Part shown: one piece after another, positions 1 to 64,000 of the stretch
How the letters are laid out: each line of letters begins with the position of its first letter
Numbering within the stretch: position 1 is the first letter of the stretch
From: an uncultured Nitrososphaerota archaeon
GTDB taxonomy: Archaea > Thermoproteota > Methanomethylicia > Nezhaarchaeales > B40-G2
DNA: 64,000 nt
Assembly: GCA_964626365.1 (NCBI GenBank)
Contig: CAZVDL010000003.1
Span: 23,783-87,782 of the forward strand
Direction of reading: 5' to 3'
Position numbers and translations under genes: made by a program
The notes under the pieces: generated by a model
What the model was told of the DNA's origin: nothing
The model's input: the letters and a program-made list of their open reading frames with translations, nothing else
The model's database searches: none

Positions 1-92
1 TCTACCCTGAGGATCCTGCCGACGTAGCCCGTCAAAACCCTTCCTCCGCTTAGAATTAAAGCCAGCGAGTTGGTTTAAGATTGGCGGTCTAG

Positions 93-338
93 GTGAGGGT
101 TAAGGTGGAGTACTTCGCCTCCATGAGGGACAAGCTGGGCGTTAAGGAGGAGATAATGGAGCTACCTGACGGGTCGTCAGTCGAAGATCTCATAGAGAGG
201 GTTAAAGAGAGGTTGGGAGAGAGCTTTGAGGGCAGGGTATTAGTTAATGGTAAGAGCGTGGAGAGCTTAAAGGGGTTTAAGACGGAGCTTAAGGACGGAG
301 ACGTAGTATCGCTGTTCCCCCCCATAGCTGGAGGTTAA
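93..338 (+). CDS. MoaD/ThiS-family ubiquitin-like sulfur-carrier protein (SAMP-like)
   Basis: 81 aa, beta-grasp-like sequence MRVKVEYFASMRDKLG... ending in the diagnostic C-terminal Gly-Gly; GTG start. Confidence 0.65.
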   Translation: MRVKVEYFASMRDKLGVKEEIMELPDGSSVEDLIERVKERLGESFEGRVLVNGKSVESLKGFKTELKDGDVVSLFPPIAGG

Positions 339-1072
339 AAGAAGGTGGTTAACGAGAGCTGACCCTTAACCTCAAGAGGCTGAGGAGGTAGGGTGAAGGT
401 GACTATTGTTTTAGCGGCGGGAAGCGATACGTTTAGTACAAGCGTTGAGCCGATGTTAACCCTGAGGACACGGCCCTTATGTACGTGGCCGTGGACAGCC
501 ACGGTCACCGAGCTATCTTTAATCAGCTCTCCCATTTTAGAGCAGCCTAGTTGAGGCCATATCTTAGGGTCTTCGCCTTCGAGGGTCTCCTTACACAGAG
601 CATAGTGAGAGAATAGAATAGTGTAGTCGCACTTTAACCCCTGAATAAGCCTACCTATCTTCGACAGCCTCTCGTTGTAGATAGCCCTGATGTTAGGGAT
701 GTTCTTGAGCTGCCACGAAGTAGGCTGATCTAAACACCCTCTTGTGCCGATTAGGCCTATCTTATAACCCTTTATCTCAACGATCGTGGCTTCGTCATCG
801 AGCCACTTAATTAGGCCTCCCGATAGACTCATTAGTTTGGGTTTTACCTCATCGAACTCTTCATTGCCGAAGCAAGCAAAGATAGGGCCGGAGTAATGCT
901 CTTTGATGACCCCTAACACCTCGTTTAAACCCTCCACTCTACCCCTATAGATAATGTCCCCCGCCAAGATTAGTAAGTCGGCCTCCTTTAGAACCTGAGA
1001 AGAGGACTTAAGGAGGTCAAGGTTCTTGGGGCTATGTATATCGGCCGTCGCTGCCACCTTGATGCCGCTCAA
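335..1072 (-). CDS. calcineurin-like metallophosphoesterase
   Basis: 245 aa with GDIIYRG ... GHVHKG metal-binding motifs typical of the metallophosphoesterase superfamily. Confidence 0.55.
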   Translation of the reverse strand: MSGIKVAATADIHSPKNLDLLKSSSQVLKEADLLILAGDIIYRGRVEGLNEVLGVIKEHYSGPIFACFGNEEFDEVKPKLMSLSGGLIKWLDDEATIVEIKGYKIGLIGTRGCLDQPTSWQLKNIPNIRAIYNERLSKIGRLIQGLKCDYTILFSHYALCKETLEGEDPKIWPQLGCSKMGELIKDSSVTVAVHGHVHKGRVLRVNIGSTLVLNVSLPAAKTIVTFTLPPQPLEVKGQLSLTTFF

Positions 1073-1239
1073 CGCCCCTCAAGGTTAAGAGGAGAAGAGA
1101 GCTAAAGTTTTTTCTTAGTGCAGCTAGGCTTACCAGTGGGCGGATGAGGAAACGATGGTCTTAGGAGCGTGTCGATGACGGCGATGGGCGGCCTGACGCC
1201 CATGTACCTAAGTAGGAGGATGCCATTGAGGCGTGATAG

Positions 1240-1947
1240 ATGAGAAGACTGGGCATCATAGGGGGGACCGGCAGAGAGGGCGGAGCAATAGCTACGAGGT
1301 ATGCTAAAGTTGGCTGGCTCGTCTACGTGGGCTCAAGAGACCTCAAAAGAGCTCAACTAGCAGTTAACAGGATGAAGAGCTCCTTAAAGGACTTTAAAGG
1401 AGACTTAATAGGCTGTTCGAATCAGGAAGCCGCCGAGTATGGTGAAGCAGTCTTCTTAACAGTCCCCTACATAGGCTTAAAGCAGGTGTTAGACCAGGTC
1501 TCAACGTGGCTAAATGGGAAGCTCGTCGTGGACGTAGTTGTGCCTAACGTCATGAGGACGAACTACTTGATCGGTGAGGAGCTATTAGAGGTTTATAGAC
1601 AGCACTTCGGCGTCGGGAAAATACCATCAGTGACTGAGGAGATATACATGTACCTTAATAGCGTCCATAAAATTAAACCTAGAGTTGTGGCGGCTTTAAA
1701 GACGGTCTCGTTTAAGTTGATAGCTGACCTATCGACACCTTTTAGACAGACCATCTTGATATGGGGGTTTAACTCAGAGGATGTACATCAACTTAGATCG
1801 CTTTTAAAAGAGGGGTTTCCTGAAGCTGAGCTGCTAGAGGTACCGCAGATATATTGGAGCTGTATTGAGGGGGTCTGTGAATTCATAAGGCATATGTCTA
1901 TACAGGGTGTCAGGATAGACGCGTTAAGCTTCACTTATGGAGGATAA
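1240..1947 (+). CDS. NADPH-dependent F420 reductase-like NAD(P)-binding oxidoreductase (NpdG family)
   Basis: N-terminal Rossmann motif LGIIGGTGREGGAIATRYAKVGWLVYVGSR resembling the Fno/NpdG family. Confidence 0.5.
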   Translation: MRRLGIIGGTGREGGAIATRYAKVGWLVYVGSRDLKRAQLAVNRMKSSLKDFKGDLIGCSNQEAAEYGEAVFLTVPYIGLKQVLDQVSTWLNGKLVVDVVVPNVMRTNYLIGEELLEVYRQHFGVGKIPSVTEEIYMYLNSVHKIKPRVVAALKTVSFKLIADLSTPFRQTILIWGFNSEDVHQLRSLLKEGFPEAELLEVPQIYWSCIEGVCEFIRHMSIQGVRIDALSFTYGG

Positions 1948-2172
1948 ATCCTCTAACACCTCGTTAAGCGCCTCTACCCATCGATCCTCAGCCGCCCATG
2001 GATAGAGGCGCTTAAGCCTTCTATAATGTAGAGGGGAATCCTCAACCAGAATCCTCAATAGCCTAGCTATGAGCTTCCGTCCCTCGGAGTTTAAGGAGCC
2101 TCTCGAGAAGTAGGCCTCTCTGTTCGTTAAAGCCTCCTTTATTAAGGAGAGAGCCTCTATAGGTCTACGCAT
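1924..2172 (-). CDS. hypothetical small protein
   Basis: 82-aa ORF convergent with the preceding gene; no recognisable motif. Confidence 0.2.
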   Translation of the reverse strand: MRRPIEALSLIKEALTNREAYFSRGSLNSEGRKLIARLLRILVEDSPLHYRRLKRLYPWAAEDRWVEALNEVLEDLSSISEA

Positions 2173-2204
2173 CCCCTACTTTAAGCGCGGAGAGGGCTTT
2201 AAGG

Positions 2205-2885
2205 TTGCCTAGAAAGGTGGCTGCGTTATTTACGGGTGGTAAGGACTCGACGAGGGCTCTGGAAATAGCCCTTAAGCAAGGGCTTAAGGTCGAGTACCTA
2301 GTTACCATGGTACCTAGGAGAGAGGAGTCTTGGATGTATCATAGTGTTGGGTTAAACGTGGTGGAGCTGCTCTCTGACGCTATAGGGATACCCTTAGTGA
2401 AGGCGGAGACTGAGGGGGTTAAAGAGGAGGAGGTAGAGGACCTTAAAAGGGCACTTGAAGCGTTGAAGATCGAAGGGGTGGTCTGCGGAGCAATAGCTAG
2501 TAAGTATCAGAGAGATAGAGTGGCTAGGGTTTGTAGCGAGCTGGGCCTAGACCTATACACCCCTCTATGGGGGGTAGATGAGGAGAGATACCTAGAGGAG
2601 CTGTTGAGGGATGGTTACGAAATAATGGTGGTCTCGGTTTCAGCTTTGGGACTAAATGAAAAATGGCTTGGCAGGGTGCTCGATCATGAAGCCTTGGAGG
2701 AGCTTAAAAAGCTGAAAGCTAAGCTGGGCATAAACCTGTCGTTGGAGGGAGGAGAGGCTGAGACCCTAGTGCTTAATAGCCCCATTCACCGTAAGAGGCT
2801 GGTTATAGTGGAGGCTGAGAAGATATGGGACGGTAGAAGCGGCGTCCTAAGGATTAAAAAGGCGGAGCTTAGGGATAAACCATGA
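2205..2885 (+). CDS. Dph6-like ATP-binding protein (diphthine-ammonia ligase, MJ0570 family)
   Basis: AALFTGGKDS PP-loop at the N-terminus and a length of about 225 aa, typical of the archaeal DUF71/Dph6 family. Confidence 0.6.
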   Translation: MPRKVAALFTGGKDSTRALEIALKQGLKVEYLVTMVPRREESWMYHSVGLNVVELLSDAIGIPLVKAETEGVKEEEVEDLKRALEALKIEGVVCGAIASKYQRDRVARVCSELGLDLYTPLWGVDEERYLEELLRDGYEIMVVSVSALGLNEKWLGRVLDHEALEELKKLKAKLGINLSLEGGEAETLVLNSPIHRKRLVIVEAEKIWDGRSGVLRIKKAELRDKP

Positions 2886-2906
2886 CGAGCTGACAGGTGG
2901 TACCTC

Positions 2907-3917
2907 TTGCCTTTAACCGTGGTCGTAGGAGGCTTCTTTGGAGACGAGGGCAAGGGCAAGATAATCTCCTACCTCGCTGTTAAGGACAAGATAGACCTCG
3001 CTGTCAGGGTGGGCTCAGTTAACGCAGGGCACACAGTGATACTTGAGGATGGTAGAACCGTTAAGCTGAGAATGGTGTCGACCGCCTTCACGAATAGGAG
3101 CTGTAGGTTGCTAATAGGGGCTGGAGCCAACGTTAACCCCAAGATCTTCCTAAGCGAGGTGGAGCTCACCAATACCAAGGATAGGGTGGGCGTAGATTAT
3201 CAGTGCTCCATCATAGAGGAACATCACATTGAGCGCGATAGGAAGGACGCCCACTTAGCGGGTAAGGTTCAGACCACCGGCCAAGGCGTAGGGCCGGCCA
3301 TAGAGGACAGAGTTAAAAGGATAGCTAAGCTGGCTAGGGATGTTAAGGAGCTTGAACCCTTCCTCACTGACGTAGCTGCTGAGGTGGATGAAGCCCTTAG
3401 GGCAGGTAAAAACGTCCTGTTAGAGGGAACTCAAGGATGCTTTCTGTCACTATACCACGGCACCTACCCGTACGTCACAGCGAGAGACACGACAGCCGCT
3501 GCAGTGTGTAGCGAAGTCGGGGTTGGGCCGACGAGGGTTAACGACGTGCTGGTGGTGTTTAAGGCCTACGTGACTAGGGTGGGAGGAGGACCTTTGCCAG
3601 GTGAGCTGCCAGAGGATGAAGCTGAGCGAAGAGGATGGAGCGAGATAGCGACGGTTACAGGTAGGAAGAGAAGGGCTGCGCCGTTTAACTTCGACCTCGC
3701 TAGGAGGGCTATCATGCTTAATGGGGCGACGCAGATAGCCATAACTAAGCTGGACGTCCTCTTCCCTGAAGTTAAGGGGGCTCGAGGTGTAAAGGAGCTA
3801 AGCCGGGAGGCTTTAAAGTTCATAGAGGACGTGGAGGGTAAGCTTGGGGTTAAGGTGGCTTTAATCGGTACGGGGCCCAGCATAATGGACATTGTGGACC
3901 TTAGAGAGGAGGGTTAA
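2907..3917 (+). CDS. purA: adenylosuccinate synthetase
   Basis: GDEGKGK P-loop, GHTV and TTGQGVGP motifs; 336 aa matches the short archaeal form. Confidence 0.85.
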   Translation: MPLTVVVGGFFGDEGKGKIISYLAVKDKIDLAVRVGSVNAGHTVILEDGRTVKLRMVSTAFTNRSCRLLIGAGANVNPKIFLSEVELTNTKDRVGVDYQCSIIEEHHIERDRKDAHLAGKVQTTGQGVGPAIEDRVKRIAKLARDVKELEPFLTDVAAEVDEALRAGKNVLLEGTQGCFLSLYHGTYPYVTARDTTAAAVCSEVGVGPTRVNDVLVVFKAYVTRVGGGPLPGELPEDEAERRGWSEIATVTGRKRRAAPFNFDLARRAIMLNGATQIAITKLDVLFPEVKGARGVKELSREALKFIEDVEGKLGVKVALIGTGPSIMDIVDLREEG

Positions 3918-3999
3918 GGGAAAGGTTTAAGTGGAGGCTTTGAACGAGAAGACCAACAGCTTCATTTCATCGAAGAAACCCGATGAGGTGAGGTCATAG

Positions 4000-4680
4000 T
4001 TGTCAGGGCCGAAAACCACTAACATGTTAGCGTGGATAGGTAGACGTAGAGAGAAGAGTATCTTGGAGAGGGCTGAAAGACACTTAGAGAGGGTGGTAGC
4101 CTCAGTCGAGGCCCTCAAGAGGACGGTCTACGCCTTCTGCGAAGGAAACCGAGAAGGAGTTGAGAAAGGGTTTGAGGAGATCTTCAGGTTTGAGAGGGAG
4201 GCTGACGATATTAAACGCAACATCCTAAACGAACTGTTAAAAGACGTCTTCCACCCCATAGATAGAGATGAAATCACGCGGCTACTGCTAACCATGGATG
4301 ATATAGCCTCTAACGCGAAGGGAGCCGGCGCTAGGATAACCTTTATGTGCTTCACCATAGATGACGAGGAGGTCTTAAGGGGCCTTAAAGAGGTAGCTGA
4401 TAGGCTAGTTGATATAGCTAGGGAAACTTATAAGGCGTTAAAGGAGCTTGTGGAAAGCCCGCGGAAGGCCTTGGAGACCGCCAATAAGGTAGAGGAGATG
4501 GAGGAGAACATAGACGATATAAGGAGAAACCTGTTGAGAAGAATCCTCGTAATAGGGGACTCCTTAGGCCCCTCGAGACTGGTGTGCTTAAAGGATGTGG
4601 TTGATAGCATGGAGAACGTAGCTGATAGATGTGAGGATGCTGCGGACCTCATAAGGAGCCTAGCCATACTAGCTACGTGA
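4000..4680 (+). CDS. DUF47 family protein (PhoU-like putative phosphate-transport regulator)
   Basis: about 220-aa helical protein with a repeated charged-helix pattern matching the TIGR00153/DUF47 family; the real start is probably the internal Met near 4024. Confidence 0.5.
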   Translation: MSGPKTTNMLAWIGRRREKSILERAERHLERVVASVEALKRTVYAFCEGNREGVEKGFEEIFRFEREADDIKRNILNELLKDVFHPIDRDEITRLLLTMDDIASNAKGAGARITFMCFTIDDEEVLRGLKEVADRLVDIARETYKALKELVESPRKALETANKVEEMEENIDDIRRNLLRRILVIGDSLGPSRLVCLKDVVDSMENVADRCEDAADLIRSLAILAT

Positions 4681-6496
4681 CGGTCACCGACTTAGCTAAG
4701 TTGCGCGGGCGGTCTGGGTCGTATCCTCGAGCAGTAGCAGCGTAGTAAGCTAAGAGCTGGAGGGGTATGACGTAGACTATAGGGGTTAATACTTCAGGCA
4801 GCTCTGTAGGTAGCCCTATGAAGTCGTCCGATAGCTCCTTAACCTCGCGGTCTGAAGCTTCAGCAACGGTTATTATCTTGGCGCCTCTAGCCTTCATCTC
4901 CATGATATTGCCTATCAGCTTGCCTCTAACCTCGCTCTTAGGGACTATAAAGACGCAGGGGAAGCCTTCCTCTATCAACGCTATAGGTCCATGCTTGGAC
5001 TCCCCTGCAGGATAACCCTCGGCGTGGATGTAGCTTATCTCCTTAAGTTTAAGGGCGCCCTCGAGGGCAGTAGCTACGTTTATTCCTCGGCTTAAGAAGA
5101 AGAAGCTCCTGCTATAGGCATACCTAAGTGAGAGCTCCTTGGTTATAGGCTCTGAGAGCTTAAGCGCCTCCTCCATCAATCTAGGAGTCTCCATTAACCT
5201 CGCGGTTAGCTCATTTCCCTCGGACTCGTCTAAGACCCCCCTCCTTAGGCCTAGGAGAATGGATAGCCTCGATAGAGCTACCAGCTGCGAGGTGAAGGTC
5301 TTAGTGGCTGCGACGCCTATTTCAGGGCCAGCCTGGGTCCCTATGTACACGTGTGACAGCCTGGTTATGGTGGAGCCCATCACATTGGTTATGGACAACA
5401 CCTTAGCTCCCTTCTCGAGGGCAAGCCTGATAGCGTTTAGGGTATCGGCGGTCTCGCCGGACTGAGAGATCGCTAATACGACGGATCCCTCCGTAACTAA
5501 GTCGCTACACCACTCAGGGAACTCTGAGGCTAACACGGGCTTAGTATCTATGGAGGCCAGCTTAGACAACATGTAGCTCCCAGCTAAGCAGGCATGATAA
5601 GAGGTGCCGCAAGCCACAAGGAAAACCTTCGACGAGTTTTCGATGACCTCGCTCATCTTCTCTAGATATTGATAGGGAGATCTAATGGTGTTCCTTATTG
5701 CCATAGGCTGCTCATGTATCTCTTTTAGCATGAAGTGGGGAAAGCCACCCTTCTCGGCGAGTTCAGGGCTCCAAGGAACCTCCTCTAAGGGTCTTTCAAC
5801 CAAGACACCGTCGTCTAGACGTTCAACGGTGAAGCCCTCAGGGGTGAGTAACGCTAGCTCTCCGTCACGTAGAAACAGAACCTTCCTAGTCACCCATAGC
5901 AGAGCTGGGATATCGGACGATAAGAAGACGCCTTTATCACATACCCCTACGACCAACGGCGCTTCGCGTCTGGCGCATACTATGTGGTTAGGCTCTAAGG
6001 GGGAGATAACCGCTATGGCATAGGAGCCCGTAGCTTTAAGTAGGCAAGCTCTGACCGCCTCCTTTAAACTTAACCCTGCTTCTAGGCCCTCCTCAATGAG
6101 GTGAGAGAGGACCTCGGTGTCGGTCTTGGACTTAAAGACGTGGCCTCTCCTCTCAAGTTCCTGTCTAAGCTGTATGAAGTTCTCAATGATCCCATTGTGC
6201 ACTAAGGCCACCAATCCATGGCAGTCGGTGTGTGGGTGTGCGTTTAAAGCTGAGGGGGCTCCATGAGTAGCCCACCTGGTATGGCCTATACCCACGCTGC
6301 CTGGCAGATCGTCTAAGTTAAGCTTCAAGTGTATTTCGTTTATCTTGCCGACGTCCTTCTTAATGTAGATCCTGCCTTCATGTACTGTAGCAAGACCCGC
6401 TGAATCGTAACCCCTATACTCGAGCCTTTTAAGGCCTTCATGTATCATGGGCGAGGCACAACCTTCCCTTAGCACACAGCCAAAGATGCCACACAA
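4673..6496 (-). CDS. glmS: glutamine--fructose-6-phosphate aminotransferase
   Basis: N-terminal MCGIFG nucleophile (Ntn amidotransferase) plus two SIS domains; 607 aa. Confidence 0.9.
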   Translation of the reverse strand: MCGIFGCVLREGCASPMIHEGLKRLEYRGYDSAGLATVHEGRIYIKKDVGKINEIHLKLNLDDLPGSVGIGHTRWATHGAPSALNAHPHTDCHGLVALVHNGIIENFIQLRQELERRGHVFKSKTDTEVLSHLIEEGLEAGLSLKEAVRACLLKATGSYAIAVISPLEPNHIVCARREAPLVVGVCDKGVFLSSDIPALLWVTRKVLFLRDGELALLTPEGFTVERLDDGVLVERPLEEVPWSPELAEKGGFPHFMLKEIHEQPMAIRNTIRSPYQYLEKMSEVIENSSKVFLVACGTSYHACLAGSYMLSKLASIDTKPVLASEFPEWCSDLVTEGSVVLAISQSGETADTLNAIRLALEKGAKVLSITNVMGSTITRLSHVYIGTQAGPEIGVAATKTFTSQLVALSRLSILLGLRRGVLDESEGNELTARLMETPRLMEEALKLSEPITKELSLRYAYSRSFFFLSRGINVATALEGALKLKEISYIHAEGYPAGESKHGPIALIEEGFPCVFIVPKSEVRGKLIGNIMEMKARGAKIITVAEASDREVKELSDDFIGLPTELPEVLTPIVYVIPLQLLAYYAATARGYDPDRPRNLAKSVTVT

Positions 6497-6613
6497 TCTC
6501 TGGATGCCTCCGTAAACAGCCTATTCATAGGCTCGTTAAAGCTAATAGGCTTTACTTAAAAAGCAGCCTTTGAGAGAAGGAACTGACCGCCGTCTAAATC
6601 AAGGTAAAATTTT

Positions 6614-7501
6614 TTGACCTGTAAAAATACGATTTTAACAATGATGACCAGGAAGGGGCTCCTAGAGGAGGAGCTGAAAGCTCTAGCTAATCCACTTAGG
6701 TTTAAAATACTTAAGGAGGTTGCAAAGAAGCCCAGCTACCCAAAGGAGGTTGCGAGGAGACTTGGAGTTAGTGAACAGCTGGTGTACTATCACTTTGATA
6801 AACTTGAGAAAGCGGGCTTCATACAAGTTGTAGGCGTGCAAGAGATTAGAGGAGCTCTAGCTAAGAGGTACGCAGCCAAATACGATGAGCTAGTGATAAG
6901 GTTCACGGATTCAGAGCTTAGAGACGAGGTTAAGAGAAGCCTACCCGAGGTCTTAAGAAGACTAGCCGATGAGGGAGGTATAATAGTGGTCGGTAGCCCC
7001 GATATACATGGGCCGCTGCTTAGTAGGGCCAGAGATCAGCATTTAGCAGTAGACTTGGCCGTGTTTCTAGGCTCACTGAGCCGTAGATTTAAGGCGAAGC
7101 TTGACACCGAGGTAAAGGATCAAGACTTAAAGGAGAACCTCGTCTGTGTTGGAGGACCCACCGTAAACACCGTGACTTGGAGGATTAATAAGTACTTGCC
7201 GATATACTTCGACTTAGAGCATGAAAATAGGATAACATCCAAAGCCTCCGGTAAAACCTACAGCGAGGAGGTTGATGGTGTCGTGGAGTTTATCGAGAAT
7301 CCGTTTAAGGAAGGTAAAGTAGTGGTTGTGTTAGCTGGGAAGAGAATAGAGGGGACAAGAGCTAGCGTCGTAGCTTTCATCTCTAGACCGGAGGAAATTA
7401 CCGAGGGGAACGTATATGACCATAGTATTAAGGCACATGTCGTCGAGGGGCTGGATAGGGATAGCGATGGCTTAATAGATGATGTGGAGGTTTTAGAGTA
7501 G
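6614..7501 (+). CDS. ArsR-type winged-helix transcription regulator with an uncharacterised C-terminal domain
   Basis: LRFKILKEV...VARRLGVSEQLVYYHFDKLEKAGFI HTH_20/ArsR signature followed by an extra domain of about 180 aa. Confidence 0.5.
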   Translation: MTCKNTILTMMTRKGLLEEELKALANPLRFKILKEVAKKPSYPKEVARRLGVSEQLVYYHFDKLEKAGFIQVVGVQEIRGALAKRYAAKYDELVIRFTDSELRDEVKRSLPEVLRRLADEGGIIVVGSPDIHGPLLSRARDQHLAVDLAVFLGSLSRRFKAKLDTEVKDQDLKENLVCVGGPTVNTVTWRINKYLPIYFDLEHENRITSKASGKTYSEEVDGVVEFIENPFKEGKVVVVLAGKRIEGTRASVVAFISRPEEITEGNVYDHSIKAHVVEGLDRDSDGLIDDVEVLE

Positions 7502-9406
7502 GTCAGGATACTTTGCGGCTACCTCTTTGAGAACCAGTTCGCTGACTAACTTGCCATCAGCTCCACGCTTAACTCTCTTCATAACCTCACCTATCAGCGG
7601 GTTAATGGCGCCCCTACCCCTCCTCTTAATTAAATCGATATTCTCCTCGATAACCTCCCTTACAATGCGTTGAAGCTCCTCCATGGTTAAAGCCCTAACA
7701 CCTAAGCTACTTAGCGCCTCAACAATGCCGCACCCAGGATGGTCCGCTAGCCACTTCAAGACCTCAGGCACAGCCTCCTTAGACATACGGCCAGCCTCTA
7801 AGGCCTTAAACACCTCCAGTATGTCCTCGTCCCTGAGCTTATCAACGTCAACTCCTTCCTTCTTCAAAGATTTAAGGGTCACCTCGAGCACACTGGCTAT
7901 GACTATAGGCGGCACCTTAGTCTTCGACACCGCCTCTTCGAATAACCTTAACCTCCTCGACCTAAGGATGGCCTCAGCTAGGCTTGGGCTTAATCCATAG
8001 ACCTCTATGAAGCGCTTAAGTTTATGCTCGGGCAGTTCAGGTAGCGAGCTTTTTATTCTTTCAATCCTCTCTGGGGTTATCGTCAGCGGACGGACATCAG
8101 TCTCAGGGTACATCCTAGCTGCCCCAGGTCTGGGTCTACTATACTTAGTTGTACCATCAGGGTTGGCGCTCCTGGTCTCCTCAGGCACGCCTACAATAGC
8201 CTGTTTAGCCCGATCAACCACCGCCTTAAGCGCCTCGTAGGCTTTATCGTAAGGAGCTACCGTAAACACCACGGCATCCTGTGGACCCGCGTTGAGTGCT
8301 GACCTTAAGGCTTCCACTTCGTCTTTAGTTATGCCGTAGCCTGGCAGTTCATCAGTATGGAAGATTCCCTTGACCCCTCCCCAAAACACCGCGTAGTCCT
8401 TAAGCTCGGTGCCAAATCTTCTACCTGGCTGGAGCTCTAAGCCTATCAGCCCAGCGAACCCTGCCAGTTTAACGGCTAGCACCTTCCAGCCCCTCTTTAT
8501 ACCGTCGGCTATAACCTTAGACTTCGTGCCTGAGAAGGTGCGCGTGACGTCAATAAACTCGTAATTTAAGTCTGAGGGTTTAACCCCCCTCCTCTTAAGC
8601 TCCTCAGCTATCTTTAGTAAGTTAAGTTGGCGTTGAACTTCGTACTCTATTATTTTAGGCAGTAGGTCAAGGTCCTGAACGCCTTTAATCTCGACGCGAG
8701 CCCCCCTCTCAATTGAGATGTTTAGGTCCTGTCTTATAGTGCCCAAGCCTCTCTTAACCTTGCCAGTGGCTCTTAACAACATCCCTATCTTTAAGGCGAC
8801 TCTACGTGCCTGTTCAGGGCTCCTTATTTCGGGGGCCGTAGCAATCTCTATTAATGGTATGCCGAGTCTATCCAGCCTGTAATTAACCACCCCCTCGTCC
8901 TCCCTTATTTTACGGGCTGCATCCTCCTCAACGCATATGGTCTCTATGTGGACAGGGCCCTCCTCATCCTCTATCACCGACTCGGGTCCACCTAGGGCTA
9001 CGAGCAGCGTCCTTTGGAAGCCCGTAGTGTTTGAGCCATCTATCACCACCTTCCTCATGACGCAGACCTGATCGACAGGGGTAGCCTTGAGCATTAAGGC
9101 TACCTCAAGAGCTATATCAATAGCCTCTTGGTTAACCTCGTGAGGAGGCTCCTCATCCTCCTCGACTAAGCACACTGAATCGTTGTAGGACTCGTAGAGG
9201 TAGCGTCGACCTCTCCTAAACTCGAAGAGAGCGGCTTCATCTACTTGGCCTAGCTCGCTTTGGGTCGGCCTAAGCCTCCTTAGAAACGTGACGTCTGGCT
9301 CATCGTCTCTTAATCTAGTGGGGCACGAGCAGAATAGTTTGTGCTTAGTGTCCAGTTGTTGATGCAGCTCGAGGCCTACTTTAAGCCCAAGCTCAGCGTA
9401 ATTCAT
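7493..9406 (-). CDS. gatE: glutamyl-tRNA(Gln) amidotransferase subunit E
   Basis: 637 aa with MNYAELGLKVGLELHQQL N-terminus (GatB/E family); sits immediately upstream of gatD. Confidence 0.9.
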   Translation of the reverse strand: MNYAELGLKVGLELHQQLDTKHKLFCSCPTRLRDDEPDVTFLRRLRPTQSELGQVDEAALFEFRRGRRYLYESYNDSVCLVEEDEEPPHEVNQEAIDIALEVALMLKATPVDQVCVMRKVVIDGSNTTGFQRTLLVALGGPESVIEDEEGPVHIETICVEEDAARKIREDEGVVNYRLDRLGIPLIEIATAPEIRSPEQARRVALKIGMLLRATGKVKRGLGTIRQDLNISIERGARVEIKGVQDLDLLPKIIEYEVQRQLNLLKIAEELKRRGVKPSDLNYEFIDVTRTFSGTKSKVIADGIKRGWKVLAVKLAGFAGLIGLELQPGRRFGTELKDYAVFWGGVKGIFHTDELPGYGITKDEVEALRSALNAGPQDAVVFTVAPYDKAYEALKAVVDRAKQAIVGVPEETRSANPDGTTKYSRPRPGAARMYPETDVRPLTITPERIERIKSSLPELPEHKLKRFIEVYGLSPSLAEAILRSRRLRLFEEAVSKTKVPPIVIASVLEVTLKSLKKEGVDVDKLRDEDILEVFKALEAGRMSKEAVPEVLKWLADHPGCGIVEALSSLGVRALTMEELQRIVREVIEENIDLIKRRGRGAINPLIGEVMKRVKRGADGKLVSELVLKEVAAKYPDLL

Positions 9407-9412
9407 GTATCC

Positions 9413-10633
9413 TCACCTTAAGTAGTCATTATGTTGTGTTCGTTCGCTGAGCTCGCCAGCTATGTTAGTTAACATGATCCTCTTGACTTCATCAGGATCC
9501 TTGCTTTGACCTAAGGCCCACATCAATTTAACCAAGGCGGTCTCAGGTAACATGTCACCTCCAGGTATCACCCCCATCTTTAGCAGCTCTACGCCTGTCC
9601 TATACACATTCATGTTTATCCTACCCCATATGCACTGAGAAGTCATAACTACGACGAGGCCACTATCTATAGCCCTTTTAATCGAGTTAAAGGCTAGGTG
9701 AGGAGCATGTCCTAAGCCTGTCCCCTCTAAGACTATGCCTCGATATCCCTTCTCGACCAGGTAATCTAGGATGGAGCCGTCGAAGCCAGGGTATATCTTT
9801 ACTAAAGCCACCTTTTCCTCGAAGCGAGCCTTAACCTCTAGCTTCCTTCCACGGTCGCGAGGGACGTAGTTATTAATTAGCAGCTTTATCTCGCCTCCCT
9901 CCACCTTAGCTAAAGGAGTGGCGTTGATGGATCTGAAGGCATCCCTTCTACTCGTATGGCACTTCCTAACCTTAACCCCCCGATGCACCAAGGTGTAGGT
10001 GTCGCCCACCTCCCCGTGCATAACCACTACTACTTCTGCGAAGGGGGCCTTGGCGGCCACGAGGACTGCGTCCATTAAGTTCATGGCAGCGTCTGAAGAA
10101 GGTCTATCAGAGGAGCGTTGAGCGCCGACTAAGACGACGGGCACGGGGAGTGACCGTAAGGCGAAGCTTAAGGCCGCCGCTGTGTAACCCATGGTGTCGG
10201 TGCCGTGGGTGACCACGACCCCTTCAGGGCTATCCTTAATCTTCTCAGCTACCGCCTCAGCTATCTTAGACCATAGGTTAGGGTGCATATCTTCGCTGAA
10301 GATGCTGAAGAGTATGTGAGCGTCAATGTTAGCTATGTCGCCCAGCTCAGGCACCACGTTATAGAGGTCCCTAGCCGATAAAGCAGGGTAGACGGCGCCT
10401 GTGACGTAGTCAACCCTTGAAGCTATAGTTCCCCCGGTGCTAATGATCGCTACTTTAGGTAGGCCCTCCCTTAGTTTTATGGGGACCTCAGGAAGCTCTG
10501 GCTTATATTTAGGGCTACGCGAGACTAGCTCAAGCTTAACGTCATGGCCTAGCCTTATCCCCACGTTGTAGCCATTATCGAGCTTAATTACTACGTGCTT
10601 ATCGTCGCTGAGGTCAGCCGGTGGCATTAACAA
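9413..10633 (-). CDS. gatD: glutamyl-tRNA(Gln) amidotransferase subunit D
   Basis: asparaginase-like domain with ISTGGTIAS and VVTHGTDTM motifs; paired with gatE. Confidence 0.9.
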   Translation of the reverse strand: MLMPPADLSDDKHVVIKLDNGYNVGIRLGHDVKLELVSRSPKYKPELPEVPIKLREGLPKVAIISTGGTIASRVDYVTGAVYPALSARDLYNVVPELGDIANIDAHILFSIFSEDMHPNLWSKIAEAVAEKIKDSPEGVVVTHGTDTMGYTAAALSFALRSLPVPVVLVGAQRSSDRPSSDAAMNLMDAVLVAAKAPFAEVVVVMHGEVGDTYTLVHRGVKVRKCHTSRRDAFRSINATPLAKVEGGEIKLLINNYVPRDRGRKLEVKARFEEKVALVKIYPGFDGSILDYLVEKGYRGIVLEGTGLGHAPHLAFNSIKRAIDSGLVVVMTSQCIWGRINMNVYRTGVELLKMGVIPGGDMLPETALVKLMWALGQSKDPDEVKRIMLTNIAGELSERTQHNDYLR

Positions 10634-10772
10634 GCCCTCTAGGGTTAGAGAGCCCTTGGTGATCCTGACCCTGTCGTAGATGGATGCTCCTATCTTCTCA
10701 AGTTCTCTTAGAGCTAAGCCCCAGTAACTGACCTCCTCAGCCAGGGACCACCGCCCCTAAAGGGATAAGGGG

Positions 10773-10937
10773 CTAGGCAGCTGTCTGAGACCCCATGATG
10801 GATGGATAGACCACCCTTCTAAAGTAACGCTTCCTGAAACCTACTCTGGGGTGGGGCCTTGTCCTAGGCCTTGGAGGTATCTTTGGAGTCTGACTCCTAA
10901 CCTTACCTGCCTTGGTTAGTGAGCCGTGGCTTGGCAT
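10773..10937 (-). CDS. rps30e: 30S ribosomal protein S30e
   Basis: 54-aa ORF below the ORF-track threshold: MPSHGSLTKAGKVRSQTPKIPPRPRTRPHPRVGFRKRYFRRV, matching the S30e GSLTKAGKVR.QTPK signature. Confidence 0.7.
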   Translation of the reverse strand: MPSHGSLTKAGKVRSQTPKIPPRPRTRPHPRVGFRKRYFRRVVYPSIMGSQTAA

Positions 10938-10985
10938 GGAGCATCCCCACGCTTATATGTAGCCGAACGATATAAAGCTTCCTAA

Positions 10986-11789
10986 TCAAGTCGAGGTCAC
11001 GGGTACTTTCCTACCTGAGGCATCCCTAACGTAAGACCCGAGCTCCTTTATCTTAACTAGCTCAGACAACTTAAACACAGGTCCTTCAAGACACACCCTT
11101 AGGCCGTTAATCGAACATGACCCACAGAGTCCAACGCCGCACTTAATGTACCTTTCAAGGCTCGCCTCTAGGTCAACCCCGTGTTTAAGAGCCACCTCCA
11201 TACACTTCACTATCATGGGCTCGGGGCCGCACACGTAGACTTTATCGGCCTTCGACTTGCTCAACGCCTCGTCGAGGGCCTCGTGAGCTAGGCCCTTAAA
11301 GCCCTCGGTGCCGTCATCGGTTGCAACCAATAACTTATCGGCTATACGCGCTAGTCTTTCCTTGAATATGAGCTCCTTAGCTGTGGTGGCCGCTATGATG
11401 ACCTCAACGTGGGAGCCGAGGCTCTTCAACTCCTCAGCTAAGGGAGCTAGAGGAGCTATTCCTACGCCGCCCCCCACTAAGACCGCCTTCAGCTTACTTA
11501 CCGTGAATCCCCTACCGTAGGGGCCTCTTACACCAATGAAGGAGTTTAACGGTAGCTTAAGCAGCTGGTTCGTTGTCTCGCCTACTCCCTTCACGGTGAA
11601 ACCTATTAGCCTAGGAGGCTTTATGACCGAGAGGCTCATAGGCACCTCCTCTGCGCTGGGCAGCCACACCATAATGAAGTTGCCAGGCCTAGCCTTTACG
11701 GCTATTTTTGGACACTCTAAGATTAAGGTCTTGACGTTACGGGCTTCGTCCTTAGCGTCGACTAGCTTAGCGACATGCATACCTAGCAC
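10986..11789 (-). CDS. pyrK: dihydroorotate dehydrogenase electron-transfer subunit
   Basis: FAD/NAD-binding fold plus C-terminal CGVGLCGSC 2Fe-2S motif; directly precedes pyrD. Confidence 0.85.
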   Translation of the reverse strand: MLGMHVAKLVDAKDEARNVKTLILECPKIAVKARPGNFIMVWLPSAEEVPMSLSVIKPPRLIGFTVKGVGETTNQLLKLPLNSFIGVRGPYGRGFTVSKLKAVLVGGGVGIAPLAPLAEELKSLGSHVEVIIAATTAKELIFKERLARIADKLLVATDDGTEGFKGLAHEALDEALSKSKADKVYVCGPEPMIVKCMEVALKHGVDLEASLERYIKCGVGLCGSCSINGLRVCLEGPVFKLSELVKIKELGSYVRDASGRKVPVTST

Positions 11790-12688
11790 CTGTGGGCATA
11801 GCCTATCAATTCCTTAATCGAGGAGAAGCCGTGAAGTTTTAGGTACCCTTCAACACCGTTAATTAGGCGTCTAAAGAGGTCAAAGCCCTCCTTTGCCAGC
11901 GCTGAGCCTACCTGGATAGCTGAGGCCCCAGCTAAGATAAACTCCAAGGCGTCCCTGTAGTCGCTGATGCCGCCGACACCGATGATCGGTATCTCCACTG
12001 CTTCATGTAGCTCATAGACGCATCTAACGGCTATAGGTTTAATGGCTGGCCCGGAGAGACCCCCAAATTTATTGGAGAGAACTGGGCGCTTTAAGTCTAC
12101 GTCTATGTACATGGCCTTTATGGTGTTTATGGCCGTAACCCCGTCACCCCCCGCTTTCTCGACTGCTTTAGCCACTTCCACGATACTAGGAGACTCAGCG
12201 GATAGCTTAGCGAAGACAGGGATTGATACTGAGTGCTTGACTCTGGCGATTACGTCATAGGCTAGTTTAGGGTCTTGGGAGTAAGACGTGAGCCCTCCGG
12301 CATGAGGGCAGGATAGATTTAGTTCGATGGCATCGGCGCCTATCTCCTCGGCCTTAAAGCTGGCCCTGGCGAACTCCTCTACCGTTGAGCCAAAGACGCT
12401 CACTATCACCGGCACGCCTACATCCTTTACTTCACGTAGCTCCTCCCGAAACGACTCCAATCCTGGGTTGGCTAGGCCTATAGCGTTTAGATACCCGTAG
12501 GGTAGCTCTACTACCACGGGGTTAGGGTACCCTTCTCTTGGATCTAAGCTCAACGACTTGGTTACGACCGCGCCCGCTCCAGCCATAGCTATCCTCTTAA
12601 GTAAGCCCCCTGTCGTGGATAAGACACCCGAGGCGTTCATGAACGGGTTGCTTAGCTTAAGCGAGGAGATCTCAGTCTCCAAGTTCAA
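11783..12688 (-). CDS. pyrD: dihydroorotate dehydrogenase (class 1B) catalytic subunit
   Basis: TIM-barrel DHODH motifs (NASGVL, VTKS, GGIS); overlaps pyrK. Confidence 0.9.
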   Translation of the reverse strand: MNLETEISSLKLSNPFMNASGVLSTTGGLLKRIAMAGAGAVVTKSLSLDPREGYPNPVVVELPYGYLNAIGLANPGLESFREELREVKDVGVPVIVSVFGSTVEEFARASFKAEEIGADAIELNLSCPHAGGLTSYSQDPKLAYDVIARVKHSVSIPVFAKLSAESPSIVEVAKAVEKAGGDGVTAINTIKAMYIDVDLKRPVLSNKFGGLSGPAIKPIAVRCVYELHEAVEIPIIGVGGISDYRDALEFILAGASAIQVGSALAKEGFDLFRRLINGVEGYLKLHGFSSIKELIGYAHRC

Positions 12689-13311
12689 AGACAGAGAGGA
12701 CCCCCTCCCGAACGTTAGAGGTTGAATACCTATAAAGTCTGAGGCCGGATAAGGAGAGAAACGATGGCTTCGCGAGAGGATAAAAGAGGAGGTAGGTTCG
12801 CGTTAGTTCTTCACTGTTTACTAAACCAGAACGCCCTAGAGCCTGGCTACGCCATGTACAGCGCTGCTGTAGAACCTGTCGTAAATTATCTGATCAAGCA
12901 GGGAGGGCGTAGGCATCGTGCAGTACCCGTGCCCTGAATCTTACTGTGAAGGTTAGAGGAGGCCTGCCTTACCAGGCGAAGAGGGAAAAGAGAAGGTATA
13001 GGGTACCTAGCATGGTCAGGTGTTATAGGAGGTTAGCTAGAGAGGTCTGTGACTTAATAGAGGAGCTCGTGAAGGGGGTCTAGGTTTACGTGTATTATTG
13101 GGGGGTCTCGTAGCCCTACCTGCGGCGTAACGGAGGATGGTCGACCTTTTGGAGTATTCCTCGAGGGACTCGTGGAGGAATTAGGAGACGTGGAATCGAG
13201 GTGCCTCCGCTAATAAGGACATCGAGAGACCCTAATACCAAGGAGATATTGGTAGACGAGGTGTTGACTAAGTTGAGAAGAGTAATTGAAGAAACCTAAA
13301 GCTCAATCAGT

Positions 13312-13320
13312 TTTTTTAGT
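13312..13320 (+). terminator. T-tract (T7) putative archaeal terminator of a plus-strand transcript
   Basis: cagtttttttagtg at the 3' side of the ORF-free 12689-13445 interval. Confidence 0.3.
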
Positions 13321-13445
13321 GCGCACGAGACGCCATGCCCCTTAAACCCGCCTTACTAAATGGTAATTATACGTGGCCGAGTTAGTCGGGCTTGTTTTCA
13401 TTCCCTTAATAATAGCAATAGAGGGGTCAGCTCGTCGCGAGCACA

Positions 13446-13814
13446 TCATTGATTGCTCTCTACAGCCTGGGGCATGGCTTCTTCATCCCCTCGACTAAAT
13501 GGTTTTGACTCTTTAAGTGCTTTTCGGAGCTTCTTTAGAGTACCACTAACCCTCTCCACGTGGAGGAGACAGGAAGACCCCTCAGCCTCTTTGACGGCCG
13601 CTGCTGCCGCTCTCACCATCCATACTGACTTATGGCTACATTTTAAGATCAGCTTGCCTGGAAGAACCTCAATTAGCAGTAAGCCCGCCTGTGATAAACC
13701 GAATTCACCTAGTAGGCGTCTAAGAGCTTCTCTTAGTTCACGCCAAGCTTTATGAGGGTCTACGTCGCCATGTATACATATTGACAAGTATCTAGTCCTC
13801 TCGAGCTTAACCAC
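13446..13814 (-). CDS. rnp2: RNase P protein component 2 (Pop5)
   Basis: 122 aa; RYLSICIHG, LILKCSHKSV and VERVSGTLKKLRKAL align with the archaeal Pop5 pattern (RYIAF, VRCDR, VLGVSGTIKRLKRK). Confidence 0.7.
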   Translation of the reverse strand: MVKLERTRYLSICIHGDVDPHKAWRELREALRRLLGEFGLSQAGLLLIEVLPGKLILKCSHKSVWMVRAAAAAVKEAEGSSCLLHVERVSGTLKKLRKALKESKPFSRGDEEAMPQAVESNQ

Positions 13815-14508
13815 TTTTAGGCTCCACCACCCTAACTCCTGGCATTACATAGTTTGGACTCAGCTTAGACCTGTTTAAGTCTAGCCTATGTTTAGGGACC
13901 TCCGATAGCATCCTTCTAGCCTCCTCTTCATCCATAGTTATGAGCGCTGCTAACGCTGCTAAATCCCTTGGGGCTCTCATATGCATTAGCTCTTCAGCGC
14001 CACTAGCAAAGACTACATTCAAACCTCTTTTTTTGGCTAGTTCGTAGGCCTTACGGTAATGTCTTAGGAGGGGAGAGCAGCAGCCCCTTATTATTAGCGG
14101 GGCTAGGTCCATCTCTAAGATGACACCCGAGCTCCTCATTAAGCTAGCGACACCTTCATCGAACACCTTAACCCTTGGGTCGGGTTGAAGCACCAGGAAA
14201 TCTACCCTTGAGTCCCTGGCAGCTACCCTAGCCACCTCTATCGTGAGGGGGACGACACCTACAAACTCCACCTTCCTACGGTTCTTCGTTAATGTTTGCT
14301 TCAGCTTAGAGGAGGATTCAACGTGTACATCTAAGCGGATGGCTACATCAATCTTTAACTTACGCCCCTCATTCGCTAGTTCCTTGGCCAGGTTTAAGTT
14401 CAGCTCATCAACAGCTAAGGCTACTCCTCTCCACTTTAAATGGCGAGCTAAGGATAAAGCCTCAGAGGTGAGTACACGCAGTCTAGCGTCTAGGAAGAAC
14501 TTAGACAT
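13807..14508 (-). CDS. rnp3: RNase P protein component 3 (Rpp30)
   Basis: 233-aa TIM-barrel-like protein immediately upstream of and overlapping pop5, the conserved rnp3-rnp2 pair. Confidence 0.5.
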   Translation of the reverse strand: MSKFFLDARLRVLTSEALSLARHLKWRGVALAVDELNLNLAKELANEGRKLKIDVAIRLDVHVESSSKLKQTLTKNRRKVEFVGVVPLTIEVARVAARDSRVDFLVLQPDPRVKVFDEGVASLMRSSGVILEMDLAPLIIRGCCSPLLRHYRKAYELAKKRGLNVVFASGAEELMHMRAPRDLAALAALITMDEEEARRMLSEVPKHRLDLNRSKLSPNYVMPGVRVVEPKSG

Positions 14509-14938
14509 TCAGTAAACCTACCTTCCTTAGGTACTCCTTTAAGCTGCTGCCTTTAGGTATGGTAGGGGTCAACTTAACCTTAATGGCCTCGCCCCTTAAG
14601 GTCAACCTAGCCCTCCCTAAGTAGGCCTGCCCCTTATCTAACCGTAAGTAAAGGCTTGAACCATCAACCCTGAGATCAAGGCTGTACGCGAGCTCGCGTT
14701 TATCCTCATCGTTGAGCTTAGATGAAAGCTCCTTTATGAAAAGCTCAGCGTCCCTGTCTCTAAGCTCAAGTCTTAGTATAGCGATCTCGTTGTCGTAGTG
14801 TCCCTTTACGGTCTCTATTACAGGGTTGACCCTCCCCCTAAGGCTTTGAGGTAGTAAGTTTTGGAGAGCCTCGAGAACCTTACTTAGGTTCTCCGTGGCG
14901 TGGGCGAAGGTCTCTAAGTACACCGACATATCCATCAA
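14501..14938 (-). CDS. UPF0201/DUF54 family protein (predicted RNA-binding, linked to the exosome/RNase P superoperon)
   Basis: 145 aa with HATENLSKV motif near the N-terminus; placement in the conserved neighbourhood. Confidence 0.4.
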   Translation of the reverse strand: MMDMSVYLETFAHATENLSKVLEALQNLLPQSLRGRVNPVIETVKGHYDNEIAILRLELRDRDAELFIKELSSKLNDEDKRELAYSLDLRVDGSSLYLRLDKGQAYLGRARLTLRGEAIKVKLTPTIPKGSSLKEYLRKVGLLNV

Positions 14939-15735
14939 CTAAAGGGGTTTGCCTCCTCCCAGCGTTTATGGAAGGACTCAGTAAAGACCCTAATTAAACC
15001 CTCGTTCTCCGTGTAGTGAGGCCTATAGTAGGTCGTCTTATGCTCAGTGGCCCATATTAAGAATACGAGCTTCCTACCGTCGACTATAGTCCCTCTCAAA
15101 GGATACCATGGCTCCCTTTGAACCCTAACCTCCGCCCCAATGGACTTAAGCTTCTCAGCCGCCCTCTTCGATTCCTCGTCCACCACCCTCATTAACACCT
15201 TAATCAGTACACCACGTGACCTGGCGCTCGCGAGCTCTTCGTATACCTTATCTAGCCAGCCGAAGCCAGCCGTAAATATGTCGATCTCCTTAGTAGCCTC
15301 GCTCACCATTTTAACCGTCTGGAGCTCCATGTCCTTGAGGCTCCCTAAGGGCTTCAGTAGCTCCTCAGGCTTAATACCAAGCCTCCTTTCAGCGTGAAAG
15401 GCTTCAAGTAAGCTTTTAAGCCTTGAAGCCGTGGACCTCAAACCTTCAAGCTCAGCGTTCAGTTCTTCAACCTTAAGCCTCAACATCGCGTTGACAGCAT
15501 CCTCAAAATTAACGGGCAAGTATACGTTGTGGTCCTCGGGAGAAGGCTTCACCAAGCCCTTAGCCTCCATGCCTTCAAGCGCCGACCTAGTTTCATCTAC
15601 GGAGGAACCTGTAATCGCCGCAGCCTCCTCTAAGTTAAGGGAGGACTTTTCAAGAGCCCTCAGGTAGAGCTTAGCCTCCAGCTTAGAGAAGCCTAGCTTC
15701 TCAAACAGTGAGGAGATCTCCTCATCAATATTCAT
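14935..15735 (-). CDS. TrmB-family transcriptional regulator
   Basis: N-terminal wHTH LGFSKLEAKLYLRALEKSSLNLEEAAAITGSS...KGLV (TrmB pattern) followed by a coiled-coil and a C-terminal domain. Confidence 0.5.
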   Translation of the reverse strand: MNIDEEISSLFEKLGFSKLEAKLYLRALEKSSLNLEEAAAITGSSVDETRSALEGMEAKGLVKPSPEDHNVYLPVNFEDAVNAMLRLKVEELNAELEGLRSTASRLKSLLEAFHAERRLGIKPEELLKPLGSLKDMELQTVKMVSEATKEIDIFTAGFGWLDKVYEELASARSRGVLIKVLMRVVDEESKRAAEKLKSIGAEVRVQREPWYPLRGTIVDGRKLVFLIWATEHKTTYYRPHYTENEGLIRVFTESFHKRWEEANPFS

Positions 15736-15780
15736 AGCGTCCTCAGTGTAATAAGAGGGGAGGCAAGCTATAAGTCCTAT

Positions 15781-16245
15781 CTATGGGTCTTTGGGCGATA
15801 GCTTAGCCTGAAGCTCCCTGTCCGACTTAATGGATGGATGATGAGGATCTACCAATATAACCTCGAACCACTTATGCCTTCCATCCTCCCCGACCCAGTA
15901 GCTACCCATTACCTTTAGGTTAGGATATTTGCGGGAGGCCCTCTCCTCAGCTATCTTCCTGAGGCTTTTCCAGGGAGAGAAGCCGTAAACGCCCATTCTC
16001 TTAGGCCTCCTACCGCTCCTAGGCCTAGGCTTCCTCAACCCCCCCTTCCTCACTCTAACCCTAACCACAACGAAGCCAACCTTAGCCTTATAGCCAAGAG
16101 AACGGGCCCTATCAATCCTTGTGGGCTTCTCTATCCTAACTACCGTGGGCTGCCTCCTCCAAGCTATTAAGCGCTCCTTCATTAAGCTTGAAACGTAGCT
16201 CTCACTAGGCTTCCTCCACGCTAAGGCCATGTACTTGTACATCAT
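15781..16245 (-). CDS. rpl15e: 50S ribosomal protein L15e (C-terminally short)
   Basis: [13 protein letters not shown]...[27 protein letters not shown]...[27 protein letters not shown]; lacks the usual roughly 40-aa C-terminal RGLTSAG segment. Confidence 0.75.
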
Positions 16246-16604
16246 TAACCACCCTTACGGCTCTCCTTCAACGCTTTTAAGGCCTCTGCTCTTTGCTCCG
16301 GGGGGAGGTTCCTTATAATTAAATGTTTAGGTTCAACCTTACTTAGCTCCTCGGGGCTGTTGTATACGTGAGCATGCCCCTTAGTACGGTGGGTCCTCGC
16401 CCTCGTTAGGAGAGATTTTACGAGTACACAGTCAACAGACACACCTAGCTGGCTGGCTATGACTTGTCTTATGGACCAGCGGTCTGGGGTCCCTTTACCC
16501 GCGTGTATGATTTGAAAGATCACTTCACGTCGATTCAAGAGGGGGTTCTCCTTTATCTCCTCTATCTTGATGAGTGACTTAAGCTCTTCAAGCGACTCGG
16601 CCAT
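16245..16604 (-). CDS. rps24e: 30S ribosomal protein S24e
   Basis: [27 protein letters not shown]...[24 protein letters not shown] matches the S24e family. Confidence 0.8.
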
Positions 16605-16671
16605 AGTTGGACCCCGTCAATGACGAGGTCGACAGCGTTAGGCTCCTTATTAGCTTTACTGTATGGATACC

Positions 16672-17199
16672 CTAGAGCTCCACCAGGCTAAACGACTCCA
16701 GTAAACCCTTAAAGAAAGCCTTAGAAGATTCATCGACGACCACGAGCACCACCCCCTCATTAGGTTGGCCATATATGACTAGGGAGTTAAGGGGAGCATA
16801 AAGCACGGACGGTATGGTCAGTAAATCCTCCTCTCCCTCCACCTCCATTAAGGCCCCTCCGCCCTCCTCGATAAGGGACTTAAGCACATCCATGGCGTCG
16901 AGAGATAGGTGGCCAGGCGGATTGACCACTTTAACCACCCTCCTAAACTCAACAGCCAACTCTAAGGGGCGGCCACGCCTCTTCGTCTTATAATCCACTA
17001 TCGCTAAATCCAGCTTAACGCCATGCTTCAAGGAGTCCTCGACGACTACGTCCCCCACAGCGATGATACGCGGAGACATCCTCGAGGAGGCCTCCATAAG
17101 CAGCGCTGAGTATATTCGCTCAGTGGGGCCTTTCAACAGCCTGCCCAGCGGTTTTTGAAGAGTAGGCCTCAACTCTTCAGGTAACCTTAAGGCCTTCAA
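16672..17199 (-). CDS. DUF359 family protein (putative GTP-dependent dephospho-CoA kinase)
   Basis: 175 aa with AVGDVVVED motif; conserved archaeal neighbourhood rpoE-spt4-DUF359-rps24e. Confidence 0.4.
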   Translation of the reverse strand: MKALRLPEELRPTLQKPLGRLLKGPTERIYSALLMEASSRMSPRIIAVGDVVVEDSLKHGVKLDLAIVDYKTKRRGRPLELAVEFRRVVKVVNPPGHLSLDAMDVLKSLIEEGGGALMEVEGEEDLLTIPSVLYAPLNSLVIYGQPNEGVVLVVVDESSKAFFKGLLESFSLVEL

Positions 17200-17213
17200 C
17201 CTGCCATCCTCGA

Positions 17214-17423
17214 CTAGCGCACCTTTAAGGCGTAGCGCCCCGGCTTCGTTATGTTAAGGAGCTTAGCTACTTTAGAGTGCTCAGGGTCTATTATGGCGAC
17301 GCAGCCGCTCCAGTCAGTCGAAAAACTAGTCCCCTTACAGATAGGGCACACGTTGACCTCTAGAGGTACGAGGGCTTTACACTTGGTGCAGGCCTTTAAC
17401 CTGCCGGTGCCCCGGCTACTCAA
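17214..17423 (-). CDS. spt4: transcription elongation factor Spt4 (RNAP subunit E'')
   Basis: 69 aa, Zn-ribbon CTKC...CPIC and GCVAIIDPEHSKVAKLL...GRYALKV; directly downstream of rpoE. Confidence 0.8.
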   Translation of the reverse strand: MSSRGTGRLKACTKCKALVPLEVNVCPICKGTSFSTDWSGCVAIIDPEHSKVAKLLNITKPGRYALKVR

Positions 17424-17424
17424 T

Positions 17425-18018
17425 TTAAGCCCCCGCCTTCTTTGCTTTAGCGCCCTTTACAGGGGCTCTAGCCTTCTCTAAGTCCTCTTCAATCCACTCA
17501 AGCTTACCTAGGAAGGGCTGCCTCATGGTCAATCCCACCTTGCAGTCCCTAAAGCTACCGCTCGATAAGCTTACCGTAACCACCCTGGCCCTCACCACGT
17601 CCCCTTTCTGTAAAACTCTCTTAGTATTCTTACAGAGCAAAGCGCCGCGCTTACCATCATAGGAGATGTAGTCATCAGCCACCTGGGAGACATGCACTAA
17701 CCCCTCTAAGGGGCCTAGCCTTAGAAAGGCGCCGAAGGATGTTACCTCTGTTACCTCAGCCTCGACCACTTCATGTTCGACGGGCTTAAAGGTCAAGAGC
17801 GTAAAGACCGCCTTGTGGTAGGTGGCTCCATCCCCCGGCACGATCTTACCCATAGGGGAGACCTTCACGTCCACGACAGCCAGTATTCCACCAAGGGTCT
17901 TATTCATCACTCCCTCGTAAGTCTCCTTTAAAACCTCCATAGCTGACTTCTCTAGAGGCTCCCTAAACTTGTTGGGCGGTATTCTAACTACGTCGCTAAC
18001 CTCGACGAGATAATACAA
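17425..18018 (-). CDS. rpoE: DNA-directed RNA polymerase subunit E' (Rpo7)
   Basis: N-terminal MYYLVEVSDVVRIPP plus S1 domain; 197 aa. Confidence 0.85.
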   Translation of the reverse strand: MYYLVEVSDVVRIPPNKFREPLEKSAMEVLKETYEGVMNKTLGGILAVVDVKVSPMGKIVPGDGATYHKAVFTLLTFKPVEHEVVEAEVTEVTSFGAFLRLGPLEGLVHVSQVADDYISYDGKRGALLCKNTKRVLQKGDVVRARVVTVSLSSGSFRDCKVGLTMRQPFLGKLEWIEEDLEKARAPVKGAKAKKAGA

Positions 18019-18099
18019 TCGATACCACCGTTTAGCTTTAAACCTGATTGTTAAGGAGCTACTCAGAGCAGGGATTAAAAGTTTCCCTAAAATAGCCCA

Positions 18100-18513
18100 T
18101 CAACTATCTAAGACCTCCCCCTCAAGTTCGAGCCTCTTCTCACCTCTAAGATAAATGGTGGGCACCCCCATCCTTCTAAGCTTAGCCCTCAGCTCCCTAT
18201 CTACCGTAGCCACCACCCACCTTCTTCCCTTCGACGACTCGACTATGGCTTTATCTGTCCCTCCCTCAATCTTTATATCTAGCACCTCCACGTTTAGACC
18301 CCTTAAAAGCTCCAAGGCTAGCTTAGCTCTCCTCCTCACACCAGGGTCTCCCTGAGATGCCAGCTTCTCTAACTCCCTAACAACGTTAGGTAGGGTGACC
18401 AGCTTATAGCCCCTATTAAGGACCCTATCGAGCTCGCTTAGGAGGTTGATTCTCTTAACTGAGGGCAGCATTAAAAAGCTTGAGTCTAAGAGCACCTCTA
18501 CCTTAGGCTTCAA
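18100..18513 (-). CDS. PIN-domain protein (Fcf1/Utp24-like putative rRNA-processing nuclease)
   Basis: 137 aa; acidic PIN residues (LLDSSFL ... VATVD); conserved archaeal neighbour of aIF2-gamma. Confidence 0.5.
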   Translation of the reverse strand: MKPKVEVLLDSSFLMLPSVKRINLLSELDRVLNRGYKLVTLPNVVRELEKLASQGDPGVRRRAKLALELLRGLNVEVLDIKIEGGTDKAIVESSKGRRWVVATVDRELRAKLRRMGVPTIYLRGEKRLELEGEVLDS

Positions 18514-18521
18514 GACTACTA

Positions 18522-19814
18522 CTACCTTATCATGCCATAACCTATTAGGCGGAAGCGGCCGCCTATCTGCCTACTTATAGCTACCCTCGAGCCAACCTCA
18601 GCGCATACAGGCCTCCTTAACTTTATACGTACCACGTCCCCTGCTGGCATGGCAGTGCCTATGGTAGTTGCCGTGCCTACATTGAGCATTAAGGTCTCGT
18701 TAGGCTTTATCTTCTCAACCTTCACCTGTTCAGCAGTGCCCACCGCTTTTTCAAGTAAGTAGACCTCAAGCTCTAGCTCCCACCAAACCTCAGGCAAGGT
18801 TCCAGGCTTACCCACGACGTTGCCTACCAACGAGTCGGACTTAGTGAGAGAGGGATCTAAAGTGGTACCTACACCAATTAAACCCCCCGGCCTAGCAGCC
18901 TCAAGGTCAACGTCGCCTCCTCTAAGGCTAACTACCTCAGTGTATAGGGGCTCGTAGATTACTCTCCCTCCAGGTTTTTCAATTCTCAACCCAGGCCTTA
19001 TCTCTATTTCATCTCCCACCCTTAATACCCCTTGAATTATGGATCCTCCCAACACCCCTCCCCTTAAGTCTTCAGGTGACGTGCCAGGCTTATTGACGTC
19101 AAAGGACCTAGCCACAAACATCCTAAAGGGCTTACCTTCGTCCCTAATAGGTGTGGGCATTAGCTCATCTATAGCTTGGAGTAGGACATCTACGTTTACA
19201 CCGTGGAGCGCTGAAATAGGGATTACCGGTGCGTCCCTAGCTGGCGAGTCCTTGATAAAGTCTAGGATCTGCCTATAGTGCTCCAGTATCTTCTCCTTGG
19301 GGACCACGTCGATCTTGTTTTGCACCACTATTATCTTGTTGACCCCTATTATCTCGAGAGCCTTTAGGTGCTCGCGCGTCTGTGGTTGAGGGCATGGAGC
19401 CGTAGCGTCTATTACTAAGAGAGCGCCGTCCATCAACGTAGCGCCGGCTAGCATGGTGGCCATCAACATCTCGTGGCCAGGGCAGTCAACAAAACTGAAT
19501 TTCCTCAGGAACTGGAGAGGAGAGCCACAGTGCTTACATGTCCACCCCCCAGCTAGGTGAAGAGTGGTGTAGCACTGAGGAGGAGGGCAGCTAGGGCATT
19601 TTAGGGCCACCACATCTGCATACCCTAGCCTAAGGGTAACCCCCCTCTTCATTTCCTCTGAGTGCTTAGCTGCCCATACACCTGAAAGTACCCAAGCTAA
19701 GGTGGTCTTACCGTGGTCTACGTGGCCGGTCGTGCCAATGTTAAGCACGGACTGAGAGCGCCTAGCTAGCTCCTGAGCCTCCTCCACGCTCACCTTCTTC
19801 GCCCTCCACCACAA
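18522..19814 (-). CDS. eif2g: translation initiation factor 2 subunit gamma
   Basis: GHVDHGKTTL G1 motif, Zn-ribbon CPSC...CKHCG insertion, DCPGHE; 430 aa. Confidence 0.9.
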   Translation of the reverse strand: MWWRAKKVSVEEAQELARRSQSVLNIGTTGHVDHGKTTLAWVLSGVWAAKHSEEMKRGVTLRLGYADVVALKCPSCPPPQCYTTLHLAGGWTCKHCGSPLQFLRKFSFVDCPGHEMLMATMLAGATLMDGALLVIDATAPCPQPQTREHLKALEIIGVNKIIVVQNKIDVVPKEKILEHYRQILDFIKDSPARDAPVIPISALHGVNVDVLLQAIDELMPTPIRDEGKPFRMFVARSFDVNKPGTSPEDLRGGVLGGSIIQGVLRVGDEIEIRPGLRIEKPGGRVIYEPLYTEVVSLRGGDVDLEAARPGGLIGVGTTLDPSLTKSDSLVGNVVGKPGTLPEVWWELELEVYLLEKAVGTAEQVKVEKIKPNETLMLNVGTATTIGTAMPAGDVVRIKLRRPVCAEVGSRVAISRQIGGRFRLIGYGMIR

Positions 19815-20145
19815 CCATGTTTATCTGCACTATATCCTCGGTGATGGTATTCCCTCTAACAGTAACTCTCTTCCTCATACCTGGTTTCTTAGGGTGAAAG
19901 CCTGGAGGGCCTGATAACAATACGCGGTACTTACCCCCGCCAGGTATGTCGTGTCTCATGGGGAAACCGCTTCGATCACTGCCACCTGTTATCTTTAGCT
20001 TGACGCCTTCAAAGCCGAAGGGAGTACCGTCTATGACGTCGCCTATCTTCAAGCCTATTAGGGCCTGAGCTTGAGGACCCTCCACAGTTATCTGCTTTGC
20101 CTTGCCTGTCTTTGGGTCTGAGACGACGAGCTTGAAGGACATCAA
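19762..20145 (-). CDS. rps6e: 30S ribosomal protein S6e
   Basis: MSFKLVVSDPKTGKAKQITVEG...GFPMRHD matches S6e. Confidence 0.8.
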   Translation of the reverse strand: MMSFKLVVSDPKTGKAKQITVEGPQAQALIGLKIGDVIDGTPFGFEGVKLKITGGSDRSGFPMRHDIPGGGKYRVLLSGPPGFHPKKPGMRKRVTVRGNTITEDIVQINMVVVEGEEGERGGGSGAS

Positions 20146-20218
20146 TGCACACCTCGAGGCTGGAACTACGAGTAGGAGGGCCTTAAATATTCATTGCTCC
20201 TACGGCGGCCTCTATTGG

Positions 20219-22021
20219 CTACCTACGCTGCTTGACCTTCTCTAAGGCCTCTAAGGCCTCCATTTCATCGGGGGTGAGCTCGCCCCTATACTTTGTGGTT
20301 AATAGCCTAGCGTGCTCGGCTGGTACGTCGACGTAGAGGACGTCGCCCTCCTTGATCTGCCTCCCCACCATGACGTCGCCCCTAATGGATATCGCCACCG
20401 CCAGTCCCTTCGTGGCCTCCTCTATAGGCTTACCTTTATCTTGAATCTGCATTATCACGCCTACGCGCCTACCATCCTCCCTTATCAACGGGTAGCCAGG
20501 CCTTATTCTACCGCTCAACACCTCAACCCCTACGATGGCCGGGTCGCTCCTCCTGAAAACGTAGCCTGGTAGAAGCCTTATGCAGCCGGGCCTTATTAAG
20601 CTAGATAGCTCACGGCGCTTCTCCTCCTCCCTAACCTTGTTAACCCAGTTCTGATACTCCTCAAAAACCCTATAGATCACGTTGCTACTGAAGACAGGGA
20701 TACCCCTCGACTTTAATTCATCCTCCACCTCGGGGGACACCTTTACGTTGAAGGCTAGTATGACGCCTAGGACTTTGTTGGTCTCCTTGACTATGGAGGC
20801 CTCCATGATGTCCCTCTTCGTTATAGGGCCTACGTCGGCCACCCTCACCGGTATATTTAGGCTCCTCAGCTTGTTGACCATGGCCTCGAGGGAGCCTAAG
20901 GTATCAGCTTTCACTACTACCCCCTCTGCCTCGGTGGTGAACCTTATGCCTGCTAGCTCCTCTGAGATCGTCTTCCTAAGCTCGTCCACCTCAGCCTCGC
21001 TAGCGGCGACCATTAATGGCGAGCCCGCTACAACCTCGTCTAACCCAGGCGCAACGACCCTTACGCCAGCCGCGGCAGCCACCTCATCTACGCTCTTAAA
21101 CTTATCCTCTGGGTCCCTCATCTCATCAAGCGGTTTAGGTAATAACAGGGCCCTGACCCTGGTAGTTACGGGCCCCGAGAGGCCGCCTAAGACGACGATG
21201 TCGTTTCGCCTGATAACCCCGTCGTGGATGATGACGTCAGCCACGGTGCCTACGCCGGGCATCTCCCTACACTCAAGTACCACCCCTCTAGCTGGACCCT
21301 TGGAGGCCTTCAACTTACCCATCATATACCTCTGGGTTAAGCCAGCTAGGACTAGTAGTAGATCCGGTATACCCTCACCTGTCAAGGCGCTCGTCGGGAC
21401 AATGGCCAGCGTCCTGGTAAAGTCCCTTACCCTATCGTAACGCTCAGCGTTGAAGCCCTCGTAGGAAAACTGCTCAACAATCCTATACGTCAACTCCTCC
21501 ACTCTACGCTGGACATCGGGACTTTGAGCCTTGAATGACTCGATGAAAGGCGCGTACTCTCTAGGCTTCCACCCAGGGACACGGTCTACCTTGTTAGCGG
21601 CGACGACGAAGGGGACTCTACGCTCCCTGAGTATCCTTAGGCTCTCGTAGGTTATCTCCTCAAAGCCCTCTAAGATGTCTATGACGAGTATGGCTATGTC
21701 GGCTATGGACCCTCCTCTACGCCTAAGGTTTACGAATGCTTCGTGTCCAGGCGTATCTATTACTAGGAAGCCTGGGATCTTCACTTCAGCCTTAAACGAC
21801 CGCATCAATGGGCCGCAGATGCGTTCAAGCGCTGACCACGGCAGAAAGGAAGCGCCTATATGTTGGGTTTACCACCCGGCAGGTAGCACCTGCCGGGACA
21901 TGGCCCCAACTTCCCTGAACATCGTGGCTGTGCCTCTAATTTTATCCAGCAGTAGCGTCTTACCTACGTCGACGTGGCCCAACACGCATACTATGGGTGA
22001 CCTCACGTACTCCTCCTTCAT
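20219..22021 (-). CDS. infB: translation initiation factor aIF5B (IF2 homologue), interrupted by a 30-nt putative BHB mRNA intron
   Basis: Exon 1 (22021..21899) encodes [41 protein letters not shown], carrying the G1 P-loop. After 30 nt that contain an in-frame TAA, the frame resumes with TQHIGASF...ICGPL...[15 protein letters not shown] and the remaining roughly 550 aa of a normal aIF5B. Confidence 0.85.
21869..21898 (-). other. putative bulge-helix-bulge (hBHBh') intron within the infB mRNA
   Basis: Coding-strand sequence: GTTGGG-GCCA-TG^T-CCCGGCAGGT-GCT-ACCTGCCGGG-TGGT-AA^A-CCCAAC. It has a 6-bp exon helix, a 4-bp central helix (GCCA/TGGT), two 3-nt bulges on opposite strands and a 10-bp intron hairpin. 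Cuts after the 2nd bulge nucleotide give an exact in-frame junction. Confidence 0.6.
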
Positions 22022-22091
22022 TTTCAACCATCCTCTACGCTAGAAAGAGCAGAGGTGTCTACTTTCTTTTTTCCCTTCAACCTGAAGATGC

Positions 22092-22541
22092 CTATTTGAC
22101 CCACTCTTCGTCGGCTCTATTATAGCTAAGTAGCTCGTTATCCGAGAATAGAAGTCCTATTTCCCTTTCAGCGCTCTCTATAGAGTCCGAGGCGTGGACT
22201 ACGTTCTTGGTTAAGGATAGCCCTAGGTCGCCTCTAATAGTGCCGGGCGGCGCTTGTTTGGGGTCTGTTGAGCCTATAAGCCGCCTAACTACGTTAACCG
22301 CATCCTCACCCTCCACCACTGTGGCTACGATAGGCGCAGAGGTTATGTGCTCCACTAGCTGGTTAAAGAACGGCTTACCTTTATGCACCGAGTAGAACTT
22401 CTCAGCGAGAGCCCTATCCATCCAGAGCATCTTTAAGGCCACGATCTTTAGACCCTTGCTTTCCACCCTCTTTAAGACCTCCCCTATTAAGCCTCTAACT
22501 ACGCCGTCAGGTTTAACCATTAATAGCGTGCGCTCCACCAA
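22092..22541 (-). CDS. ndk: nucleoside diphosphate kinase
   Basis: [12 protein letters not shown] ... NVVHASDS active-site region; 149 aa. Confidence 0.9.
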
Positions 22542-22546
22542 AGCAG

Positions 22547-22744
22547 CTACCTCCTCTTATGTTCTTCGGCGGTCTTCCTCGCCCACTTCACCTTAGAGGG
22601 CTTCCTGCGTAGCTTTAACATGTTCTTCTTACACTTGCTTGAGCAGAAGTAAAGGACGGTACCGTCACGCTTAACATACATCAACCCTGACCCTGGCTCT
22701 ATCACCGAGTTGCAGAATGAACACTTGGTGACCCTAAACACCAC
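22547..22744 (-). CDS. rpl24e: 50S ribosomal protein L24e
   Basis: 65 aa, C4 zinc finger CSFC...CSSKC, typical of L24e. Confidence 0.8.
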
Positions 22745-22803
22745 GGACCCCTCCCCGTTAAATCCAAGCTAGGCTTTAAGCCTACCTGTATCATGCCCGC
22801 AAG

Positions 22804-22811
22804 CTTAAAAT
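22804..22811 (+). promoter_or_regulatory. TATA box (cttaaaat) about 26 nt upstream of the rps28e ATG, suggesting a leaderless transcript
   Basis: AT-rich octamer at the canonical archaeal distance from the start codon at 22838. Confidence 0.35.
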
Positions 22812-22837
22812 CGACCCCCGCCTTTAGAGGCTGCGGT

Positions 22838-23056
22838 ATGAGCAAGTCTGAAGATCAAGCTACGCCAGCCGAGGTAGTACAGATCATAGGGCGTACCGGT
22901 GTTACGGGCGAGGTCATACAGGTAAGGTGCCGTATACTGGAGGGCAGGGATAAAGGCAGGATTCTGACAAGGAACGTGAAGGGACCTGTTAGGATAGGTG
23001 ATATCTTAATGCTTAGAGAAACAGAGCGTGAAGCTAGGAAGCTTACTCCTCGCTAA
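22838..23056 (+). CDS. rps28e: 30S ribosomal protein S28e
   Basis: [60 protein letters not shown] is the S28e signature; the ORF-track start at 22793 is probably an over-extension. Confidence 0.8.
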
Positions 23057-23063
23057 AAAGCCC

Positions 23064-23519
23064 CTATTTACGGCGCTTCCTCTTAGGCTTCTCCTCCTCA
23101 GCTGCTGGTGCTTCAGCTGGAGCAGCGGCCTCGGCGGAAGGAGCACCTTTAACCCTTATCTCCTCAACCTTCCTTATTATCTCCTCGACCAACGATTTAG
23201 CCTCGCCTTCCTCGATTATGCATGCTGAGGCTGCCTTAACCTCAATTCCACAGGACTGTCCCAGCCTATCTTTACTGGGCACATAGACGTAGGGCACTTT
23301 CTTTTCCTCGCATAGTAACGGTAAGTGGGCTACGACCTCTGGTGGATCGACATCCTCAGCTATTAAGACTAGCTTAGCTAGCCCTCGCTCTACGGCTTTC
23401 GTGGTCTCGTTGGTCCCCTTCTTGATTTTACCGGTGTCCTTGGCTATCCTAATGGCCTCGTAGGCCTTCTCAGCTAGCTCGGAGGGGACTTCAAACCTTA
23501 CGTAGAAGGGTTTAGACAT
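23064..23519 (-). CDS. rpl7ae: 50S ribosomal protein L7Ae (K-turn binding) with an Ala/Glu/Lys-rich C-terminal tail
   Basis: [58 protein letters not shown] core, plus a roughly 27-aa low-complexity extension. Confidence 0.9.
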
Positions 23520-24143
23520 CCTTAACGCCTCCTCTCACGCTCATCAACTCATGGGCGCGCACGCTATATTAAAGCGCCCCGTATATATGTTTTCTTTAAC
23601 ACTACTCCACGCAGTAGTCCCTTAAACCCTTAGCCCTTTGAGAGTTCGGCCGCTCGACTACGTCAGAGGATGTGGGCCCGTCGTACGGCGCGCTCGTCGG
23701 CGAGGCGGTACTCATCATCCCACTCAGCCACTAGCAGACCCCCCTTAAGCCTCACGACCAGAACCCTCAGCCTCCAAGCACGTAAAGTTAAGGATTGCTC
23801 AGACGCATATAAGTTCAGCGAGGGTTGCCTAAGCTTATGGCCGAGAGGCTAAGAGAGAACTCAACCTAGACCTCTAGGGTTGCTGTGGGCTTAGCCTACC
23901 TAGCCACACCTTACCCCTCTTCGAGCTCCTTGGCTATGGCTAGCTCCATGGACCCCACCTAGGACAAGCCTAAGCTAGGGTCAAGACGCTTAACACCACC
24001 ACTCACCCTAAGTATACCTCCTAAGGCTAATCATCGAGGATAGAACTTAATAGCCAGGCTATCTCTTTATGGATAGATGCACTAGGCGAGCAGCTCAGCT
24101 CGCTTAGGTAGGCCTGAGCTAAGGGCTTAAGCCCCCCACACCG

Positions 24144-25181
24144 ATGCCGGCGGAGCTTAAACCGTGGAGGAGGAAGGTCGTAATAAGCGACGAGATCCTA
24201 GAGAAGTTACCAAAGGAGGTTGTACAAGCGCTGCGCGATAGCTCACTCAGTGACAAGGAGAAGCTTAGAGCGTTATTACAACATCTTTACGAAGTATTTC
24301 GAAGCTACATAGCTGTTGCGGCGCTTATAGGTGTACCAGCGGCAACTGTATATAATTGGATGATTCGCTTAAACGTTGACATAAGGGAGTATGAGGCATG
24401 TAAGGAGAGGAGGCTTGCTAAAATTAAAAAGGTCGCGCCTAAGGAGATGGCGAAAATGTGGTTCTTTGCCCACTCCGATGGATGTGCTATCGCAATGGGT
24501 CGGCAGGTCTATGTCCAGGTCAGAACCCCCGACCCATGGCTGATACACCTCTTCACAGAGCTTTTTGGGAGGCATGTCGACATCAAGGTTAAGCCCGTTA
24601 TTGACTTTGACGGCGGGTCAAATTGGCATGCATGGTGCTACTTACCTATTGAAGGGTATTCATGGATCCTAAGCGATGAACCACCATCTATCATGACTGG
24701 TGAAGGATTATGGGAGGCATTGGCGGTATTGATTGATACGGAGGGCACAATAACCATACGGCGTGAGAAGAGGGGCAAGGCTACGGAAGTAACCTTAGTG
24801 ATCCCATCTGAGAATTTAAGGTTGCTTCAACGTATCAAGCATGAACTACGCAGCAATGGCATTAAAGCTAAGCTAGGACGTATTAAAGAGACAGGCCAAG
24901 AAACTAAAGTAGGACGGCTAAATAGTGACTGCTGGCGACTCGCCATCTATGCTAAACCATCGCTCATAAGGGTGTTGGAGGAGGTCGCGGATAGGCTTAC
25001 ACTTCCATGGAAGCACATGCTGGCCAAGCTCAGCTTAAGGGTATTGCGTGAGCAGTTAGCGTGGAGTGAGGTTGAGGATTTAGTGAGTGAAGTAAGGCGT
25101 TTTAGACGGAGAACCTTAGATGTCAGCAAGCGTTATATCTTGGAGCAGCTCGCCGAAAACCCTCCACGCCCATCAACCTAA
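24144..25181 (+). CDS. free-standing HTH plus double LAGLIDADG-like domain protein (homing-endonuclease-like)
   Basis: 345 aa; N-terminal HTH AALIGVPAATVYNWMIR, then two LAGLIDADG-like blocks (WFFAHSDGCAI and LAVLIDTEGTITI) spaced as in I-DmoI-type enzymes; lower GC and A/T-ending codons than the flanking genes. Confidence 0.4.
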   Translation: MPAELKPWRRKVVISDEILEKLPKEVVQALRDSSLSDKEKLRALLQHLYEVFRSYIAVAALIGVPAATVYNWMIRLNVDIREYEACKERRLAKIKKVAPKEMAKMWFFAHSDGCAIAMGRQVYVQVRTPDPWLIHLFTELFGRHVDIKVKPVIDFDGGSNWHAWCYLPIEGYSWILSDEPPSIMTGEGLWEALAVLIDTEGTITIRREKRGKATEVTLVIPSENLRLLQRIKHELRSNGIKAKLGRIKETGQETKVGRLNSDCWRLAIYAKPSLIRVLEEVADRLTLPWKHMLAKLSLRVLREQLAWSEVEDLVSEVRRFRRRTLDVSKRYILEQLAENPPRPST

Positions 25182-25515
25182 ATCTTTAAATCCCATCCCC
25201 CACATATTGCTTCTCCGCACTTATCTTTAACGACACACGGCCTACACCGTTATTTACGGGCTCTCCCATCTTGCTGTAGCTTAAAGGAAGGTCTCTAAGA
25301 TGTCACTAAAAGGGCGCAGAGTTCTACTTGAGAAAGCCATAAGGAAACCCCTTCTTTAAGGTTGAGTAAGAAGGAGACTGTTGTTACGAAGGCTTTTTAG
25401 CTTGCTATAGTTTAAAATTTTTAGTGGTATGTTTTGAGGTTCGCGGGGTGGACTAGGTTTTAATAAAGCGGGAAGAGAGGGTCGTTTAAGATCGTAGCCC
25501 TAACTGAGGGAGATC

Positions 25516-27258
25516 ATGGAGGCTGAGGTCTTAGATGTGGCGAGGAAGCATGCCCTGAGGAACGCCGTGCTACATGAAGGTAGAGCCGACTTAAACGCCG
25601 TCGTGAGGAAGATCCTAGCTGAGAAACCTGAGGTTAAGCCTAAGCTTAGGGAGCTAATACCCATTATAAGGTCGGTGGTGGAGGAAGTCAACAAGCTAAG
25701 CCTAGAGGAGCAACGTAGGTTGTTAGAGGAGCATTACCCTGAGGCCTTAGAGAGGCCTAAGAAGGAAGAGCGCGGCACACTGCCACCACTACCTCCAGCA
25801 GAGGGCTTCGAAATCGTCGTCACCAGGTTTGCCCCCGAGCCTAACGGCTACTTACACTTAGGGCATGCTAAGGCAGCGGTGCTATCACATGAATACGCCC
25901 GGATGTATGGGGGTAAGTTCATTTTAAGGTTCGAGGACACTAACCCTAGAGCGGAGAAAGTGGAGTTCTACGAGGCTATCAGGGACGACCTAAAGGTCCT
26001 CGGGTTAACGTGGGACGAGGAGAAGCTCGTGTCCGACGACATGGAGCTGATGTACGGCGTGGCCAGGGAGATCCTAGCTAAGGGTTATGGTTACGTATGT
26101 ACCTGCCCCACGAAAGTGCTCAGGGCTAGGCGTCGAAGAGGGGAGGAATGTTCGTGTAGGCGAAGAGAACCGCATGAGAACCTCGAGCTCCTAGATAAAA
26201 TGTTAGAGGGAGCTTACGCTGAGGGACAGGCCGTCGTTAGGCTGAAGACCGACATGAGGAGCGAGAACTACGCGTTTAGGGACCCCGTAATCTTAAGGAT
26301 CATAGAACACCCGCATCCGCTTAAAGGAGATAAGTATAGGGTCTACCCAACCTACGATTTTGCATGCGCCGTTGAGGACCATTTAATGAGGGTGAGCCAC
26401 ATTTTAAGGTCGATAGAGTTCACGACGAGGGTGGAAATCCAGGAGGCCATATACAAGTTCATGGGGTGGAGGCCGCCCGTAGCTATACAGTTTGGGCGCC
26501 TCAGCATGGAGGGCACGCCGCTGTCTAAGAGGAGAATAACGCCGTTAATCAAGGAGGGCGTTCTAAGCAGCTGGGACGACCCACGCCTAGCTACGCTGAG
26601 AGGATTAATGAGGAGAGGCATACACCCCGAGGCTATCAAGAGGCTCATCTTGGATATAGGCCCCAGCAAATCCAACGCGCTAGTGACCTGGGAGCTACTT
26701 AACAGCTACAATAGGAAGGTAGTGGACCCCCTCGCCAACAGGTTCTTCTTCGTCCCTAGGCCCAAGCTAATGGTAGTGGAAGGAGCTCCGGAGCTAAGTG
26801 AGGTGCGCATTAAACTTCACCCAAACTTCCCTGAGCGAGGCGAGAGGACTTTACGTATAGAGGTGGAGGAGGGCGTAGCTAAGGTTTACGTCCCAGGCGA
26901 CGATGTAGAGGGTACAGCCAAGCTCCCGAGGAGACTAAGGTTAATGGGGCTCTTTAACGTAGACGTGCTCGAGGTCGGGGAGATCGTGAGAGCGAAGTAT
27001 GCAGGCAATGAACTCATAGACCCCAAGATACAATGGGTGCCTGCTAAATACAACGTGAGGGTGCTAGTTGAAGTACCGGGCAAGCTCTTCCTAAACGAAG
27101 AGCTATCTAAGGATAGCTTAACCGTGGTGGAGGGGCTAGGTGAAGAGAACTGTCTAAGTCTAAGACCCGGTGACATCGTTCAGTTTGAGAGGTATGGGTT
27201 CGTTAGGGTGGACGAGATTAAGGACAACGTGGTTAAGGCTATCTACGCGCATAAGTAG
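25516..27258 (+). CDS. gltX: glutamyl-tRNA synthetase (archaeal non-discriminating type)
   Basis: class I HLGH motif (PNGYLHLGHAKAA) and KMSKS-like LSKR; 580 aa; GatDE is present, so this is assigned as GluRS. Confidence 0.85.
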   Translation: MEAEVLDVARKHALRNAVLHEGRADLNAVVRKILAEKPEVKPKLRELIPIIRSVVEEVNKLSLEEQRRLLEEHYPEALERPKKEERGTLPPLPPAEGFEIVVTRFAPEPNGYLHLGHAKAAVLSHEYARMYGGKFILRFEDTNPRAEKVEFYEAIRDDLKVLGLTWDEEKLVSDDMELMYGVAREILAKGYGYVCTCPTKVLRARRRRGEECSCRRREPHENLELLDKMLEGAYAEGQAVVRLKTDMRSENYAFRDPVILRIIEHPHPLKGDKYRVYPTYDFACAVEDHLMRVSHILRSIEFTTRVEIQEAIYKFMGWRPPVAIQFGRLSMEGTPLSKRRITPLIKEGVLSSWDDPRLATLRGLMRRGIHPEAIKRLILDIGPSKSNALVTWELLNSYNRKVVDPLANRFFFVPRPKLMVVEGAPELSEVRIKLHPNFPERGERTLRIEVEEGVAKVYVPGDDVEGTAKLPRRLRLMGLFNVDVLEVGEIVRAKYAGNELIDPKIQWVPAKYNVRVLVEVPGKLFLNEELSKDSLTVVEGLGEENCLSLRPGDIVQFERYGFVRVDEIKDNVVKAIYAHK

Positions 27259-28342
27259 AACGCCGCTTAGCGAAGGTAGAAAGCTCTAAACCTCTCGCCC
27301 TCAGCCACTCAGCCGTCCGCCCAGTGATTACCACGTCAGCCTCCTTCAACTCCTCCACGCTCTTTGAGCCCGTTAGAAACATAGCTAGCCTTAACTCCTC
27401 TACCACCTCGCTGAGCCTAGAAGTCACGGCCCAGCTCCCTATCAAGGCGGGGCGAAGTAGGGGGAGAGCCATCCCGGCCATGTCAGCCCCCAACGCTAAG
27501 GCCTTAGCCACATCCACTCCGCTTCGAACACCGCCAGAGGCTATAATGGGTAGCTTCGAGTGGTGTTTTGTCTCCAAGATACTTATAGCCGTGGGTATGC
27601 CCCAGTCCCTAAACTTCATGCCGAGAGAGAACTTCATATGGTCTCCAGCTTCAAGCGCTCTATATCCCTCGATGGCCCCCCAGCTGGTGCCTCCAGCCCC
27701 AGCCACATCTATGGCTGAGACTCCCAGCTCGGCGCATAGCCTAGCCTCTTCACCGGCTACGCCACAGCCAGTCTCCTTGACTATTACAGGGAGGTTTAAT
27801 TCACGGGTAAGTTGCTTTAAGGCTTCAGCCACACCTCTAAACCTGGCTTCACCTTCAAGCTGTATAGCTTCTTGAAGCGGGTTTAAGTGAATGGCCACAG
27901 CGTCGGCGTCAACCATGTCCACTGCCTGTTTAACATACTCAACCCCACGCTCAACTAATTGGACAGCCCCTAAGTTGGCCACTACGTAGGCGTCGGGCGC
28001 TACCTCCCTCACAACCTTAAAGGAGGCTAGGAGGCTGGGATCTTCGAGGGCTGGACGTTGACTGCCCAGCTCCAAGATAATGTTTAGCTCCTGAGCAGCT
28101 TCTGCTAAAGACCTATTTATTATCGTCGATAGCCTAGGCCCACCTGTTATCGCGGAGATGACTAAGGGCGCGTTAAACTTCTCGCCTAGAAAAAAAGTTT
28201 CAGTGGATACTTCATCTAGGTTTAACTCGGGGAGGCATCGATGAACTAGGTAGATCTCCTCAAACCCCGTCTTGGTATACTCGGCTTCAACATTCCTCTC
28301 AAGGCAAATCTTAATGTGCTCAAGCTTACGCTTCTCCCCCAA
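27239..28342 (-). CDS. fni: isopentenyl-diphosphate delta-isomerase type 2 (FMN-dependent)
   Basis: MGEKRKLEHIKICL N-terminus and TIM-barrel FMN motifs (SGGVRSG). Confidence 0.85.
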   Translation of the reverse strand: MGEKRKLEHIKICLERNVEAEYTKTGFEEIYLVHRCLPELNLDEVSTETFFLGEKFNAPLVISAITGGPRLSTIINRSLAEAAQELNIILELGSQRPALEDPSLLASFKVVREVAPDAYVVANLGAVQLVERGVEYVKQAVDMVDADAVAIHLNPLQEAIQLEGEARFRGVAEALKQLTRELNLPVIVKETGCGVAGEEARLCAELGVSAIDVAGAGGTSWGAIEGYRALEAGDHMKFSLGMKFRDWGIPTAISILETKHHSKLPIIASGGVRSGVDVAKALALGADMAGMALPLLRPALIGSWAVTSRLSEVVEELRLAMFLTGSKSVEELKEADVVITGRTAEWLRARGLELSTFAKRRSTYARR

Positions 28343-28353
28343 CTACCTCACCA

Positions 28354-29208
28354 TCAGATTACTTTGAGGGAGGCGTAGCCTACGACCGAGGAGTAGTCCC
28401 TCGTCACGTCGCCCGACGTCGCGTACTTTAAGAGCTCGGCCTTAGAGGCCCCCCAGGAAGCTACCGCTATTAGCATTGACGCTACGGGTCCTGGCCCGCA
28501 CATCGATATATCCTCCTCAGCAACTACGTCAAGGAGGCCCTTCGCGTCCATCCTCAAAATGGCGTCGATGGCCTTTCTATCCTTAACCTCAGCGCTTCTT
28601 TGAGGCTCGTAGTGCGTGAAGTCCGTCGCGGCTATCACCACCACGTTTCTACCGGCCGCAGCGCTGGCGATGGCTCTACCTAAGTCGACGCACGCCTCGT
28701 ACGCCTGGAGCATCATACATATTGGGACCAGCTTCACCTCCTCACCGTATATGTAGGTTAGGAAGGGCAACTGTACCTCAATCGAGTGCTCGTTGATGTG
28801 AGCCTCCTCGTCTATCGCCACTAGGTTGGCCTCTCTGTGTATTTTAGAGGCTAGCTCAGAGTCAATTTCCACCTCCCCTAAGGGGCAGCTCCAGGACCCC
28901 TCAACCATGATGGATATACCGGCCCCCCACCCTGTATGGTTAGGCCCTATTATTATGGCCGTCTCAGGTACACCGTCCTCAGCCAGTGAGAGATAAGCGT
29001 GAGCTGCCACTGGGCCTGAGTACATGAGGCCTGCGTGTGGAACTACGAGGCCTTTAATCCTCCTAGGCCCTTCCCTACTAACCTTAGGAAGAGAACCTGG
29101 ACCTAGAGGGTCGAGGAAGCAACGCTCAACCCTTCTCCTTAGGGCGTCGGGATCAGCTTCATAGAAGTAGCCAGCCACAGCGGGCCTTCGAACTTTCCCC
29201 ATGGACAT
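28354..29208 (-). CDS. MEMO1-family protein (UPF0103)
   Basis: VAGYFYEADPDAL ... PHAGLMYSG ... His-rich metal site; 284 aa. Confidence 0.6.
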   Translation of the reverse strand: MSMGKVRRPAVAGYFYEADPDALRRRVERCFLDPLGPGSLPKVSREGPRRIKGLVVPHAGLMYSGPVAAHAYLSLAEDGVPETAIIIGPNHTGWGAGISIMVEGSWSCPLGEVEIDSELASKIHREANLVAIDEEAHINEHSIEVQLPFLTYIYGEEVKLVPICMMLQAYEACVDLGRAIASAAAGRNVVVIAATDFTHYEPQRSAEVKDRKAIDAILRMDAKGLLDVVAEEDISMCGPGPVASMLIAVASWGASKAELLKYATSGDVTRDYSSVVGYASLKVI

Positions 29209-29211
29209 CCC

Positions 29212-29862
29212 TCACTCAAAACCTTCCTCTACCTTAGCCTCGAACTCCTCTAACGGAGTAGGCAAGTCTGCGTCCGGCGGTATAACGCCCCTCTCCCTTA
29301 GTACCTGCCTTGTTAAGAGCCAGTAGGTTAGAGCTAAGGCCTTTCTTCCCTTATTATTGACAGGTATCATCAAGTCCACGAAGTATACATCGTTGTCTGT
29401 ATCGCAGAGGGCCACTATAGGGATCCCTATTTGGGAGGCTTCAATTAAGGCCTGTTCGTCGGCCCTAGGATCCGTTATTAACACCACGTCCGGTTCAACG
29501 TAGGTAGGTAGGTTAGGGTTCGTAAAGGAGCCGGGGATGAACCTATTGACTAGAGGCTTAGCCCCCGTGAGCTGACAGAACTTTAACACGCAGGGCACAC
29601 CATACTGCCTAGAAGACACCACAGCGATCTTAGGAGGGTCGTACCTGGCCAGAAACTTCGCGGCTATCCTTATGCGCTCATCTATCTTGCCTACGTCTAT
29701 GACACAGAGGCCGTCAGGCCTAACCCTATAGATGAAGGGCTTAAGGAACTTGCTCTTAATGTGCGTGCCTATATGTAGCCCAGCCGCTAGATAAACCTCT
29801 AAGGGTATTAAGAGCTCAACCTTCTTCTCCTCAACGCCTTCCTTCTCGCTTGAAGATGACAT
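29212..29862 (-). CDS. rps2: 30S ribosomal protein S2
   Basis: [41 protein letters not shown] matches uS2. Confidence 0.85.
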
Positions 29863-29910
29863 CGCTGATCTGCGGCTTAACTGCTTAGCCCTCTAATAAT
29901 TTTAACGCGC

Positions 29911-31167
29911 CTAGCTCACTGGAAGAGTGCTCATAGTGGCTGAGGGGAGCTCCTCCTCTATCCTTATCAGCTCGTTTAACTTGGCTATTCGCTCTCCCCC
30001 TACGACCCCAGTTTTGATTAAGTGGGCGGAGAAGCCAACCGCTATATGGGCTAAGGCCTCATCCTCTGTCTCGCCTGAACGGTGGGAGACGACTATCACC
30101 ATACCTGATGATCTAGCCAGTGAGGCCGTCTCGTAAGACGCGCTCAGGGTCCCTATCTGGTTAGGCTTAATGATTATGGCCCTGGCTGCACTCATCTCTA
30201 CACCTCTCCTAAGCCTGGAGGGGTTTGTGGTGAAGAGGTCGTCGCCACATATCAAGCAGTTCTTAACCTTTCTAGTTAACTCCGCAAAACCCTCAAAGTC
30301 CTCCTCATGTAGTGGGTCCTCAACGTAGAGGAGGTTGTAGTCCTCGATGAGGCCTAACACGAAGTCTAAGTGTTCTTCTGGGGTCCTCTCAACACCCTCG
30401 CCCGCGTAGACGTAGAGATTCTTGGAGGGAGCCCACAACGACGAGGCCGCCATATCGATCCCTAACCCGACTTTACAGCCGTATTCGTCGCCTACCTCGT
30501 CGCAGACCTCCCTGACGATCTTCAAGGCCTGGACGGCGTTCAACCTAGCCACCCAGGCTCCCTCGTCGGTCTTCCCTCCCGCGAAGGTATCATCAACCTC
30601 GGCTATACGCTTAGGAAGTCTTCGATGTATCTCGGCGTTGATTGCTATTGCCTCCTTGACTGACCTAGCGTTTAAGGGGAAGACCAGGATCTCCTGGATG
30701 TCTAGGGCCTTGGCCGCTGCGTGTTTACCTCCCCCCAGCACGTTGCCTAGGGGTATAGGGAGGCTGTTAGCCATAGCCCCGCCTATCCACCTATATAGAG
30801 GAAGGCCAAGGGAGGAGGCTGCCGCTTTGGCGGCCGCTATGGAGGAAGCTATGGCGGTGGAGCCCCCTATTCTAGAGAAGTTGGGCGTACCGTCGATCTC
30901 CTTCAAGGTCTCATCGATGGATTTCTGGTCGGCGGCGTCGAGGCCTACTAGCTTAGGGGCCACCTCCTCCTCAAACAGCTTAATTGCCTCGTCAACCCCT
31001 CCGCTCGGGAAGGCTACGGCTTCATGTACTCCTCGGCTAGCTCCAGCTGGAGCTGAACACCTACCTACCCCAGTGGCTGTCTCAATCTCGATCTCAATCG
31101 TCGGGCTGCCTCTACTATCAAAAACTTTCCTTGCCCTAGCAGCCTCTATTACAGCTAAGGCCTCCAA
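29911..31167 (-). CDS. eno: enolase
   Basis: VFDSRGSPTIEIEIE N-terminus and SHRSGETED active-site motif; 418 aa. Confidence 0.9.
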   Translation of the reverse strand: MEALAVIEAARARKVFDSRGSPTIEIEIETATGVGRCSAPAGASRGVHEAVAFPSGGVDEAIKLFEEEVAPKLVGLDAADQKSIDETLKEIDGTPNFSRIGGSTAIASSIAAAKAAASSLGLPLYRWIGGAMANSLPIPLGNVLGGGKHAAAKALDIQEILVFPLNARSVKEAIAINAEIHRRLPKRIAEVDDTFAGGKTDEGAWVARLNAVQALKIVREVCDEVGDEYGCKVGLGIDMAASSLWAPSKNLYVYAGEGVERTPEEHLDFVLGLIEDYNLLYVEDPLHEEDFEGFAELTRKVKNCLICGDDLFTTNPSRLRRGVEMSAARAIIIKPNQIGTLSASYETASLARSSGMVIVVSHRSGETEDEALAHIAVGFSAHLIKTGVVGGERIAKLNELIRIEEELPSATMSTLPVS

Positions 31168-31217
31168 GGCGTCCCCCGACAGTTAAGGTCTTTAACCGGT
31201 AAAATAGGCTTCGCTTC

Positions 31218-31421
31218 CTAGTAGCTTGGCTTCTTAAATCTCAACACTTCGTCTATGAGCTCGACGTGGCTTATTAACATCCTCCTACAGCAGTACCTTG
31301 TGACCCCTAGGTCGTCAAGGACCCTTCCAGGCTCCTCTCCAGCTCTAACCCTCCTATCGAACTCCTCCCATAGATGGGCGAGAGGCTTGCCACAGGTAAA
31401 GCATCTCACGGGTATTATCAA
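31218..31421 (-). CDS. rpoN: DNA-directed RNA polymerase subunit N (Rpo10)
   Basis: [12 protein letters not shown]...RYCCRRM zinc-bundle signature; 67 aa. Confidence 0.85.
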
Positions 31422-31428
31422 GGCCCCT

Positions 31429-31818
31429 TCACCTATACGACTTCTGCCTCTTAGCTCTAGCCGATCTTCCTCGAGGCTTCTTAGGCTCGGTCTGCCTTGG
31501 GTCCCCTACCAGCATGTGCCTGTCGTACTCCATGAATAGCTTCTCTAGCTCAGGCTTCTCAAACCACTTTACTAGGCCTCTAGCTATTGCTATCCTAGCA
31601 GCCACCGCCTGGCCCATGAAGCCGCCTCCCTTAACGTCCACCTTAATGTCCACCTGGTTACGTAGCTCGTCTCCAGCTAGTATCAGCGGCTCCATGATTT
31701 TCAGCCTAGCCAGCTCAGGTTGATAGATCTCGAGCGGTATGCCGTTGATAAAGACCCTACCTCTGCCAGGCTTAAACACAGCCCTAGCGACCGCGGTTTT
31801 ACGTTTACCTGACACCAC
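31429..31818 (-). CDS. rps9: 30S ribosomal protein S9
   Basis: [11 protein letters not shown]...C-terminal RQKSYR. Confidence 0.85.
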
Positions 31819-31896
31819 GAGTACTTGCTTAGCCAGTTTAGAGCCACCTCAGCAGGCTGGTGGAGCGGTGGCTTTTAAGCTTCACGTAGAAGAAGG

Positions 31897-32340
31897 TTAA
31901 GGCTTCCAGCCAAAGAGGGAAGCTAGCTCGCCCACCGTTAAGTACTTCCTAAGGGAGAGCTTAGACGCGTCGGCCTCCTCGAACCTAATGGCTTGGACCG
32001 ACCTATATTCCTCGGGCACGCCTATGTACACCCTGAGCCTACGGTACGCCGCCCTACCTCGAGGCTTCTTGTAGGGTAGCATCCCCCTTACGACCCTCTT
32101 AACCATTAAGTCGGGCCTCCTGATCTTCTTAGGACCTTTCTCCGGGTTCTTTAATCTACGCTTAGCCAGTACATACTTCTTGTACTCCTCAACTATGTTC
32201 TTCTTGCTCCCCGAGATTACGGCCTTCTCCGCATTAACTATCACTACTCTTTCGCCAGCTAGTAGCCTCTTAGCTACGAGGCTAGCCATCCTGCCAAGTA
32301 CCATATTAGTGGCGTCTACCACGAGCGTCAAGGAGGTCAC
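31897..32340 (-). CDS. rpl13: 50S ribosomal protein L13
   Basis: LVVDATNMVLGRMASLVAKRLLAGERVVIVNAEKAVISG. Confidence 0.85.
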   Translation of the reverse strand: MTSLTLVVDATNMVLGRMASLVAKRLLAGERVVIVNAEKAVISGSKKNIVEEYKKYVLAKRRLKNPEKGPKKIRRPDLMVKRVVRGMLPYKKPRGRAAYRRLRVYIGVPEEYRSVQAIRFEEADASKLSLRKYLTVGELASLFGWKP

Positions 32341-32699
32341 CCTATGATTTTAACCCTTGAGCCTTTAGGATTTAACTCGACTAGCTCTTTAATTGATAGG
32401 CACTTACCCTTAGCCGCCTCTATCTTCTCTCTAGCTGACTTGGAGAAGCTGAAAGCAGCCACAGTCACGGGGTGCTCCAGCGTGCCAAAGCCTAATACCT
32501 TACCTGGGACCACCACCACGTCTCCCTCGCCAGTGTACCTGTTAATCCTGCTGAGGTTTACAGCTATCCTCCTCCGCCGCGGCCTAGCCAGTCTCTTAGC
32601 CACGTCCAGCCAGATCCTGGCTCCATGTTGGCGCCAGGATTTCCTTAGGAAATAGACTAGCGACCTAAGCTGAGGGTTGGTGGCTTTTACCTCAATCAC
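32337..32699 (-). CDS. rpl18e: 50S ribosomal protein L18e
   Basis: NPQLRSLVYFLRK...ARPRRRRIAVNLSRI...VTVAAFSFSKSAREKIEAAKGK. Confidence 0.8.
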   Translation of the reverse strand: MIEVKATNPQLRSLVYFLRKSWRQHGARIWLDVAKRLARPRRRRIAVNLSRINRYTGEGDVVVVPGKVLGFGTLEHPVTVAAFSFSKSAREKIEAAKGKCLSIKELVELNPKGSRVKIIG

Positions 32700-32705
32700 C
32701 CCTCA

Positions 32706-33533
32706 TCACCCTTCAAGCGATTCCTTAAGCTTCTCCTTAAACTCCTCAGCCTTAGACCTTAGCACCTGGGCGGCCTTAAGTATTATCTCAGCCACAGGCA
32801 TGGTGCCGGTGGATTCGACGGTAAAGATGAAAGCGCGTTCATCCCACCCCACCTTTAAGACGCCTTTTTCACACGCACTTTCACACTCCATGCATAGGCT
32901 GCAGTCAATTATGTTAATGACCCTCACCGAGCTATCGGATAGCTTAAGGATCCCCTTAGGGCAGGCGTCTACGCAGGCCCCGCATCCATCGCAGAGCGAG
33001 GAATCGATTGCTATCACCGGCATGTATTTGTAGGCGCAGGCTGAGACCGGCTGCCACTTAGCGTGGTCCTTACCTAGGCCTAGAGTAGCGTAGGCCTCTA
33101 GGACTATGCTTTGGCCAGGGCTTAGCTTGACTATCGGTATGTTATCGTAGACGGGGCGCACCTCAGGGTCCTCGGGTTTAAGATCCCTGGAGTAGACCAC
33201 CTTTATCCCTTCGCCTTCCTCGCACCTAACATCTAGGTATAGCCTGGCTTGGCAGAGAGAGCAGCCAGCCCCTCCACATTTACACTGGCTGGGTAGGACG
33301 TAGCCCTCCTTAGGGGTCTTCAAGGGGATCATAGCTAGTCGGTGAGCGAGGATCTCGTCGTATAGCACCGAGGAGTTCTCTATAATGGCTACCTCGTCTA
33401 TGGCCATACACGGTACCTCGGCTATCATTATCCTCCTCAGGGCGTTAGCTAGAGCTACGCCGACCCCACGGAGGATGAAACGGGCCTTATAGTCATCCAG
33501 CTCCACGAAGCTTATCTCCAACGAGCCCACCAA
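32706..33533 (-). CDS. rpoD: DNA-directed RNA polymerase subunit D (Rpo3) with a 4Fe-4S ferredoxin-like domain
   Basis: ALANALRRIMIAEVP dimerisation motif plus CDGCGACVDACP and CSLCMECESAC cluster motifs, typical of crenarchaeal Rpo3. Confidence 0.85.
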   Translation of the reverse strand: MVGSLEISFVELDDYKARFILRGVGVALANALRRIMIAEVPCMAIDEVAIIENSSVLYDEILAHRLAMIPLKTPKEGYVLPSQCKCGGAGCSLCQARLYLDVRCEEGEGIKVVYSRDLKPEDPEVRPVYDNIPIVKLSPGQSIVLEAYATLGLGKDHAKWQPVSACAYKYMPVIAIDSSLCDGCGACVDACPKGILKLSDSSVRVINIIDCSLCMECESACEKGVLKVGWDERAFIFTVESTGTMPVAEIILKAAQVLRSKAEEFKEKLKESLEG

Positions 33534-33565
33534 CGCTAAGGAAGGTTTTAGGCGCCGGGAGCCTC

Positions 33566-33967
33566 TTACACCCTCCTACCGCGTCTACCTCCAGGCCTCC
33601 TTATATGGTCGTGGGGCAGAGGGGTTACGTCTTCTATCTGCCCGATTATCAGGCCGGCCCTTGCTAGGGCTCTAATGGCTGCTTGAGCCCCCGGGCCAGG
33701 GGTCTTAGGGCCGCTGCCGCCAGTAGCCCTAACCCTGATGTGCACCGCGTTGATACCCTTTTCCAGTGCCTGCTGAGCCGCCTTGGTCGCAGCTAGCATA
33801 GCTGCGTAGGGTGATGGCTTCTCGCGGTCCGCCTTAACCACCATGCCCCCCGAGGCCTTGGCTATGGTTTCAGCCCCAGTGAGGTCCGTTATCAGTATGA
33901 GGGTGTTGTTGAAGCTGGAGTAGATGTGGCATATGCCCCAGTTTAGTTGTTGCTGCTGAGAGGACAC
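33566..33967 (-). CDS. rps11: 30S ribosomal protein S11
   Basis: [24 protein letters not shown]...IRVRATGG. Confidence 0.85.
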
Positions 33968-33978
33968 CTCGCATCACC

Positions 33979-34470
33979 TCATACAGGGGGGTTTACAGCG
34001 AACGGGCTGTTGGGGGCGTACTGAATTAAGGGCTCCTCGTCCCGGCTGACGAGGTATCCTGGAGAGGTCACTATTTGGTCCCCTATCGCGATGTGGCCAT
34101 GTACGATGAGCTGCCTGGCCTGGTAGATGGTTTTAGCTAGGCCCTTCCTGTACACGACGGTCTGTAATCTCCTTTCAAGCAGGTCGTCGACTGTGAGGTT
34201 CAATACATCGTCTAGGGTGGCTCCTGGAGGTAGTAGGTTCATCCTTACTAGCCTATCGATTAGCTGGCGCCGCCTAGTCTCATCGGCCATAGCTAGGAGC
34301 TGGCGGGCTTGATGCCGTATCTTCTCGACCATGTACTTAGCCTTCCATAGCTCACGCTTGTTCCTAAGGCCATATCTGCCTACCAGCTCTATTTCCTGCT
34401 GTAGCACCTCCTTCCTCCATGGATGGCGAGGCCCTCTCCACTTCTTGCGCGGCTTCTTAGGATCCCCCAA
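33979..34470 (-). CDS. rps4: 30S ribosomal protein S4
   Basis: [19 protein letters not shown]-terminus plus S4 RNA-binding domain. Confidence 0.85.
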
Positions 34471-34483
34471 GACCCTAACACCT

Positions 34484-34939
34484 CTACTTAGGCTTCCTGG
34501 CGACGCCCACGGTCTGGCCTGTACGCCCGGTGGTCCTAGTACGCTGCCCTCTGACCTTCAACCCCCAAGCGTGCCTTAGGCCCTTCCAGCACTTAATCTT
34601 CTTCATCAAGTCTATGTCGCTCTTAACGGCAAACTCCCAGTCACCGCCTATTAAATGCAAGTCGTTGCCTGTTTGAGGGTCCCTCTGCCTATTAACCGCC
34701 CAGTTGGGGATGCCGTGTTTAAGCGGGTCGCTTAAGATCTCCTCGATCCTCTTCACCTGGTGGTCGGTGAGGTAGCCTACCCTGAGGTTAGGGTCTATCC
34801 CAGCAACGTTGAGCAACATTCTAGCAAAGTTTAAGCCTACCCCCTTAATGACTGCTAGGCCGTGCACCACCTTCATAGTGCCGTCTACATCCGTGCCGGC
34901 TATCCTAACAATATGTCTAAATTCTCCCGGCGTCGACAT
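34484..34939 (-). CDS. rps13: 30S ribosomal protein S13
   Basis: [14 protein letters not shown]...[11 protein letters not shown]. Confidence 0.85.
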
Positions 34940-35082
34940 TTCCCCTAACCTTGCTATTGAGCAGGGCGAGGGGGCGGTAATAAATCTTAGCGCTCATACC
35001 TAACAGTTAGCTTGACCCCTACGCACTGGACCTTGAAGCCTTGCGTTAAAGGTTTATCCCTCCACTGCTAGGGCTACAGTGA

Positions 35083-35182
35083 GCCGGGGTGGCCGAGTGG
35101 CCTAAGGCGCCAGCCTGGAGCTACTCGACGGAGAGCTGGTGCCCCTTAACGGGGCGCGTGGGTTCAAATCCCACCCCCGGCG
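35083..35182 (+). tRNA. tRNA-Ser(GGA) with a 13-nt canonical (37/38) intron at 35121-35133
   Basis: acceptor GCCGGGG/CCCCGGC, anticodon stem CCAGC/GCTGG, loop CUGGAG + intron + A, long variable arm GCCCCTTAACGGGGCGC, T-arm GTGGGTTCAAATCCCAC. Confidence 0.85.
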
Positions 35183-35322
35183 TAACTTAAATATAAGGCA
35201 CCTCAGGGGCCGCTCCTGGCTTCACGTCTAGTGTTTTAGGGCCTCCTTGTAGCTTGACTCGGTTAAAACTCCATAACGGGTCGAGAAAGCCAGACTTGGC
35301 CCAAGGCGCTATGGGGCACGCG

Positions 35323-36316
35323 CTAGGCCTTTCTCCTGCCTTTCCACATGGGTGGGTACGTGCCGGGCTCCATGATCACCCTCTTGGTCTTAGCCACAAG
35401 GCCCTTCTCGGCCTCTAGGATCTCCTTGGCCGACATGAGGGCCGTGGCTAAGGCTACCAACTCCCCCTTCTGGGTCATAAGCGCGACCTCTGAGCCCTTC
35501 CTCACGTCCGAGGTCAGCCTAAGCACTCCTGGAGCTGCTAGGCTAGCGCCGTGGCAGATGGCGTCTACGGCTGAGTCCCTTATTACGATCTTGGGCATGT
35601 CCTCGACTACCTTCTCCATGGGTTGGAGGGCTCTTCTCAGCCAACTTTCATCTCCCTCCTCCCTCCACAGGTCGTAGGCGTCCTTGAGGTCGTGGAGGGT
35701 TACGAGGGTCGAGTCCTCTTTGAACACTCCGCTACGCGTCCGCCTAAGCTCCCTCATATGCGCGCCCACGCCTAGTACCAGGCCTATGTCGTGGCATAGC
35801 TTACGTATGTACGTTCCAGCCTCGCAGCTAACCCTCATCAACACGAGCTTCCCCTGGACCTCGAGGACCTCGAGCTCGTGGATCCTCCTAACCCTTAACC
35901 TACGCTTAACGGAGGCTCTTAAAGGAGGCCTCTGATAGATAGGGCCTACGAACTCGGCACAGACCTCTCTGACCCTGCTCTCAGGCACAGCTGAGTGCAG
36001 CTGCATAACGCATATGTACTCCTTCGACTCCCTCGACATTAACCATAGCAGCTTCCTAGCCTTGTTTAAGGCTATAGGCAGCACGCCGGTTACCTTGGGA
36101 TGACCCCGCCCCTCAGGGCTCTAGGGTCCCTCCATGACCGGCGCGGTCCACGTTCAGTATGCGTTTAACCCACGCGGTCACCTCGTGAGACGTAGGGCCC
36201 GGCGGCTTGTCTAGGTTTATTACGCCCTTCTCCAAGAGCTCCTCGATGCTCCGCTCCTCAGGCCTACAGCCGTAGGGCGAAGGCTCCTCCTCGCTCTTCA
36301 CTAGGTACTCAGCCAA
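35323..36316 (-). CDS. cbf5: tRNA/rRNA pseudouridine synthase Cbf5 (box H/ACA RNP), split by a 19-nt mRNA intron
   Basis: Exon 1 (36316..36116) ends ...[10 protein letters not shown] (TruB catalytic motif) followed by a TGA. Exon 2 (36096..35323) continues [17 protein letters not shown]... in another frame and carries the PUA domain. The intervening tgaggggcggggtcatccc (36097-36115) removes the stop and frameshift. Confidence 0.85.
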
Positions 36317-36371
36317 GGGCTACCCCTCAAAGAGGGCGTACACGTACCTGATAAAGTTTAACTCCTCAGGG

Positions 36372-36665
36372 CTACTCCAGCACCGGCTTAATTCGCTCCT
36401 TCATAAACTCGATCTTCCCGGCCTCCTCTAAGGCCTTCCTCACCTCGTCGTCGGAGGCTCCCTTAGGTATATTGATCGCGTCCTCGAGGGGTATCAGGTG
36501 CTTGATATTCGCTCTCCTACGCTTAACTCCGCTTACGTCCTTAGGCCCCGTCACTAGGACAAAGTTCTCGTCTATCAAGTCTACGACCACACACTTAAGC
36601 CCAGCCTCTCTGCCAGTGGTTTTAACGCAGATACGCCCCACCTGTATTGAGGGCATAAGCGTCAC
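36372..36665 (-). CDS. rpl14e: 50S ribosomal protein L14e
   Basis: KOW-containing 97-aa protein: [36 protein letters not shown]. Confidence 0.8.
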
Positions 36666-36695
36666 CTAACAGCCTACCTCACCCTAAAGGAGAGC

Positions 36696-37304
36696 TTATA
36701 AACTTGTTGATTCTAGCCCGAGCGCCTGTTTAAGTAGCTTGATCACGGTCTCAGCCACCACCTCCTTGCTCCACAAGGCCGTGTTGATCACCAGGTCGAA
36801 GACAGATAGGTCGGATATGTCTATGCCGTATATTTCGCGGTAGCGCCTCCTATTGCTCTCCTCCCGCTCCTTGATCTGCCTTAAGGCTTCCTCGTAGCTT
36901 ACACCATCCCTGCTAGCTACCCTTTCAGCCCTAACCTCTATGGGCGCAGTGAAGAAGATCTTGACGTCGGCCACCCTCCTCAGCAGCCAGCCAGCAAGGT
37001 GCCCGTCCACCACGACCCCTCCCTTTAAGGCCTCTGAGAAGGCCCTTTCATCGACTAGTAGGTCGAAGCTTGGGTCCTCCTCAGCCAGCCTGTGGAAATC
37101 TATCAGCGACAGCCCTCGCTCCTTAGCCAGCGACCTGAAGAGGCCTCCTATCGACACGTATCTGAGGCCTAGCTCCTCAGCTATCCTCTTAGCGTAGGTG
37201 GTCTTACCCGACCCAGGCTCCCCGCTTATAGCTATTGTGAACCTCTTCGAGCCTACTGGCCTATGAGAGCCCTCTGAATCCCCAGCCTTAAACACGTTGG
37301 GCAT
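36696..37304 (-). CDS. cmk: cytidylate kinase (archaeal type)
   Basis: P-loop [34 protein letters not shown]. Confidence 0.8.
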
Positions 37305-37522
37305 AAGTAGCCTCCATAGGGCCTGTTAGGCCTACGAGAGCTTTTAGGTAGCTTCCTTAGTTCATGCGGCAGCAGCCTGGGCACGCCTCCAAGAGGGGCG
37401 CCACAGTTAGCGCACTTAGCGATGCCGGGCTTCTCCCGCTTATAGTGGATAACGGTGTCGCCTCCTGGGAGCCTGACGGCGACCCTCTTCTTCGACCTCG
37501 TCCTTAAGCCGGGGCGGGGCAT
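37253..37522 (-). CDS. rpl34e: 50S ribosomal protein L34e
   Basis: [14 protein letters not shown]...C4 zinc ribbon CANCGAPL...CPTC. Confidence 0.8.
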
Positions 37523-37535
37523 AGGTCAGCCTCCC

Positions 37536-38033
37536 TTAATCGCTAGAGGCGTACGAGAGCCCTAGTAGCCGCTGGAATATAGGCACTACGCCTCCGCTCG
37601 CTATGAAGTACCACCAGATAAACTCTAAGCTCCTACCTAGCAGAGGGAAGTAGACGACGGGGCCCTCGAAGACCCTCCACAGGATGATGAAGATTATCCA
37701 GAAGGGTATGAGGTAGATCAACATGGGCTTAAGGGACTTAGCAGTCATCTCGGCCTGAAGCTTGTTTATGTAGGCCTGCTTCTTCATGAGCTTCGCCATG
37801 GCTTTATGGTCCTTCTTCATCTTAGCCCTAAAGAACTCCCTCCTCCACTCAGCTATCTCCTTATATTGCTCAGCGAGCTCCTCCACGTTCACCATAGCCC
37901 TCTGGATGCCAAAGTGCACCAACGTTATGGCCACGCACACGAGCACCACAGTCACCCCTGACAGCGGAGGTTGAGCCCAGGCTCCAAGGGCCTGCCTTAT
38001 CCACATGCTGACCTCTGATAGAAACTCGAACAA
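37536..38033 (-). CDS. DUF106 family membrane protein (archaeal Oxa1/YidC/EMC3-like insertase)
   Basis: 3-TM protein with a coiled-coil loop; conserved position next to secY. Confidence 0.55.
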   Translation of the reverse strand: MFEFLSEVSMWIRQALGAWAQPPLSGVTVVLVCVAITLVHFGIQRAMVNVEELAEQYKEIAEWRREFFRAKMKKDHKAMAKLMKKQAYINKLQAEMTAKSLKPMLIYLIPFWIIFIILWRVFEGPVVYFPLLGRSLEFIWWYFIASGGVVPIFQRLLGLSYASSD

Positions 38034-38090
38034 TGAGGGTCCCTAGAATGGGCTTAGCCCTCCCCGTCTAAAAGTTTATCGAGCTGCCGC

Positions 38091-39512
38091 TCACTTGCCC
38101 AGGATCCTCTCGAGCACCGGGTACATTTCGACGGCCTGCTCCCTAGCTATTATCTCGTAGTACTGGTACAATATCTCGACGGTGAGCAATATACCCATGC
38201 CCGTGCCTATGGCCCCTAGGAGGTCGGCGAAGGCGGCCAGCAGTCCTATGAAGAGGCCGCTCAGTATCGTCAGGGCAGAGATGTAGCGCTTCAGCAGCCT
38301 CTCCAAGATCTTAGGCGACTGCCTAAAGCCAGGCACCTGTAGACCTGCCTTAACCAGCTGCTCCGCCTGGTCGCGGGCTGACATACCTGAGGACTCAACC
38401 CACGCCACAGCGAAGAACACGCATAGAATACATAGCAGCGCGGTGTACACCAGGACGTGTACTAGGCCAGCGGGGGTTTGAAGCGAGGCTAAACCTCTAG
38501 GCGGAGACAAGTAGTATACTAGGCCGCCGATGGGCACAGGACCCCGCTCAGTCATGTTAAACATGCCCAGGGCGTTGAGTATAGGGTTCGTGTTAGTGGG
38601 GTTGAAGCGCGACCACAACATCTGGCTTATTATCTGGAGGTTCGCGTACAGCGCCCCCGCCAAGATGACGGGTATGACCGAGACGTATAGGAACTTGAAG
38701 GGCACGTTAGCCCTTATCCCCCCGTACCTAGCGTAGGACACCGGGACCTCGACTCTCATCGACTCGAAGTACAGCACTATTAGGAGGACCGCTATCATAG
38801 CTATGAAGCCGGTCATGTCGGGGAGGGGGTAGCGGTTAAAGCTGCTCAGCACGTCGCCCCTAAACAACGAGTGGAAGAAGGCTAGAATGGCGCCCACCGG
38901 CTCGCCTCCACGCTCAGGCACAGGGACCGGAGAGAATAGGCCCCAGAACACTTGCTGAGACACGCCGGCCGCGATAAACAAGCTGACGCCGCTGCCCAAG
39001 CCCCAGCCAGCCTGGATCATCTCGTCCAGCAGGATGATCAATACGCCGGCCGCGAAGAGCTGAGTGAACACGGCCAGCGCGTTGCCCAGGCTCAGCGGGC
39101 CGAAGAAACCGGCCAAGATGAAGGCGGCGGCCTCCAAGGCCGTCACCACTATGGCTAGCAGCTTCTGAGCCCCCGTAAACAGGGCTCTCTCATAGGGGTC
39201 TGAGAGGTCGACCTCTAGTATCTTGGAGCCCATCAAAATCTGCATTATTAAGCCGGCGGTCACGATGGGGCCTATGCCCAACTGCATAAGAGTGCCGTTC
39301 CTAGCCGCAAATATAATGTTGAAGAACACGAACTCCGCCAGCCTACCCCTCTCAGCTATGCCGAAGAGGGGCACCTGGCACATAATGAAGTAGATGGTCA
39401 GGACCACACCGGTCCAGAAAAGCTTACCTCTAAAGCTAACCCTACGCTTAGGCCTCTTAACGCCAGGCAGGAAGCGAATTACCGGTTCAAAAACCTCCAG
39501 GGCCCTAGCCAT
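38091..39512 (-). CDS. secY: preprotein translocase subunit SecY
   Basis: 473 aa with 10 TM segments; GIGPIVTAGLIMQIL plug/TM2 signature. Confidence 0.9.
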   Translation of the reverse strand: MARALEVFEPVIRFLPGVKRPKRRVSFRGKLFWTGVVLTIYFIMCQVPLFGIAERGRLAEFVFFNIIFAARNGTLMQLGIGPIVTAGLIMQILMGSKILEVDLSDPYERALFTGAQKLLAIVVTALEAAAFILAGFFGPLSLGNALAVFTQLFAAGVLIILLDEMIQAGWGLGSGVSLFIAAGVSQQVFWGLFSPVPVPERGGEPVGAILAFFHSLFRGDVLSSFNRYPLPDMTGFIAMIAVLLIVLYFESMRVEVPVSYARYGGIRANVPFKFLYVSVIPVILAGALYANLQIISQMLWSRFNPTNTNPILNALGMFNMTERGPVPIGGLVYYLSPPRGLASLQTPAGLVHVLVYTALLCILCVFFAVAWVESSGMSARDQAEQLVKAGLQVPGFRQSPKILERLLKRYISALTILSGLFIGLLAAFADLLGAIGTGMGILLTVEILYQYYEIIAREQAVEMYPVLERILGK

Positions 39513-39522
39513 CCCTCACCGC

Positions 39523-39975
39523 CTATTGAGGCCTAACCACCTGTCCTCCCGCAGCAGTGATCTTCTCGACGGCCCTCTCAGTGAAGGACTCAGCGACGAC
39601 GACCATAGGCCTCGAAAGCCTACCTCCACCCAGCACTTTATTGAAGCCCAGCTTAAAGCCATCTATGACGGGGAGCCCATCCTTAAACTCGAGCCTACCC
39701 TCCTTAGCCAGCCTATCAGCTATATCCTCGAGCTCGCCCACGTTAACCTCAACGTACTTCCTAACTACCTCGGGAGGCCTATGGAAGCCGTGCTTACCGA
39801 AGTAGTCCCTGGCATACTTCAAGACCCACGTCCACTTATGCTTATGCATCCCCGCGTGGCCCTTACCGCCCTTACGCCCACTACCCCTATGCTGAGCCAC
39901 CCTACCCCAGCCACAGCTACGAGTACCCCTATACTTCCTAGACGCCTTCTTACGCCGAGGTATATAGAGCCCCAT
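39523..39975 (-). CDS. rpl15: 50S ribosomal protein L15
   Basis: RGSGRKGGKGHAGMHKHKW motif of uL15. Confidence 0.85.
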   Translation of the reverse strand: MGLYIPRRKKASRKYRGTRSCGWGRVAQHRGSGRKGGKGHAGMHKHKWTWVLKYARDYFGKHGFHRPPEVVRKYVEVNVGELEDIADRLAKEGRLEFKDGLPVIDGFKLGFNKVLGGGRLSRPMVVVAESFTERAVEKITAAGGQVVRPQ

Positions 39976-40015
39976 TTAGTCCCCCTAGCCTGTTGAGAAG
40001 GGAGGGTAAAGAAGG

Positions 40016-40591
40016 TTACTCCACCACTATCCTAGTACCCCTCTCCTTACCCTTCTCCTCCTTCTCCAGCTTAACCTCCAAGACGCCGTTCCTGTAGGTA
40101 GCCTTAGCCGTGTCAGGCTTAACCCTAGCAGGAAGCTTAACCTCCTTGTAGTATTTACGCTGCTCCGTGTCCACTGAGATTATCAGCTCGTCCTCCGAGG
40201 CGTTAAGCTTAATGTCCTCCTTATTAACCCCCGGCAGCTCAGCGTACACCTTAATGTAATCCCCCTCATCCATCACGTCAACCAGAGGCTCGGTCTCCTC
40301 CTGGATAATAGGCCCCCTCGGAGTAGGCCTAACATTACCAAACTCCCTCACCACAGGCTTACCGTCAGGACCAATAGTAACGCTGAAACCATAAACAAAA
40401 GGCCCCTGCTCCTTACCGCCAGGCACCTTAGCAAAGCTACGCTCAAAAATCCTCTCCATCATCTCCTCCATACGCTCAAACTCCCTCTCCAACTCATCAA
40501 AAATATCAAACCACCAACGCCTACGCCTACGACTACCACGCCACTCATCAAACATCCCAGACACCAAAAAACAAAAACCCACGTTTTTCAT
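40016..40591 (-). CDS. hsp20: small heat-shock protein (Hsp20/alpha-crystallin)
   Basis: alpha-crystallin domain VDVMDEGDYIKVYAELPGVNKEDIKLNASEDELIISVD...KATYRNGVLEVKL. Confidence 0.8.
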   Translation of the reverse strand: MKNVGFCFLVSGMFDEWRGSRRRRRWWFDIFDELEREFERMEEMMERIFERSFAKVPGGKEQGPFVYGFSVTIGPDGKPVVREFGNVRPTPRGPIIQEETEPLVDVMDEGDYIKVYAELPGVNKEDIKLNASEDELIISVDTEQRKYYKEVKLPARVKPDTAKATYRNGVLEVKLEKEEKGKERGTRIVVE

Positions 40592-40648
40592 AAACCTACC
40601 GCACCGTCAAGTAAACTTTTTATCGCAGAAACATGGAAAAAGTTGACG

Positions 40649-40738
40649 GCGGCCGTCGTCTAGCCTGGTCTAGGACCCTAGCCTCCCGACCAGCAGGGGA
40701 GCCAGCTAGTGGCCCGGGTTCAAATCCCGGCGGCCGCA
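40649..40738 (+). tRNA. tRNA-Gly(CCC) with a 15-nt canonical BHB intron at 40689-40703
   Basis: acceptor GCGGCCG/CGGCCGC, D-stem GTCT/GGAC, anticodon stem CTAGC/GCTAG, loop CUCCCG + intron + A; central helix CTCC/GGAG with bulges CG^A and CC^A; T-arm CCGGGTTCAAATCCCGG. Confidence 0.7.
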
Positions 40739-40789
40739 TCACTATTTTATAAGCATACTTCTCATGGCCAGCGGGGTTTTTAAAGCTAA

Positions 40790-41071
40790 TTGAGTAGAGG
40801 AGGTAGGAGGTCTATGGGAAGGCGATTTAGTGATCAAGAGTTGAAGGACATAATAGATATGCTCTTTAAACACTTCAATAAGCCATGGATCCTTGAGAGC
40901 GAGTTTAAGCCTTACCTTCAAGCTAAAGGGTTTACTGAAGAGGAGATTGAAGAGATATGGGGACAAGCCTACGATAAAGGGCTAATCCTAATATCTAGCA
41001 CTCCTGTTAACGGTGACTATGAATTCACCATAGTTAAACCCGAAGAGGAAGAAGAGGAAATCGATCCTTGA
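40790..41071 (+). CDS. hypothetical small acidic protein (first gene of the tRNA-Gly-adjacent islet)
   Basis: Probable start MGRRFSDQELKDIID at 40814; poly-Glu C-terminus; its stop overlaps the TTG start of the next gene (ttga), suggesting translational coupling; low GC. Confidence 0.35.
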   Translation: MSRGGRRSMGRRFSDQELKDIIDMLFKHFNKPWILESEFKPYLQAKGFTEEEIEEIWGQAYDKGLILISSTPVNGDYEFTIVKPEEEEEEIDP

Positions 41072-42758
41072 GAATATATTATGCTCATCCAATAGAAACT
41101 TATCGTACAGTCCGCGAACGTAGGGAGTTAGAAATTATTAGGGAACGCTTCCCGAAGCTGAAATAGTAAATCCTTCAATTATCCGACATCCCCATGAAGA
41201 CATCGAGTTTTTCTTAAACCTAGTGAATTCATGCGATATAGTGGTTTACAGTGACTTAGGCGGATTCATTACGGCTGGTGTAGCCGTTGAAATCGAGCAC
41301 GCATTAAGCTTAGGTAAACCGGTGTATCGGTTAGATTGGCGCACTGAAGAACTTATTAAAGTTAGTGAAGTTAAGGGCCCACTAACCATTGAGGAGAGTA
41401 GAGCACTTGCTGACGCCCTGACTTACTTAGTGTTAGATGACACTGAATTAGCTTATTTCATTAGAGGTAAGTGGAAAGGTAAGTTCATGGATACCTTAGC
41501 TGCTATCATGGCTGACCCATCTATTAGGCAGCCTGATAGGATCGTTGAGCCAGTCTTGATCAACATTCTAAGCCGATTCTACCACTGGTGGCAGGAACCT
41601 AATAACGTGGCGCTAAACGTAGACATAAAAAGGCTTAAGGAAATCGTGCAAGAGAGGCTTAAAGAGCTAGGAGAGAGAAGTCTAAGAAGCTACATACTAA
41701 AAACTCTAGGCCTCCCTAAAACAAGATACGACTATTACACTTATCTGTTGAAGGAGGAAAAAGTGAAACCTGTTGAGGCTGGAACCTTAAGAAGGCTATG
41801 CGATGACCTTAAAGTACCGTACATAGAGCTTGAAAGGAGGAAAGTATTCATTAATCCTACGTTCCCCATAGACCTCAACAAGCAAGCCCTTTTCAAGGCA
41901 GCTATTCACATCGTCAACGAAGGGTACATGAGGACCAAGACTAAGAACATTGAGTACTACAATAGCGACCCAGTGTTACATCGTTATTTTAAGCGGGCAG
42001 TTGAAGAAGCTGGAGGAGCGTTTAGCGGACCTTTTAAGGCTCATAAAGTCTTAGCGTCATACGCTGATCCACTAATTGGACGGTTAATGAATGTTATCGG
42101 GGTACCCTATGGCTCTAAGTCCATAAGGCAGCCGTTTATAGATCTCAAGCTCTTGGACGATGGTACATGGAGATATTACTTCCAAACAACGTTAACCGAG
42201 GAGGGTAACTTCCATGTTGAAGTAACTGAGCAAAATAGGCTCTCCGGCCGTATAACACTTGTAAGGACCGTGGACGTAACAGATATCCTACCTAAAAGTT
42301 TCGTAAACTCACTAGATCAAGGTTTTCATAGCATTAAAAGCGTTGAAGACAGAGCTATCCAGAAACTAATAGCTCGAAGACCACCTCTGATGTTAATGGC
42401 TGAGTACATGGAGTTAAATAGGAGGCATAGACCTATAGGCCAAGTGTATCCTTGGCGTCATCCCTTCCCTGAGAGGTTGCTTAAGACTAAGGATGATAGG
42501 GTTACGGTGCAATGGAGGTTAGAGACTAGGAGGCGGGAGCTGGTGGACTTGATCCATGATCACTACGGCATGCTCCCCGGTACGTGGAAGTCCTTGGTGT
42601 TTGAGAAGCTGTATCGGTTTTATAGGGATCATAGGGGGAGGAGGTTGTCTGAGGGTGAAGTAGAGGAGCTTTATAGGATTAGGAAGGAGTATCCGTGGGA
42701 TGTGCCTCAATGGTGGGCTGAGCAGAAGCTTCGTGAGCTTTTCGGGAAGGGGTTGTAG
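41068..42758 (+). CDS. nucleoside 2-deoxyribosyltransferase-like (NDT fold) N-terminal domain fused to an uncharacterised C-terminal region of about 450 aa; interrupted by a frameshift near 41160
   Basis: TTG-started piece 41068..41166 encodes MRIYYAHPIETYRTVRERRELEIIRERFPKLK*. Frame 3 continues ...EIVNPSIIRHPHEDIEFFLNLVNSCDIVVYSDLGGFITAGVAVEIEHALSLGKPVYRL, matching the kIYlAgP ... DsGTafElGyA..GKPV pattern. The remaining roughly 450 aa have no recognisable family. About 45% GC. Confidence 0.45.
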
Positions 42759-42761
42759 GGC

Positions 42762-43065
42762 TTGTTTAGATTGTTTGTCTACGGCTCGTTGATGGATCCA
42801 GAGCTGGTTAGGAGGCTTTTAGGTAGAGACGTGAGGGCTTTGCCGGCGAGGCTTAAGGGGTACAGGAAGGTTGAGGGGGCTGAGTACCCTACGGCGGTTA
42901 GGGATGAAGGAGCCTACATAGACGGCCTGGTCTTGGAGGGCCTGTCTGAGGTGGATTTGAGGAAGCTGGATTAGTGGGAGGATGTCTCCGAGGGTGTCTA
43001 TAGGAGGGTGGAGGTGTTGGGTAGGGGAGGGTGAAAGCCTACGTGTATGTATCGTCTCAATAAGG
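42762..43065 (+). pseudogene. gamma-glutamylcyclotransferase (GGCT/AIG2-like) pseudogene
   Basis: MFRLFVYGSLMDPELV (YGSL motif) ... LRKLD then in-frame TAG, then WEDVSEGVYRRVEVLGRGG and a frameshift before VKAYVYVSSQ*. Confidence 0.5.
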
Positions 43066-43073
43066 GGTCAAGG

Positions 43074-43394
43074 TTAATCCACTCTAACCCAGTGTTTAGA
43101 TAGGTCTTTGTAGAAGGCCTTCTCTCGCTTTTCCTCGAATTCTCTAGGTGTTAGGGCTATTATGTCGAAGCCTAGGTCTTCGCGTAGCTTCATCCTTACC
43201 TTTTCAACTCTCTCTGGGTAGTTGAGGCCTTCGAACATCTCTGAGACCACTAGGATGTCGATGTCGCTCTCCAGGGTATGTACTCCCCTAGCGTAGCTCC
43301 CGAAGAGGAAGACTTCCCCGCTTAGCTCCCTCTTTAACCTTCTAAGCTCCTCTAAGACCTCGTCACGGATCTCTGATAGCCTTGGAGACCTCAT
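43074..43394 (-). CDS. minimal nucleotidyltransferase (MNT) of a HEPN/MNT module
   Basis: GSYARGVHTLESDIDILV (GS...DxD) Pol-beta-type NTase motif; 106 aa; overlaps the upstream HEPN gene by 32 nt. Confidence 0.7.
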   Translation of the reverse strand: MRSPRLSEIRDEVLEELRRLKRELSGEVFLFGSYARGVHTLESDIDILVVSEMFEGLNYPERVEKVRMKLREDLGFDIIALTPREFEEKREKAFYKDLSKHWVRVD

Positions 43395-43761
43395 TGATCA
43401 CCACCCTGGCCGCGTTGACTGCCTCCTCCGCCTGCTCTTTAGTTATCTCCTTGGAGGGGCTCTCTAAGCCTGCGTTGGGGTACCTGGCTTGGGTGTAGTA
43501 CGCTGAGAGCCTTGATAGGTCCGAGAGCCTTAAGCTTAGCTGGGCGCCCTCTTTGACCCTGCTGTAAAGCTTTACTAGGTCGTGGCCTCGAGGGTACTCA
43601 CCGTGGACGTGTAGGATTAAGGCCTTAAGGGCCTTCTCGGCCGCTTGTTGAGCTGCGAAACAGGCCCAGTTATAGTCGCCTATCCTTATGCTGGCTTCGC
43701 CGTGTTTAAGGTCGGCTTTAGCCTCCTCTACCCAGCTTAAGACCTCCTCCCGTACGGGCAT
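43363..43761 (-). CDS. HEPN-domain protein of a HEPN/MNT module
   Basis: FAAQQAAEKALKALIL...HDLVKL...YYTQARYPNAG matches the pfam05168-type HEPN signature. Confidence 0.7.
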   Translation of the reverse strand: MPVREEVLSWVEEAKADLKHGEASIRIGDYNWACFAAQQAAEKALKALILHVHGEYPRGHDLVKLYSRVKEGAQLSLRLSDLSRLSAYYTQARYPNAGLESPSKEITKEQAEEAVNAARVVINEVSKAIRDP

Positions 43762-43848
43762 GCCGTAATCATAGGCGCCGGCGTCCTTACAAAGCTAGCG
43801 GCCAAAGCCTTAGAGGGTACTTCGTAGCTAGGCTTGGGGCCTATATCC

Positions 43849-45117
43849 TTACTCCTTGGCCAGCTTGGCGATGTAGAAGCCCGCTGTGTTGTGTAGGTGT
43901 GGGTATAGCCGCTGGGCTTTCCTGCCGGGCGTGGTGGCTATGCCTATGAAGGGGCGTTGATCTACGGGCTCTAGCCCCTGTTTACAGGCCTCCTCGACTA
44001 CGTGCTCACATTCATCCCTCGTAAAGGTGCAGGCCGAGTAAATGATGAGGGAGCCTCTGGGAGCCGCTTCAGCGGCGGCCTTTATCAGGGCTCTTTGAAG
44101 CCCGATGAACTCCTCTAGCCTCTCCTTATTCACCCATAGCTTGACCTCAGGCTCATAGCATAGCCTGCCTAGGTTGCTGCATGGAGGATCAACTAGTAGG
44201 ACCGTGGGCTTCCTTAGGCTTAGGGGGCTTAGGCGGGAGTCGCATAGGACGGTGTCGACGTTTACCTTAACTCTCCTGGCTAGCGTGCGTATTAAGGCGC
44301 ACCTGGGTGGGGAGACCTCGCACGCTACGCTGTAGTCCTCTAGCTGCGCCAGATGGGTGACCTTCCCTCCGGGGCCGCCTGTGAGGTCTACGTGGAGTGC
44401 GCCTTTAGCGACGGCTACGTGTCCTACTAGGGCGCTGGCCTTATCCTGAACGTGGTAGAGGCCGGCTTTATACTCGGGGGTCGCGGTTAAACTACCTTTA
44501 ACCTGCTTGACGAGCAACACGTCGTGTAGGTCTGAGTCGGCTTTAAGCTTGAAGCCCCTCTTAGAGAGCCTCTTAGCTAATTCCTCCCTCGAAGTGAGGT
44601 GGGTTGATACCCTAAGCCACCTGGCTGGGTCTCTTTGAAGCCTCTTAAGTAGGGCTTCAAGCTTAGGGGCTCCTGCCTTCATTAAGGCCTCCAATATCCA
44701 CATAGGCGTGGAGTACTTGATCGAGAGACGCTCGAGCCCCGTGAGATCGGCATATGCGTCCTCCACCTCCAGCCTCCCTAGAAGCTTTAAAGCCTTGGAG
44801 TCTATCCTCGAGAGCTTGGCTACCTCGCTTAAACGCGGGTCGCTAGGTGAACACCTCTTAAACTTGAGGAGGTAGACTAACACCCTAGCTGAGCATAGCC
44901 TCTCGAGAGGCAGCCCCTCGACGTTTAACCCAGCTAGCTTGAGGAGCCTATCTAGGAGGAGGTAGTTTCTTAGAGCACCCAGGGCAACCTCCTTAACCTC
45001 CGCCCTAAAGCCTGACGGAGCACCCCCATAGAGCTTGAAGGCGAGGCTCCTTAAGCTCACCTTCTCCTTAAGCGCCCTAACCGTCAGCTTAGCCGCGGCC
45101 ACCCAGGGCGACAACAT
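43849..45117 (-). CDS. NOL1/NOP2/Sun-family RNA (cytosine-C5)-methyltransferase
   Basis: SAM fold with LLVDPPCSNLG (motif IV) and IIYSACTFTRDE (motif VI, catalytic Cys); 422 aa. Confidence 0.7.
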   Translation of the reverse strand: MLSPWVAAAKLTVRALKEKVSLRSLAFKLYGGAPSGFRAEVKEVALGALRNYLLLDRLLKLAGLNVEGLPLERLCSARVLVYLLKFKRCSPSDPRLSEVAKLSRIDSKALKLLGRLEVEDAYADLTGLERLSIKYSTPMWILEALMKAGAPKLEALLKRLQRDPARWLRVSTHLTSREELAKRLSKRGFKLKADSDLHDVLLVKQVKGSLTATPEYKAGLYHVQDKASALVGHVAVAKGALHVDLTGGPGGKVTHLAQLEDYSVACEVSPPRCALIRTLARRVKVNVDTVLCDSRLSPLSLRKPTVLLVDPPCSNLGRLCYEPEVKLWVNKERLEEFIGLQRALIKAAAEAAPRGSLIIYSACTFTRDECEHVVEEACKQGLEPVDQRPFIGIATTPGRKAQRLYPHLHNTAGFYIAKLAKE

Positions 45118-45143
45118 AAGCCCGAGCTCCTAGACAAGGAGAA

Positions 45144-45232
45144 TGGGCCGGCCCGGACTCGAACCGGGGACCCGCCGCGCGTCAGGCGGCGTTCAGGCTG
45201 CTTAGTATCCTAGCCAACTAGACGACCGGCCC
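45144..45232 (-). tRNA. tRNA-Val(GAC) with a putative 16-nt non-canonical intron near the D-stem/anticodon-stem junction
   Basis: The reverse complement has acceptor GGGCCGG/CCGGCCC, a perfect anticodon arm GCCGC-CTGACGC-GCGGC and T-arm CCCGGTTCGAGTCCGGG. An extra ...TACTAAGCAGCCTGAA... segment separates the D-arm from the anticodon stem. Confidence 0.55.
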
Positions 45233-45351
45233 TCTACCATGAAAGGAGAGGGGCGCTGATAAAAAACTAACTCCGGCCCGCTGTATCGCTGGATCCCCAA
45301 CACGCAATGCATATATCCACGTGGAGGGACTGTACGTATGGAGGTTTAGGT

Positions 45352-46107
45352 ATGCCCGTAGAGAGGGTTGAGACCGGGATTCCCGGGATGGACGAGATTT
45401 TGAGGGGGGGCCTGCCTAGACGTAACGTGGTGCTATTGTCTGGTGGCCCCGGCACCGGTAAGTCGATTTTCGGTCAACAGTTCCTGTACAACGGGTTGCT
45501 TAAGGGCGAGTCGGGGGTCTTCGTGGCCTTAGAGGAGCACCCTGTGCAGGTTAGGATACTCATGTCCCAGTTTGGGTGGGATGTTAGGGAGTTTGAGGCT
45601 AGGGGTAAGTTCGCCATAGTCGACGCCTTCACGGCGGGTATAGGTGAGGCTGCTCGAAGGGAGCGGTACGTGGTTAGGTCTGTTGACGACTTCCCGGCCT
45701 TAATAGACACGCTGAGGGCGGCGGTAAAGGAGGTAGCTGCTGAGAGGGTGGTTGTAGACTCTGTGACCACGCTCTACATAACGAAGCCGGCCATGGCCAG
45801 GGGGATGGTCATGCAGCTTAAGAGGGTCCTCTCAGGCCTCGGCTGCACCTCGCTCTTAATTTCGCAGGTTAGCGTGACTGAGCGCGGCTTCGGAGGACCG
45901 GGGGTGGAGCACGCAGCTGACGGCATCATTAGGCTAGACTTGGACGAGATCGACGGTAAGCTTTACAGGAGCCTAATAGTGTGGAAGATGAGGGGGACCG
46001 CCCACTCCATGGCTAGGCACCCCTTCGAGATAACCGACAAGGGGATAGTGGTCTACCCCAATAAGTCGTTGTCAGTTACTAGGAGGAGGTTTGAGGAAAA
46101 TGAGTGA
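45352..46107 (+). CDS. single-domain KaiC-like RecA-superfamily ATPase
   Basis: [36 protein letters not shown] Walker A, followed by KaiC-type motifs; ORF-track start at 45307 is probably an over-extension. Confidence 0.7.
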
Positions 46108-46561
46108 GGAAATACCCCTATCACCTGTTGGGAGAGAGGAGATCCATAAGCTTGAGGCAGCGCTGCTTGTAGGCACGCTTTTTAGGCCTGAGGTCCTACA
46201 GGCGCTCAAAGACCCCTCTGAGCGCTTAACTTGGGTCGATTCGCTAGCTGTGGCGGCGGCGGCCTTAGCCAGGTCGAAGGCCGGCATGAGCGTGAGCGCC
46301 ATAGCTGAGGAGCTGGGTAGGACTGAGGCCACCATTAGGGGGCACTTGACCGGTAAAACTAAGGCTGGCCAGCTAGTCCAACAGACCTACGAGCGCTTCG
46401 TGAGAGAGGGGGTCAAGATAGAGGTTACCCCCGTAGCCGCCGAGGAGACAAAGGTTAGAGAGGAGCTGGAGGAGGAGCGAAGGAAACGTGAGGAGGCTGA
46501 GCGTAAGCTTCAAGAGCTATTAAAGGAGCTTGAAGGGCTGATAAACAGGTTCAAGCCTTAA
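46100..46561 (+). CDS. hypothetical HTH/coiled-coil protein co-transcribed with the KaiC-like ATPase
   Basis: Overlaps the KaiC stop by 8 nt; [22 protein letters not shown] looks like an HTH; C-terminal charged coiled coil. Confidence 0.3.
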
Positions 46562-46780
46562 AACCGCTAACCTTTATCTTAAGCCTCCACGTAACGGCAA
46601 GGCAAGGGATATCTTTAAGTGGCCGGTGCTCCTTCTTTTGAGGCTTAACCATAGCCTGCCGAGTTTAACGCCCTCCATGGAGAGAGCGTCCTGGCGAAGC
46701 TAGGTGTTTTAGACAGTTATTAGAAATAGAGGAAGGCTTATTAGGACAGGAGGGTCGATAACCGAGCGGACAAGGTAGCA

Positions 46781-49700
46781 TTGGATGAAGCGACCATGAA
46801 GGCTATATTCAAGCAGGCTTGCCCCAACTGTAAAGGGGATATAGGCGACGATAGGCTGCTTGCCGGCCTACCCTGCCATCGATGCCTAGACGACAAGACA
46901 GCCTCTGAGATTTTAAGGAGGGCTGAAAGGGGAGAGGACCTTAAGAGGCTGGTGATTAAGGCCCTCGAGGACAGCGGCAGGCTAAAACACTACGTTGAGG
47001 CCGCCACCCCTCACCTTAAAGTCGAGGAGTTCAACGAGTTCTTTAAGAGGGCTGTAGGCTACCCTCTATGGAGCGCCCAGCGAACTTGGGCCAAGCGCAT
47101 CTTAACGGGGAGGAGCTTCGCCGTAGTAGCCCCCACAGGGGTGGGAAAGACTCTCTTCGGCCTAGCTATGTCAGCCTATCTCGCCTCTAAAGGCAAGAGA
47201 TGCTACATAGTCTCGCCGACCACGCTGCTAGTGGAGCAGGCTAGGAAGAGGCTCGAAGAGATCATTAAGACCTCGGGGCTCAATATAAGGTTGGCGTACT
47301 ACTCAGCGGCCCTACATAAAGCCGATAAGGAGGAACAGGTTAGGAGGATTAAGGAGAAGGACTTCGACGTCCTGATCACCACGTCGAGCTTCCTAGCCAG
47401 GAAGTTTAACTTGCTTAAGAAGTGTAGGTTCGACTTCATATTCGTAGACGACGTCGACGCCATACTCAAGGCCTCCAAGAACATAGACAGAGTGCTGGTG
47501 CTCTTAGGCCTAAGCGACGAGATCGTAGAGAAGACCCTGGAGCTGATCAAGCTTAGGAGAGAGGTGGCTAGGGCTGCTAGACATAGGGAACCTAACCTCG
47601 AGGAGTTGAGGACAAAGGCTGAGGAGCTAAGCAAAGAAGTAGAGAAGGCTGTTAAGAGGCGTAAACTGGGGCTGCTAGTAGTCTCAACCGCGACTGGTAG
47701 GGCTAGAGGCACGAGGGTTAAGCTGTTCAGGGAGCTACTGGGCTTCGAGGTGGGGTCAAGAGCTGAGGCCATAAGGAATATCCAGGACCTATACGCTAAG
47801 CCTAGAGGCGACCTGGACGACGAAGTCGTAGACCTGGTCTCGAAGCTTGGAGGAGGCGGGCTCGTCTTCGTACCGCTCGATAGAGGCGTCGAAGTAGCTG
47901 AGAGAGTCACCCAGAAGTTAAAGGAGAGGGGAGTTAAGGCTGAGCTCGTCTACGCCAAGGGAAGGAAGGAGGAGATCGCAGCGTTCGCTGAAGGCGAGAT
48001 AAGCGTCCTCGTAGGGATGGCGAGCTACTACGGCCTGCTAGTAAGGGGCCTAGACTTACCGGAGACCGTGCGCTACGCTGTGTTCGCCGGAGTACCTAAG
48101 ATGCGCTTCACCCTAGACTTAAAGGAGGCCTACCCGTCGAGGATTCTACAGCTCCTCGTCGACGTGAAGGACGCGCTAAGTGGAGACGAGCAGACCAAGG
48201 CTCTGAGGCTCATCGGCAGGATGAGGAGGCTCCTATGGAGGCTGACCCCAGCTGCCTTCGAGGAGCTTAGGAAGGCCCTCGACTCAGGCGTTGAACCCCC
48301 CAGCTGGCTAAGGCAGGCCTATTACACGGTTAAGGAGGCAGCCGAGTTCGTCTTCCAGGTCCTCTCAAGGGAGGAGGTTAAGGCGAAGCTGAGGGAGTCC
48401 TCGTACCTCTCCTTCACTGAGGAGGAGGGCAAAGTAGTGGTGACAGTCCCAGACGTGCCCACATACATACAGGCCTCGGGCAGGACATCCAGGCTCTACG
48501 CTGGAGGGGTATCCAAGGGGGTATCAGTCGTCTTCGTCGACGACGAGAGGGTCTTCAACGGCCTAGTGAGGCAGACAAGGTGGCTGGCGGAGGAGGTTAA
48601 GTGGGCTAGCATCGACGAGGTCGACCTAGGGGCCTTGATGAAGGAGGTGGACGAGGATAGAGAGCGCATAAGGAGGCTGCTCAGAGGCGAGGTTAGGGCT
48701 GAGGGCTTCGAGCCGGTTAAGTCCGTGCTCCTCATAGTCGAGTCGCCCACCAAGGCCAAGACCATAGCCAGCTTCTTCGGCAAGCCGTCGAGGAGGAGGA
48801 TAGGCGAGATCACAGCCTACGAAGTGGGCACCGGCAAGTACATACTGAACGTGGTGGCCACGGGAGGACACGTCTACGACCTGGTCACCAAGGGAGGATA
48901 CTATGGAGTCAGAATAGAGGACGGGCGCTTCATACCGGTCTACGCCACCATTAAGCGTTGCTTAGCCTGCGGAGACCAGTTCGTGGACCAAGGACACTGC
49001 CCGCTATGCGGCAGCAAGGAGTTTAGGGACTCGCTTGAAACCATAGAGGCTCTAAGGGACTTAGCGAGCGAGTTCGACTTAACCTACGTCGGCACGGACC
49101 CAGACACTGAGGGCGAGAAGATAAGCTGGGACGTCACTTGTTCGCTTAAGCCCTACTCCAACGTGCTGAAGAGGGTCGAGTTCCACGAGGTGACTAGGCC
49201 CGCCCTACTAAGGGCCTTAGAGGAGCTGAGAGGCATAAACGAAGGGCTGGTGGAGGCTAACATCGTTAGGAGGGTCGAGGATCGCTGGATAGGCTTCGAG
49301 CTAAGCAGAAGGTTATGGAAGGTCTTCGGGAGCAGACACCTATCAGCTGGTAGAGTGCAGACCCCCGTCCTAGGCTGGATCATTAAGAGGTTTGAGGAGT
49401 TCAAGAATAGCCGAAAGCTGGTCTACAACGTGCAGCTCGACATAGATTACAGGGTGACGCTTGACGACGTGCCCCGAGAAATACCCCAGGAGGAGGTTGT
49501 TCGTAAGCTTAGCGAGGCCACATGTAAGGTCGTGGAGTTTGAGGAAGTAGAGGAGGAGGTATCGCCACCTCCACCCTTCACCACCGACGCCCTCCTCAAG
49601 GAGGCTTCAGCCAGGCTTAGGCTGGGCGCGGCAGAGACCATGTCCATAGCCCAGGACCTCTTCGAGCTGGGCTTAATAACGTACCATAGAACAGACAACA

Positions 49701-50509
49701 CCAGGGTCTCAGCTACAGGTAGACAGATAGCTAGGGAGTACATTAAGGAGCACTTGGGGGAGGAGCTTTACCAGGGTAGAGAGTGGCCGGGTGAAGGAGC
49801 CCACGAGTGTATTAGGCCCACGAGGCCCATAGACGTGGAGCAGCTTAGGACCTTAGTGGAGACCGAGGCGTTGATGCTGCCTAAAAGGCCTACGAGGCGT
49901 CACTACGCCCTATACGACTTAATCTTTAGGAGGTTCATGGCCAGCCAGATGGTTAAGGCTAAAGTTAAGAGGGCGAGGATTAAGATAGACCTAGCTGGGT
50001 TCACAAAGGAGCTTGAGGGCGTCATAGACGTAGTGGAGCCAGGCTTCACTTTGATGTATAGGCCCACGTGGTTCTTCATACCCAAGGAGCTTGACGGATC
50101 CAAAGTGGTCAGCGTAGAGGCACGCGAGGTGCCCACCGTGCTGCCTTACACTCAGGGCGAGGTAATAGCGTTAATGAAGGAGAAAGGGATAGGTAGACCT
50201 TCAACTTACGCTAAGATCGTCGACACGCTGCTAAAGAGGAAGTATGTGGTTGAATCGAAGACAGGTAGGCTAATACCCACCTCAAGGGGCATTAAGGTGT
50301 ATAACTACTTGGCGTCTAAGTACGGCGAGCTGGTATCCGAGGAGAGGACCGCTAAGCTTGAGGAGCTAATGTACATGATAGAGAAGGGGGAGGCCGACTA
50401 CCAAGCAATACTGGAAGAACTATACTACGAGATGAAGCATCTACCTAGGGTCATAGCCCTGAGGACTAGGGGTTATAGCAAGGGACGCTCTACAACTCAC
50501 AGCAAATAA
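46781..50509 (+). CDS. rgy: reverse gyrase
   Basis: 1242 aa: N-terminal Zn finger CPNCKG...CHRC, SF2 helicase Walker A AVVAPTGVGKT, then a Toprim/topoisomerase IA module (LIVESPTKAKTIASFFG, second Zn ribbon CLACG...CPLCG). Confidence 0.9.
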   Translation: MDEATMKAIFKQACPNCKGDIGDDRLLAGLPCHRCLDDKTASEILRRAERGEDLKRLVIKALEDSGRLKHYVEAATPHLKVEEFNEFFKRAVGYPLWSAQRTWAKRILTGRSFAVVAPTGVGKTLFGLAMSAYLASKGKRCYIVSPTTLLVEQARKRLEEIIKTSGLNIRLAYYSAALHKADKEEQVRRIKEKDFDVLITTSSFLARKFNLLKKCRFDFIFVDDVDAILKASKNIDRVLVLLGLSDEIVEKTLELIKLRREVARAARHREPNLEELRTKAEELSKEVEKAVKRRKLGLLVVSTATGRARGTRVKLFRELLGFEVGSRAEAIRNIQDLYAKPRGDLDDEVVDLVSKLGGGGLVFVPLDRGVEVAERVTQKLKERGVKAELVYAKGRKEEIAAFAEGEISVLVGMASYYGLLVRGLDLPETVRYAVFAGVPKMRFTLDLKEAYPSRILQLLVDVKDALSGDEQTKALRLIGRMRRLLWRLTPAAFEELRKALDSGVEPPSWLRQAYYTVKEAAEFVFQVLSREEVKAKLRESSYLSFTEEEGKVVVTVPDVPTYIQASGRTSRLYAGGVSKGVSVVFVDDERVFNGLVRQTRWLAEEVKWASIDEVDLGALMKEVDEDRERIRRLLRGEVRAEGFEPVKSVLLIVESPTKAKTIASFFGKPSRRRIGEITAYEVGTGKYILNVVATGGHVYDLVTKGGYYGVRIEDGRFIPVYATIKRCLACGDQFVDQGHCPLCGSKEFRDSLETIEALRDLASEFDLTYVGTDPDTEGEKISWDVTCSLKPYSNVLKRVEFHEVTRPALLRALEELRGINEGLVEANIVRRVEDRWIGFELSRRLWKVFGSRHLSAGRVQTPVLGWIIKRFEEFKNSRKLVYNVQLDIDYRVTLDDVPREIPQEEVVRKLSEATCKVVEFEEVEEEVSPPPPFTTDALLKEASARLRLGAAETMSIAQDLFELGLITYHRTDNTRVSATGRQIAREYIKEHLGEELYQGREWPGEGAHECIRPTRPIDVEQLRTLVETEALMLPKRPTRRHYALYDLIFRRFMASQMVKAKVKRARIKIDLAGFTKELEGVIDVVEPGFTLMYRPTWFFIPKELDGSKVVSVEAREVPTVLPYTQGEVIALMKEKGIGRPSTYAKIVDTLLKRKYVVESKTGRLIPTSRGIKVYNYLASKYGELVSEERTAKLEELMYMIEKGEADYQAILEELYYEMKHLPRVIALRTRGYSKGRSTTHSK

Positions 50510-51707
50510 TATGCGTAGTTAATTTGCCGTGCATAAGCCATCGGGTCCAAAGCACTACAAGCCCTAGGTCACGGATCGCCCTCAAGAGACGTTCATGAGA
50601 GGAGGTAATAGCTATAAGCTTAGAGCCACGAGCCGCCTGCCTAAAGCTGGCGAGAAGCCTATGATAGAACTCACCTATTTTCTTTAGCGATGGTCCCGAC
50701 CTCAAGCCATACGGAGGGTTAACTATTATGTGGGATGGAGTGAAGTCTAAGTGCTCCTTAAGCCTGAGGGCGTCTCCCAGCCTAAGCTTCACCGTATCAT
50801 CCACTCCAGCCGACCTAGCATTTAACACAGCTCCCTTCAGGTGTTTAGGTGAGCAGTCTATGCCGTAAATGGGATAAAGGTCTAAGTTAACCTCGTGTAG
50901 CAGCTCCTCAACCACCTTGACTTCAAGCTCCCTCTCAATGAAACGCAGCCGCCTATAAGCAAAGTCCCTCCTATAGACACCGGGGGGCACACGACGAGCT
51001 ATGAGAGCAGCCTCAATAGGGATAGTGCCTCCTCCACACATGGGGTCTAAGAGAGGAGCATCATGCTCCCAGTTGCTTAGGAGTATCATAGAGGAGGCTA
51101 TCGTGCTCTTAAGCGCCGCTGGATGGTCGTAGACCCTGTAATTTCTCATGTGAAGCGAGTAGCCGGTTAAATCTAAACCCAGCGTGAAATCCTCATCCCT
51201 CAGGACGCATTCGACTATCACCTCAGGGCCTTTAAGATCAACCTTCAGCCTAGAGCCCTTCACTGACCTGTACGAGTCTATGATGGCTTGGCCCACCTTA
51301 GAAGCTATATCTAGGCTCGTAAAGGGATGCGCGCCCTTCCTCTCAGCCTTAACCGCGAAGCTTTGATCGGAGTCTATCAGGGAGGTGTAATCTATGGATA
51401 AAGCCTCCCGGTATATGTCGTCGAGAGAGGACACCTTAGCTTTGAGGAGCACCATGACCACTCTGTGTAGCGTACGGGACGCTAAGTTAAGCTTCAAGGC
51501 ACCCCTTAAGTCTGAGTCGAAGAAAATCCTTCCAACCCCAAGCTTTGGCTTAACCCCTAACAGCGATTGAACCTCCCACGCCGATACGTCCTCTAGTCCC
51601 CTATTGACAGTTGCGTAGAACGTAGGCAACCTAAGACAGTCTACGTTAAAGAAACTTAAAAAATGCGCCGCGTAAGCACGTGGCGTCGTGTACTCGCCAA
51701 CTTCCAT
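50490..51707 (-). CDS. THUMP-domain tRNA (guanine-N2)-methyltransferase (Trm14/TrmG10-like)
   Basis: N-terminal THUMP region and C-terminal SAM MTase with GGGTIPIEAA and NPPYG (D/NPPY) motifs; convergent 20-nt overlap with rgy. Confidence 0.6.
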   Translation of the reverse strand: MEVGEYTTPRAYAAHFLSFFNVDCLRLPTFYATVNRGLEDVSAWEVQSLLGVKPKLGVGRIFFDSDLRGALKLNLASRTLHRVVMVLLKAKVSSLDDIYREALSIDYTSLIDSDQSFAVKAERKGAHPFTSLDIASKVGQAIIDSYRSVKGSRLKVDLKGPEVIVECVLRDEDFTLGLDLTGYSLHMRNYRVYDHPAALKSTIASSMILLSNWEHDAPLLDPMCGGGTIPIEAALIARRVPPGVYRRDFAYRRLRFIERELEVKVVEELLHEVNLDLYPIYGIDCSPKHLKGAVLNARSAGVDDTVKLRLGDALRLKEHLDFTPSHIIVNPPYGLRSGPSLKKIGEFYHRLLASFRQAARGSKLIAITSSHERLLRAIRDLGLVVLWTRWLMHGKLTTHIICCEL

Positions 51708-51812
51708 CTTTACCTCAAGTTTATCCTCGTACGCTCGGGAAGAGATCTGAAATAGACGGCGCGTGGCTTAATGGAGAGAAGCTTTAAGGCAGCTTCTAAA
51801 ATCCTAATTACT

Positions 51813-51885
51813 GGGCCGGTAGTTCAGCTGGTAGAATGCCCGCCTTGCACGCGGGAGGTCGCGGGTTCAAATCCCGCCCGGTCCA
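51813..51885 (+). tRNA. tRNA-Ala(TGC), intron-less
   Basis: GGGCCGG...anticodon arm CCCGC-CTTGCAC-GCGGG, G3:U70 identity pair, T-arm GCGGGTTCAAATCCCGC. Confidence 0.9.
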
Positions 51886-52019
51886 TCACCCACCTTCACT
51901 TCTAATGAAGGCTTTACAGGAGCCTAAATGAGGCCTCTCTACGTAAGAGCTAGACCCTACGCTTAGGAAACTGCTTGCTTTTAAGATAGTCTCATCAGTT
52001 AGCTTTCACCTTTGAGGTA

Positions 52020-52980
52020 TTACCTAGGGAGGAAGAAAGCGAATATTGCTAGGTCTACGACGTCTACGGCACCGTCGTTGTTTAAGTCAGCTTCGTTTAT
52101 GAAACCAGGTTCATTGGCTTTGGCCCCATAGGAAAGCTGAAGAATGGTCAAGTCGTTTAGGTCTATGGAGCCGTCGCGGTTAAGTCGGCTATTTGAGCCT
52201 GAATATGGAGTTTGAGGGTAAAGAGCCTTAAATGTCGATCGGTCTCTCCAAAGCCTGCTAGGATCATGGAGACGTCGCTTGAAAGCTGGACGTTTTGAGC
52301 TGTGCAGAGGAGTGGATGATGGTATGGCGGTCCTCCTTTCTCAAAAGTCTGTGAAGGACCAAATTATGGTGCCGTTCTCATTGAGTAAGTAGAGGGCGTC
52401 CATGCCATCCAGGGCTATGTATCTGCCGTCAGAGGTGATGGCTATGGCATTGTGGCCTATGGGCCCAACAGTCCTTTGCCATATTATCTCGCCGCGCTTA
52501 TTGAGCGTGTAGAGCACACCTTGAGCAAATACTGCTATTCTCGACAGGTCTGGAGTGGCAGCACCGTATTGTATTATTTCAGGTGCTTCGAAGCACCGCA
52601 GTAAGTTACCTTGAAAGTCGTAGGCGCGAAGCTCCTGTCCCTTGCCTCCAACCACAATCAAATCGTTATTCTCGCTTATAAATAGAATAAAGGGGACGTA
52701 ACCCCCATGGAAACGCTTCCAGAGCAGCGAGCCGTTGATCGTGAAGAGGTAAAGGTAACCGTCAGTGCTGGCTGCCGCTAAGTACTGGCCGTCGTGGCTG
52801 AACTCCAGTTCACGTACGTGGTCTCCAGTCTCGTAGTTCCATAGCAGAGACCGGTGTCTGCGTCGTATAGGCCTATGTAGCCTCTTCCATCGGGCGTGGG
52901 CCTAACGCTAAGACCTGCCGTTATGTGAAAGCTTCACCTCCCTGATGGGCCCGTGAAGACCCGCTCGCTGCGTGAAATCC
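52020..52980 (-). pseudogene. degraded surface protein: beta-propeller repeats plus two dockerin-like repeats
   Basis: Only a 106-aa intact ORF remains (propeller-like GEIIWQ...DGRYIAL...ENGTIIWSF). It ends at a TGA that is in frame with the downstream ...LNRDGSIDLNDLTILQL...ADLNNDGAVDVVDLAIF dockerin pair. The upstream part is broken by further stops. Confidence 0.45.
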
Positions 52981-53202
52981 TTCAAGGGGAGAATTCAGGG
53001 CTTGTCCCATGGCTTAACAATAACTTTAATGTACCTAGGTTAAAAGCGTAATGGGTTGAGGAGAACTGAACTGGGCGGTAAGCGAAGGGTTGACGTTAAA
53101 ATCGGTCAGTAAATGCCACGATGTTAGCAGCCAGCCTCAGCGATTTAGCCTAAGCAAAACCTTAAAGGTTTAAGGACCTAGACAGATTAAGGGGGCAAAG
53201 CG

Positions 53203-53352
53203 TTGAAGGTGGAGTTAAAGGTGGATGGAAGAGAGGTGCCGTTAAACCCCTTCGTGAGCAAGATCGTGGGAAACCTTCTTCAAGCTATAATCTCGTCGCT
53301 CCACGGCATAGATGAGGCTTGGAGGGAGGCTGTATTTAAGCTGGAGAGGTGA
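53203..53352 (+). CDS. possible 49-aa small ORF translationally coupled to the ferredoxin/AOR operon
   Basis: TTG start; LKVELKVDGREVPLNPFVSKIVGNLLQAIISSLHGIDEAWREAVFKLER; its stop overlaps the GTG start of the ferredoxin gene. Confidence 0.2.
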   Translation: MKVELKVDGREVPLNPFVSKIVGNLLQAIISSLHGIDEAWREAVFKLER

Positions 53353-53762
53353 GCTTCTTGGCTAGGAGGTTGGCGATAGTCGACGTGGACCGCTGCGTAG
53401 GCTGTCAATGCTGCATGTTCGCGTGCACTAGGCGCCTCGACTATGCGGGGCTCGGTAAGTCTGCAATCAAGGTTAGGTCTGCAGGCGGAGTAGAGAGAGG
53501 GTACGTAGTCATCGTATGTCGCGCCTGCCCAGACCCCCCTTGTGCTAAGGTGTGCCCTGTAGACGCTATAAACCTAAGGAAAGGTGGAGGGGTTTTCGTC
53601 AACCCTTCACTATGCATAGGCTGTCAGCTATGTAGCGAGGCCTGCCCCTTCGGAGCCGTGGGGTGGGATGTGGAGATCAATAAGCCCGTCATCTGTATGC
53701 ACTGTGGTTACTGCGTGGAATTTTGCCCCCACAACGTCCTTAAGGTAGAGGAGGTGGAATGA
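53349..53762 (+). CDS. 4Fe-4S ferredoxin (poly-cluster), partner of AOR
   Basis: four CxxCxxCxxxCP motifs in 137 aa; overlaps the aor start. Confidence 0.7.
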   Translation: MSFLARRLAIVDVDRCVGCQCCMFACTRRLDYAGLGKSAIKVRSAGGVERGYVVIVCRACPDPPCAKVCPVDAINLRKGGGVFVNPSLCIGCQLCSEACPFGAVGWDVEINKPVICMHCGYCVEFCPHNVLKVEEVE

Positions 53763-55516
53763 TGATACCTTCTAGGGTCCTATACGTGGACTTAGAGAGG
53801 AGGAGGTTTAAGGTAGAGGATAGAAGGGAGCTCTTTGAGAAGAGGCTTGGAGGGACTGGCGTAGCCATAGAGCTTCTTAAAGAGGAGTGCCCTAGAGGTG
53901 CAGACCCTCTAGGCCCCGACAACCCCATAATCTTCGCTGTAGGCCCCCTCACAGGGCTCTTACCCATGGCGTCTAAGACCGTGGCCATGTTTAAGTCCCC
54001 CTTAACTGGGAGCCTAGGCGAAAGCCACGCTGGGGGTAGGAGCGCTATAGCTATTAGGTCGGCTGGCTACGGAGCGATAGTCATCAAGGGCGCTAGCAGA
54101 TCCCCCGTGTACCTAGTCATTGATAGCTCAGGAGCTAAGTTTAGAGAGGCATCAGCACTATGGGGTGTAGCTAGTAGCTTCACCGTAGGTAGGGTGATTA
54201 GAGAGAGGGAGGCTGGAGCTGGGCTTAGAACCATTATGAGGATAGGTAGGGCTGGTGAGAAACTCGTAGCCTACGCCTCAGTGATCACCGAGACGTACAG
54301 ACACTTCGGTAGGCATGGATTAGGGGCCGTGTTTGGCAGTAAGAAGCTTAAAGCGATAGTCGTGCAGGGGGACCAAGCGTTAAAGATAACAAACCCAGCT
54401 CAGTACAAGGATCTCTACTTAAGGGTGTTTAATGAGGCCGTTAAGTCAGCCTTAATGAAGAAGTACCATGACCTTGGCACCGCCGCCAACATTCTACCTC
54501 TAAACTCTATTAAGGCCCTACCCACCAAGAACCTCACTCAGCAGGGCTTTGAAGGAGCTGAGGAAATATCCGGCGAGAACCTAGCTGAACAGTACTTAGG
54601 TAGACGTATAGCTTGTTCTCACTGTCCCGTAGCTTGCATCCACCTAGCAGCTCTACGCGAACCCTACGTGGACGAACCCTACTTCTATAAGACTACGTTC
54701 GTAAGCTATGATTACGAGCTCCTCTACGCTCTCGGCTCCATGATAGGGGTATCGAACGTGCCAGGGCTGCTCAGGCTTATACATGAAGTGGACAAGCTAG
54801 GGCTCGACGCCATGAGCACAGGGGTGGCTTTGGCGTGGGCTACGGAGGCCTACCTCAACGGCTTAATAGGGGACGCTGAGACCATGGGGGTCAAGCTAAG
54901 TTGGGGAGATGCGGAGGCTTACCTTAGGGCCGTCCAGTACATAGTGGAGCAACCTAACGAGTTCTACTCGTCGTTAGCTAAGGGCGTAGAGGTGGCCGCC
55001 TCAAGGTACGGCGGCTTAGATTACGCCTTAAGCTTTGGAGGGCTCGAGATGCCTGGGTATCAAACTGGGCTGGCCGCCTACGTAGGCTACCTTACGGGGG
55101 CGAGGCATAGCCACTTAGACTCAGCGGGCTATAGCTTAGACCAGAAGGCGTTAAAGGAGGGAAGGAAGCTTAGCCCACAAGAGGTAGCTGAGGCCCTAGT
55201 TAGGGAGGAGGCTTGGCGCCAAATATTGACCAGCCTAGTAGTCTGCCTCTTCGCTAGGGAGATCTATAGGCCTGGTTTAGTCGCTGAGGCTCTAAGCTTA
55301 ACAGGCTTGGACTTTAGCGTGGAGGACCTTAATAGGCTGGGGCTAAACATACTAAGGGCGAAGCAGGAGTTTAAGTTTAGAGAGGGCTTCGACCCCTCGA
55401 AGCTCAGGATACCTAAGAGGATCCTCGAGGCACCGACGCCCTCTGGAGGGATAACGGAGGAAGACGTTAGGGAGGCCGTGAGGAGGTACTTCGACTTACT
55501 CTTTTCTTCTTCTTAG
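53759..55516 (+). CDS. aor: tungsten-containing aldehyde:ferredoxin oxidoreductase family protein
   Basis: 585 aa; the N-terminal VLYVDLERRRFKVEDRRELFEKRLGGTGVAIELL and central domains are characteristic of the AOR/FOR/GAPOR family. Confidence 0.85.
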   Translation: MMIPSRVLYVDLERRRFKVEDRRELFEKRLGGTGVAIELLKEECPRGADPLGPDNPIIFAVGPLTGLLPMASKTVAMFKSPLTGSLGESHAGGRSAIAIRSAGYGAIVIKGASRSPVYLVIDSSGAKFREASALWGVASSFTVGRVIREREAGAGLRTIMRIGRAGEKLVAYASVITETYRHFGRHGLGAVFGSKKLKAIVVQGDQALKITNPAQYKDLYLRVFNEAVKSALMKKYHDLGTAANILPLNSIKALPTKNLTQQGFEGAEEISGENLAEQYLGRRIACSHCPVACIHLAALREPYVDEPYFYKTTFVSYDYELLYALGSMIGVSNVPGLLRLIHEVDKLGLDAMSTGVALAWATEAYLNGLIGDAETMGVKLSWGDAEAYLRAVQYIVEQPNEFYSSLAKGVEVAASRYGGLDYALSFGGLEMPGYQTGLAAYVGYLTGARHSHLDSAGYSLDQKALKEGRKLSPQEVAEALVREEAWRQILTSLVVCLFAREIYRPGLVAEALSLTGLDFSVEDLNRLGLNILRAKQEFKFREGFDPSKLRIPKRILEAPTPSGGITEEDVREAVRRYFDLLFSSS

Positions 55517-55754
55517 AGGAGTGCTCGCTTAGGGTCCTTAAAAACCTCTTAACCATCTCCTTATCCTCAAAGAATTCCTCCAATAGCTCTTCGAGCTCTC
55601 CTTCAAGCTTCCTCATCTTGAGGTAAGTGGCTATCAAGTAGGCCGTAGCCTTACCGTATACTTGAGCTATGCAGTCCATCAATTCATCGTCTAAGGGTTC
55701 ACTCAATTTCAACCCTCCTCTACTTTGACGGTCAACCTGCCGTCTACGAAGCAT
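55467..55754 (-). CDS. hypothetical small protein downstream of the two-domain KaiC
   Basis: Likely start MDCIAQVYGK near 55677; basic Ser/Lys-rich C-terminus; convergent 50-nt overlap with the aor 3' end. Confidence 0.25.
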   Translation of the reverse strand: MLRRRQVDRQSRGGLKLSEPLDDELMDCIAQVYGKATAYLIATYLKMRKLEGELEELLEEFFEDKEMVKRFLRTLSEHSSKKKKRVSRSTSSRPP

Positions 55755-57097
55755 AGTTCATACACCCTATCGTCGGCCTGGGTCATCCTCGACTTTAAGA
55801 CCATGAGCTTCCTGTGCACTCTGTTGCCCTCAACCTTCATGTCGGTCAGGATGACGTTGTCGGACGAGTTGATTAGCCACGCAGTCTTAGCTAAGGGGTC
55901 CACCTTCGCCATACAGTAAATGGCGGTTATGCCATGGTACTTAAGGAAGGATATAACCTCCTCTAAGATTTGTTGGAACGCCGCCTCGTCATAGAACCTC
56001 TTGAGCGCCGCTAGCCCATCTATGATAGCTAGATCCTTGTCGAAGCCCCTCATAACGTGTACTTGGTGGAGGTGGTACCTAAGCGCCCCGGAGGGCATTA
56101 CGTGAGGTAAGTGGGGTACTACCTTGAGGCTCCTAGACTCGAGCTCCTCATAGCTGTAGCCTAGACCTCTTAGGCTGTGTTCGAGATGGCTTTTGGGTTC
56201 CTCGAAGTTTATGTAGACTATATTAAGGCCTTTAAAGGCTGCCTCAGCCGCTATAGTTAAAGCCAGCACGGTTTTGCCCGAGCCTGAGGAGCCGATTATT
56301 AAAGTGCTCGAGCCCTTACTGAGCCCACCCCCTAACATTTCATCGAGTCCCTTGACCCCGGTGCTAATTTTGACGTCAGGTCGTACGCAGGCTTCAGACG
56401 TCTTAAGCGGGACGAAAACTATGAAGCCGACCTTAGGTACAATGCTATATTCGTAGACCGCGTTTAGGATGGGAGTACCCCTCATCTTGACTATCTCCAT
56501 GGTCCTCCTTAAGGACCTATAAGGCTCGTATTGAAGCCTCAAAAGAATAACGGAATCAACTATGAACTCCTCTACGCCGTAGCCGACTTTACTTTCACCG
56601 AAGGGTAGATCGGCCACCAATATTATCGTTAAGTTCTTAACGTTAGCTAGGTTAGATAATGCGTTATGGAGTATGCTCCTAACCTCGAGCGATGAAGCTA
56701 GCTGGAGTATGGGGGTTATGGAGTCTATCACCAAGCGCTTTGCCTCTAGTTTCTCGACAACCTCTAAGATCTCAGCTAAAAAATGCCCTAGTACATCCCT
56801 GTCAAGGACCGTGGGTGCACCTAAGAACTTAAAGAGACCCCCATTTTCAATCTCCTTAAAGTTTAACCCCTGCTGCGCCATGTATACATAGAACTTGCCC
56901 TTGGTCTCAGCAAAGCTGACGTAGATCCCAGGCTCACCATAGTCCTTGGCTCCCTTAAAGAGAAACTTGGCAACAAACGAGGTCTTGCCAGTCCCCGGGT
57001 TTCCTGCAAGGAGGGTCAAGGTACCTCTAACCAGTCCACCGCCCGTAATTTCATCAAACCCCTCTATCCCTGTAGGGCATCTAACTATGCTCTCCAT
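55709..57097 (-). CDS. two-domain KaiC-like ATPase
   Basis: Two RecA-like domains, each with a Walker A (LLAGNPGTGKTSF and IIGSSGSGKTVLAL); 462 aa. Confidence 0.75.
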   Translation of the reverse strand: MESIVRCPTGIEGFDEITGGGLVRGTLTLLAGNPGTGKTSFVAKFLFKGAKDYGEPGIYVSFAETKGKFYVYMAQQGLNFKEIENGGLFKFLGAPTVLDRDVLGHFLAEILEVVEKLEAKRLVIDSITPILQLASSLEVRSILHNALSNLANVKNLTIILVADLPFGESKVGYGVEEFIVDSVILLRLQYEPYRSLRRTMEIVKMRGTPILNAVYEYSIVPKVGFIVFVPLKTSEACVRPDVKISTGVKGLDEMLGGGLSKGSSTLIIGSSGSGKTVLALTIAAEAAFKGLNIVYINFEEPKSHLEHSLRGLGYSYEELESRSLKVVPHLPHVMPSGALRYHLHQVHVMRGFDKDLAIIDGLAALKRFYDEAAFQQILEEVISFLKYHGITAIYCMAKVDPLAKTAWLINSSDNVILTDMKVEGNRVHRKLMVLKSRMTQADDRVYELCFVDGRLTVKVEEG

Positions 57098-57533
57098 TGT
57101 GATCCCTGCGTATCTGAATATGTAGATACAGAAATAAAACCTTTTCCTCTAGGATAATAATCCTATTGCTTTGACAAATATACAATACTACAAAAAGAGG
57201 GACCTAAGATACCTGTAACGTTTAAGGATCACACACCCGACTTTAAGGCCCTTTGGGCCGGGATTTCCTTAATGATAGTAATGGTAATTGTTGGAGGCCC
57301 GGGCCGGGATTTTCGGGCCCAGCCTCTCGAACCCGGCTCTGCGGCTCCACAGGCCGCGGTGTTACCCCTACACCACCCGGGCCGTTGATTGGGAGGTAGT
57401 GCTCGGATATAAGCTTCGTTGCGACGCTGGACTTACCTTCTTCAAGTACCTCTACAGTATTCCCGGTTCATAAAGGAGATATAAGGGGGGAGGGGGCAGG
57501 ACGTGGGGGCCTAATGCCAATGACCTAGACTGA

Positions 57534-57791
57534 GTGTGGTGGAGACTTTTGAAGTTCAAGAGATCGTACTACGAGATCATCTACGATATTCTAAGGTTCT
57601 GCGTAAAGCCTAGGAGGATAAGCGGCATAGCTCAACATTGCAACCTAAACACCGTTAACGCTAAGAAGTACCTTGAGGAACTAACCCGTAAAGGATTAAT
57701 TAAGAAGATTGACGACAGCTACATAACCAGCGAGAAGGGTTTTGAGTATCTGAAGGCGTTTGAGGAGTTTTATAGGCTACTTTTCGCTTAA
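57534..57791 (+). CDS. small winged-helix transcription regulator (HTH_45-like)
   Basis: RSYYEIIYDILRF...ISGIAQHCNLNTVNAKKYLEELTRKGLIKK...YITSEKGFEYLKAF matches the 80-aa wHTH family; low GC. Confidence 0.45.
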   Translation: MWWRLLKFKRSYYEIIYDILRFCVKPRRISGIAQHCNLNTVNAKKYLEELTRKGLIKKIDDSYITSEKGFEYLKAFEEFYRLLFA

Positions 57792-57801
57792 GAGCTAAAG
57801 C

Positions 57802-58626
57802 TTGGAGGCCGCGTACATGAAGCAGCGATGGTTGGAAATAGCTAAGAGAGCCGTTATTGAGGCCAGGAGAGCGGTAATTGATAGTCTTAATAAAGGAGGG
57901 AAGAGAGCGGTTAAAGTAGGTGCTAGCGGAGATGAAAGCCTGGAGGTTGATGTAGCAGCCGAGGATGCTATAGTGAAGGTTCTAAGGGAGGAGCTAACTA
58001 AGGCTACATTGGTTAGCGAGGAACTAGGTGTGGTAGATTGGGGGGGTGGAGGTCCTCCATATGTCTTCGTCGACCCTTTAGACGGTAGCTTAAATGCTAA
58101 ACGCGGCTACCCATGCTTCTCATCCATGGTGGCGTTGGCCTCGGGCGCGAAGTTAATGGACGTTGAGGTTACGGCCACATTAAATCTCCTTACGGGAGAC
58201 TTATACTGCGCAGTTAAAGGTGAGGGGGCCACATTAAATGACAGGGAGGTGAAGACCTCAGACGTAACTAGGTTGAGTGAGGCCTTAGTTAGCATAGACT
58301 TCTCTAAGAAAGGTAGGCCTGAAGGCTACGCCCTCAAGATAGCCCCTATAATAGAGACGGCAAGGTATGTTAGGTTTCTAGGGAGCAATTCATTAGAGGT
58401 TAGCTTGGTGGCTACAGGAGCTTGCGATGCCTTCATAGACTTAAGGGGGGACTTAAGGATCCTTGACGTAGCAGGGCCTATATTAATGGTTAGAGAGGCT
58501 GGAGGAGCTGTGTACATTGAGCCGGGAGGCCTTAACGTCGAGGTGGGGGTCGATTCCAAGGTAAAGCTGATAGTTGCTGGTAGGGCTGAGCTTATCGAGG
58601 AGGTTTTAAGCCGAGTAGAGGTCTAA
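57802..58626 (+). CDS. suhB: inositol monophosphatase / fructose-1,6-bisphosphatase family protein
   Basis: VSEE, FVDPLDGSLN and WD...GG metal-binding motifs of the IMPase/FBPase (class IV) fold. Confidence 0.8.
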   Translation: MEAAYMKQRWLEIAKRAVIEARRAVIDSLNKGGKRAVKVGASGDESLEVDVAAEDAIVKVLREELTKATLVSEELGVVDWGGGGPPYVFVDPLDGSLNAKRGYPCFSSMVALASGAKLMDVEVTATLNLLTGDLYCAVKGEGATLNDREVKTSDVTRLSEALVSIDFSKKGRPEGYALKIAPIIETARYVRFLGSNSLEVSLVATGACDAFIDLRGDLRILDVAGPILMVREAGGAVYIEPGGLNVEVGVDSKVKLIVAGRAELIEEVLSRVEV

Positions 58627-59313
58627 GGCCTCCTCATAGGCATGTAGGAGGATAGCTGACGCTACCCACGCTTCAAGGGGCTCGGGGTACAGAGAGGCTA
58701 CCTCGTTGGCTACCTGGTAAAAACACGGCGAGAAGTCTCCTCGAGGAAAGCCACCGACAATAGCTAGAGGCCTTTCATGGCTAGCTAGGCGCCTAGCCAG
58801 CTCCAACGGTTTAACCCTCTCTCCTCTCTCAGAGAGGAGAGCGATGTATGTGGGTTTAACCCTCTTAATTACCTCCTCGAAGCCCTGTCCCACGATTTGA
58901 AGAAGGGGTTCGCCCTCCTCTGGGACCCTACCTTTAACGAGGAGCTGTTCCATTAAACCAACGAAGCGTAGGTAGTTGCGGGGTATCCTAGTTTCAGGCT
59001 TAACTTCTATTACAGCGTTGCCTATGGTATGTACGTAGACCCTTAAGAGGCCCCTCTTGGAGAGGGGGGTCCCTAGCGCGTGGAGTAAGATGGCGTGGGT
59101 TATATCAGGCCTACCTCTACGCTCCCAGTCTTGGAGCTTTTTCTTCATGGCAGCGTAGTGGAGGGAAATATCTAGTAGCGTGTATCTAGGCTTCTTCCCC
59201 CTACGCCTAGCGTTTCTCCACACAGCTGGATGCCTCCACAGCCCTTTAGGTACGAGCTCAAGCGAGGCCTCGGCGAGAGCTAAGGTGAGAACTGGGCCTT
59301 CCTTAGACACCAC
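58606..59313 (-). CDS. nep1: ribosomal RNA small-subunit methyltransferase Nep1 (Emg1)
   Basis: SPOUT fold with RPDITHAILLHAL and YVHT motifs; 235 aa. Confidence 0.7.
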   Translation of the reverse strand: MVSKEGPVLTLALAEASLELVPKGLWRHPAVWRNARRRGKKPRYTLLDISLHYAAMKKKLQDWERRGRPDITHAILLHALGTPLSKRGLLRVYVHTIGNAVIEVKPETRIPRNYLRFVGLMEQLLVKGRVPEEGEPLLQIVGQGFEEVIKRVKPTYIALLSERGERVKPLELARRLASHERPLAIVGGFPRGDFSPCFYQVANEVASLYPEPLEAWVASAILLHAYEEALDLYSA

Positions 59314-59380
59314 CTTAAAATCCTCCCTCTATTGAATAAGCCTTAGAGCTAGAAAAGCGCTAAGCCTCGAGGCGCTTAGC

Positions 59381-59698
59381 TTGGCTAGATGGAGAAGGCT
59401 TGAGGTTAGAGAGGCTAGGGACATAGCTAGACAGCGTATAAGGAGGCTCTTCGAGCTGGCTGAGGAAGCCTCTCGTAGGGAGCCTTCACTGGCTGACCGT
59501 TACGTAGAGCTGGCAAGGCTTATATCGATGAGGGTGAAGGTTAGGATACCTAGGGACCTTAGACGTAGATTCTGCCACAACTGTGGCTCCTACCTTAGGT
59601 TTGGAGTCAACTGCAGGGTTAGGTTGGCTAAGCGTAGAAGTCCACATGTAGCTATAACCTGTTTAAGGTGCGGATACGTCCACAGAATACCCTATTAA
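59381..59698 (+). CDS. rnp4: RNase P protein component 4 (Rpp21/Rpr2)
   Basis: N-terminal basic helices plus zinc ribbon CHNCGSYL...CLRCGYVH; 105 aa. Confidence 0.7.
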   Translation: MARWRRLEVREARDIARQRIRRLFELAEEASRREPSLADRYVELARLISMRVKVRIPRDLRRRFCHNCGSYLRFGVNCRVRLAKRRSPHVAITCLRCGYVHRIPY

Positions 59699-59770
59699 CC
59701 TCTTCGGCTTAGCCGATAAGCTTTTTAGGTTTCACGCAGGCTACTCACGCCTCAAAGAGCGGGGCTAGCT

Positions 59771-60238
59771 ATGTCAGCTGTCAGGATGGTGCCTCCCCAC
59801 ATACTGATAGAACAGCTCGCTAAGTACTTGAAGGAGAACGTAGCTGAAGTCAAGCCACCTAGCTGGGCTCCCTTCGTTAAGACGGGGGTTCATAAGGAGA
59901 GGGTGCCTGAAAACCCGGATTGGTGGTACATTAGGTGCGCGGCTATCTTAAGGAAGCTCTACCTCCACGGGCCGGTGGGCATTGAGAGCCTACGTGTAGC
60001 CTTCGGAGGCCGCCAGCGAGTAGGAGCTAAGGGGAGGGAGCACTTCAAGAAGGGGAGTGGGGCGATAATAAGGAAGGCCCTTCAACAGCTAGAAGCGGCT
60101 AAGCTAGTAATGAAGGAGGGGAATAAGGGTAGGAGGCTTACACCTGAAGGGGTATCGCTTCTCGATAGGCTAGCCATGAGGATATTGAGGGAGCTTCAAA
60201 GACAGATGCCTGAGCTTAAAAGGTACGTTAAGGCCTAG
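59771..60238 (+). CDS. rps19e: 30S ribosomal protein S19e
   Basis: [42 protein letters not shown] matches the S19e signature. Confidence 0.85.
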
Positions 60239-60243
60239 CTAGC

Positions 60244-60639
60244 GTGCAAGATTTAGGCCTCCTCGCATTAGGAAGACCGGGGGCCCAGGTCTTGGGTGAG
60301 GAGTACCTTAGCGACGAGGAACTTGAGGAGATACAGCGTAGGAAGCTGCTGCAGTATCAGCAGATGGCCGCTGAAGCTCAGAGAAGAGCCGAGCTACAGA
60401 GACAAATGGAGATGGCTAAGCAGAGCGTCTTAAGGCAAATCTTAACTCCGGAGGCCAGGAGCAGGCTGACCAATATAAAGATGGTGCACCCGGAGCTAGC
60501 TGAACAGCTCGAAAACCAGCTAATACAGTTGGCCCAAGCGGGTAGGCTTAAGGTACCAGTGACCGATGAGATGTTAAAGGAGGCTTTAAGGACCATACAG
60601 TCCAGGATGAGGAGAGAGTGGAGAATCACCAGGGTTTAG
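60244..60639 (+). CDS. PDCD5/TFAR19-like DNA-binding protein
   Basis: Gln/Glu-rich helical 131-aa protein in the conserved S19e - DNA-binding protein - L39e - L31e - aIF6 cluster. Confidence 0.6.
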
Positions 60640-60691
60640 ACCAGAGACCTTAAGAGGAGCCTGCCCACTAAGGGGGCGAGGGGCGCTTAGC

Positions 60692-60847
60692 TTGGCTAGG
60701 AACAAGCCGGGCGCTAAGAAGTTAAGGCTGGCCAAGGCAGGTAAGCAGAACAGCCCCGTGCCAGCGTGGGTCATAATTAAGACCAGGAGGAAGTTTCGAA
60801 GCCACCCAAAGCTTAGGCATTGGAGGAGAGTCAAACTGAAGGTGTGA
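60692..60847 (+). CDS. rpl39e: 50S ribosomal protein L39e
   Basis: 51-aa ORF below the ORF-track threshold (TTG start): [50 protein letters not shown]. Confidence 0.75.
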
Positions 60848-60851
60848 CGCC

Positions 60852-61127
60852 ATGACTAAGGAGAGAGAGGCTGTTGAGGAGAGGCTCATGGTCGTACCTC
60901 TCGCTAGGGCACGCTACGCAGTTAGGTGGAGGAGGGCTGAGAAGGCTATTAGGCTGCTAAGGGAGCACGTGGCTAGGCATATGAAGGCTAAGGAGGTGAA
61001 GCTCTCACAGGAGGTTAACGAGGCCATATGGAGTAGGGGGGCTCAGAAGCCACCGAGGAGGTTAGCGGTTAAGGCAGTGAAGGACGAGGAAGGAGTAGTC
61101 TGGGTGCATCTTCAAGGAGCCGAGTAG
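60852..61127 (+). CDS. rpl31e: 50S ribosomal protein L31e
   Basis: RLMVVPLARARYAVRWRRAEKAIRLLREHVARHMKAKEVKLSQEVNEAIWSRG. Confidence 0.85.
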   Translation: MTKEREAVEERLMVVPLARARYAVRWRRAEKAIRLLREHVARHMKAKEVKLSQEVNEAIWSRGAQKPPRRLAVKAVKDEEGVVWVHLQGAE

Positions 61128-61133
61128 AGTTTT

Positions 61134-61805
61134 ATGACCGTGGAGACCGTGGATATCTATGGAAGCGCCTGTATAGGCGCTTTCTCCTTCGCCAATCGAT
61201 CCTTCGCGATACTCCCCGACGACGTGCCCCATAAGCTGGATAGGGTCTTCGAGGAATGCCTTGGAGTTAAGGTGATACGCACCAAGATAGCTGGGTCGCC
61301 GCTCATAGGGATACTCGTGGCCGGCAACTCCAAGGGCATTGTGCTCCCCCGTACGGTCTTACCTGAGGAGTACGAGGTCTTAAAAAGGGAGGTTGGAGAC
61401 CTAAACGTCGAGGTCCTTGACAGTAAACGCACCGCTTTAGGAAACCTGGTCCTAGCTAACGACAGAGCCGCGCTAATCCACCCTGACTTGACCGATGAGG
61501 AGGCTAAGAGGATCTCTGATGTCCTGGGCGTCGAGGTCGTTCGAGGCTCCATTGCCGGGGTACCCTTTGTGGGCGCCGCGGCTATAATCAATAACAGAGG
61601 CCTGTTGACCCACCCGCTGGCGGGCGATGATGAGCTTAGGTGGCTTGAGGGGTTCTTTAAGGTTAAGGCTGAGGGCGGCACGATTAATCACGGCTTCCCG
61701 CTTCTAAGGGTTGGAGCAGTGGTAAACGACCACGGCGCTGTCGTAGGCTCCCTGACCACAGGCATAGAGGTGGCCAAGATAGAGATGGTCCTGTTAAGGT
61801 CTTGA
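61134..61805 (+). CDS. eif6: translation initiation factor 6
   Basis: five-fold pseudo-repeat protein, 223 aa: IYGSACIGAF...LIGILVAGNSKGIVLP... Confidence 0.85.
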   Translation: MTVETVDIYGSACIGAFSFANRSFAILPDDVPHKLDRVFEECLGVKVIRTKIAGSPLIGILVAGNSKGIVLPRTVLPEEYEVLKREVGDLNVEVLDSKRTALGNLVLANDRAALIHPDLTDEEAKRISDVLGVEVVRGSIAGVPFVGAAAIINNRGLLTHPLAGDDELRWLEGFFKVKAEGGTINHGFPLLRVGAVVNDHGAVVGSLTTGIEVAKIEMVLLRS

Positions 61806-62071
61806 GGAGCGCTACTGTTATCTCGCACTCCCCCCCTCTCACGTTGAGGGGGCCCAAGGTGGAGGTGAAGACGTACCTAGTGGAGGGTAAGATGAGGCTG
61901 AGCGATGAATGGAGGAAGTTTAGAGTTTACGTGAGAGGGGTTAAGGAAGAGGACGTGAAGGAGAAGGTGTACTCAGACCTTGGAGGAAGGCACAAGCTGA
62001 AGCGCGGGAACATTAAGATAGAGCGTATAGAGGAGGTTAAGGAAGAGGTCGAAGCTCAGCCGGCAGGATGA
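61802..62071 (+). CDS. rplX: 50S ribosomal protein LX (L18Ae/L20A)
   Basis: VEVKTYLVEGKMRL...EKVYSDLGGRHKLKRGNIKIERIEEV; the true start is probably the GTG near 61858. Confidence 0.65.
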   Translation: MRSATVISHSPPLTLRGPKVEVKTYLVEGKMRLSDEWRKFRVYVRGVKEEDVKEKVYSDLGGRHKLKRGNIKIERIEEVKEEVEAQPAG

Positions 62072-62124
62072 AATAGATAAAGGGCTAGCACGTAAAACTT
62101 AACGCCTAGGAGGGAGGAGCTTCG

Positions 62125-62574
62125 TTGTCGAAGAAGGCTCCCGCCGAGGAGGACCTCCAAAGCTTAGTCGTGGAGTACCGGGTGCTACAAGACTTAAGCG
62201 TAGACTTACAGCAGAGAGCTAACATGATAGCTGCCTTCATAAGTGAGCTACAGGCGGCCATTAACACCGTGGAGGAGGTAAGTAGGGCTGGAGACGGAGC
62301 CGAGGTGCTCATACCTATCGGCGGCGCCTCCTACATTAAGGCTAAGCTTGCTAGTCAAGGAAAAGTGGTTGTCGGTCTCGGAGCGGGGATAGCCGTGGAG
62401 AAGGAGCTGGAGGAGGCACGTAAGTACCTAGAGGAGAGGGTAGGCGAACTCCAACAGGCCTTAAACTCAGTGCAGCGCCAGTTAATGAACGTAGCCGCTA
62501 GGATGACGCAGCTCGAACCGAAGATAAGGGCAGCCTTAGAGACAGCTAGGTCGACTCAGAGCAGTGGTGGATAA
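62125..62574 (+). CDS. pfdA: prefoldin alpha subunit
   Basis: two coiled coils flanking a beta-hairpin (EVLIPIGGASYIKAKL); 149 aa. Confidence 0.8.
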   Translation: MSKKAPAEEDLQSLVVEYRVLQDLSVDLQQRANMIAAFISELQAAINTVEEVSRAGDGAEVLIPIGGASYIKAKLASQGKVVVGLGAGIAVEKELEEARKYLEERVGELQQALNSVQRQLMNVAARMTQLEPKIRAALETARSTQSSGG

Positions 62575-63480
62575 ATGTTTGAGAGGTTAAGGAGAGGCCT
62601 ACAATCATTTATCGAGAGCGTGAAGACTAAACAGCTAACCGAGGAGGACCTAGAAGGGCCGCTCAATGAGCTAGAGCTATCACTGCTTGAAAGCGACGTA
62701 GCGCTCCCCGTAGCTGAGGAGGTTGTTAGAAGGGTAAAGGAGGCGTTAGTGGGAAGAAGGGTCAAGAGGCTTGGAGGCGTAGAGGAGCTGGCTAAGGAGG
62801 CTGTGAGGGAGGCGTTAACGAGGATACTGGAGGATGTCGAGCGCGTAGACTTCCTTGGTAAGGCCAGCGAGGCCAAGAGTAGCGGGGAAGTGTTTAAGGT
62901 TGTATTAGTGGGACCTAATGGACACGGCAAGACGTTGACGGCAGCTAAGCTAGCTAGGCTTCTCCTTAAGCACGGGTACACCTGCGTGTTCGCGTGTAGC
63001 GATACCTTCAGGGCTGGGGCTGAAGAACAGCTTGAAGAGCACGCTAGGAGGCTCGGGGTAAGAGTGATTAAGCATCGTTACGGCTCGGACCCCGCCGCCG
63101 TGGCCTACGACGCGGTTACACACGCTAGAGCTAAAGGCATAAGCTCGGTGATAGTGGATACGGCGGGAAGACTTCAGACGGATAAATCGCTCATGGACGA
63201 GATGAGGAAGATAGTAAGGGTAGTACAGCCCCAGCTAGTCATATTCGTGGGGGACGCCCTCACCGGCAACGACGCCCTCGACCAGGCTGAGAAGTTCAAC
63301 GAGGCCGTGGGGATAGATGGAAGCATCTTAACTAAGCTTGACGCCGACGCTAAGGGAGGAGCCGCCATATCCATCGCTTACGCTACGCGTAAACCGATAC
63401 TCTTCTTAGGGGTGGGGCAAGGCTACGACGACCTTATACCCTTTAACCCTAACTGGCTGATAAGTAAAATACTTCCCTAA
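62575..63480 (+). CDS. ftsY: signal recognition particle receptor FtsY
   Basis: NG domain with VVLVGPNGHGKTLTAAKLA (G1), DTAGR (G3) and TKLD (G4). Confidence 0.9.
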   Translation: MFERLRRGLQSFIESVKTKQLTEEDLEGPLNELELSLLESDVALPVAEEVVRRVKEALVGRRVKRLGGVEELAKEAVREALTRILEDVERVDFLGKASEAKSSGEVFKVVLVGPNGHGKTLTAAKLARLLLKHGYTCVFACSDTFRAGAEEQLEEHARRLGVRVIKHRYGSDPAAVAYDAVTHARAKGISSVIVDTAGRLQTDKSLMDEMRKIVRVVQPQLVIFVGDALTGNDALDQAEKFNEAVGIDGSILTKLDADAKGGAAISIAYATRKPILFLGVGQGYDDLIPFNPNWLISKILP

Positions 63481-63494
63481 CGGTGGGAGAGCCT

Positions 63495-64000
63495 ATGAGG
63501 GGCTCGTTTAAGGGAAGAGACTTCCTAACGCTTCAAGACTACACGACCGAGGAGCTACTATCGCTGCTTCAGCTATCAATGGAACTTAAAAGGGACCCCT
63601 ATAAGCTTGGTAAGCCCCTTCAAGGTAAACACGTAGCCTTAATCTTCGAGAAACCATCGACGAGGACCAGAGTATCGTTGGAAGTAGCAGTTAGCCAGCT
63701 TGGAGGGAAAACCATCTACCTGTCGTCAACTGAAATGCAGCTTGCTAGGGGGGAAACTATAGCCGACACCGCTAGGGTCATGGATCGCTACGTAGATGCA
63801 GTAGCTGCGAGAGTGCGTAGCCACCAATGGCTGGTGGACTACGCTAAGTACTCAACGAAGCCCGTAATCAACGCCTTAAGCGACCTATACCACCCTATGC
63901 AAGCCCTAGCCGACTTAATGACTATATGGGAGGAGCTCGGTAGATTGCAGGGTGTCAAGGTAGCTTACGTCGGAGATGGTGGAGCTAACACGTGTCATAG
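63495..64000 (+). CDS. argF: ornithine carbamoyltransferase (5' partial; runs off the window end)
   Basis: GRDFLTLQDYTTEELLSLLQLSMELK N-terminus, STRTR carbamoyl-phosphate motif and HPMQALADL; truncated at the window end. Confidence 0.7.
   Translation, partial: MRGSFKGRDFLTLQDYTTEELLSLLQLSMELKRDPYKLGKPLQGKHVALIFEKPSTRTRVSLEVAVSQLGGKTIYLSSTEMQLARGETIADTARVMDRYVDAVAARVRSHQWLVDYAKYSTKPVINALSDLYHPMQALADLMTIWEELGRLQGVKVAYVGDGGANTCH

Follow-up and report, generated by a model that had tools for sequence, protein, structure and literature searches.

The 757-bp interval 12689-13445 of the window (the whole stretch of DNA analysed, 64,000 nt) is very probably a decayed gene for a TudS-related desulfidase, with a conserved box C/D sRNA candidate lying on the opposite strand at its right edge. 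For annotation, an apparently 'empty' interval thus becomes an unannotated pseudogene, and not the site of a missing RNase P or SRP RNA. A pseudogene and an sRNA are ordinary findings that leave current understanding unchanged. The locus is a clean small case of parallel gene decay, with lesions that are polymorphic among the strains of a second lineage.

The ORF listing contains no reading frame of at least 60 aa on either strand of the interval, as the original prediction had stated. The longest ORFs are 57 aa (12764-12937), 45 aa (12946-13083) and 41 aa; the first of these had been given as 58 aa, so that the ORF stands and its length is corrected. The flanks had also been named correctly as pyrD and RNase P protein genes, which carry Pfam domains PF01180, PF01900 and PF01876 (labels taken from gene-called copies of the same contig). 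Across the 8.9-kb neighbourhood the gaps between called genes are 67, 2, 45, -1, -8, -8, 758, 2, 48, 145 and 6 bp; the 758-bp gap is exceptional for the locus, all other gaps being at most 145 bp. Four other assemblies of this organism (L017-L020) have no gene called in the interval, and in a fifth (L021) a 45-aa fragment is the sole call in it. GC skew is positive exactly over 12750-13350, which fits a plus-strand coding sequence amid minus-strand genes. The features of the locus are collected in the table.

Features of the pyrD-Rpp14 interval and its flanks (window positions unless a relative's locus is named)
Feature	Position	Strand	Basis
pyrD (dihydroorotate dehydrogenase catalytic subunit), intact, left flank	11783..12688	-	301-aa ORF; PF01180 in gene-called contig copies
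Divergent spacer between pyrD and remnant	12689..12763	.	sequence read directly
TudS-related (CD3072-family-like) putative [4Fe-4S] desulfidase pseudogene, ~177 codons	12764..13299	+	three-frame translations, profile match
Lesion 1: 4-nt insertion (GGGC) relative to L001, frame 1 to 2	12905..12908	+	DNA alignment with L001/L007
Lesion 2: in-frame TAG; TGG (Trp) in L001, L007 and L030	12954..12956	+	DNA alignment
Lesion 3: 1-nt insertion in GGGAAAAGAGA, frame 2 to 3	12985..12993	+	alignment with L001
Lesion 4: 1-nt insertion in or near a G5 run, frame 3 to 1	13075..13084	+	alignment with L001
Lesion 5: 1-nt deletion, frame 1 to 3	13181..13184	+	alignment with L001
T7 tract, starting 12 nt past the remnant's TAA	13311..13317	+	sequence read
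Spacer with no recognisable feature	13318..13422	.	no Rfam match
Box C/D sRNA candidate, 68 nt	13423..13490	-	conservation, C/D/C'/D' boxes, fixed synteny
Rpp14/Pop5 RNase P protein gene, intact, right flank	13446..13814	-	122-aa ORF; PF01900 (RNase_P_Rpp14)
Rpp30 gene, beyond Rpp14/Pop5	13807-14508		PF01876 (RNase_P_p30)
sRNA candidate copy (copies 64-69 nt)	L001 5391-5459
sRNA candidate copy	L030 2393-2461
sRNA candidate copy	L023 2867-2930
sRNA candidate copy	L025 2867-2930
sRNA candidate copy	L027 2888-2954
sRNA candidate copy	L028 2885-2951

Translation of 12764-13310 in three frames resolves the plus-strand remnant into five consecutive pieces. The first (12764-12904, frame 1) reads MASRED...RFALVLHCLLNQN...YLIKQG, the second (12909-12992, frame 2) reads VGIVQYPCPESYCEG-TAG-RRPALPGEEGKE, the third (12994-13080, frame 3) reads RYRVPSMVRCYRRLAREVCDLIEELVKGV, the fourth (13082-13183, frame 1) reads RFTCIIGGSRSPTCGVTEDGRPFGVFLEGLVEEL and the last (13183-13296, frame 3) reads RRRGIEVPPLIRTSRDPNTKEILVDEVLTKLRRVIEET-TAA, its stop codon occupying 13297-13299. 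When stitched into a single protein of 177 aa, the pieces match NCBIfam profile NF045597.1, the CD3072 family TudS-related putative desulfidase, with an E-value of 1.3e-23 and a score of 83.4 bits, the alignment spanning 137 of the 148 profile positions (4-140); an earlier stitched version had matched at 1.4e-20. Scanned singly, three of the five pieces match the same profile in order, at positions 3-39, 37-54 and 93-133, and the 44-aa frame-3 ORF and the C-terminal piece give no match to it on their own. Such colinear matches across frames are the signature of a frameshifted gene.

The assignment to the family has to be worded with care. At 83.4 bits the repaired protein lies below the curated NF045597.1 cut-off of 130 bits, as does an intact homologue, P0001 (202 aa), which scores 104.8 bits (E 3e-30). 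P0001 is the single match to the stitched protein in a word-indexed homologue search and is distant from it (26% identity); it also resembles Pfam PF04463 (2-thiouracil desulfurase) weakly, at 20.6 bits against a gathering score of 34.7. A Pfam scan of the fragments and of the stitched protein returned nothing, with no PF04463 match at E-values up to 1, and a PDB sequence search with the stitched protein and P0001 found nothing relevant. With a score under the profile cut-off and no Pfam or PDB match, the remnant is described as 'related to' the family and not as a 'member of' it. The word-indexed search started from Rpp14 brought up no more than the cluster of Rpp14 itself. When the best piece, of 46 aa, was compared exhaustively with 1.84 billion representatives, it recovered only the fragment from the L001 lineage (see below) and spurious repeat proteins. 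No intact close orthologue that could serve as a lesion-free reference was found within the limits of this short query and of the word-indexed search, and the remnant looks like a representative of a distinct archaeal subfamily of which broken copies alone have been found.

TudS, a thiouracil and 4-thio-UMP desulfidase of the DUF523 family (PF04463; PDB 6Z96), holds its [4Fe-4S] cluster through three cysteine ligands, Cys10, Cys43 and Cys104, and catalysis is assisted by Glu45, Ser101 and Ser103 (PMC10611767). The conceptual translation of the remnant keeps the putative cluster-ligand motifs HC(17), PCPE and SRSPTCG, now located in frames 1, 2 and 1 with frameshifts between them; the equivalence of these ligands to those of TudS is judged from the spacing of the motifs and not from aligned structures. 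The remnant and TudS appear to have in common the three-Cys motif logic, a Glu two residues past the second Cys (C-P-E) and an S-P-x-C-G motif. They differ in that the remnant has Thr at the equivalent of Ser103 (SPTCG versus SPSCG) and in that the repaired protein matches neither PF04463 nor any PDB chain. As for the CD3072 family, the C-x-x-N, PCPE and SPTCG motifs are common to the remnant and P0001; the window copy is a pseudogene, scores 83 bits against 130 and is only 26% identical to that homologue. The ancestral product may be described as a putative [4Fe-4S] desulfidase, an enzymatic role read from the motifs and the profile match.

Five lesions separate the remnant from an open reading frame, and the single-frame orthologue in L001 pins each of them to a few bases. 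As the HC, PCPE and SPTCG motifs now lie in different frames, no functional protein is possible. The original prediction had offered, as one of two readings, a degraded, amber-interrupted small-protein gene. This was right about a degraded gene that contains a TAG, and it missed that the gene is TudS-related, about 177 codons long and broken by four frameshifting indels. Likewise, the two TAG codons that it noted in a run-on reading frame do exist (at 13081-13083 and ~13111-13113), but the frame is non-homologous there. Pyrrolysine or other recoding of TAG was considered for the in-frame stop and rejected, TAG being common as a stop codon in the window and here replacing a Trp codon.

All five lesions occur also in five other assemblies, which come from ENA (L017 and L020), NCBI (L018, GCA_003650875.1), Logan (L019, SRR6823442) and JGI (L021). 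Within the 757-bp interval the only variable sites among the assemblies are position 13000 (A/G) and the T tract, and elsewhere the strains are 99.9% identical. The identical lesions in five further assemblies mean that they are not sequencing errors. The two indels that fall within short homopolymers (A4 and G5) would suggest an intact gene misread in sequencing or assembly, but such errors would have to recur identically across different archives and assemblers, to spare the neighbouring genes on the same contigs, all of which are intact, and to account for lesions that are not of this type, one being a substitution (TAG) and another a 4-nt insertion; the probability left to this explanation is negligible.

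The gene might alternatively be alive, expressed through programmed frameshifting and stop recoding or as functional split peptides corresponding to the 57-aa and 45-aa ORFs. All motif residues are indeed still recognisable, and gene callers do call a 45-aa fragment in L021 and an 81-aa fragment in L030. Expression of the whole protein would, however, require three +1-type shifts, one -1 shift and read-through of a TAG within 177 codons, and none of the four shift sites, which are of mixed sign, carries a slippery X XXY YYZ heptamer. TAG acts as a normal stop in this DNA, where it terminates 18 of 51 long ORFs. Nor are the junctions conserved: the L001 lineage is in a single frame at these places and has other lesions, which differ between strains. 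Split peptides, for their part, would distribute the three putative cluster ligands over separate fragments. Continued function by any of these routes is barely credible, and the remnant is treated below as a dead gene.

Of the genomes in the species collection, the closest is a Candidatus Methanomethylicia MAG (L001), with a pyrD that is 69% identical. Its gene order is the same, and at the corresponding position it carries the same gene, which keeps to one frame between GRGEIKPGY... and the stop codon. Over 153 aa the conceptual protein of L001 shows 66.7% identity to that of the window, a value close to that of pyrD and above that of Rpp30 (53%). This copy too is broken, and in a different way. 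In L001, L007 and L030 alike the start codon is lost, the first Cys is lost (TGT>CGT) and there are two N-terminal stops; L001 alone has an extra CGA>TGA, and L007 and L030 have a 2-nt deletion. The 5' part of the gene and the promoter region are degraded in this lineage. No lesion is common to the window and the L001 lineage, so the two have decayed independently.

The substitution pattern records constraint before this decay. Differences between the window and L001 fall on the three codon positions in the ratio 44:28:80, with pN 0.233, pS 0.665 and omega ~0.17; for comparison, six intact neighbours have pN of 0.20-0.37, with synonymous sites saturated. Codon periodicity of this kind means that the sequence was neither a pseudogene nor an RNA gene in the common ancestor, and that selection acted on its protein during most of the period after the split. 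Together with the distinct lesions it points to a recent inactivation, separate in each of the two lineages.

A further group of relatives lacks the gene altogether. In L023/L024, L025/L026, L027 and L028, whose pyrD is 69-72% identical and some of which are labelled Nezhaarchaeota by NCBI, the adjacency of Rpp14 and pyrD is kept but the spacer is just 117-184 bp, with no remnant. These relatives group in a single clade that excludes the window and L001. Either the ancestor common to the window and L001 acquired the gene, or the other clade lost it outright. That four other related genomes lack it at this place indicates that the gene is dispensable and in the course of being lost clade-wide. 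A more distant Methanomethylicia MAG (L029, pyrD 58% identical) has divergent Nop5 and fibrillarin genes ahead of pyrD (1006-2924, minus strand), where the RNase P protein genes would otherwise stand; both encode C/D RNP proteins.

The second reading of the original prediction, a structured plus-strand non-coding RNA of about 550 nt, fares badly against these comparisons. Its authoring reader had seen no RNase P RNA or SRP RNA motifs by eye, and the Rfam covariance scan agrees: over the whole window at gathering thresholds it reports only three tRNAs, with neither RNase P nor SRP RNA. A permissive scan of 12500-13600 (E up to 10) returned only noise, with no RNase P, SRP, H/ACA or other family. 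The putative 559-nt plus-strand transcript folds no better than chance (minimum free energy z +1.32; 93 of 100 shuffles reach an equal or better fold), and its substitutions relative to the orthologue are those of a protein-coding sequence. An alignment of the interval to a frameshifted gene in relatives had been named in advance among the outcomes that would refute the prediction, and the interval does align with the orthologue in L001 and L007. A functional transcript of this length, possibly structured and either original or exapted from the dead gene, could draw on the persistence of the TATA-like element, the ATG context and the oligo-T, by which transcription may continue, and on a remnant that stays undeleted in two lineages. 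It would have to be reconciled with a fold indistinguishable from shuffled sequence, with the lack of any Rfam match even at E up to 10, with conservation that is codon-periodic and thus reflects protein and not RNA constraint, with the complete absence of the region in four related genomes and with the degraded 5' part and promoter region in the L001 lineage. Such an RNA is extremely improbable, and a decayed protein gene remains the preferred reading of the plus strand.

The only TATA-like element between the divergent starts is TATAAA at 12731-12736 (TTTATA on the other strand). It lies ~30 nt before the remnant's ATG, the usual archaeal TATA-to-start spacing, and we infer that it was the promoter of the former gene. 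It is also 43-48 nt upstream of the pyrD start, distances that are compatible with its serving both pyrD and the pseudogene; a GGGAGGGGG stretch precedes the TTG start of pyrD. At the other end, the T7 run that had been placed at 13312-13320 exists, its true position being 13311-13317, and is probably the oligo-T terminator of the former gene. The tract is polymorphic among strains (T7 in the window, T6CC in L017-L019, T6C in L021). As the TATA-like element and the T7 tract fit the promoter and terminator of the former gene, the remnant may still be transcribed.

The history that these observations suggest is a simple one. The gene would once have been transcribed divergently from pyrD, starting from this TATA-like element and ending at the oligo-T. 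It still worked in the ancestor from which the window and L001 lineages descend and during most of the period after they split; four frameshifting indels and a TGG>TAG substitution then accumulated in the lineage of the window, and the L001 lineage underwent a separate inactivation. In a bolder proposal, the intact TATA would still drive transcription of the dead gene, and two lineages would have retained the gene for the sake of its transcript or of transcription itself. If so, transcription might tune the divergent pyrD promoter through the common TATA element, or might run convergently toward the box C/D sRNA and the 3' end of Rpp14; this is very unlikely. In a milder variant, the parallel recent loss in two lineages and the absence of the gene from a third clade would mark a clade-wide change in thionucleotide recycling.

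The element at the right edge of the interval came to light when the short Rpp14-pyrD spacers of the relatives were compared, one block being kept in all of them. Read on the minus strand, it has the layout GGGG AUGAAGA(C) AGCCAUGCCCCAGGCUG UAGA(D') GAGCAAUCA AUGAUGU(C') GCUCGCGACGAG CUGA(D) CCCC, with spacers in the window of 17 nt between C and D', 9 nt between D' and C' and 12 nt between C' and D (GCUCGCGACGAG). It is found in the same place downstream of Rpp14 in L001, L007, L030, L021, L023, L025, L027 and L028. In a comparison of 7 loci, 48 of the 68 positions never change, and the flanks cannot be aligned. In the window it overlaps the last 15 codons (45 nt, 13446-13490) of the Rpp14/Pop5 ORF, which runs into the sRNA and ends ...GDEEAMPQAVESNQ. 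In the Nezhaarchaeota-like relatives (L023-L028) the sRNA begins ~50 nt downstream of the Rpp14 stop, so the C-terminal tail of the window's protein may be an incidental extension. On its other side, the featureless spacer that separates the T tract from the sRNA in the window is missing from the L001 lineage, where the stop codon of the remnant abuts the sRNA. The proposal of a non-coding RNA near the RNase P genes is thereby borne out by accident, in the form of a candidate (13490-13423) on the strand opposite to the one proposed.

The boxes argue for a box C/D sRNA, and the element is put forward as a candidate for a real one. A C box, a D box and a short terminal stem are present, and the C box is the canonical AUGAUGA in L027. 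Most lineages have AUGAAGA or AUGACGA, off consensus, and four have CAGA as the D box. The GA dinucleotides of the boxes are invariant, and only the pair formed by C-box position 5 and D-box position 2 varies, the tolerant position of a k-turn. D' can be read as YAGA and C' as AUGAUGU, with a loop between them whose length varies. In all 7 sequences the C'-D guide measures exactly 12 nt, and the C-D' spacer, at 17-18 nt, is longer than the canonical ~12. The terminal GGGG/CCCC stem never varies and so offers no covariation.

In its size of ~68 nt, its C/D and putative D'/C' boxes, its GGGG/CCCC ends, its 12-nt C'-D guide and its position at or just past the 3' end of a protein gene, the element resembles known archaeal box C/D sRNAs such as snoPyro_CD (RF00095) and the Sulfolobus sR families. 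It differs from them in its deviant C and D boxes, in the long C-D' spacer and in its sub-threshold Rfam scores (15-16 against 45 bits). No Rfam C/D family matches at threshold: against the gathering score of 45, snoPyro_CD reaches 15.1 bits for the window copy and 15.8 bits for that of L027, where C/D families make up 11 of the 14 weak Rfam matches. A covariance model built from the alignment (R1) matches only the syntenic spot, with no further copies. The guide has no matching target in the window, its tRNAs included, and with E. coli rRNA as a proxy only candidates with 2 mismatches were obtained. By analogy, the sRNA would presumably guide 2'-O-methylation together with fibrillarin, Nop5 and L7Ae. 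It would add one guide RNA to the Methanomethylicia/Nezhaarchaeota-like clade, for which, to our knowledge, there is almost no ncRNA annotation.

Elsewhere in the window, the tRNA calls differ between programs. A 100-nt tRNA at 35083-35182 (plus strand) is reported by Rfam and missed by ARAGORN, an 89-nt tRNA-Leu(taa) at 45144-45232 (minus strand) is reported by ARAGORN and unlisted by Rfam, and a 90-nt tRNA at 40649-40738 (plus strand) is assigned no definite anticodon by ARAGORN. The lengths of these three calls suggest intron-containing archaeal tRNAs.

Follow-up and report, generated by a model that had tools for sequence, protein, structure and literature searches.

A predicted archaeal BHB intron within the coding sequence of the translation factor aIF5B

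We analysed a 64-kb stretch of archaeal DNA (hereafter the window) and found that its aIF5B gene carries a 30-nt insert, which is very probably an archaeal bulge–helix–bulge (BHB) intron lying inside the coding sequence. Its fold, conservation and covariation, the unreadable sequence of the insert, the exactness of the junction and the selection on synonymous sites together give strong support to this reading. The factor encoded by the affected gene is universal in translation, and the motif is of the strict canonical type. Within the searchable literature, aIF5B would be the second archaeal coding gene dependent on BHB splicing, after cbf5.

Organization of the aIF5B gene in the window and in relatives

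The insert falls after the P-loop and ahead of switch I of aIF5B, dividing the gene as follows:

21899..22021, minus strand: aIF5B exon 1, 41 codons, containing the G1 P-loop GHVDVGKT
21869..21898, minus strand: predicted BHB intron, tcccggcaggtgctacctgccgggtggtaa (= TCCCGGCAGGTGCTACCTGCCGGGTGGTAA), 30 nt, ending in an in-frame TAA
20219..21868, minus strand: aIF5B exon 2, 549 codons plus stop, from TQHIGAS (switch I) to the C-terminus, with the DTPGH motif downstream of TQHIGAS

The first-pass annotation had described this layout of exons and insert, and each of its elements was found at these coordinates. Read from the start codon without splicing, the gene yields only a 50-aa peptide and leaves exon 2 without a P-loop. 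In the source contig, exon 1 was called as an orphan 50-aa ORF without a Pfam hit, and the gene callers annotated only a 521-aa part of exon 2 (P0001); the public gene calls hold only truncated aIF5B products in which the P-loop is missing. When the 30 nt were removed in silico, the joined ORF encoded a 590-aa aIF5B. This spliced protein aligned gap-free across the junction with the solved aIF5B structures of A. pernix and M. thermautotrophicus (5fg3, E = 1.4e-211, and 1g7r), and scored 852.6 bits on NF003078, for which the cut-off is 468. The gene neighbourhood, with NDK upstream and S6e and aIF2-gamma downstream, matches that of the relatives that have no insert.

An insert of 22–37 nt was present at the identical codon junction in 51 other loci, which belong to Nezhaarchaeales-like and Methanomethylicaceae (Methanosuratincola) genomes. 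The protein search detected 29, 30 or 33 extra nucleotides at this junction in 10 of 52 relatives, two of the ten being frame-breaking. A metagenome scan anchored on the flanking bases alone yielded 41 further loci, all of which were aIF5B interrupted between ...GAM and TQHIGA, with inserts of 22, 25, 27, 29, 30, 33 or 37 nt. The genomic DNA of insert-less relatives reads GGGGCCATG followed directly by ACCCAG, which is exactly the predicted spliced junction, and across the insert-bearing organisms the predicted joined sequence is ...GGGGCCAUG + ACCCAR.... Similarly, the genomic DNA of L097, a locus without an insert, runs from GTCGGGGCCATG directly into ACCCAGCAC, again the predicted spliced junction. 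L097 was 86% identical over 723 nt to L077, which has a 27-nt insert, and the insert stood out in their comparison as a clean gap of 27 nt whose ends coincide with the predicted borders. The junction that had been proposed from the window was borne out, as the cuts derived from the BHB gave a gap-free aIF5B product that is nucleotide-identical to the genomic DNA of insert-less relatives; the suggested comparison of infB among relatives likewise found the insert to be either precisely absent or placed at the same junction. The predicted aIF5B intron is conserved across two major methanogen-related lineages, with clear gain and loss.

That the 30 nt represent a sequencing or assembly artefact is next to impossible: we found no point in favour of this explanation, and homologous inserts occur in the 51 other loci, which were independently assembled from many samples and sources. 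In addition, the same split gene calls recur in the window's source contig and in L095 and L096, two contigs of Methanosuratincola type, with the insert confirmed in L095, and both the sequence and the length of the insert differ by lineage.

Fold and conservation of the BHB motif

The minimum free energy (MFE) fold of a 56-nt segment spanning the insert was exactly the proposed hBHBh′ structure. Its stability was −33.3 kcal/mol, compared with −17.9 ± 2.8 in 200 dinucleotide shuffles (z = −5.58), and none of the shuffles (0/200) was as stable. The first-pass annotation had drawn the same fold, with a 6-bp helix, 3-nt bulges, a 4-bp helix and a 10-bp hairpin. From 5′ to 3′ on the transcript, its parts are:

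21905..21910, minus strand: outer helix h, 5′ strand GTTGGG (exon 1), 6 bp, partner 21862-21867
21901..21904, minus strand: central 4-bp helix H, 5′ strand GCCA (exon 1), 100% of cells paired (structure-fitted alignment)
21898..21900, minus strand: 5′ bulge TG^T, predicted cut after the second nucleotide, between 21899 and 21898
21875..21897, minus strand: intron hairpin h′, 10 bp CCCGGCAGGT/ACCTGCCGGG, loop GCT
21871..21874, minus strand: central 4-bp helix H, 3′ strand TGGT (intron), one G-U pair in the window
21868..21870, minus strand: 3′ bulge AA^A, predicted cut after the second nucleotide, between 21869 and 21868
21862..21867, minus strand: outer helix h, 3′ strand CCCAAC (exon 2, in Thr-Gln-His codons), from the MFE fold

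As in the strict definition, the two 3-nt bulges are on opposite strands, 4 bp apart, and each is 3′ of its own helix strand; the flanking helices of a strict hBHBh′ are also present, with h of 6 bp and h′ of 10 bp in the window.

We scanned both strands of the window for strict motifs with an outer helix of at least 6 bp and an inner helix of at least 10 bp, and detected one motif in the window and none in 20 shuffled windows. Looser BHB patterns arise frequently by chance, and numbered 9 at 4/6 bp, against 7.2 expected, and 326 at 3/4 bp. The permissive scans with helices of 2–4 bp gave 326 and 227 matches, largely chance fusions of neighbouring genes, and were uninformative. A BHB motif by itself would be insufficient; this one surpasses chance through how well formed it is, where it lies and, most of all, how widely it is conserved. 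After a tightened splice-and-test scan, the convincing cases in the window were aIF5B and cbf5 only. Two compact BHB-like hits were rejected because their folds were not BHB: the one at +43915-43936 is a simple long hairpin on the strand opposite an RsmB/F methyltransferase gene, and the one at +54996-55019 is a hairpin with a symmetric internal loop in an intact AFOR gene.

The cbf5 gene of the window, which had also been noted as split at first sight, is interrupted by a 19-nt canonical BHB at 36102-36120. It was located through its TSHE and GHGGT motifs, since a search of the window for the GTLDP motif gave no match, the intron splitting GTLDP itself. This one 64-kb window holds two core RNA-machinery genes, aIF5B and cbf5, that are split.

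In 38 of the 41 distinct copies of the aIF5B motif, the canonical BHB differed from the unconstrained optimum by no more than 1.5 kcal/mol; the median difference was 0.1. Constrained folding was adopted for this comparison, as a strict test that required the MFE to be the exact BHB flagged 27 of the 41 copies, mostly because the bulge register had slipped by one nucleotide or the flanks competed for pairing. Pairing was found in 94.9% of cells, compared with 29–39% when the partners were slid, and by helix in 95.5% for h, 92.2% for h′ and 100% for the central helix, all counted on an alignment fitted to the model structure and biased to that extent. The inner GGG/CCC pairs of outer helix h were invariant in the 41 distinct copies, an invariance that, like that of the central helix, is partly built in for the 41 metagenome loci, where the search pattern required those bases, so that the unbiased support for these positions comes from the 11 loci of the protein search. 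Variation between CAA and CAG in the 3′ strand of h retains the pair as U-A or U-G, and the intron strand of helix H is TGGC or TGGT, giving G-C or G-U. In the h′ hairpin, whose sequence is unconserved and whose pairing is retained, 8 of the 10 pairs showed changes on both sides; the covariation score was 0.374 compared with 0.134 in shuffles, and it was reached by none of 500 shuffles. Covariation of the intron hairpin, which had been named beforehand as a check, was thus observed.

At the 11 protein-search loci, three codons of the motif, GGG (Gly), GCC (Ala) and ACC (Thr), were invariant, while every other nearby four-fold codon varied; the insert-less L100 has GGT GCA at the Gly and Ala codons of the motif. 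The third positions of exonic codons within the motif are frozen only in insert-bearing genes, and the exonic synonymous sites are under RNA-level selection. In more than 50 loci, strong purifying selection acts on the two exons, whose synonymous changes are abundant.

These observations bear on the proposal of a pseudogene, or of a genuinely split gene whose transcript never undergoes splicing, with a 50-aa peptide made from exon 1 and exon 2 separately translated or silent. Gene calling does give one ORF of 50 aa and another of 521 aa, but this proposal is highly improbable. Both exons are under purifying selection, aIF5B is a universal factor, and a second intact copy was seen nowhere among the hits, all of them single loci. 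Exon 2 lacks the P-loop, and a conserved start codon is absent after the insert. Furthermore, the proposal leaves the BHB geometry, the hairpin covariation and the frozen synonymous sites unexplained, and the fused sequence is exactly present in insert-less relatives.

Coding content of the inserts and proposed processing

Of the 38 distinct inserts, 26 keep the frame but contain a stop and the other 12 shift the frame; no insert was both in frame and free of stops. The gap that cannot be translated is short (22–37 nt), and a stable hairpin follows directly past the last exon-1 codon, features that might point to ribosome bypass of the insert (hopping of the T4 gene 60 type, or other recoding) with the hairpin as stimulator. 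We regard this mechanism as exceedingly improbable, since bypass needs matching codons and the take-off codon is ATG, against a last insert codon of CAA, CAG, TAA or TAG in 38 of 38 inserts. The codon following the take-off site in the window is TCC and not a stop, and bypass has no need for two 3-nt bulges 4 bp apart or for base pairing of exon 1 with exon 2, and the two features are conserved. A self-splicing group I or group II intron was rejected, as an insert of 22–37 nt has no room for a ribozyme core of hundreds of nucleotides; Rfam detected tRNAs only in the window. An intein was likewise rejected, each insert having a stop or a frameshift and none exceeding 12 codons.

The canonical cut, which follows bulge nucleotide 2 on both strands as originally assigned, is the only symmetric one that yields one uniform product, GAMTQHI, in 41 of 41 copies. 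We propose that the transcript would form the canonical hBHBh′ motif from the final 12 nt of exon 1, the whole intron and the 7 nt at the start of exon 2, and that the tRNA-splicing endonuclease (EndA) would recognize the two 3-nt bulges 4 bp apart and cut after the second nucleotide of each. An RtcB-type tRNA ligase would then join ...GCC AUG + ACC CAA..., and the intron would be released, probably as a small circle. The joined mRNA would encode the 590-aa aIF5B, with the P-loop supplied by exon 1, and switch I (TQHIGA) and all downstream parts by exon 2. We infer the enzymes, the cleavage and ligation, and the fate of the intron from the splicing pathway established for tRNAs and cbf5. In the window, two tRNA genes have anticodon-loop introns, and together with the BHB-split cbf5 they require a splicing machinery, which is presumed to be present in this organism; genes for EndA and RtcB were not evident in the window, and the tRNA introns imply their presence.

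Cleavage by EndA could instead serve mainly to destroy or down-regulate the mRNA, productive ligation being rare or absent. In yeast, some mRNAs are cut by the tRNA endonuclease and left unligated (PMC10485636), and the intron of cbf5 has been suggested to act as a negative regulator (PMC2738675). This explanation is very unlikely, however, because full-length aIF5B is still required and no uninterrupted copy was found, and because the cut positions are constrained to one in-frame ligation product in all 41 copies, for which decay alone would not select. Decay may act as an extra regulatory layer on top of productive splicing.

For these lineages, the public entries include aIF5B without a P-loop and orphan peptides of approximately 50 aa, and completeness estimates, marker-gene phylogenies and structural models that draw on such entries are affected. 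A wider reading, in which mRNA BHB introns are a broader, overlooked feature of Methanomethylicia/Nezhaarchaeia and the aIF5B intron is functional rather than a passive passenger, seems to us unlikely. On that reading, synthesis of a core initiation factor would rely on EndA and RtcB, and initiation capacity would be coupled to tRNA-splicing capacity. A metatranscriptome exists for Ca. Methanonezhaarchaeum fastidiosum YNP3N (PMC12700198), and Methanosuratincola petrocarbonis LWZ-6 exists as an isolate (PMC12244365). With such cultures and metatranscriptome of related organisms, splicing of aIF5B is directly testable.

Comparison with known BHB introns and mRNA splicing systems

The cbf5 pre-mRNA intron of Crenarchaeota was reportedly described by Watanabe in 2002 and by Yoshinari in 2006, and was treated by Yokobori in 2009 (PMC2738675). 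The first-pass annotation had named cbf5 as the sole established coding case, in agreement with papers of 2020 and 2023, in which the archaeal BHB intron within a coding sequence is that of cbf5 only (PMC7714728, PMC10485636); the 2023 review considers further archaeal mRNA cases likely (PMC10485636). Both the cbf5 and the aIF5B introns are short and intra-coding, with lengths of 16–44 nt and 22–37 nt, respectively (PMC2738675). In both, the cut sites, predicted in the case of aIF5B, fall between the second and third bulge nucleotides, the length is often no multiple of three, the internal sequence is variable, and the presence is lineage-specific with apparent secondary loss. Each interrupts the most conserved functional motif of its gene, namely, the codon of the catalytic Asp in cbf5 and the stretch from the P-loop to switch I in aIF5B. 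The host genes differ, as cbf5 encodes a pseudouridine synthase and aIF5B a translation GTPase, and so do the lineages, the cbf5 intron occurring in Desulfurococcales and Sulfolobales and the aIF5B intron in Nezhaarchaeales-like archaea and Methanomethylicaceae. Most cbf5 introns are described as having an unconventional or relaxed BHB that requires a heterotetrameric endonuclease, whereas the aIF5B motif is a strict canonical hBHBh′ in nearly all copies. Splicing of cbf5 was demonstrated by cDNA and in vitro cleavage, while that of aIF5B is predicted here from sequence.

The other known archaeal mRNA case, HVO_1309 of Haloferax volcanii, resembles what is predicted for aIF5B in that a BHB-flanked mRNA segment is removed by the splicing endonuclease (PMC7714728). 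Its intron, of 46 nt and from a euryarchaeon, lies in the 5′ UTR, and its reading frame is independent of the intron, unlike that of aIF5B (PMC7714728).

The BHB introns of pre-tRNA and pre-rRNA, processed by EndA plus RtcB, have the same motif and the same cut geometry as predicted for aIF5B, and the aIF5B hairpin intron is within the size range of tRNA introns, 11–175 nt (PMC2738675). If the intron is given the number 37/38, the exonic part of the aIF5B motif is arranged like an anticodon arm; it resembles that of the initiator tRNA, with a GGG/CCC stem and CAU at 34–36. On the wider reading judged unlikely above, the aIF5B motif may derive from, or mimic, an intron-bearing pre-tRNA-iMet. 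ARAGORN detected no tRNA genes on 56 loci, and hence no initiator tRNA for comparison. Unlike a pre-tRNA, the aIF5B host is an mRNA without a tRNA body, in which splicing must compete with translation of the 41-codon exon 1.

In eukaryotes, the HAC1/XBP1 mRNA is spliced unconventionally in the cytoplasm: a protein endonuclease cleaves it at paired stem-loops, a tRNA ligase (RtcB in metazoa) joins the exons, and the joining restores or changes the reading frame. HAC1/XBP1 differs from aIF5B in its endonuclease, IRE1, in its cleavage motif and in being a regulated stress response, and the likeness between the two is a functional analogy only.

The split aIF5B gene and its predicted fold

The aIF5B (infB) gene of the window is carried in two exons on the minus strand, and the 30 nt between them form a candidate bulge-helix-bulge (BHB) intron.

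Parts of the aIF5B gene in the window
22021 (ATG) to 21899, minus strand: exon 1, 41 codons with the P-loop GHVDVGKT, ending ...REVGAM
21898-21869, minus strand: insert TCCCGGCAGGTGCTACCTGCCGGGTGGTAA, 30 nt, with an in-frame TAA at its end
21868 to the stop at 20219, minus strand: exon 2, in the same frame as exon 1, TQHIGAS...DTPGH...

With the 30 nt removed, the joined ORF encodes 590 aa and aligns without a gap at the junction to the aIF5B structures of Aeropyrum pernix (5fg3; E = 1.4e-211) and Methanothermobacter (1g7r), ...REVGAM-TQHIGAS of the spliced protein matching ...KEAGGI-TQHIGAS of the structures. It scored 852.6 bits on the NCBIfam equivalog NF003078 (cut-off, 468). NDK is encoded upstream, and ribosomal protein S6e, aIF2-gamma, a PIN protein and an Rpb7-like subunit downstream, a gene order identical to that of insert-less relatives. 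These results indicate that, at the level of the predicted protein, removal of the 30 nt restores a normal aIF5B. The first-pass annotation had placed the exons and the TAA-bearing insert at the same coordinates, with the frame resumed at TQHIGAS.

The minimum free energy (MFE) fold of 56 nt spanning the insert consists of an outer helix GTTGGG/CCCAAC, a central helix GCCA/TGGT, the bulges TGT and AAA, and a 10-bp hairpin with the loop GCT, both bulges lying 3' of their own central-helix strand in the canonical orientation. Its energy was -33.3 kcal/mol, compared with -17.9 +/- 2.8 in shuffles (z = -5.58), and the fold is identical to the hBHBh' structure (outer helix, bulge, 4-bp central helix, bulge, intron hairpin) drawn in that annotation. 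Loose BHB patterns are common by chance within the window; the strict motif (outer helix of at least 6 bp, inner helix of at least 10 bp) is present a single time, and 20 dinucleotide-preserving shuffles contained none. Another BHB proposed by the scanner at 54975-55040 (plus strand; 24 nt, 9-bp outer helix) was rejected, its MFE fold having a symmetric internal loop. The very stable sense-strand hairpin at this site (-31.4 kcal/mol, z = -3.9) lies within an intact aldehyde ferredoxin oxidoreductase gene (53759-55516).

Separately, the P-loop (21959-21982, minus strand) carries Val for the usual His of GHVDHGKT; among the protein-scan loci, GHVDVGKT is found throughout Nezhaarchaeales-like and Methanomethylicia aIF5B, with or without an insert, and GHVDHGKT in Desulfurococcales and Sulfolobales relatives. 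A 345-aa ORF (24144-25181, plus strand) between the ribosomal-protein cluster and GluRS gave a weak, sub-threshold match to LAGLIDADG_3 (E = 2e-4; 22.0 bits, cut-off 22.5); the same ORF of 344-345 aa, with no Pfam match, occupies the equivalent position in the loci L094 and L097.

Inserts and insert-less alleles in relatives

A protein search across single genomes for each species yielded 52 aIF5B loci. Insert-less loci have 81 nt between the P-loop and TQHIGA; in 10 of the 52 this spacing was longer by 29, 30 or 33 nt. All 10 are MAGs labelled Nezhaarchaeales/Nezhaarchaeota, Methanomethylicia/Methanomethylicota, Thermoprotei or Nitrososphaerota. A metagenome scan, with GGGGCCATG and TGGYARACCCARCAYAT fixed and 15-45 nt free between them, detected 41 loci, all in aIF5B at ...GAM-TQHIGA, with inserts of 22, 25, 27, 29, 30, 33 or 37 nt. 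Among 38 distinct inserts, 26 were in frame with a stop and 12 were frame-shifting; none of the 38 was readable (in frame and stop-free).

Database proteins sharing 74% identity or more with the spliced aIF5B were all N-terminally truncated (490-565 aa), and the window's own aIF5B was called as 521 aa; those of insert-less relatives have 590-612 aa. Exon 1 was called on the source contig as an orphan 50-aa ORF. Public gene calls for insert-bearing lineages give aIF5B as 480-565 aa lacking the P-loop, with an orphan upstream peptide of about 46-50 aa. Some callers placed the start at a TTG inside GTTGGGGCC and, in the resulting shifted frame, translated a 3n+1 insert, producing artefactual N-termini such as MGPWLRSEAQWQ-TQHIGA.

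Affected aIF5B gene calls
L094 (insert-lineage locus), 2764-2916 and 3001-4566: orphan upstream peptide and truncated aIF5B
Proteins P0001-P0006, P0008, P0012, P0029, P0036, P0121, P0122 and P0128-P0186: truncated, some with artefactual N-termini

A Methanomethylicaceae-type protein query retrieved three full-length proteins, P0124, P0126 and P0127, with contiguous ...REVGAMTQHIGAS.... The DNA of P0124 (L097) reads GAG GTC GGG GCC ATG-ACC CAG CAC, which matches the predicted exon-exon junction exactly, and that of P0127 (L100) reads GTT GGT GCA ATG-ACC CAA CAT, showing that the two codons frozen in insert-bearing genes are free to vary once the insert is absent. L097 is closest to L077, a locus with a 27-nt insert; the two are 86% identical over 723 nt and differ by a clean gap of 27 nt that falls at the predicted borders. 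At about 1600-1630, L097 retains GGGGCCATG-ACCCAG and L100 has drifted to GGTGCAATG-ACCCAA. At the DNA level, the insert-less alleles verify the predicted junction, and L097 and L100, nested among 27-nt relatives, appear to have lost the intron recently and precisely, with relaxation of synonymous sites afterwards.

BHB cleavage is expected between bulge residues 2 and 3 (PMC2738675). When four symmetric cut positions were compared, only the cut after bulge nucleotide 2, the canonical one, which the first-pass annotation had found to coincide with the protein junction, gave a uniform GAMTQHI (41/41 copies); a cut after nucleotide 3 would replace the conserved Thr in 14 copies. Translational hopping over the insert is not supported, as the take-off codon ATG never equals the would-be landing codon and hopping does not require BHB geometry. 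The data on the insert and on the relatives contradict each of four other readings: a pseudogene, an intein, a self-splicing intron and an assembly artefact.

All 52 copies were aligned with a covariance model built from 11 protein-search loci. In this alignment, itself fitted to the model, standard pairs occupied 94.9% of cells, compared with 29-39% when the 3' partners were slid by 1-3 columns. Both-sided changes were observed in 8 of 10 hairpin pairs (103 cells), and the covariation score was 0.374 versus 0.134 in shuffles, none of 500 reaching 0.374. Invariance of the central helix and inner outer helix is partly built into the metagenome loci by the pattern used to find them, and exonic motif positions are tested free of this bias in the 11 protein-search loci; in all 11, Gly GGG, Ala GCC and Thr ACC within the motif were invariant, and every other four-fold-degenerate codon in a 47-codon span used 2-4 different codons. 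When folding was constrained to include the central helix, both bulges and the three inner outer-helix pairs, 38 of 41 distinct copies came within 1.5 kcal/mol of their unconstrained optimum (median difference, 0.1), and copies whose MFE departs from the BHB mostly show one-nucleotide slips in bulge register. These comparisons indicate that the conserved feature of the insert is its predicted structure, not its sequence. Two of the checks suggested by the first-pass annotation, on infB of relatives and on helix covariation, came out in its favour.

In single-gene neighbour-joining trees without support values, insert-bearing genes formed two clades: a Nezhaarchaeales-like clade containing the window (inserts of 29, 30 or 33 nt) and a Methanomethylicaceae clade (22, 25, 27 or 33 nt), to which the closest database entry is P0121, labelled Ca. 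Methanosuratincola petrocarbonis (95% identity). The sole 37-nt copy (L074) branches just outside the latter. An insert-less clade (L007, L009, L014 and L051) was placed between the two, and P0124, P0126 and P0127 were nested within the 27-nt group. This pattern agrees with an ancient gain and several later, precise losses, in a tree too weak for counting events.

Other introns in the window

The cbf5 gene is also split, as had been noted on first reading.

Intron-bearing features
36316-36121 and 36101-35323, minus strand: cbf5 exons 1 and 2
36102-36120, minus strand: cbf5 intron AGCCCTGAGGGGCGGGGTC, 19-nt canonical hBHBh', inside the catalytic Asp codon of GHGGTL-DP
35083-35182, plus strand: tRNA gene with an anticodon-loop intron
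40649-40738, plus strand: tRNA gene with an anticodon-loop intron

Removal of the cbf5 intron restores GHGGTL-DPKVTG and a 324-aa Cbf5 with DKCLD, TruB_N, TruB_C_2 and PUA domains. In the literature, cbf5 introns have been reported from Desulfurococcales and Sulfolobales only, for the most part as relaxed BHBs (PMC2738675), a picture that this intron may extend in both lineage and strictness of motif. The two tRNA genes have extra nucleotides at the intron position, 16 nt against 3 in the model (35083-35182) and 19 nt against 4 (40649-40738). The first escaped ARAGORN, which left the anticodon of the second unnamed. Given these tRNA genes and the BHB-split cbf5, the organism needs splicing machinery in any case.

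Numbered as a pre-tRNA anticodon arm, the exonic half of the aIF5B BHB (21862-21910, minus strand) has a GGG/CCC stem at 29-31:39-41, CAU at 34-36 and the intron at 37/38. A GGG/CCC stem and CAU are hallmarks of initiator tRNA-Met, the tRNA on which aIF5B acts. This likeness may be coincidental, imposed by the codons; none of 56 loci contained a tRNA gene for comparison.

Predicted splicing pathway and comparison with cbf5

The insert shows every feature by which a BHB intron is recognized in sequence, and the fold, product, relatives and insert-less alleles bear out the original interpretation; we consider it very probably a spliced BHB intron. Removal most likely follows the tRNA/cbf5 splicing pathway, in which the tRNA-splicing endonuclease EndA would cut the transcript at both bulges and an RtcB-type ligase would then join the exons. 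Cleavage mainly for decay may act as an added regulatory layer; it leaves unexplained the selection for one in-frame ligation product. The insert is a real feature, and its predicted splicing is not a new mechanism. Archaeal RNA biology and the annotation of genomes are where it is of note, and its splicing could be tested immediately, since cultures and a metatranscriptome are already available (PMC12700198, PMC12244365).

The cbf5 intron has been described as the sole further BHB intron reported in archaea, to which the 5'-UTR case HVO_1309 was added (PMC7714728, 2020); a later account counts these two genes and expects more (PMC10485636, 2023). No prior report of an aIF5B intron was found in literature, drawn mostly from outside subscription journals, on aIF5B, Nezhaarchaeota, Methanosuratincola/Verstraetearchaeota/Methanomethylicia or BHB protein-coding introns. 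The aIF5B intron would work like that of cbf5, and its distribution is similar to the old gain and several losses described for cbf5 introns. Its host gene and lineage are different, and its motif is the strict canonical one, whereas relaxed motifs are typical of cbf5 introns.

Follow-up and report, generated by a model that had tools for sequence, protein, structure and literature searches.

On the minus strand of the window (the whole 64,000-nt stretch of DNA that was analysed), cbf5 lies within a conserved gene cluster, L34e-cmk-L14e-cbf5-S13-S4-S11. Its product, Cbf5, is the catalytic subunit of H/ACA pseudouridine synthase. In the list of open reading frames the gene appears as two minus-strand ORFs in different frames, as had been described, one of 67 aa (36316..36113, TTG start) and one of 253 aa (36084..35323), and the frame of the longer ORF is open further upstream of 36084. 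The shorter ORF was confirmed to read ...AGHGGTLEP and then to terminate at a TGA, which is the UGA at 36115-36113 of the transcript and lies inside the putative intron. On the opposite strand, ∼140 nt downstream of cbf5, there is a tRNA-Ser gene. The coordinates of these and other features are collected in Table 1.

A preliminary description of this DNA proposed that the two ORFs are fused into one Cbf5 by removal of a 19-nt string, tgaggggcggggtcatccc, which is indeed located at 36115..36097. Removing it does fuse the frames, but the fusion is not canonical, since the resulting protein reads GTLEP instead of GTLDP. The sequence GTLEP had been taken for the TruB catalytic motif, whereas that motif is GTLDP, its Asp is a strictly conserved catalytic residue of TruB and Cbf5, and the D85N substitution inactivates Cbf5 of P. 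furiosus (PMC3443816). Excision of 36115-36097 was rejected because it converts the catalytic Asp into Glu. In an enumeration of every deletion of 13-28 nt around the site that restores the frame, GTLDPKV was obtained only from 36120..36102 or from 36119..36101, two deletions that leave an identical mRNA. The boundaries first proposed were thus 5 nt off. With the corrected boundaries the insert interrupts the catalytic Asp codon after its first letter (G|AU), and the junction of the predicted spliced mRNA is ACCCUAG|AUCCCAAG.

Table 1. Features of the cbf5 region, related elements in the window, and loci with homologous inserts.
Feature	Position	Strand	Basis or detail
cbf5 exon 1 (predicted)	36121..36316	(-)	TTG start 36316; 3' end G36121 is letter 1 of the Asp codon
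cbf5 intron (putative), 19 nt, AGCCCUGAGGGGCGGGGUC	36102..36120	(-)	sole GTLDPKV excision (plus 1-nt equivalent); ends are the BHB cut positions
cbf5 exon 2 (predicted)	35323..36101	(-)	starts AU (finishes GAU, Asp), then CCC AAG GUA...; stop codon 35325-35323
hBHBh' motif of cbf5, 34 nt	36097..36130	(-)	named-structure energy and pairing in homologues
Helix h, cbf5 BHB	GGGA 36130-36127 / UCCC 36100-36097	(-)	4 Watson-Crick pairs
Central helix H, cbf5 BHB	CCCU 36126-36123 / GGGG 36107-36104	(-)	3 Watson-Crick pairs and a G-U pair
5' bulge, cbf5 BHB	AGA 36122-36120	(-)	predicted cut AG|A
3' bulge, cbf5 BHB	UCA 36103-36101	(-)	predicted cut UC|A
Helix h', cbf5 BHB	GCCC 36119-36116 / GGGC 36111-36108	(-)	4 Watson-Crick pairs; loop UGAG 36115-36112
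aIF5B putative BHB intron, 30 nt	21898..21869	(-)	BHB scan; exon 1 ∼22021-21899, exon 2 21868-20219
tRNA-Ser(GGA), 13-nt anticodon-loop intron	35083-35182	(+)	ARAGORN intron mode
tRNA-Gly(CCC), 15-nt anticodon-loop intron	40649-40738	(+)	ARAGORN intron mode
cbf5 intron loci	L007-L010, L013, L014, L025, L046, L048, L049, L058		junction ∼190 nt into match
cbf5 intron loci, continued	L059, L064, L069, L074, L075, L083, L084, L086, L091		junction ∼190 nt into match

The protein predicted from the spliced message has 324 aa and matches NF003280 with 483 bits (cut-off 242) and TIGR00425 with 474 bits, each in one continuous match. It contains the Pfam domains DKCLD, TruB_N, TruB_C_2 and PUA. Exon 1 codes for the DKCLD domain and the residues up to ...AGHGGTL, as seen from the ORF list, the Pfam domain match and the enumeration of junctions, and exon 2 codes for the remainder of TruB_N together with TruB_C_2 and PUA. 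Compared with the Pyrococcus Cbf5 structures 2aus and 3lwo, the spliced protein aligns at E = 3e-119 and is gapless across the junction. Judged by these matches, the host gene, when spliced as predicted, is a complete, full-length Cbf5. Translation of the unspliced mRNA would give only the 67-aa fragment, in which the catalytic Asp is missing. The insert itself contains no ORF of its own, and its 19 nt fall inside the 16-44 bp range of published cbf5 introns, among which those of Thermosphaera aggregans, Acidianus brierleyi and Metallosphaera are also 19 bp long (PMC2738675).

Canonical hBHBh' motifs have two 3-nt bulges with a 4-bp helix between them and outer helices of at least 2 Watson-Crick pairs each (PMC7714728). 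The cbf5 motif is a strict hBHBh' by this definition, not a relaxed form as had been supposed, and it was overlooked at first because the wrong boundaries were used. One cut in each bulge, after its second nucleotide, would take out exactly the 19-nt insert and join CUAG to AUCCC. Because the BHB is not the structure returned by free minimum free energy (MFE) folding, its energy was computed as a named structure, giving -15.7 kcal/mol compared with -16.4 for the MFE of the core. In a 101-nt context, the gap to the MFE is 1.3 kcal/mol at 37 C, where the BHB accounts for ∼2% of the ensemble, and shrinks to 0.04 kcal/mol at 85 C. Folding had been suggested as a check for this region: the strict hBHBh' is present as a named structure, but in the unconstrained MFE of 36160-36060 the helix has slipped in register and holds a bulge of 1 nt, a fold 0.7-1.3 kcal/mol better than the BHB. 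The local fold at 36160-36060 showed no unusual stability (z = -1.5), and at gathering thresholds Rfam recovered only tRNAs, with no family over the cbf5 element.

Scanning both strands of the whole window for strict hBHBh' motifs yielded 32 matches, compared with 22 +/- 5.5 in dinucleotide shuffles. Since strict BHBs occur in the window at close to chance frequency, the motif by itself is weak evidence, and the scan was rejected as stand-alone evidence. The other matches, at 57310-57325 (-), 24502-24525 (-) and 30 further places, make a total that is close to the shuffle expectation; coincidence of the 32 matches with ORF breaks was looked at for cbf5 and aIF5B only. At a specific position and length the chance rate of a strict BHB is ∼4e-6, and the sole BHB near the cbf5 site has its cuts exactly at the place that brings back the reading frame and the Asp codon.

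The same site was then surveyed in the best 80 matching species-representative genomes, among which the source genome itself is not represented (best match, 85%). An insert of 18-45 nt was found at this site of cbf5 in 19 of the 80 genomes, the other 61 being without one, and metagenome contigs added further examples, including the metagenomic locus L091, which was found with an OCR-derived fragment of S. solfataricus Cbf5. Among relatives with 61-85% protein identity the inserts differ, but their position does not vary by a single nucleotide; two such relatives from metagenomes, at 80% and 85% identity, have an 18-nt insert that keeps the frame and includes a TAG, and a 23-nt insert, respectively. 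The effect of the homologous inserts on the frame varies (0, +1, +2), and in all of them the central helix has 4 bp and both bulges have 3 nt. Insert length is a multiple of 3 at 20 of the 27 homologous loci, and every such insert contains an in-frame stop. In public gene calls the intron-bearing cbf5 is split or cut short, for instance into separate DKCLD and TruB_N-PUA genes, and the same 253-aa fragment has been called as a separate gene on 4 contigs from different assemblies (NCBI, ENA, JGI).

Covariation was evaluated in a set of 21 distinct homologous sequences. Over this set, 90.5% of cells were paired, compared with 25-64% when the partners were slid. The central helix was 97.6% paired, with CCCU/GGGG in nearly all sequences, and all pairs of the outer helix formed in 14 of the 21, the others having a relaxed one. 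Two-sided compensatory changes were detected at all 4 of the inner-helix pairs, as in GCC..GGC versus GGC..GCC. The covariation score was 0.188, compared with 0.089 in shuffles, none of 500 of which reached 0.188, and slid controls did not exceed 0.09. Both borders fell between bulge residues 2 and 3 in 21 of 21 sequences. The exons carry a corresponding signature, with the Thr-Leu of the motif written as ACC-CU(A/U) in 26 of 27 intron-bearing cbf5 genes, compared with 3 of 32 intron-less genes encoding G-T-L, and on these counts the synonymous sites of the exon are fixed only in intron-bearing cbf5 genes. The exon half of the motif is built from codons (GGG-ACC-CUA-G / AU-CCC), so that protein and RNA structure constrain the same bases.

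We consider a 19-nt BHB intron (36120..36102) in the cbf5 pre-mRNA, removed by the tRNA-splicing enzyme, to be the most probable reading of the locus, with a probability of roughly 0.9. According to this model, cbf5 would be transcribed as a single pre-mRNA in which the end of exon 1 (ACC-CUA-G) and the GGGG at the intron's 3' end pair up as the central helix of 4 bp, flanked by the two 3-nt bulges, the exon-exon helix GGGA/UCCC and the intron hairpin GCCC-UGAG-GGGC. The archaeal tRNA-splicing endonuclease would cleave at AG|A and UC|A, between nucleotides 2 and 3 of each bulge, and an RNA ligase, probably of the RtcB type, would join CUAG to AUCCC, recreating the GAU codon of the catalytic Asp and allowing translation of the 324-aa Cbf5. 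Cleavage and ligation in vivo, and the identity of the enzymes, are what we infer from the gene anatomy, the product, the conservation, the covariation and the synonymous constraint, all of which are read directly from the DNA.

The enzymes of this model should be available to the cell. Two of the four tRNA genes in the window, tRNA-Ser(GGA) and tRNA-Gly(CCC), contain introns, and therefore a splicing endonuclease and a ligase must exist; ARAGORN with default settings missed one of these two genes and mis-called the other, and intron mode resolved both. The window itself codes for neither of these enzymes, and RtcB signature motifs were found in none of 75 long ORFs in it. In the literature, mRNA splicing is tied to a broad-specificity, hetero-tetrameric (alpha-beta)2 splicing endonuclease. 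Since the cbf5 motif is strict, such a broad-specificity enzyme may be dispensable here. Archaeal tRNA introns with a canonical hBHBh' have the same geometry as the cbf5 motif, and the enzymes are presumably common to both, although tRNA introns are surrounded by a tRNA body and the cbf5 motif lies in coding sequence without one.

The ORFs might instead be joined with no RNA splicing, by programmed +1 ribosomal frameshifting or translational bypassing, as would befit two adjacent ORFs in different frames, and the first cbf5 cases were classed as frameshifts by other authors, according to Yokobori 2009 (PMC2738675). However, the open frames overlap by 5 nt only (AGCCC), and a product made by shifting there would lack the catalytic Asp and carry six extra residues in the active-site loop. 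Because 20 of the 27 homologous inserts are multiples of 3 and each of these has an in-frame stop, neither readthrough nor frameshifting can be the common mechanism, and the conserved, covarying BHB and the constraint on exon synonymous sites would also be left unexplained; we regard frameshifting as very improbable. An equally small probability is assigned to a true split gene, in which each ORF would be translated on its own and the two products, of 67 aa and 253 aa, would assemble into the enzyme. While public assemblies do annotate two genes, DKCLD and TruB_N-PUA, the strictly required Asp, whose D85N substitution gives an inactive enzyme (PMC3443816), is in neither ORF, the first ending in GTLEP and the second starting at a GTG inside GVLP. 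Moreover, break point and RNA structure are conserved while insert length varies, as is expected of an excised element and not of a gene boundary.

Least probable of all, in our estimate, is a pseudogene lesion or an error of assembly or sequencing. The contig is metagenome-assembled, and a G-rich stretch of 19 nt could in principle be an indel error, but the identical split on four contigs from NCBI, ENA and JGI assemblies makes an assembly artefact unlikely, and an artefact would not place different inserts at the exact same nucleotide in relatives of 61-85% protein identity. Inactivation of the gene is at odds with two exons that are otherwise intact and jointly score as a full-length equivalog, and with the position of cbf5 inside its conserved cluster.

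A BHB intron in the cbf5 pre-mRNA of Crenarchaeota, namely Aeropyrum pernix and Sulfolobus spp., was reportedly described by Watanabe in 2002 and Yoshinari in 2006. It is the classic, nearly sole case of protein-coding mRNA splicing in Archaea. The published cbf5 introns separate the first letter of the catalytic Asp codon from the other two, with both borders between bulge residues 2 and 3 (Yokobori 2009, PMC2738675). The insertion point in the window, which it had been proposed to compare with published ones, is the same. The insert resembles the crenarchaeal introns in its host gene, insertion point, bulge cuts, length range and lack of an ORF, as judged by the published rules. Since junction, bulge cuts, full-length product and covariation agree, the assignment to the crenarchaeal, tRNA-splicing-endonuclease kind of cbf5 pre-mRNA intron made in the preliminary description is supported. 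There are also differences. The crenarchaeal hosts belong to Desulfurococcales and Sulfolobales, whereas the present host is Nezhaarchaeales/Methanomethylicia-like by its nearest genomes; most published cbf5 motifs are unconventional or relaxed (PMC2738675), in contrast to the strict hBHBh' found here; and the introns of Sulfolobus and Aeropyrum are experimentally validated, whereas the present one is predicted. In Haloferax volcanii, too, the archaeal splicing endonuclease has a substrate that is neither tRNA nor rRNA, the HVO_1309 mRNA with its BHB intron (PMC7714728). That intron is in the 5' UTR of a euryarchaeal gene, where no codon is interrupted, and the cbf5 insert falls in the codon for the catalytic residue of an essential enzyme.

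The preliminary description also alluded to an intron in infB, and this remark was borne out by a conserved, putative BHB intron in aIF5B at 21898-21869, which also counts in favour of splicing in cbf5. In aIF5B the unconstrained MFE of the core is a perfect hBHBh' (-33.3 kcal/mol) whose outer helix has 6 bp and whose inner stem has 10 bp. Splicing is predicted to create the mRNA junction GGGGCCAUG|ACCCAACA and the protein sequence EVGAM|TQHIGA, within a product of 590 aa that matches NF003078 with 853 bits in one stretch, as expected for a full-length IF-2/aIF5B. Relatives down to 65% identity have all been called as N-terminally truncated proteins. In three of these loci, L088, L089 and L090 (65-82% identity), inserts of 31, 29 and 33 nt, respectively, are present at the aIF5B junction, and their inner stems are wholly different and still complementary. 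The searchable literature holds no report of a BHB intron in aIF5B, and the aIF5B intron is a more novel lead than the intron in cbf5.

The range of organisms carrying the cbf5 insert was examined by placing the sequences on a Cbf5 tree, which is a rough, single-gene neighbor-joining (NJ) tree with the taxon labels given by the submitters of the metagenome-assembled genomes (MAGs). Among species representatives, the nearest Cbf5 sequences are from Ca. Methanomethylicia (85% identity) and Ca. Nezhaarchaeales (78% identity), and the nearest aIF5B relatives are labelled Nezhaarchaeales, a group that NCBI taxonomy puts in a phylum of its own. In the tree, the window's Cbf5 falls inside a clade of 10 sequences, all 10 with the intron, while none in the sister Methanomethylicales/Methanosuratincola clade has it. 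The intron is present in 8 of 11 Bathyarchaeia, labels of Thermoprotei and Desulfurococcales are mixed, and the intron is absent from all euryarchaeal and Asgard sequences. Intron-bearing MAGs are labelled Nezhaarchaeales, Methanomethylicia, Bathyarchaeia, Thermofilaceae, Thermoprotei and Desulfurococcales, and one of the Bathyarchaeia carriers is the Ca. Bathyarchaeum chromosome CP070820.1. The intron is missing from Methanomethylicales, from Pyrodictium-like lineages and from part of the Bathyarchaeia, which would imply that it was lost repeatedly. One contig labelled 'Candidatus Krumholzibacteriaceae bacterium' (L042, DATKLC010000122.1) encodes an archaeal Cbf5 whose place in the NJ tree is among intron-less Bathyarchaeia, and is probably mis-binned.

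In the searchable literature the cbf5 intron is reported only for Desulfurococcales and Sulfolobales, and no paper was found that links Nezhaarchaeota with introns; reviews up to 2023 confine the cbf5 intron to a few Crenarchaeota that are related to one another. The host of the present insert is outside the two orders in which the intron was described, orders that mark its range so far and not a mechanistic requirement. Judged from its sequence features, this is a known kind of intron with a wider taxonomic range than published. A broader proposal, whose chances we put at about even, is that the cbf5 intron does not stem from an ancestor of Desulfurococcales and Sulfolobales and is much older or more mobile, given its occurrence at the same nucleotide in Nezhaarchaeales-like genomes, Bathyarchaeia and several Thermoprotei, and that endonuclease-dependent mRNA splicing also operates in the essential aIF5B of the window's clade.

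These observations bear on the annotation of the genomes concerned, as the cbf5 intron explains a systematic error by which cbf5 of these MAGs is called as two genes, and analyses of marker genes or of completeness can be distorted by split calls of this kind. With junction and motif alike in Nezhaarchaeales-like and Bathyarchaeia genomes, a different age and a different history of losses are inferred for the cbf5 intron. If the proposal is true, aIF5B would be the first case of a conserved coding-region BHB intron outside cbf5. As a putative second spliced gene, it also suggests that the tRNA endonuclease splices mRNAs of Archaea more often than has been detected.

Follow-up and report, generated by a model that had tools for sequence, protein, structure and literature searches.

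What kind of DNA follows the tRNA-Gly gene in the 64,000-nt stretch of an uncultured Nitrososphaerota archaeon that was analysed here (the window), and does it act as a unit? A preliminary description made from the sequence had proposed a partly decaying mobile or defence islet of about 3 kb. The intron-containing tRNA-Gly directly upstream is borne out by ARAGORN, by Rfam (RF00005, 49.8 bits) and by our reading of the sequence, which places the gene at 40649-40738 (plus strand, as all features below unless stated otherwise) with the anticodon CCC and, behind position 37, an intron of ~15 nt. We take the 3' end of this gene as the left edge of the cassette described below and as the side that is presumably targeted; the last 26 nt of the gene (CCCGGGTTCAAATCCCGGCGGCCGCA) are common to every cassette-bearing tRNA-Gly. 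The following spacer (40739-40813) contains the tRNA trailer TCACTATTTTAT, a TATA-like box (GGGGTTTTTAAAG, 40773-40785), which may serve as promoter, and a purine-rich SD-like tract (40798-40812); trailer and TTTTTAAGG box have the same position in the related loci L012 and L030 and in both copies of L027. From about 40800 to 42400 the GC content drops to 0.41-0.44 compared with 0.52-0.58 in the flanks and climbs again to 0.51 over the final 360 nt of the large gene, in good agreement with the low-GC region that had been described through about 42500. No other 1945-nt stretch of the whole window has a GC content as low as that of the cassette (0.436 versus a mean of 0.523 +/- 0.027), which, together with the tRNA linkage at other loci, supports the interpretation as acquired or mobile DNA. 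The host itself is an uncultured heat-loving archaeon.

The first gene of the cassette (40814-41071) encodes an 85-aa winged-helix (wHTH) protein with a disordered poly-Glu tail, and its TGA overlaps the TTG start (41068) of the large gene, just as had been read before. Both genes are an obligatory pair: a small wHTH homologue lies beside the large gene at every locus with enough sequence, with two to three paralogues at some, and this conserved co-occurrence supports the earlier idea of a functional pair. The large gene (41068-42758) codes, after repair of a frameshift, for a 563-aa protein with an NDT-like domain, an HTH region, a predicted double LAGLIDADG core and a helical C-domain (AF2 model with a pLDDT of 83.9). 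In the window it is split over two frames, as one C is missing from a CCCC run at 41151 (TCCC at 41150-41153 versus TCCCC in L001-L003 in a base-by-base comparison) and the first frame ends with a TAG at 41164-41166. Joining the frames gives a product with 100% identity to P0001, the version found intact in these three other assemblies, each 99.9% identical to the window. The 1-nt deletion can be a mutation that inactivates the gene or an error at the homopolymer, so that this copy of the large gene is inactive or mis-sequenced. Intact copies are under strong purifying selection in all domains (dN/dS ~0.08).

Downstream of the large gene follow ordinary neighbours that lie outside the cassette. 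The broken GGCT gene that had been noticed is confirmed as a GGCT/AIG2-like pseudogene (42762 to approximately 43062), which contains an in-frame TAG and a frameshift and matches Pfam GGACT at 7e-16 once repaired; the same truncated 70-aa ORF occurs in L001-L003. GGCT follows the large gene only in the window and its closest relative L015 and is missing everywhere else, also from the syntenic locus in the related Methanomethylicia MAG. On the minus strand, a minimal nucleotidyltransferase (MNT; 43074-43394; Pfam NTP_transf_2, PF01909, 1.5e-13; GSYARG...SDIDILV motif), the antitoxin-type partner of HEPN, and a HEPN-domain protein (43363-43761; PF05168, 6.2e-33) overlap by 32 nt, so that the proposed pair holds with high significance for both domains. 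This pair (43074-43761) is an ordinary member of the HEPN-MNT (type VII) toxin-antitoxin systems and is not linked to the cassette elsewhere, being absent from every other cassette locus examined. The 3-kb stretch thus does not hold together as a single islet, since only the succession of tRNA 3' end, small gene and large gene (~40739-42758) recurs together.

The N-terminal domain of the large protein (aa 1 to ~105; 41068-41381) is predicted to adopt the flavodoxin/Rossmann-like fold of the nucleoside 2-deoxyribosyltransferases (NDT). Y4, D57 and E75 align with NDT active-site positions, and E75, which occupies the nucleophile position of the G-x3-E...A...GKP block, does not vary among 26 N-domains and falls on the Glu of 'DAGVASEIG' in 7m5h. 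This supports the NDT fold with a catalytic-Glu block that had been suggested for the N-terminus. In common with the superfamily of NDT, DNPH1 and MilB-BcmB N-glycosidases (including DUF4406), the domain retains Tyr, Asp and the nucleophile Glu at their positions, and there are hundreds of stand-alone relatives of 125-140 aa. It differs in that it scores under the Pfam threshold (12.5 bits against the PF05014 clan with a cut-off of 28.8, and 23.7 bits for the best relative P0068), in having Thr or Ser in place of the Asp that stands two residues ahead of the Gly in the Glu block, and in its fusion to a presumed DNA-binding nuclease scaffold. Full-text literature searches for a precedent of such a fusion found none, and we know of no earlier case.

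An invariant YHWWQEP motif leads into a helix-turn-helix region (aa ~170-264; 41575-41858), which is delineated by invariant columns and by helices 187-257 of the model, and whose equivalent in the relative P0033 matches Pfam HTH_3. The adjoining core (aa ~265-425; 41859-42341) is of the double LAGLIDADG type: in the model, two alpha-beta-beta-alpha-beta-beta-alpha half-domains pack through motif helices that end with ...IHIVNEG (E285) and ...TLTEEG (E379), each helix closing C-terminally with an acidic residue and a Gly. An alignment of 21 sequences with 24-66% identity shows no variation at N284, G286, E378, E379 and G380 and at least 90% conservation of E285. The predicted structure and the position of the motifs together suggest that the core belongs to the LAGLIDADG proteins. 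At the sequence level, neither Pfam (including LAGLIDADG_1/2/3) nor NCBIfam or PHROG matched the C-module, and an hhalign comparison with the LAGLIDADG_2 region of P0142 yielded a probability of 0.3% and no sequence signal; P0142, a precedent for the architecture, combines the same N-domain with HTH_psq and a bona fide Pfam LAGLIDADG_2 (1.3e-26). The C-terminal helical/beta-hairpin domain (aa ~426-563; 42342-42758) contains an invariant E446 and a GTWK motif, and its profile found no sequence match in the PDB. The statement that about 450 aa lack a recognisable family therefore stands with respect to sequence families but not with respect to the fold, which is seen as HTH, double LAGLIDADG and helical C-domain. 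That the family is undescribed is supported as well, since no Pfam, NCBIfam, PHROG or PADLOC model exists for the C-module.

The two-gene cassette is conserved in a few archaeal lineages, namely Methanomethylicia, Nezhaarchaeales and Geothermarchaeum, and adjoins the 3' end of a tRNA-Gly or tRNA-Glu at 8 of 12 assessable loci, with a chance expectation of ~1-2% per locus by our own estimate for a genome with one tRNA per 30-40 kb. The tRNA genes concerned are tRNA-Gly(CCC) in the window and L012, tRNA-Gly(GCC) in L010, L030 and L027-left, tRNA-Gly(UCC) in L027-right, tRNA-Glu(CUC) in L006/L007/L008, where it overlaps the last 22 nt of the ORF, and tRNA-Glu(UUC) in L011, about 65 nt after the stop. 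Within each tRNA class the cassette orientation is constant. No tRNA lies within reach at L005/L025, L013/L028 (downstream side not covered), L014/L026/L033 and L020/L022. Relatives without the NDT domain have an upstream ArcTGT-like/phosphoesterase gene instead (ArcTGT match with E 1.3e-5).

Besides this linkage, several observations bear on mobility. The MAG S9B5_HD70 carries four cassette copies, and one 6-kb contig bears two. The cassettes of L030 and L027-right are 93% identical at the nucleotide level, compared with 69% for the orthologous chromosomal flanks, and the homology starts at the tRNA; they sit at different genes in two genomes, tRNA-Gly(UCC) in one and tRNA-Gly(GCC) in the other. 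Judged from these sequences, the cassette appears to have been transferred recently between different tRNA-Gly genes. Paralogues within one genome are old (58-67% aa identity, dS saturated), and decayed copies comprise the frameshifted one in the window, a fragmented and truncated one in L012/L019 and another frameshifted one in L014. At the same tRNA-Gly(CCC), a related genome holds not the same gene set in synteny and with normal composition but an inverted, fragmented and low-GC cassette, so that the refuting outcome named in the preliminary description did not occur. The right-hand boundary is defined only by the loss of homology at the stop codon, and neither an empty/occupied allele pair nor a cleavage site was identified among the cassette loci. 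The att-like repeat that had been proposed as a search target is lacking as well: no direct repeat of the tRNA 3' end (attL/attR) occurs in 40600-45300, and there is no integrase among the ORFs of 40740-45300 or the neighbouring genes of related loci.

With slightly better than even confidence, we favour the explanation that the cassette is a self-contained, free-standing homing-type mobile element of ~2.0 kb (~40739-42758), aimed at the flanks of tRNA genes. The combination of HTH and double-LAGLIDADG fold points to such a self-mobilising element rather than to a defence islet. According to this model, the core would be an active site-specific DNA endonuclease, of a class that makes double-strand cuts in targets of 14-40 bp and leaves 4-nt 3' overhangs. 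Its target would take in the trailer and, within tRNA-Gly (and tRNA-Glu) genes, the conserved 3' end with T-arm and acceptor, and it would cut unoccupied alleles. Repair from an occupied copy, with the tRNA sequence as left-hand homology, would then copy the cassette in by free-standing 'intronless' homing, comparable to phage T4 SegB beside tRNA genes. The wHTH protein may act as accessory DNA-binding factor or autoregulator, possibly as inhibitor through its poly-Glu tail. The NDT-like domain could contribute N-glycosidic chemistry or nucleotide binding at the target, a role suggested by its exchange for an ArcTGT-like/metallophosphoesterase partner in relatives. The strong purifying selection, which extends over all domains, is equally compatible with an active selfish element and with a function that benefits the host. 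The conserved NDT-like or TGT-like plus phosphoesterase partner and the obligatory wHTH protein, which no homing endonuclease is known to need, hint at a more complex function. A more speculative proposal, to which we give low probability, is a LAGLIDADG scaffold that delivers N-glycosyl-transfer chemistry to tRNA-gene DNA, which would make the cassette, with the ArcTGT-like/phosphoesterase operon as its sister, a new class of site-specific element or system. Base excision or exchange would then proceed by way of a glycosyl group bound covalently to the enzyme, the kind of intermediate used by NDT and TGT, and could either mark or immunise the host's own target site or start the break that drives insertion.

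How well do other explanations account for these data? The one with the most in its favour, although still unlikely, is a defence or conflict system, in which the NDT-like or ArcTGT-like plus metallophosphoesterase module would sense or process foreign, perhaps base-modified, nucleic acid or nucleotides, with the LAGLIDADG nuclease as effector and the wHTH protein as regulator or immunity factor; the tRNA linkage would then reflect guarding of tRNA att sites used by integrating viruses or plasmids, or island-style clustering. A swappable enzymatic partner with a constant core of nuclease and wHTH protein is typical of modular conflict systems, the two to three paralogous small genes at some loci resemble immunity arrays, and the HEPN/MNT, HicA and PIN toxin genes among the neighbours, the strong purifying selection, the variable genomic contexts and the occasional pseudogenisation are also compatible with defence. 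However, PADLOC-DB v2 has no match for the large protein (P0001, P0008 and P0009) and weak matches alone for the small one (E 0.004-0.01), and LAGLIDADG enzymes, which recognise long, rare sites, would make poor general restriction effectors. Precise, orientation-specific placement at tRNA 3' ends and the replacement of one cassette by another at the same site are properties of site-specific mobile elements, unlike defence-island cargo; moreover, housekeeping genes surround most loci. With no PADLOC match for the large protein and a fold that points to a homing-type element, the defence part of the preliminary description finds no support.

The same low dN/dS and the position next to tRNA genes that it could serve would also suit a domesticated LAGLIDADG protein, not a nuclease but a sequence-specific DNA or RNA binder that brings the glycosyl-transfer domain to tRNA genes or transcripts as a tRNA-Gly/Glu-directed regulator or modification/repair enzyme. 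LAGLIDADG scaffolds serve as binding modules in WhiA and intron maturases, the partners here are related to tRNA-acting or base-exchange enzymes (ArcTGT and NDT), and RNA repair enzymes have end-healing domains similar to the metallophosphoesterase partner. Nevertheless, we regard domestication as quite unlikely: both LAGLIDADG acidic residues, which WhiA has lost, are conserved or invariant, the recent lateral move between tRNA-Gly loci and the deviant GC argue against it, and the presence in few lineages in 0 to at least 4, often broken, copies is unlike a housekeeping tRNA factor. Least probable of all appears a passive cargo of a decayed, integrase-mediated virus or plasmid, for which the tRNA linkage would say nothing about the cassette's own activity. 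The window has neither integrase, integrase fragment nor att direct repeat and none is evident at other loci, no viral or plasmid copy was found, nor any relative among 2.9 million viral contigs, and it is the cassette, not an integrase, that lies within 55-160 nt of the tRNA at eight loci in fixed orientation; within contig reach, the unit common to L027 and L030 consists of tRNA end and cassette only. What speaks for cargo is that archaeal integrative elements typically integrate at tRNA 3' ends, besides the low GC, the pseudogene and toxin-antitoxin pair next door in the window and the unknown ORFs between operon and tRNA in L036.

Under the favoured homing-type reading, the closest known systems are the single-chain archaeal LAGLIDADG enzymes I-DmoI, I-Tsp061I and I-Vdi141I and the intein enzymes PI-PfuI and TliVMA. 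Shared with them are motif helices ending in an acidic residue plus Gly (NEG / EEG), hosts among the thermophilic archaea, and signs both of mobility and of a cycle of gain and decay. In contrast to these, the cassette protein is outside Pfam LAGLIDADG_1/2/3 at the sequence level, is larger (~560 aa) owing to the NDT-like domain, HTH region and 140-aa C-domain, and is always accompanied by the small wHTH gene. Its ORF is free-standing between tRNA and next gene with its own promoter-like box, beside tRNA genes and not inside a target gene, rRNA intron or intein. Seg and Mob enzymes are of the GIY-YIG or HNH and not the LAGLIDADG type, and T4 SegB and mobE-type genes are phage genes without NDT/TGT or wHTH partner, unlike the archaeal chromosomal cassette genes; common to both is a free-standing, in our case predicted, endonuclease gene in an intergenic position next to conserved (tRNA) genes. 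The phage genes spread by cutting alleles that lack them, with co-conversion of the flanks; SegB and the T-even phage tRNA region are the subject of PMC13096335, and mobE homing is that of PMC2790892. Such intronless homing would explain the fixed orientation and the tRNA-bounded homology of the cassette. The bacterial transcription factor WhiA, a degenerate LAGLIDADG protein with HTH, likewise shares the double LAGLIDADG fold and extra helical DNA-binding domains. In WhiA, a conserved regulator present in single copy, the catalytic acidic residues are gone, whereas the cassette family keeps these residues and is patchy and multi-copy with signs of mobility; a WhiA-like loss is contradicted by the conservation of E285 and E379 described above for 21 members.

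Full-text literature searches found no paper on the C-module family, and to our knowledge the architecture of NDT-like domain, HTH and double LAGLIDADG, always with a winged-helix partner, has no earlier example. For the window, the annotation changes from a 3-kb islet to one 2-kb mobile cassette with ordinary neighbours. The enzymes would be thermostable with long recognition sites and thus of possible interest for genome engineers, and the association of one nuclease core with an NDT-like or ArcTGT-like enzyme hints at site-specific DNA recognition linked to base exchange or excision. Should the glycosyl-transfer proposal hold, the cassette would provide the first case of glycosidic and phosphodiester chemistry coupled in a homing-type element or restriction-like system, and with it a thermostable meganuclease that naturally carries a base-editing-type domain. 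For the uncultured Thermoproteota-type archaea, the cassette would add free-standing homing-type endonuclease genes, whose repeated placement at tRNA-Gly/Glu 3' ends would represent an integrase-free targeting of tRNA genes and is relevant to the long-standing proposal that tRNA introns, like split tRNA genes, guard against invaders.

The region is bordered upstream by the minus-strand genes for SecY, ribosomal protein L15 and HSP20, and on its 3' side by those for an RsmB-type methyltransferase, a tRNA-Leu, a KaiC-like ATPase and reverse gyrase. The flanks of the region are collinear with a contig of the related 'Candidatus Methanomethylicia archaeon S9B5_HD70' at 73-75% nucleotide identity. 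All features of the preliminary description (tRNA, low GC content, small ORF, large gene, GGCT and MNT/HEPN) were found in the window. The tRNA-Gly gene (40649-40738), whose anticodon CCC and intron of ~15 nt were both read from the sequence, is followed by a small ORF of 85 aa (40814-41071) that encodes a winged-helix (wHTH) protein and whose stop overlaps the TTG start of the large gene (41068-42758, in two frames in the window). The low GC content was also confirmed, with values of 0.41-0.44 from ~40800 to 42400, and no other 2-kb stretch of the window has a GC content as low as that of the two-gene cassette (0.436 vs 0.523 +/- 0.027). The final ~360 nt of the large gene (42399-42758) have a GC content of 0.51 compared to 0.42 in the remaining cassette, which suggests either a mosaic or partly ameliorated end or an intragenic recombination junction.

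Originally, the stretch 40740-43800 had been taken as one decaying islet of 3 kb. A single island of this extent can be ruled out, as GGCT, HEPN, MNT and RsmB are missing both from the syntenic locus of S9B5_HD70 and from the other cassette loci, with the exception of the closest relative (L015), which carries GGCT only. Since GGCT and HEPN/MNT (42762-43761) do not accompany the cassette elsewhere, apart from GGCT in L015, and have a near-average GC content of 0.53-0.54, the 3-kb stretch is to be read as a 2-kb mobile cassette together with its neighbours. The GGCT gene contains an in-frame TAG and a frameshift and represents a real pseudogene, because the truncated form is common to the window and the other three assemblies of this locus (L001-L003). 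We regard it as an ordinary pseudogene and the overlapping MNT and HEPN genes as an ordinary toxin-antitoxin pair.

Joining the two frames of the large gene yields a 563-aa product that is 100% identical to the database protein P0001, which is intact in the three independent metagenome assemblies L001-L003, all 99.9% identical to the window and with the same gene order. The sole indel is one C at 41151, which is absent in the window from a CCCC run (41150-41153) and reflects either a strain-specific knockout of the large gene or a homopolymer error. A programmed frameshift at this position is ruled out by the single continuous ORF in these three assemblies and in all homologues. Position 1 of L002 (contig NODE_240 of ERZ584659) corresponds to window 40669, 20 nt inside the tRNA-Gly gene, and L003 begins within the small gene and stops at the tRNA-Leu; these contig breaks may mean that the population is structurally polymorphic at the tRNA, by inversion or by presence/absence.

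About 450 aa of the large protein had been described as lacking a recognisable family. This holds at the level of sequence families, as Pfam (queried with the single protein and with all nine members), NCBIfam, PHROGs, PADLOC and PDB profiles gave no significant match, and hhalign detected no signal between the LAGLIDADG core and the Pfam-validated LAGLIDADG_2 region of P0142, a 439-aa protein from a Nitrososphaerota MAG (L032, 6001-7466). The fold assignment of this part therefore rests on structure prediction. However, a LAGLIDADG fold is recognisable in an AlphaFold2 model built on nine full-length homologues (mean pLDDT 83.9), which matches I-Tsp061I and an I-DmoI/I-CreI chimera (both 11.9), PI-PfuI (11.3) and WhiA (11.1), as well as I-LtrI, I-MsoI, I-Vdi141I and I-CreI. 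Structural matches of the model also include the nucleoside 2-deoxyribosyltransferase (NDT) class, among them 1f8x and MilB, with TIR/ThsB domains slightly lower, and the LAGLIDADG and NDT classes were again returned by Foldseek. The predicted LAGLIDADG-equivalent helices comprise aa 273-285 (...AAIHIVNEG) and aa 365-379 (...QTTLTEEG), each immediately followed by a beta-hairpin in the model. In an alignment of 21 members with identities down to 24%, N284, G286, E378, E379 and G380 are invariant and E285 is conserved in at least 90%. Therefore, both LAGLIDADG metal-ligand positions are retained in the large protein, in contrast to WhiA, which has lost them.

The NDT-type N-terminus proposed earlier gives a sub-threshold match in sequence searches and is borne out by the structural matches to NDTs and by E75. 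This residue is invariant in 26 sequences and corresponds in the alignment to the Glu in the active-site block of the NDT 7m5h (DAGVASEIG...KGIPV vs TAGVAVEIE...LGKPV); Y4 and D57 of the N-domain likewise align with 7m5h. In the NDT family, the Glu of this block acts as the nucleophile. The N-domain and the LAGLIDADG core are separated by the invariant motif YHWWQEP and an HTH region; behind the core comes a helical C-domain of 140 aa, in which a GTWK motif is invariant. P0142, in which the same NDT-like N-domain is followed by HTH_psq and by a LAGLIDADG_2 domain that is significant in Pfam (1.3e-26), is an independent precedent for this architecture.

Wherever a locus offers enough sequence, the large gene is adjoined by a homologue of the small protein, and therefore the conserved unit is the gene pair. 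The small gene is located upstream of the large gene and overlaps it in Methanomethylicia/Nezhaarchaeales-type loci, and it is found downstream in Geothermarchaeum-type loci. In the latter, a DUF763 gene precedes the cassette and a C5 DNA methyltransferase gene is present 1-3.5 kb downstream (L014 12740-13723; L033 11181-12113). At several loci, two or three small-gene paralogues surround one large gene (L007 4671-5296, L008 291-916, L005 11718-12539, L033 7711-8280), in an arrangement reminiscent of orphan immunity or regulator arrays. The wHTH protein itself may regulate its own expression, contribute specificity or, via its poly-Glu tail, act as an inhibitor.

Among 5.8 billion proteins, full-length homologues of the large protein form nine clusters, all from archaeal MAGs, and a profile search against 1.84 billion representatives yielded ~1,400 relatives and revealed that the N-domain and the part after it (C-module) also occur separately. 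Stand-alone N-domains are found in hundreds of proteins of 125-140 aa with weak Pfam matches (DUF4406 / Nuc_deoxyrib_tr), which share YYAHP...NP...TAGV..E..AL..GKPVY (examples P0081-P0157), and the C-module occurs alone (400-480 aa) or joined to other N-termini. Four NDT-less, C-module-only loci contain a three-gene operon consisting of a 520-600-aa protein, the C-module and a small wHTH protein (L035 373-3629; L036 3351-6722; L038 3183-6765; L039 3431-6523). The N-domain of the first protein is related to archaeosine tRNA-guanine transglycosylase (ArcTGT), with a weak profile alignment to 1iq8 over ~300 positions (E 1.3e-5) that includes a CxCxxC...HN zinc motif, and its C-terminal part is a YfcE/SbcD-type metallophosphoesterase. 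Thus, the core of putative nuclease and wHTH protein pairs with either an NDT-like or a TGT-like enzyme, both of which are N-glycosyl-transfer folds. Judging from sequence divergence, intact copies of the large gene are under strong purifying selection, with a dN of 0.146 and a dS of ~1.9 (ratio ~0.08) between L001, from the lineage of the window, and L015, and similar ratios in the N-domain and the LAGLIDADG core.

Using ARAGORN, Rfam and direct reading, we found the 3' end of a tRNA gene facing the cassette at short range in 8 of the 12 assessable loci; by chance, we estimate such a linkage at 1-2% per locus, assuming about one tRNA per 30-40 kb. The tRNA-Gly(CCC) lies 75 nt before the small gene in the window and at 89 nt in L012/L019, tRNA-Gly(GCC) at 160 nt in L010/L004/L016, ~65 nt in L030 and ~55 nt in the left cassette of L027, and tRNA-Gly(UCC) at ~65 nt in the right cassette of L027. 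A tRNA-Glu(CUC) overlaps the final 22 nt of the large ORF in L006/L007/L008, so that the part of the ORF encoding its C-terminal ...GAPAGI runs antisense to the end of the tRNA, and an intron-containing tRNA-Glu(UUC) is found ~65 nt past the stop in L011/L017. Each class keeps to one orientation: tRNA-Gly, small gene, large gene in the one, and small gene, large gene, tRNA-Glu on the opposite strand in the other. In the remaining four groups (L005/L025, L013/L028, L014/L026/L033 and L020/L022), no tRNA was found nearby. S9B5_HD70 has four cassette copies; a cassette follows two of its three tRNA-Gly isoacceptor genes, and the third gene is located 785 nt beyond a tRNA-Glu-linked copy. On the Nezhaarchaeales-type contigs L006 and L007, HSP20 is followed by an intron-containing tRNA-Gly(CCC) as in the window, with the site unoccupied (L006 802-912, L007 769-875). 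Their cassettes lie ~7 kb and ~4 kb further on, respectively, beside tRNA-Glu(CUC), with SLOG (LDcluster4), epimerase and glycosyltransferase genes in between.

The link to tRNA genes recurs in the sister families: an intron-containing tRNA gene begins 48 nt past the stop of the P0142 gene, and in one TGT-type operon a tRNA lies ~300 nt beyond the small gene. P0179-type relatives (NDT-like domain, HTH and unknown C-terminus) have neither an adjacent tRNA nor a small partner; therefore, the tRNA link does not come with the NDT-like domain by itself. The P0142 gene faces the 5' end of its tRNA and is also without a small wHTH partner.

Our data also allow insights into the movement of the cassette. 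The 6-kb contig L027 carries two divergent cassettes after tRNA-Gly(GCC) (1-700, minus strand) and tRNA-Gly(UCC) (4564-6075, plus strand), and the first ~38 nt 3' of each tRNA (TCACTTTTCATTTATGCGTTTTTAAG.GGTTTATT) are nearly identical despite the divergent downstream genes; this stretch could represent a conserved end of the element, a promoter or half of a target site. L030 has a chromosomal flank and a tRNA-Gly(GCC) that are orthologous to the GCC locus of L027 with only 69% identity, whereas its cassette is 93% nucleotide-identical to the L027 cassette at tRNA-Gly(UCC), in a homology that starts at the tRNA and spans spacer, small gene and large gene to the contig end. Therefore, one cassette lineage has recently moved between different tRNA-Gly genes and genomes with its orientation kept, and at the orthologous tRNA-Gly(GCC) site one cassette has apparently been replaced by another. 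In comparison with L012, the syntenic contig of S9B5_HD70, the block of tRNA-Gly(CCC) and cassette is inverted relative to its flanks (window 40645-42205 vs L012 9558-11153; flanks window 31435-40554 and 45299-50446 vs L012 in reverse). The L012 copy is fragmented, 3'-truncated and adjoins HSP20, and the L014 copy is frameshifted.

Homology among cassette loci stops at the stop codon of the large gene, and sequence comparison places the probable mobile unit of ~2.0 kb at 40739-42758. The att-like direct repeats of the tRNA 3' end envisaged in the preliminary description did not emerge from 40600-45300, which contains short chance repeats only, and this argues against integrase-type integration. 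Displaced half-sites and terminal repeats were looked for by comparing the trailers of unoccupied tRNA-Gly genes with the right-hand junctions at occupied loci, and nothing convincing appeared. A viral origin was set aside, as no relative was found in IMG/VR contigs.

Since neither an integrase nor an att repeat is present and no viral relative was found in IMG/VR, the LAGLIDADG protein is the only plausible mobilising activity, and free-standing homing is the best-supported model for the cassette. The protein would recognise the conserved 3' part of tRNA-Gly/Glu genes together with the adjoining trailer and cut cassette-free alleles, and recombinational repair off an occupied copy would carry the cassette across. 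Jumps between isoacceptor genes would be allowed by the 26-nt tRNA 3' end common to all tRNA-Gly genes. The nuclease activity, target and homing pathway that we infer for the large protein have an analogue in the free-standing endonucleases, such as T4 SegB, that phages carry next to tRNA genes (PMC13096335 and PMC2790892).

A swappable enzymatic partner, arrays of small paralogues and strong selection would also fit a modular defence system, but we consider this unlikely, as the large protein is without a PADLOC match and the cassette behaves as a site-specific element. Somewhat more doubtful still is a domesticated factor that binds or modifies tRNA genes or tRNA, as the catalytic residues are conserved and the cassette is patchily distributed, multi-copy and laterally transferred. 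That the cassette is passive cargo of a decayed integrase element is the least probable of these explanations: neither an integrase nor an att repeat is present, and it is the cassette itself that stands in fixed juxtaposition to the tRNAs.

No relevant paper emerged from full-text searches for LAGLIDADG together with deoxyribosyltransferase, transglycosylase or Methanomethylicia. A LAGLIDADG homing-type gene is a known kind of element; what appears to be new is the sequence family, the fusion to an NDT-like domain combined with an obligatory winged-helix partner, the use of a TGT-like partner as an alternative, and the targeting of tRNA gene flanks in archaea without an integrase. The role of the NDT-like domain, as well as that of the TGT-like/phosphoesterase partner, is not accounted for by any known homing endonuclease, and the NDT-like domain might conceivably excise or exchange bases at the target, render the target site immune or sense nucleotides.
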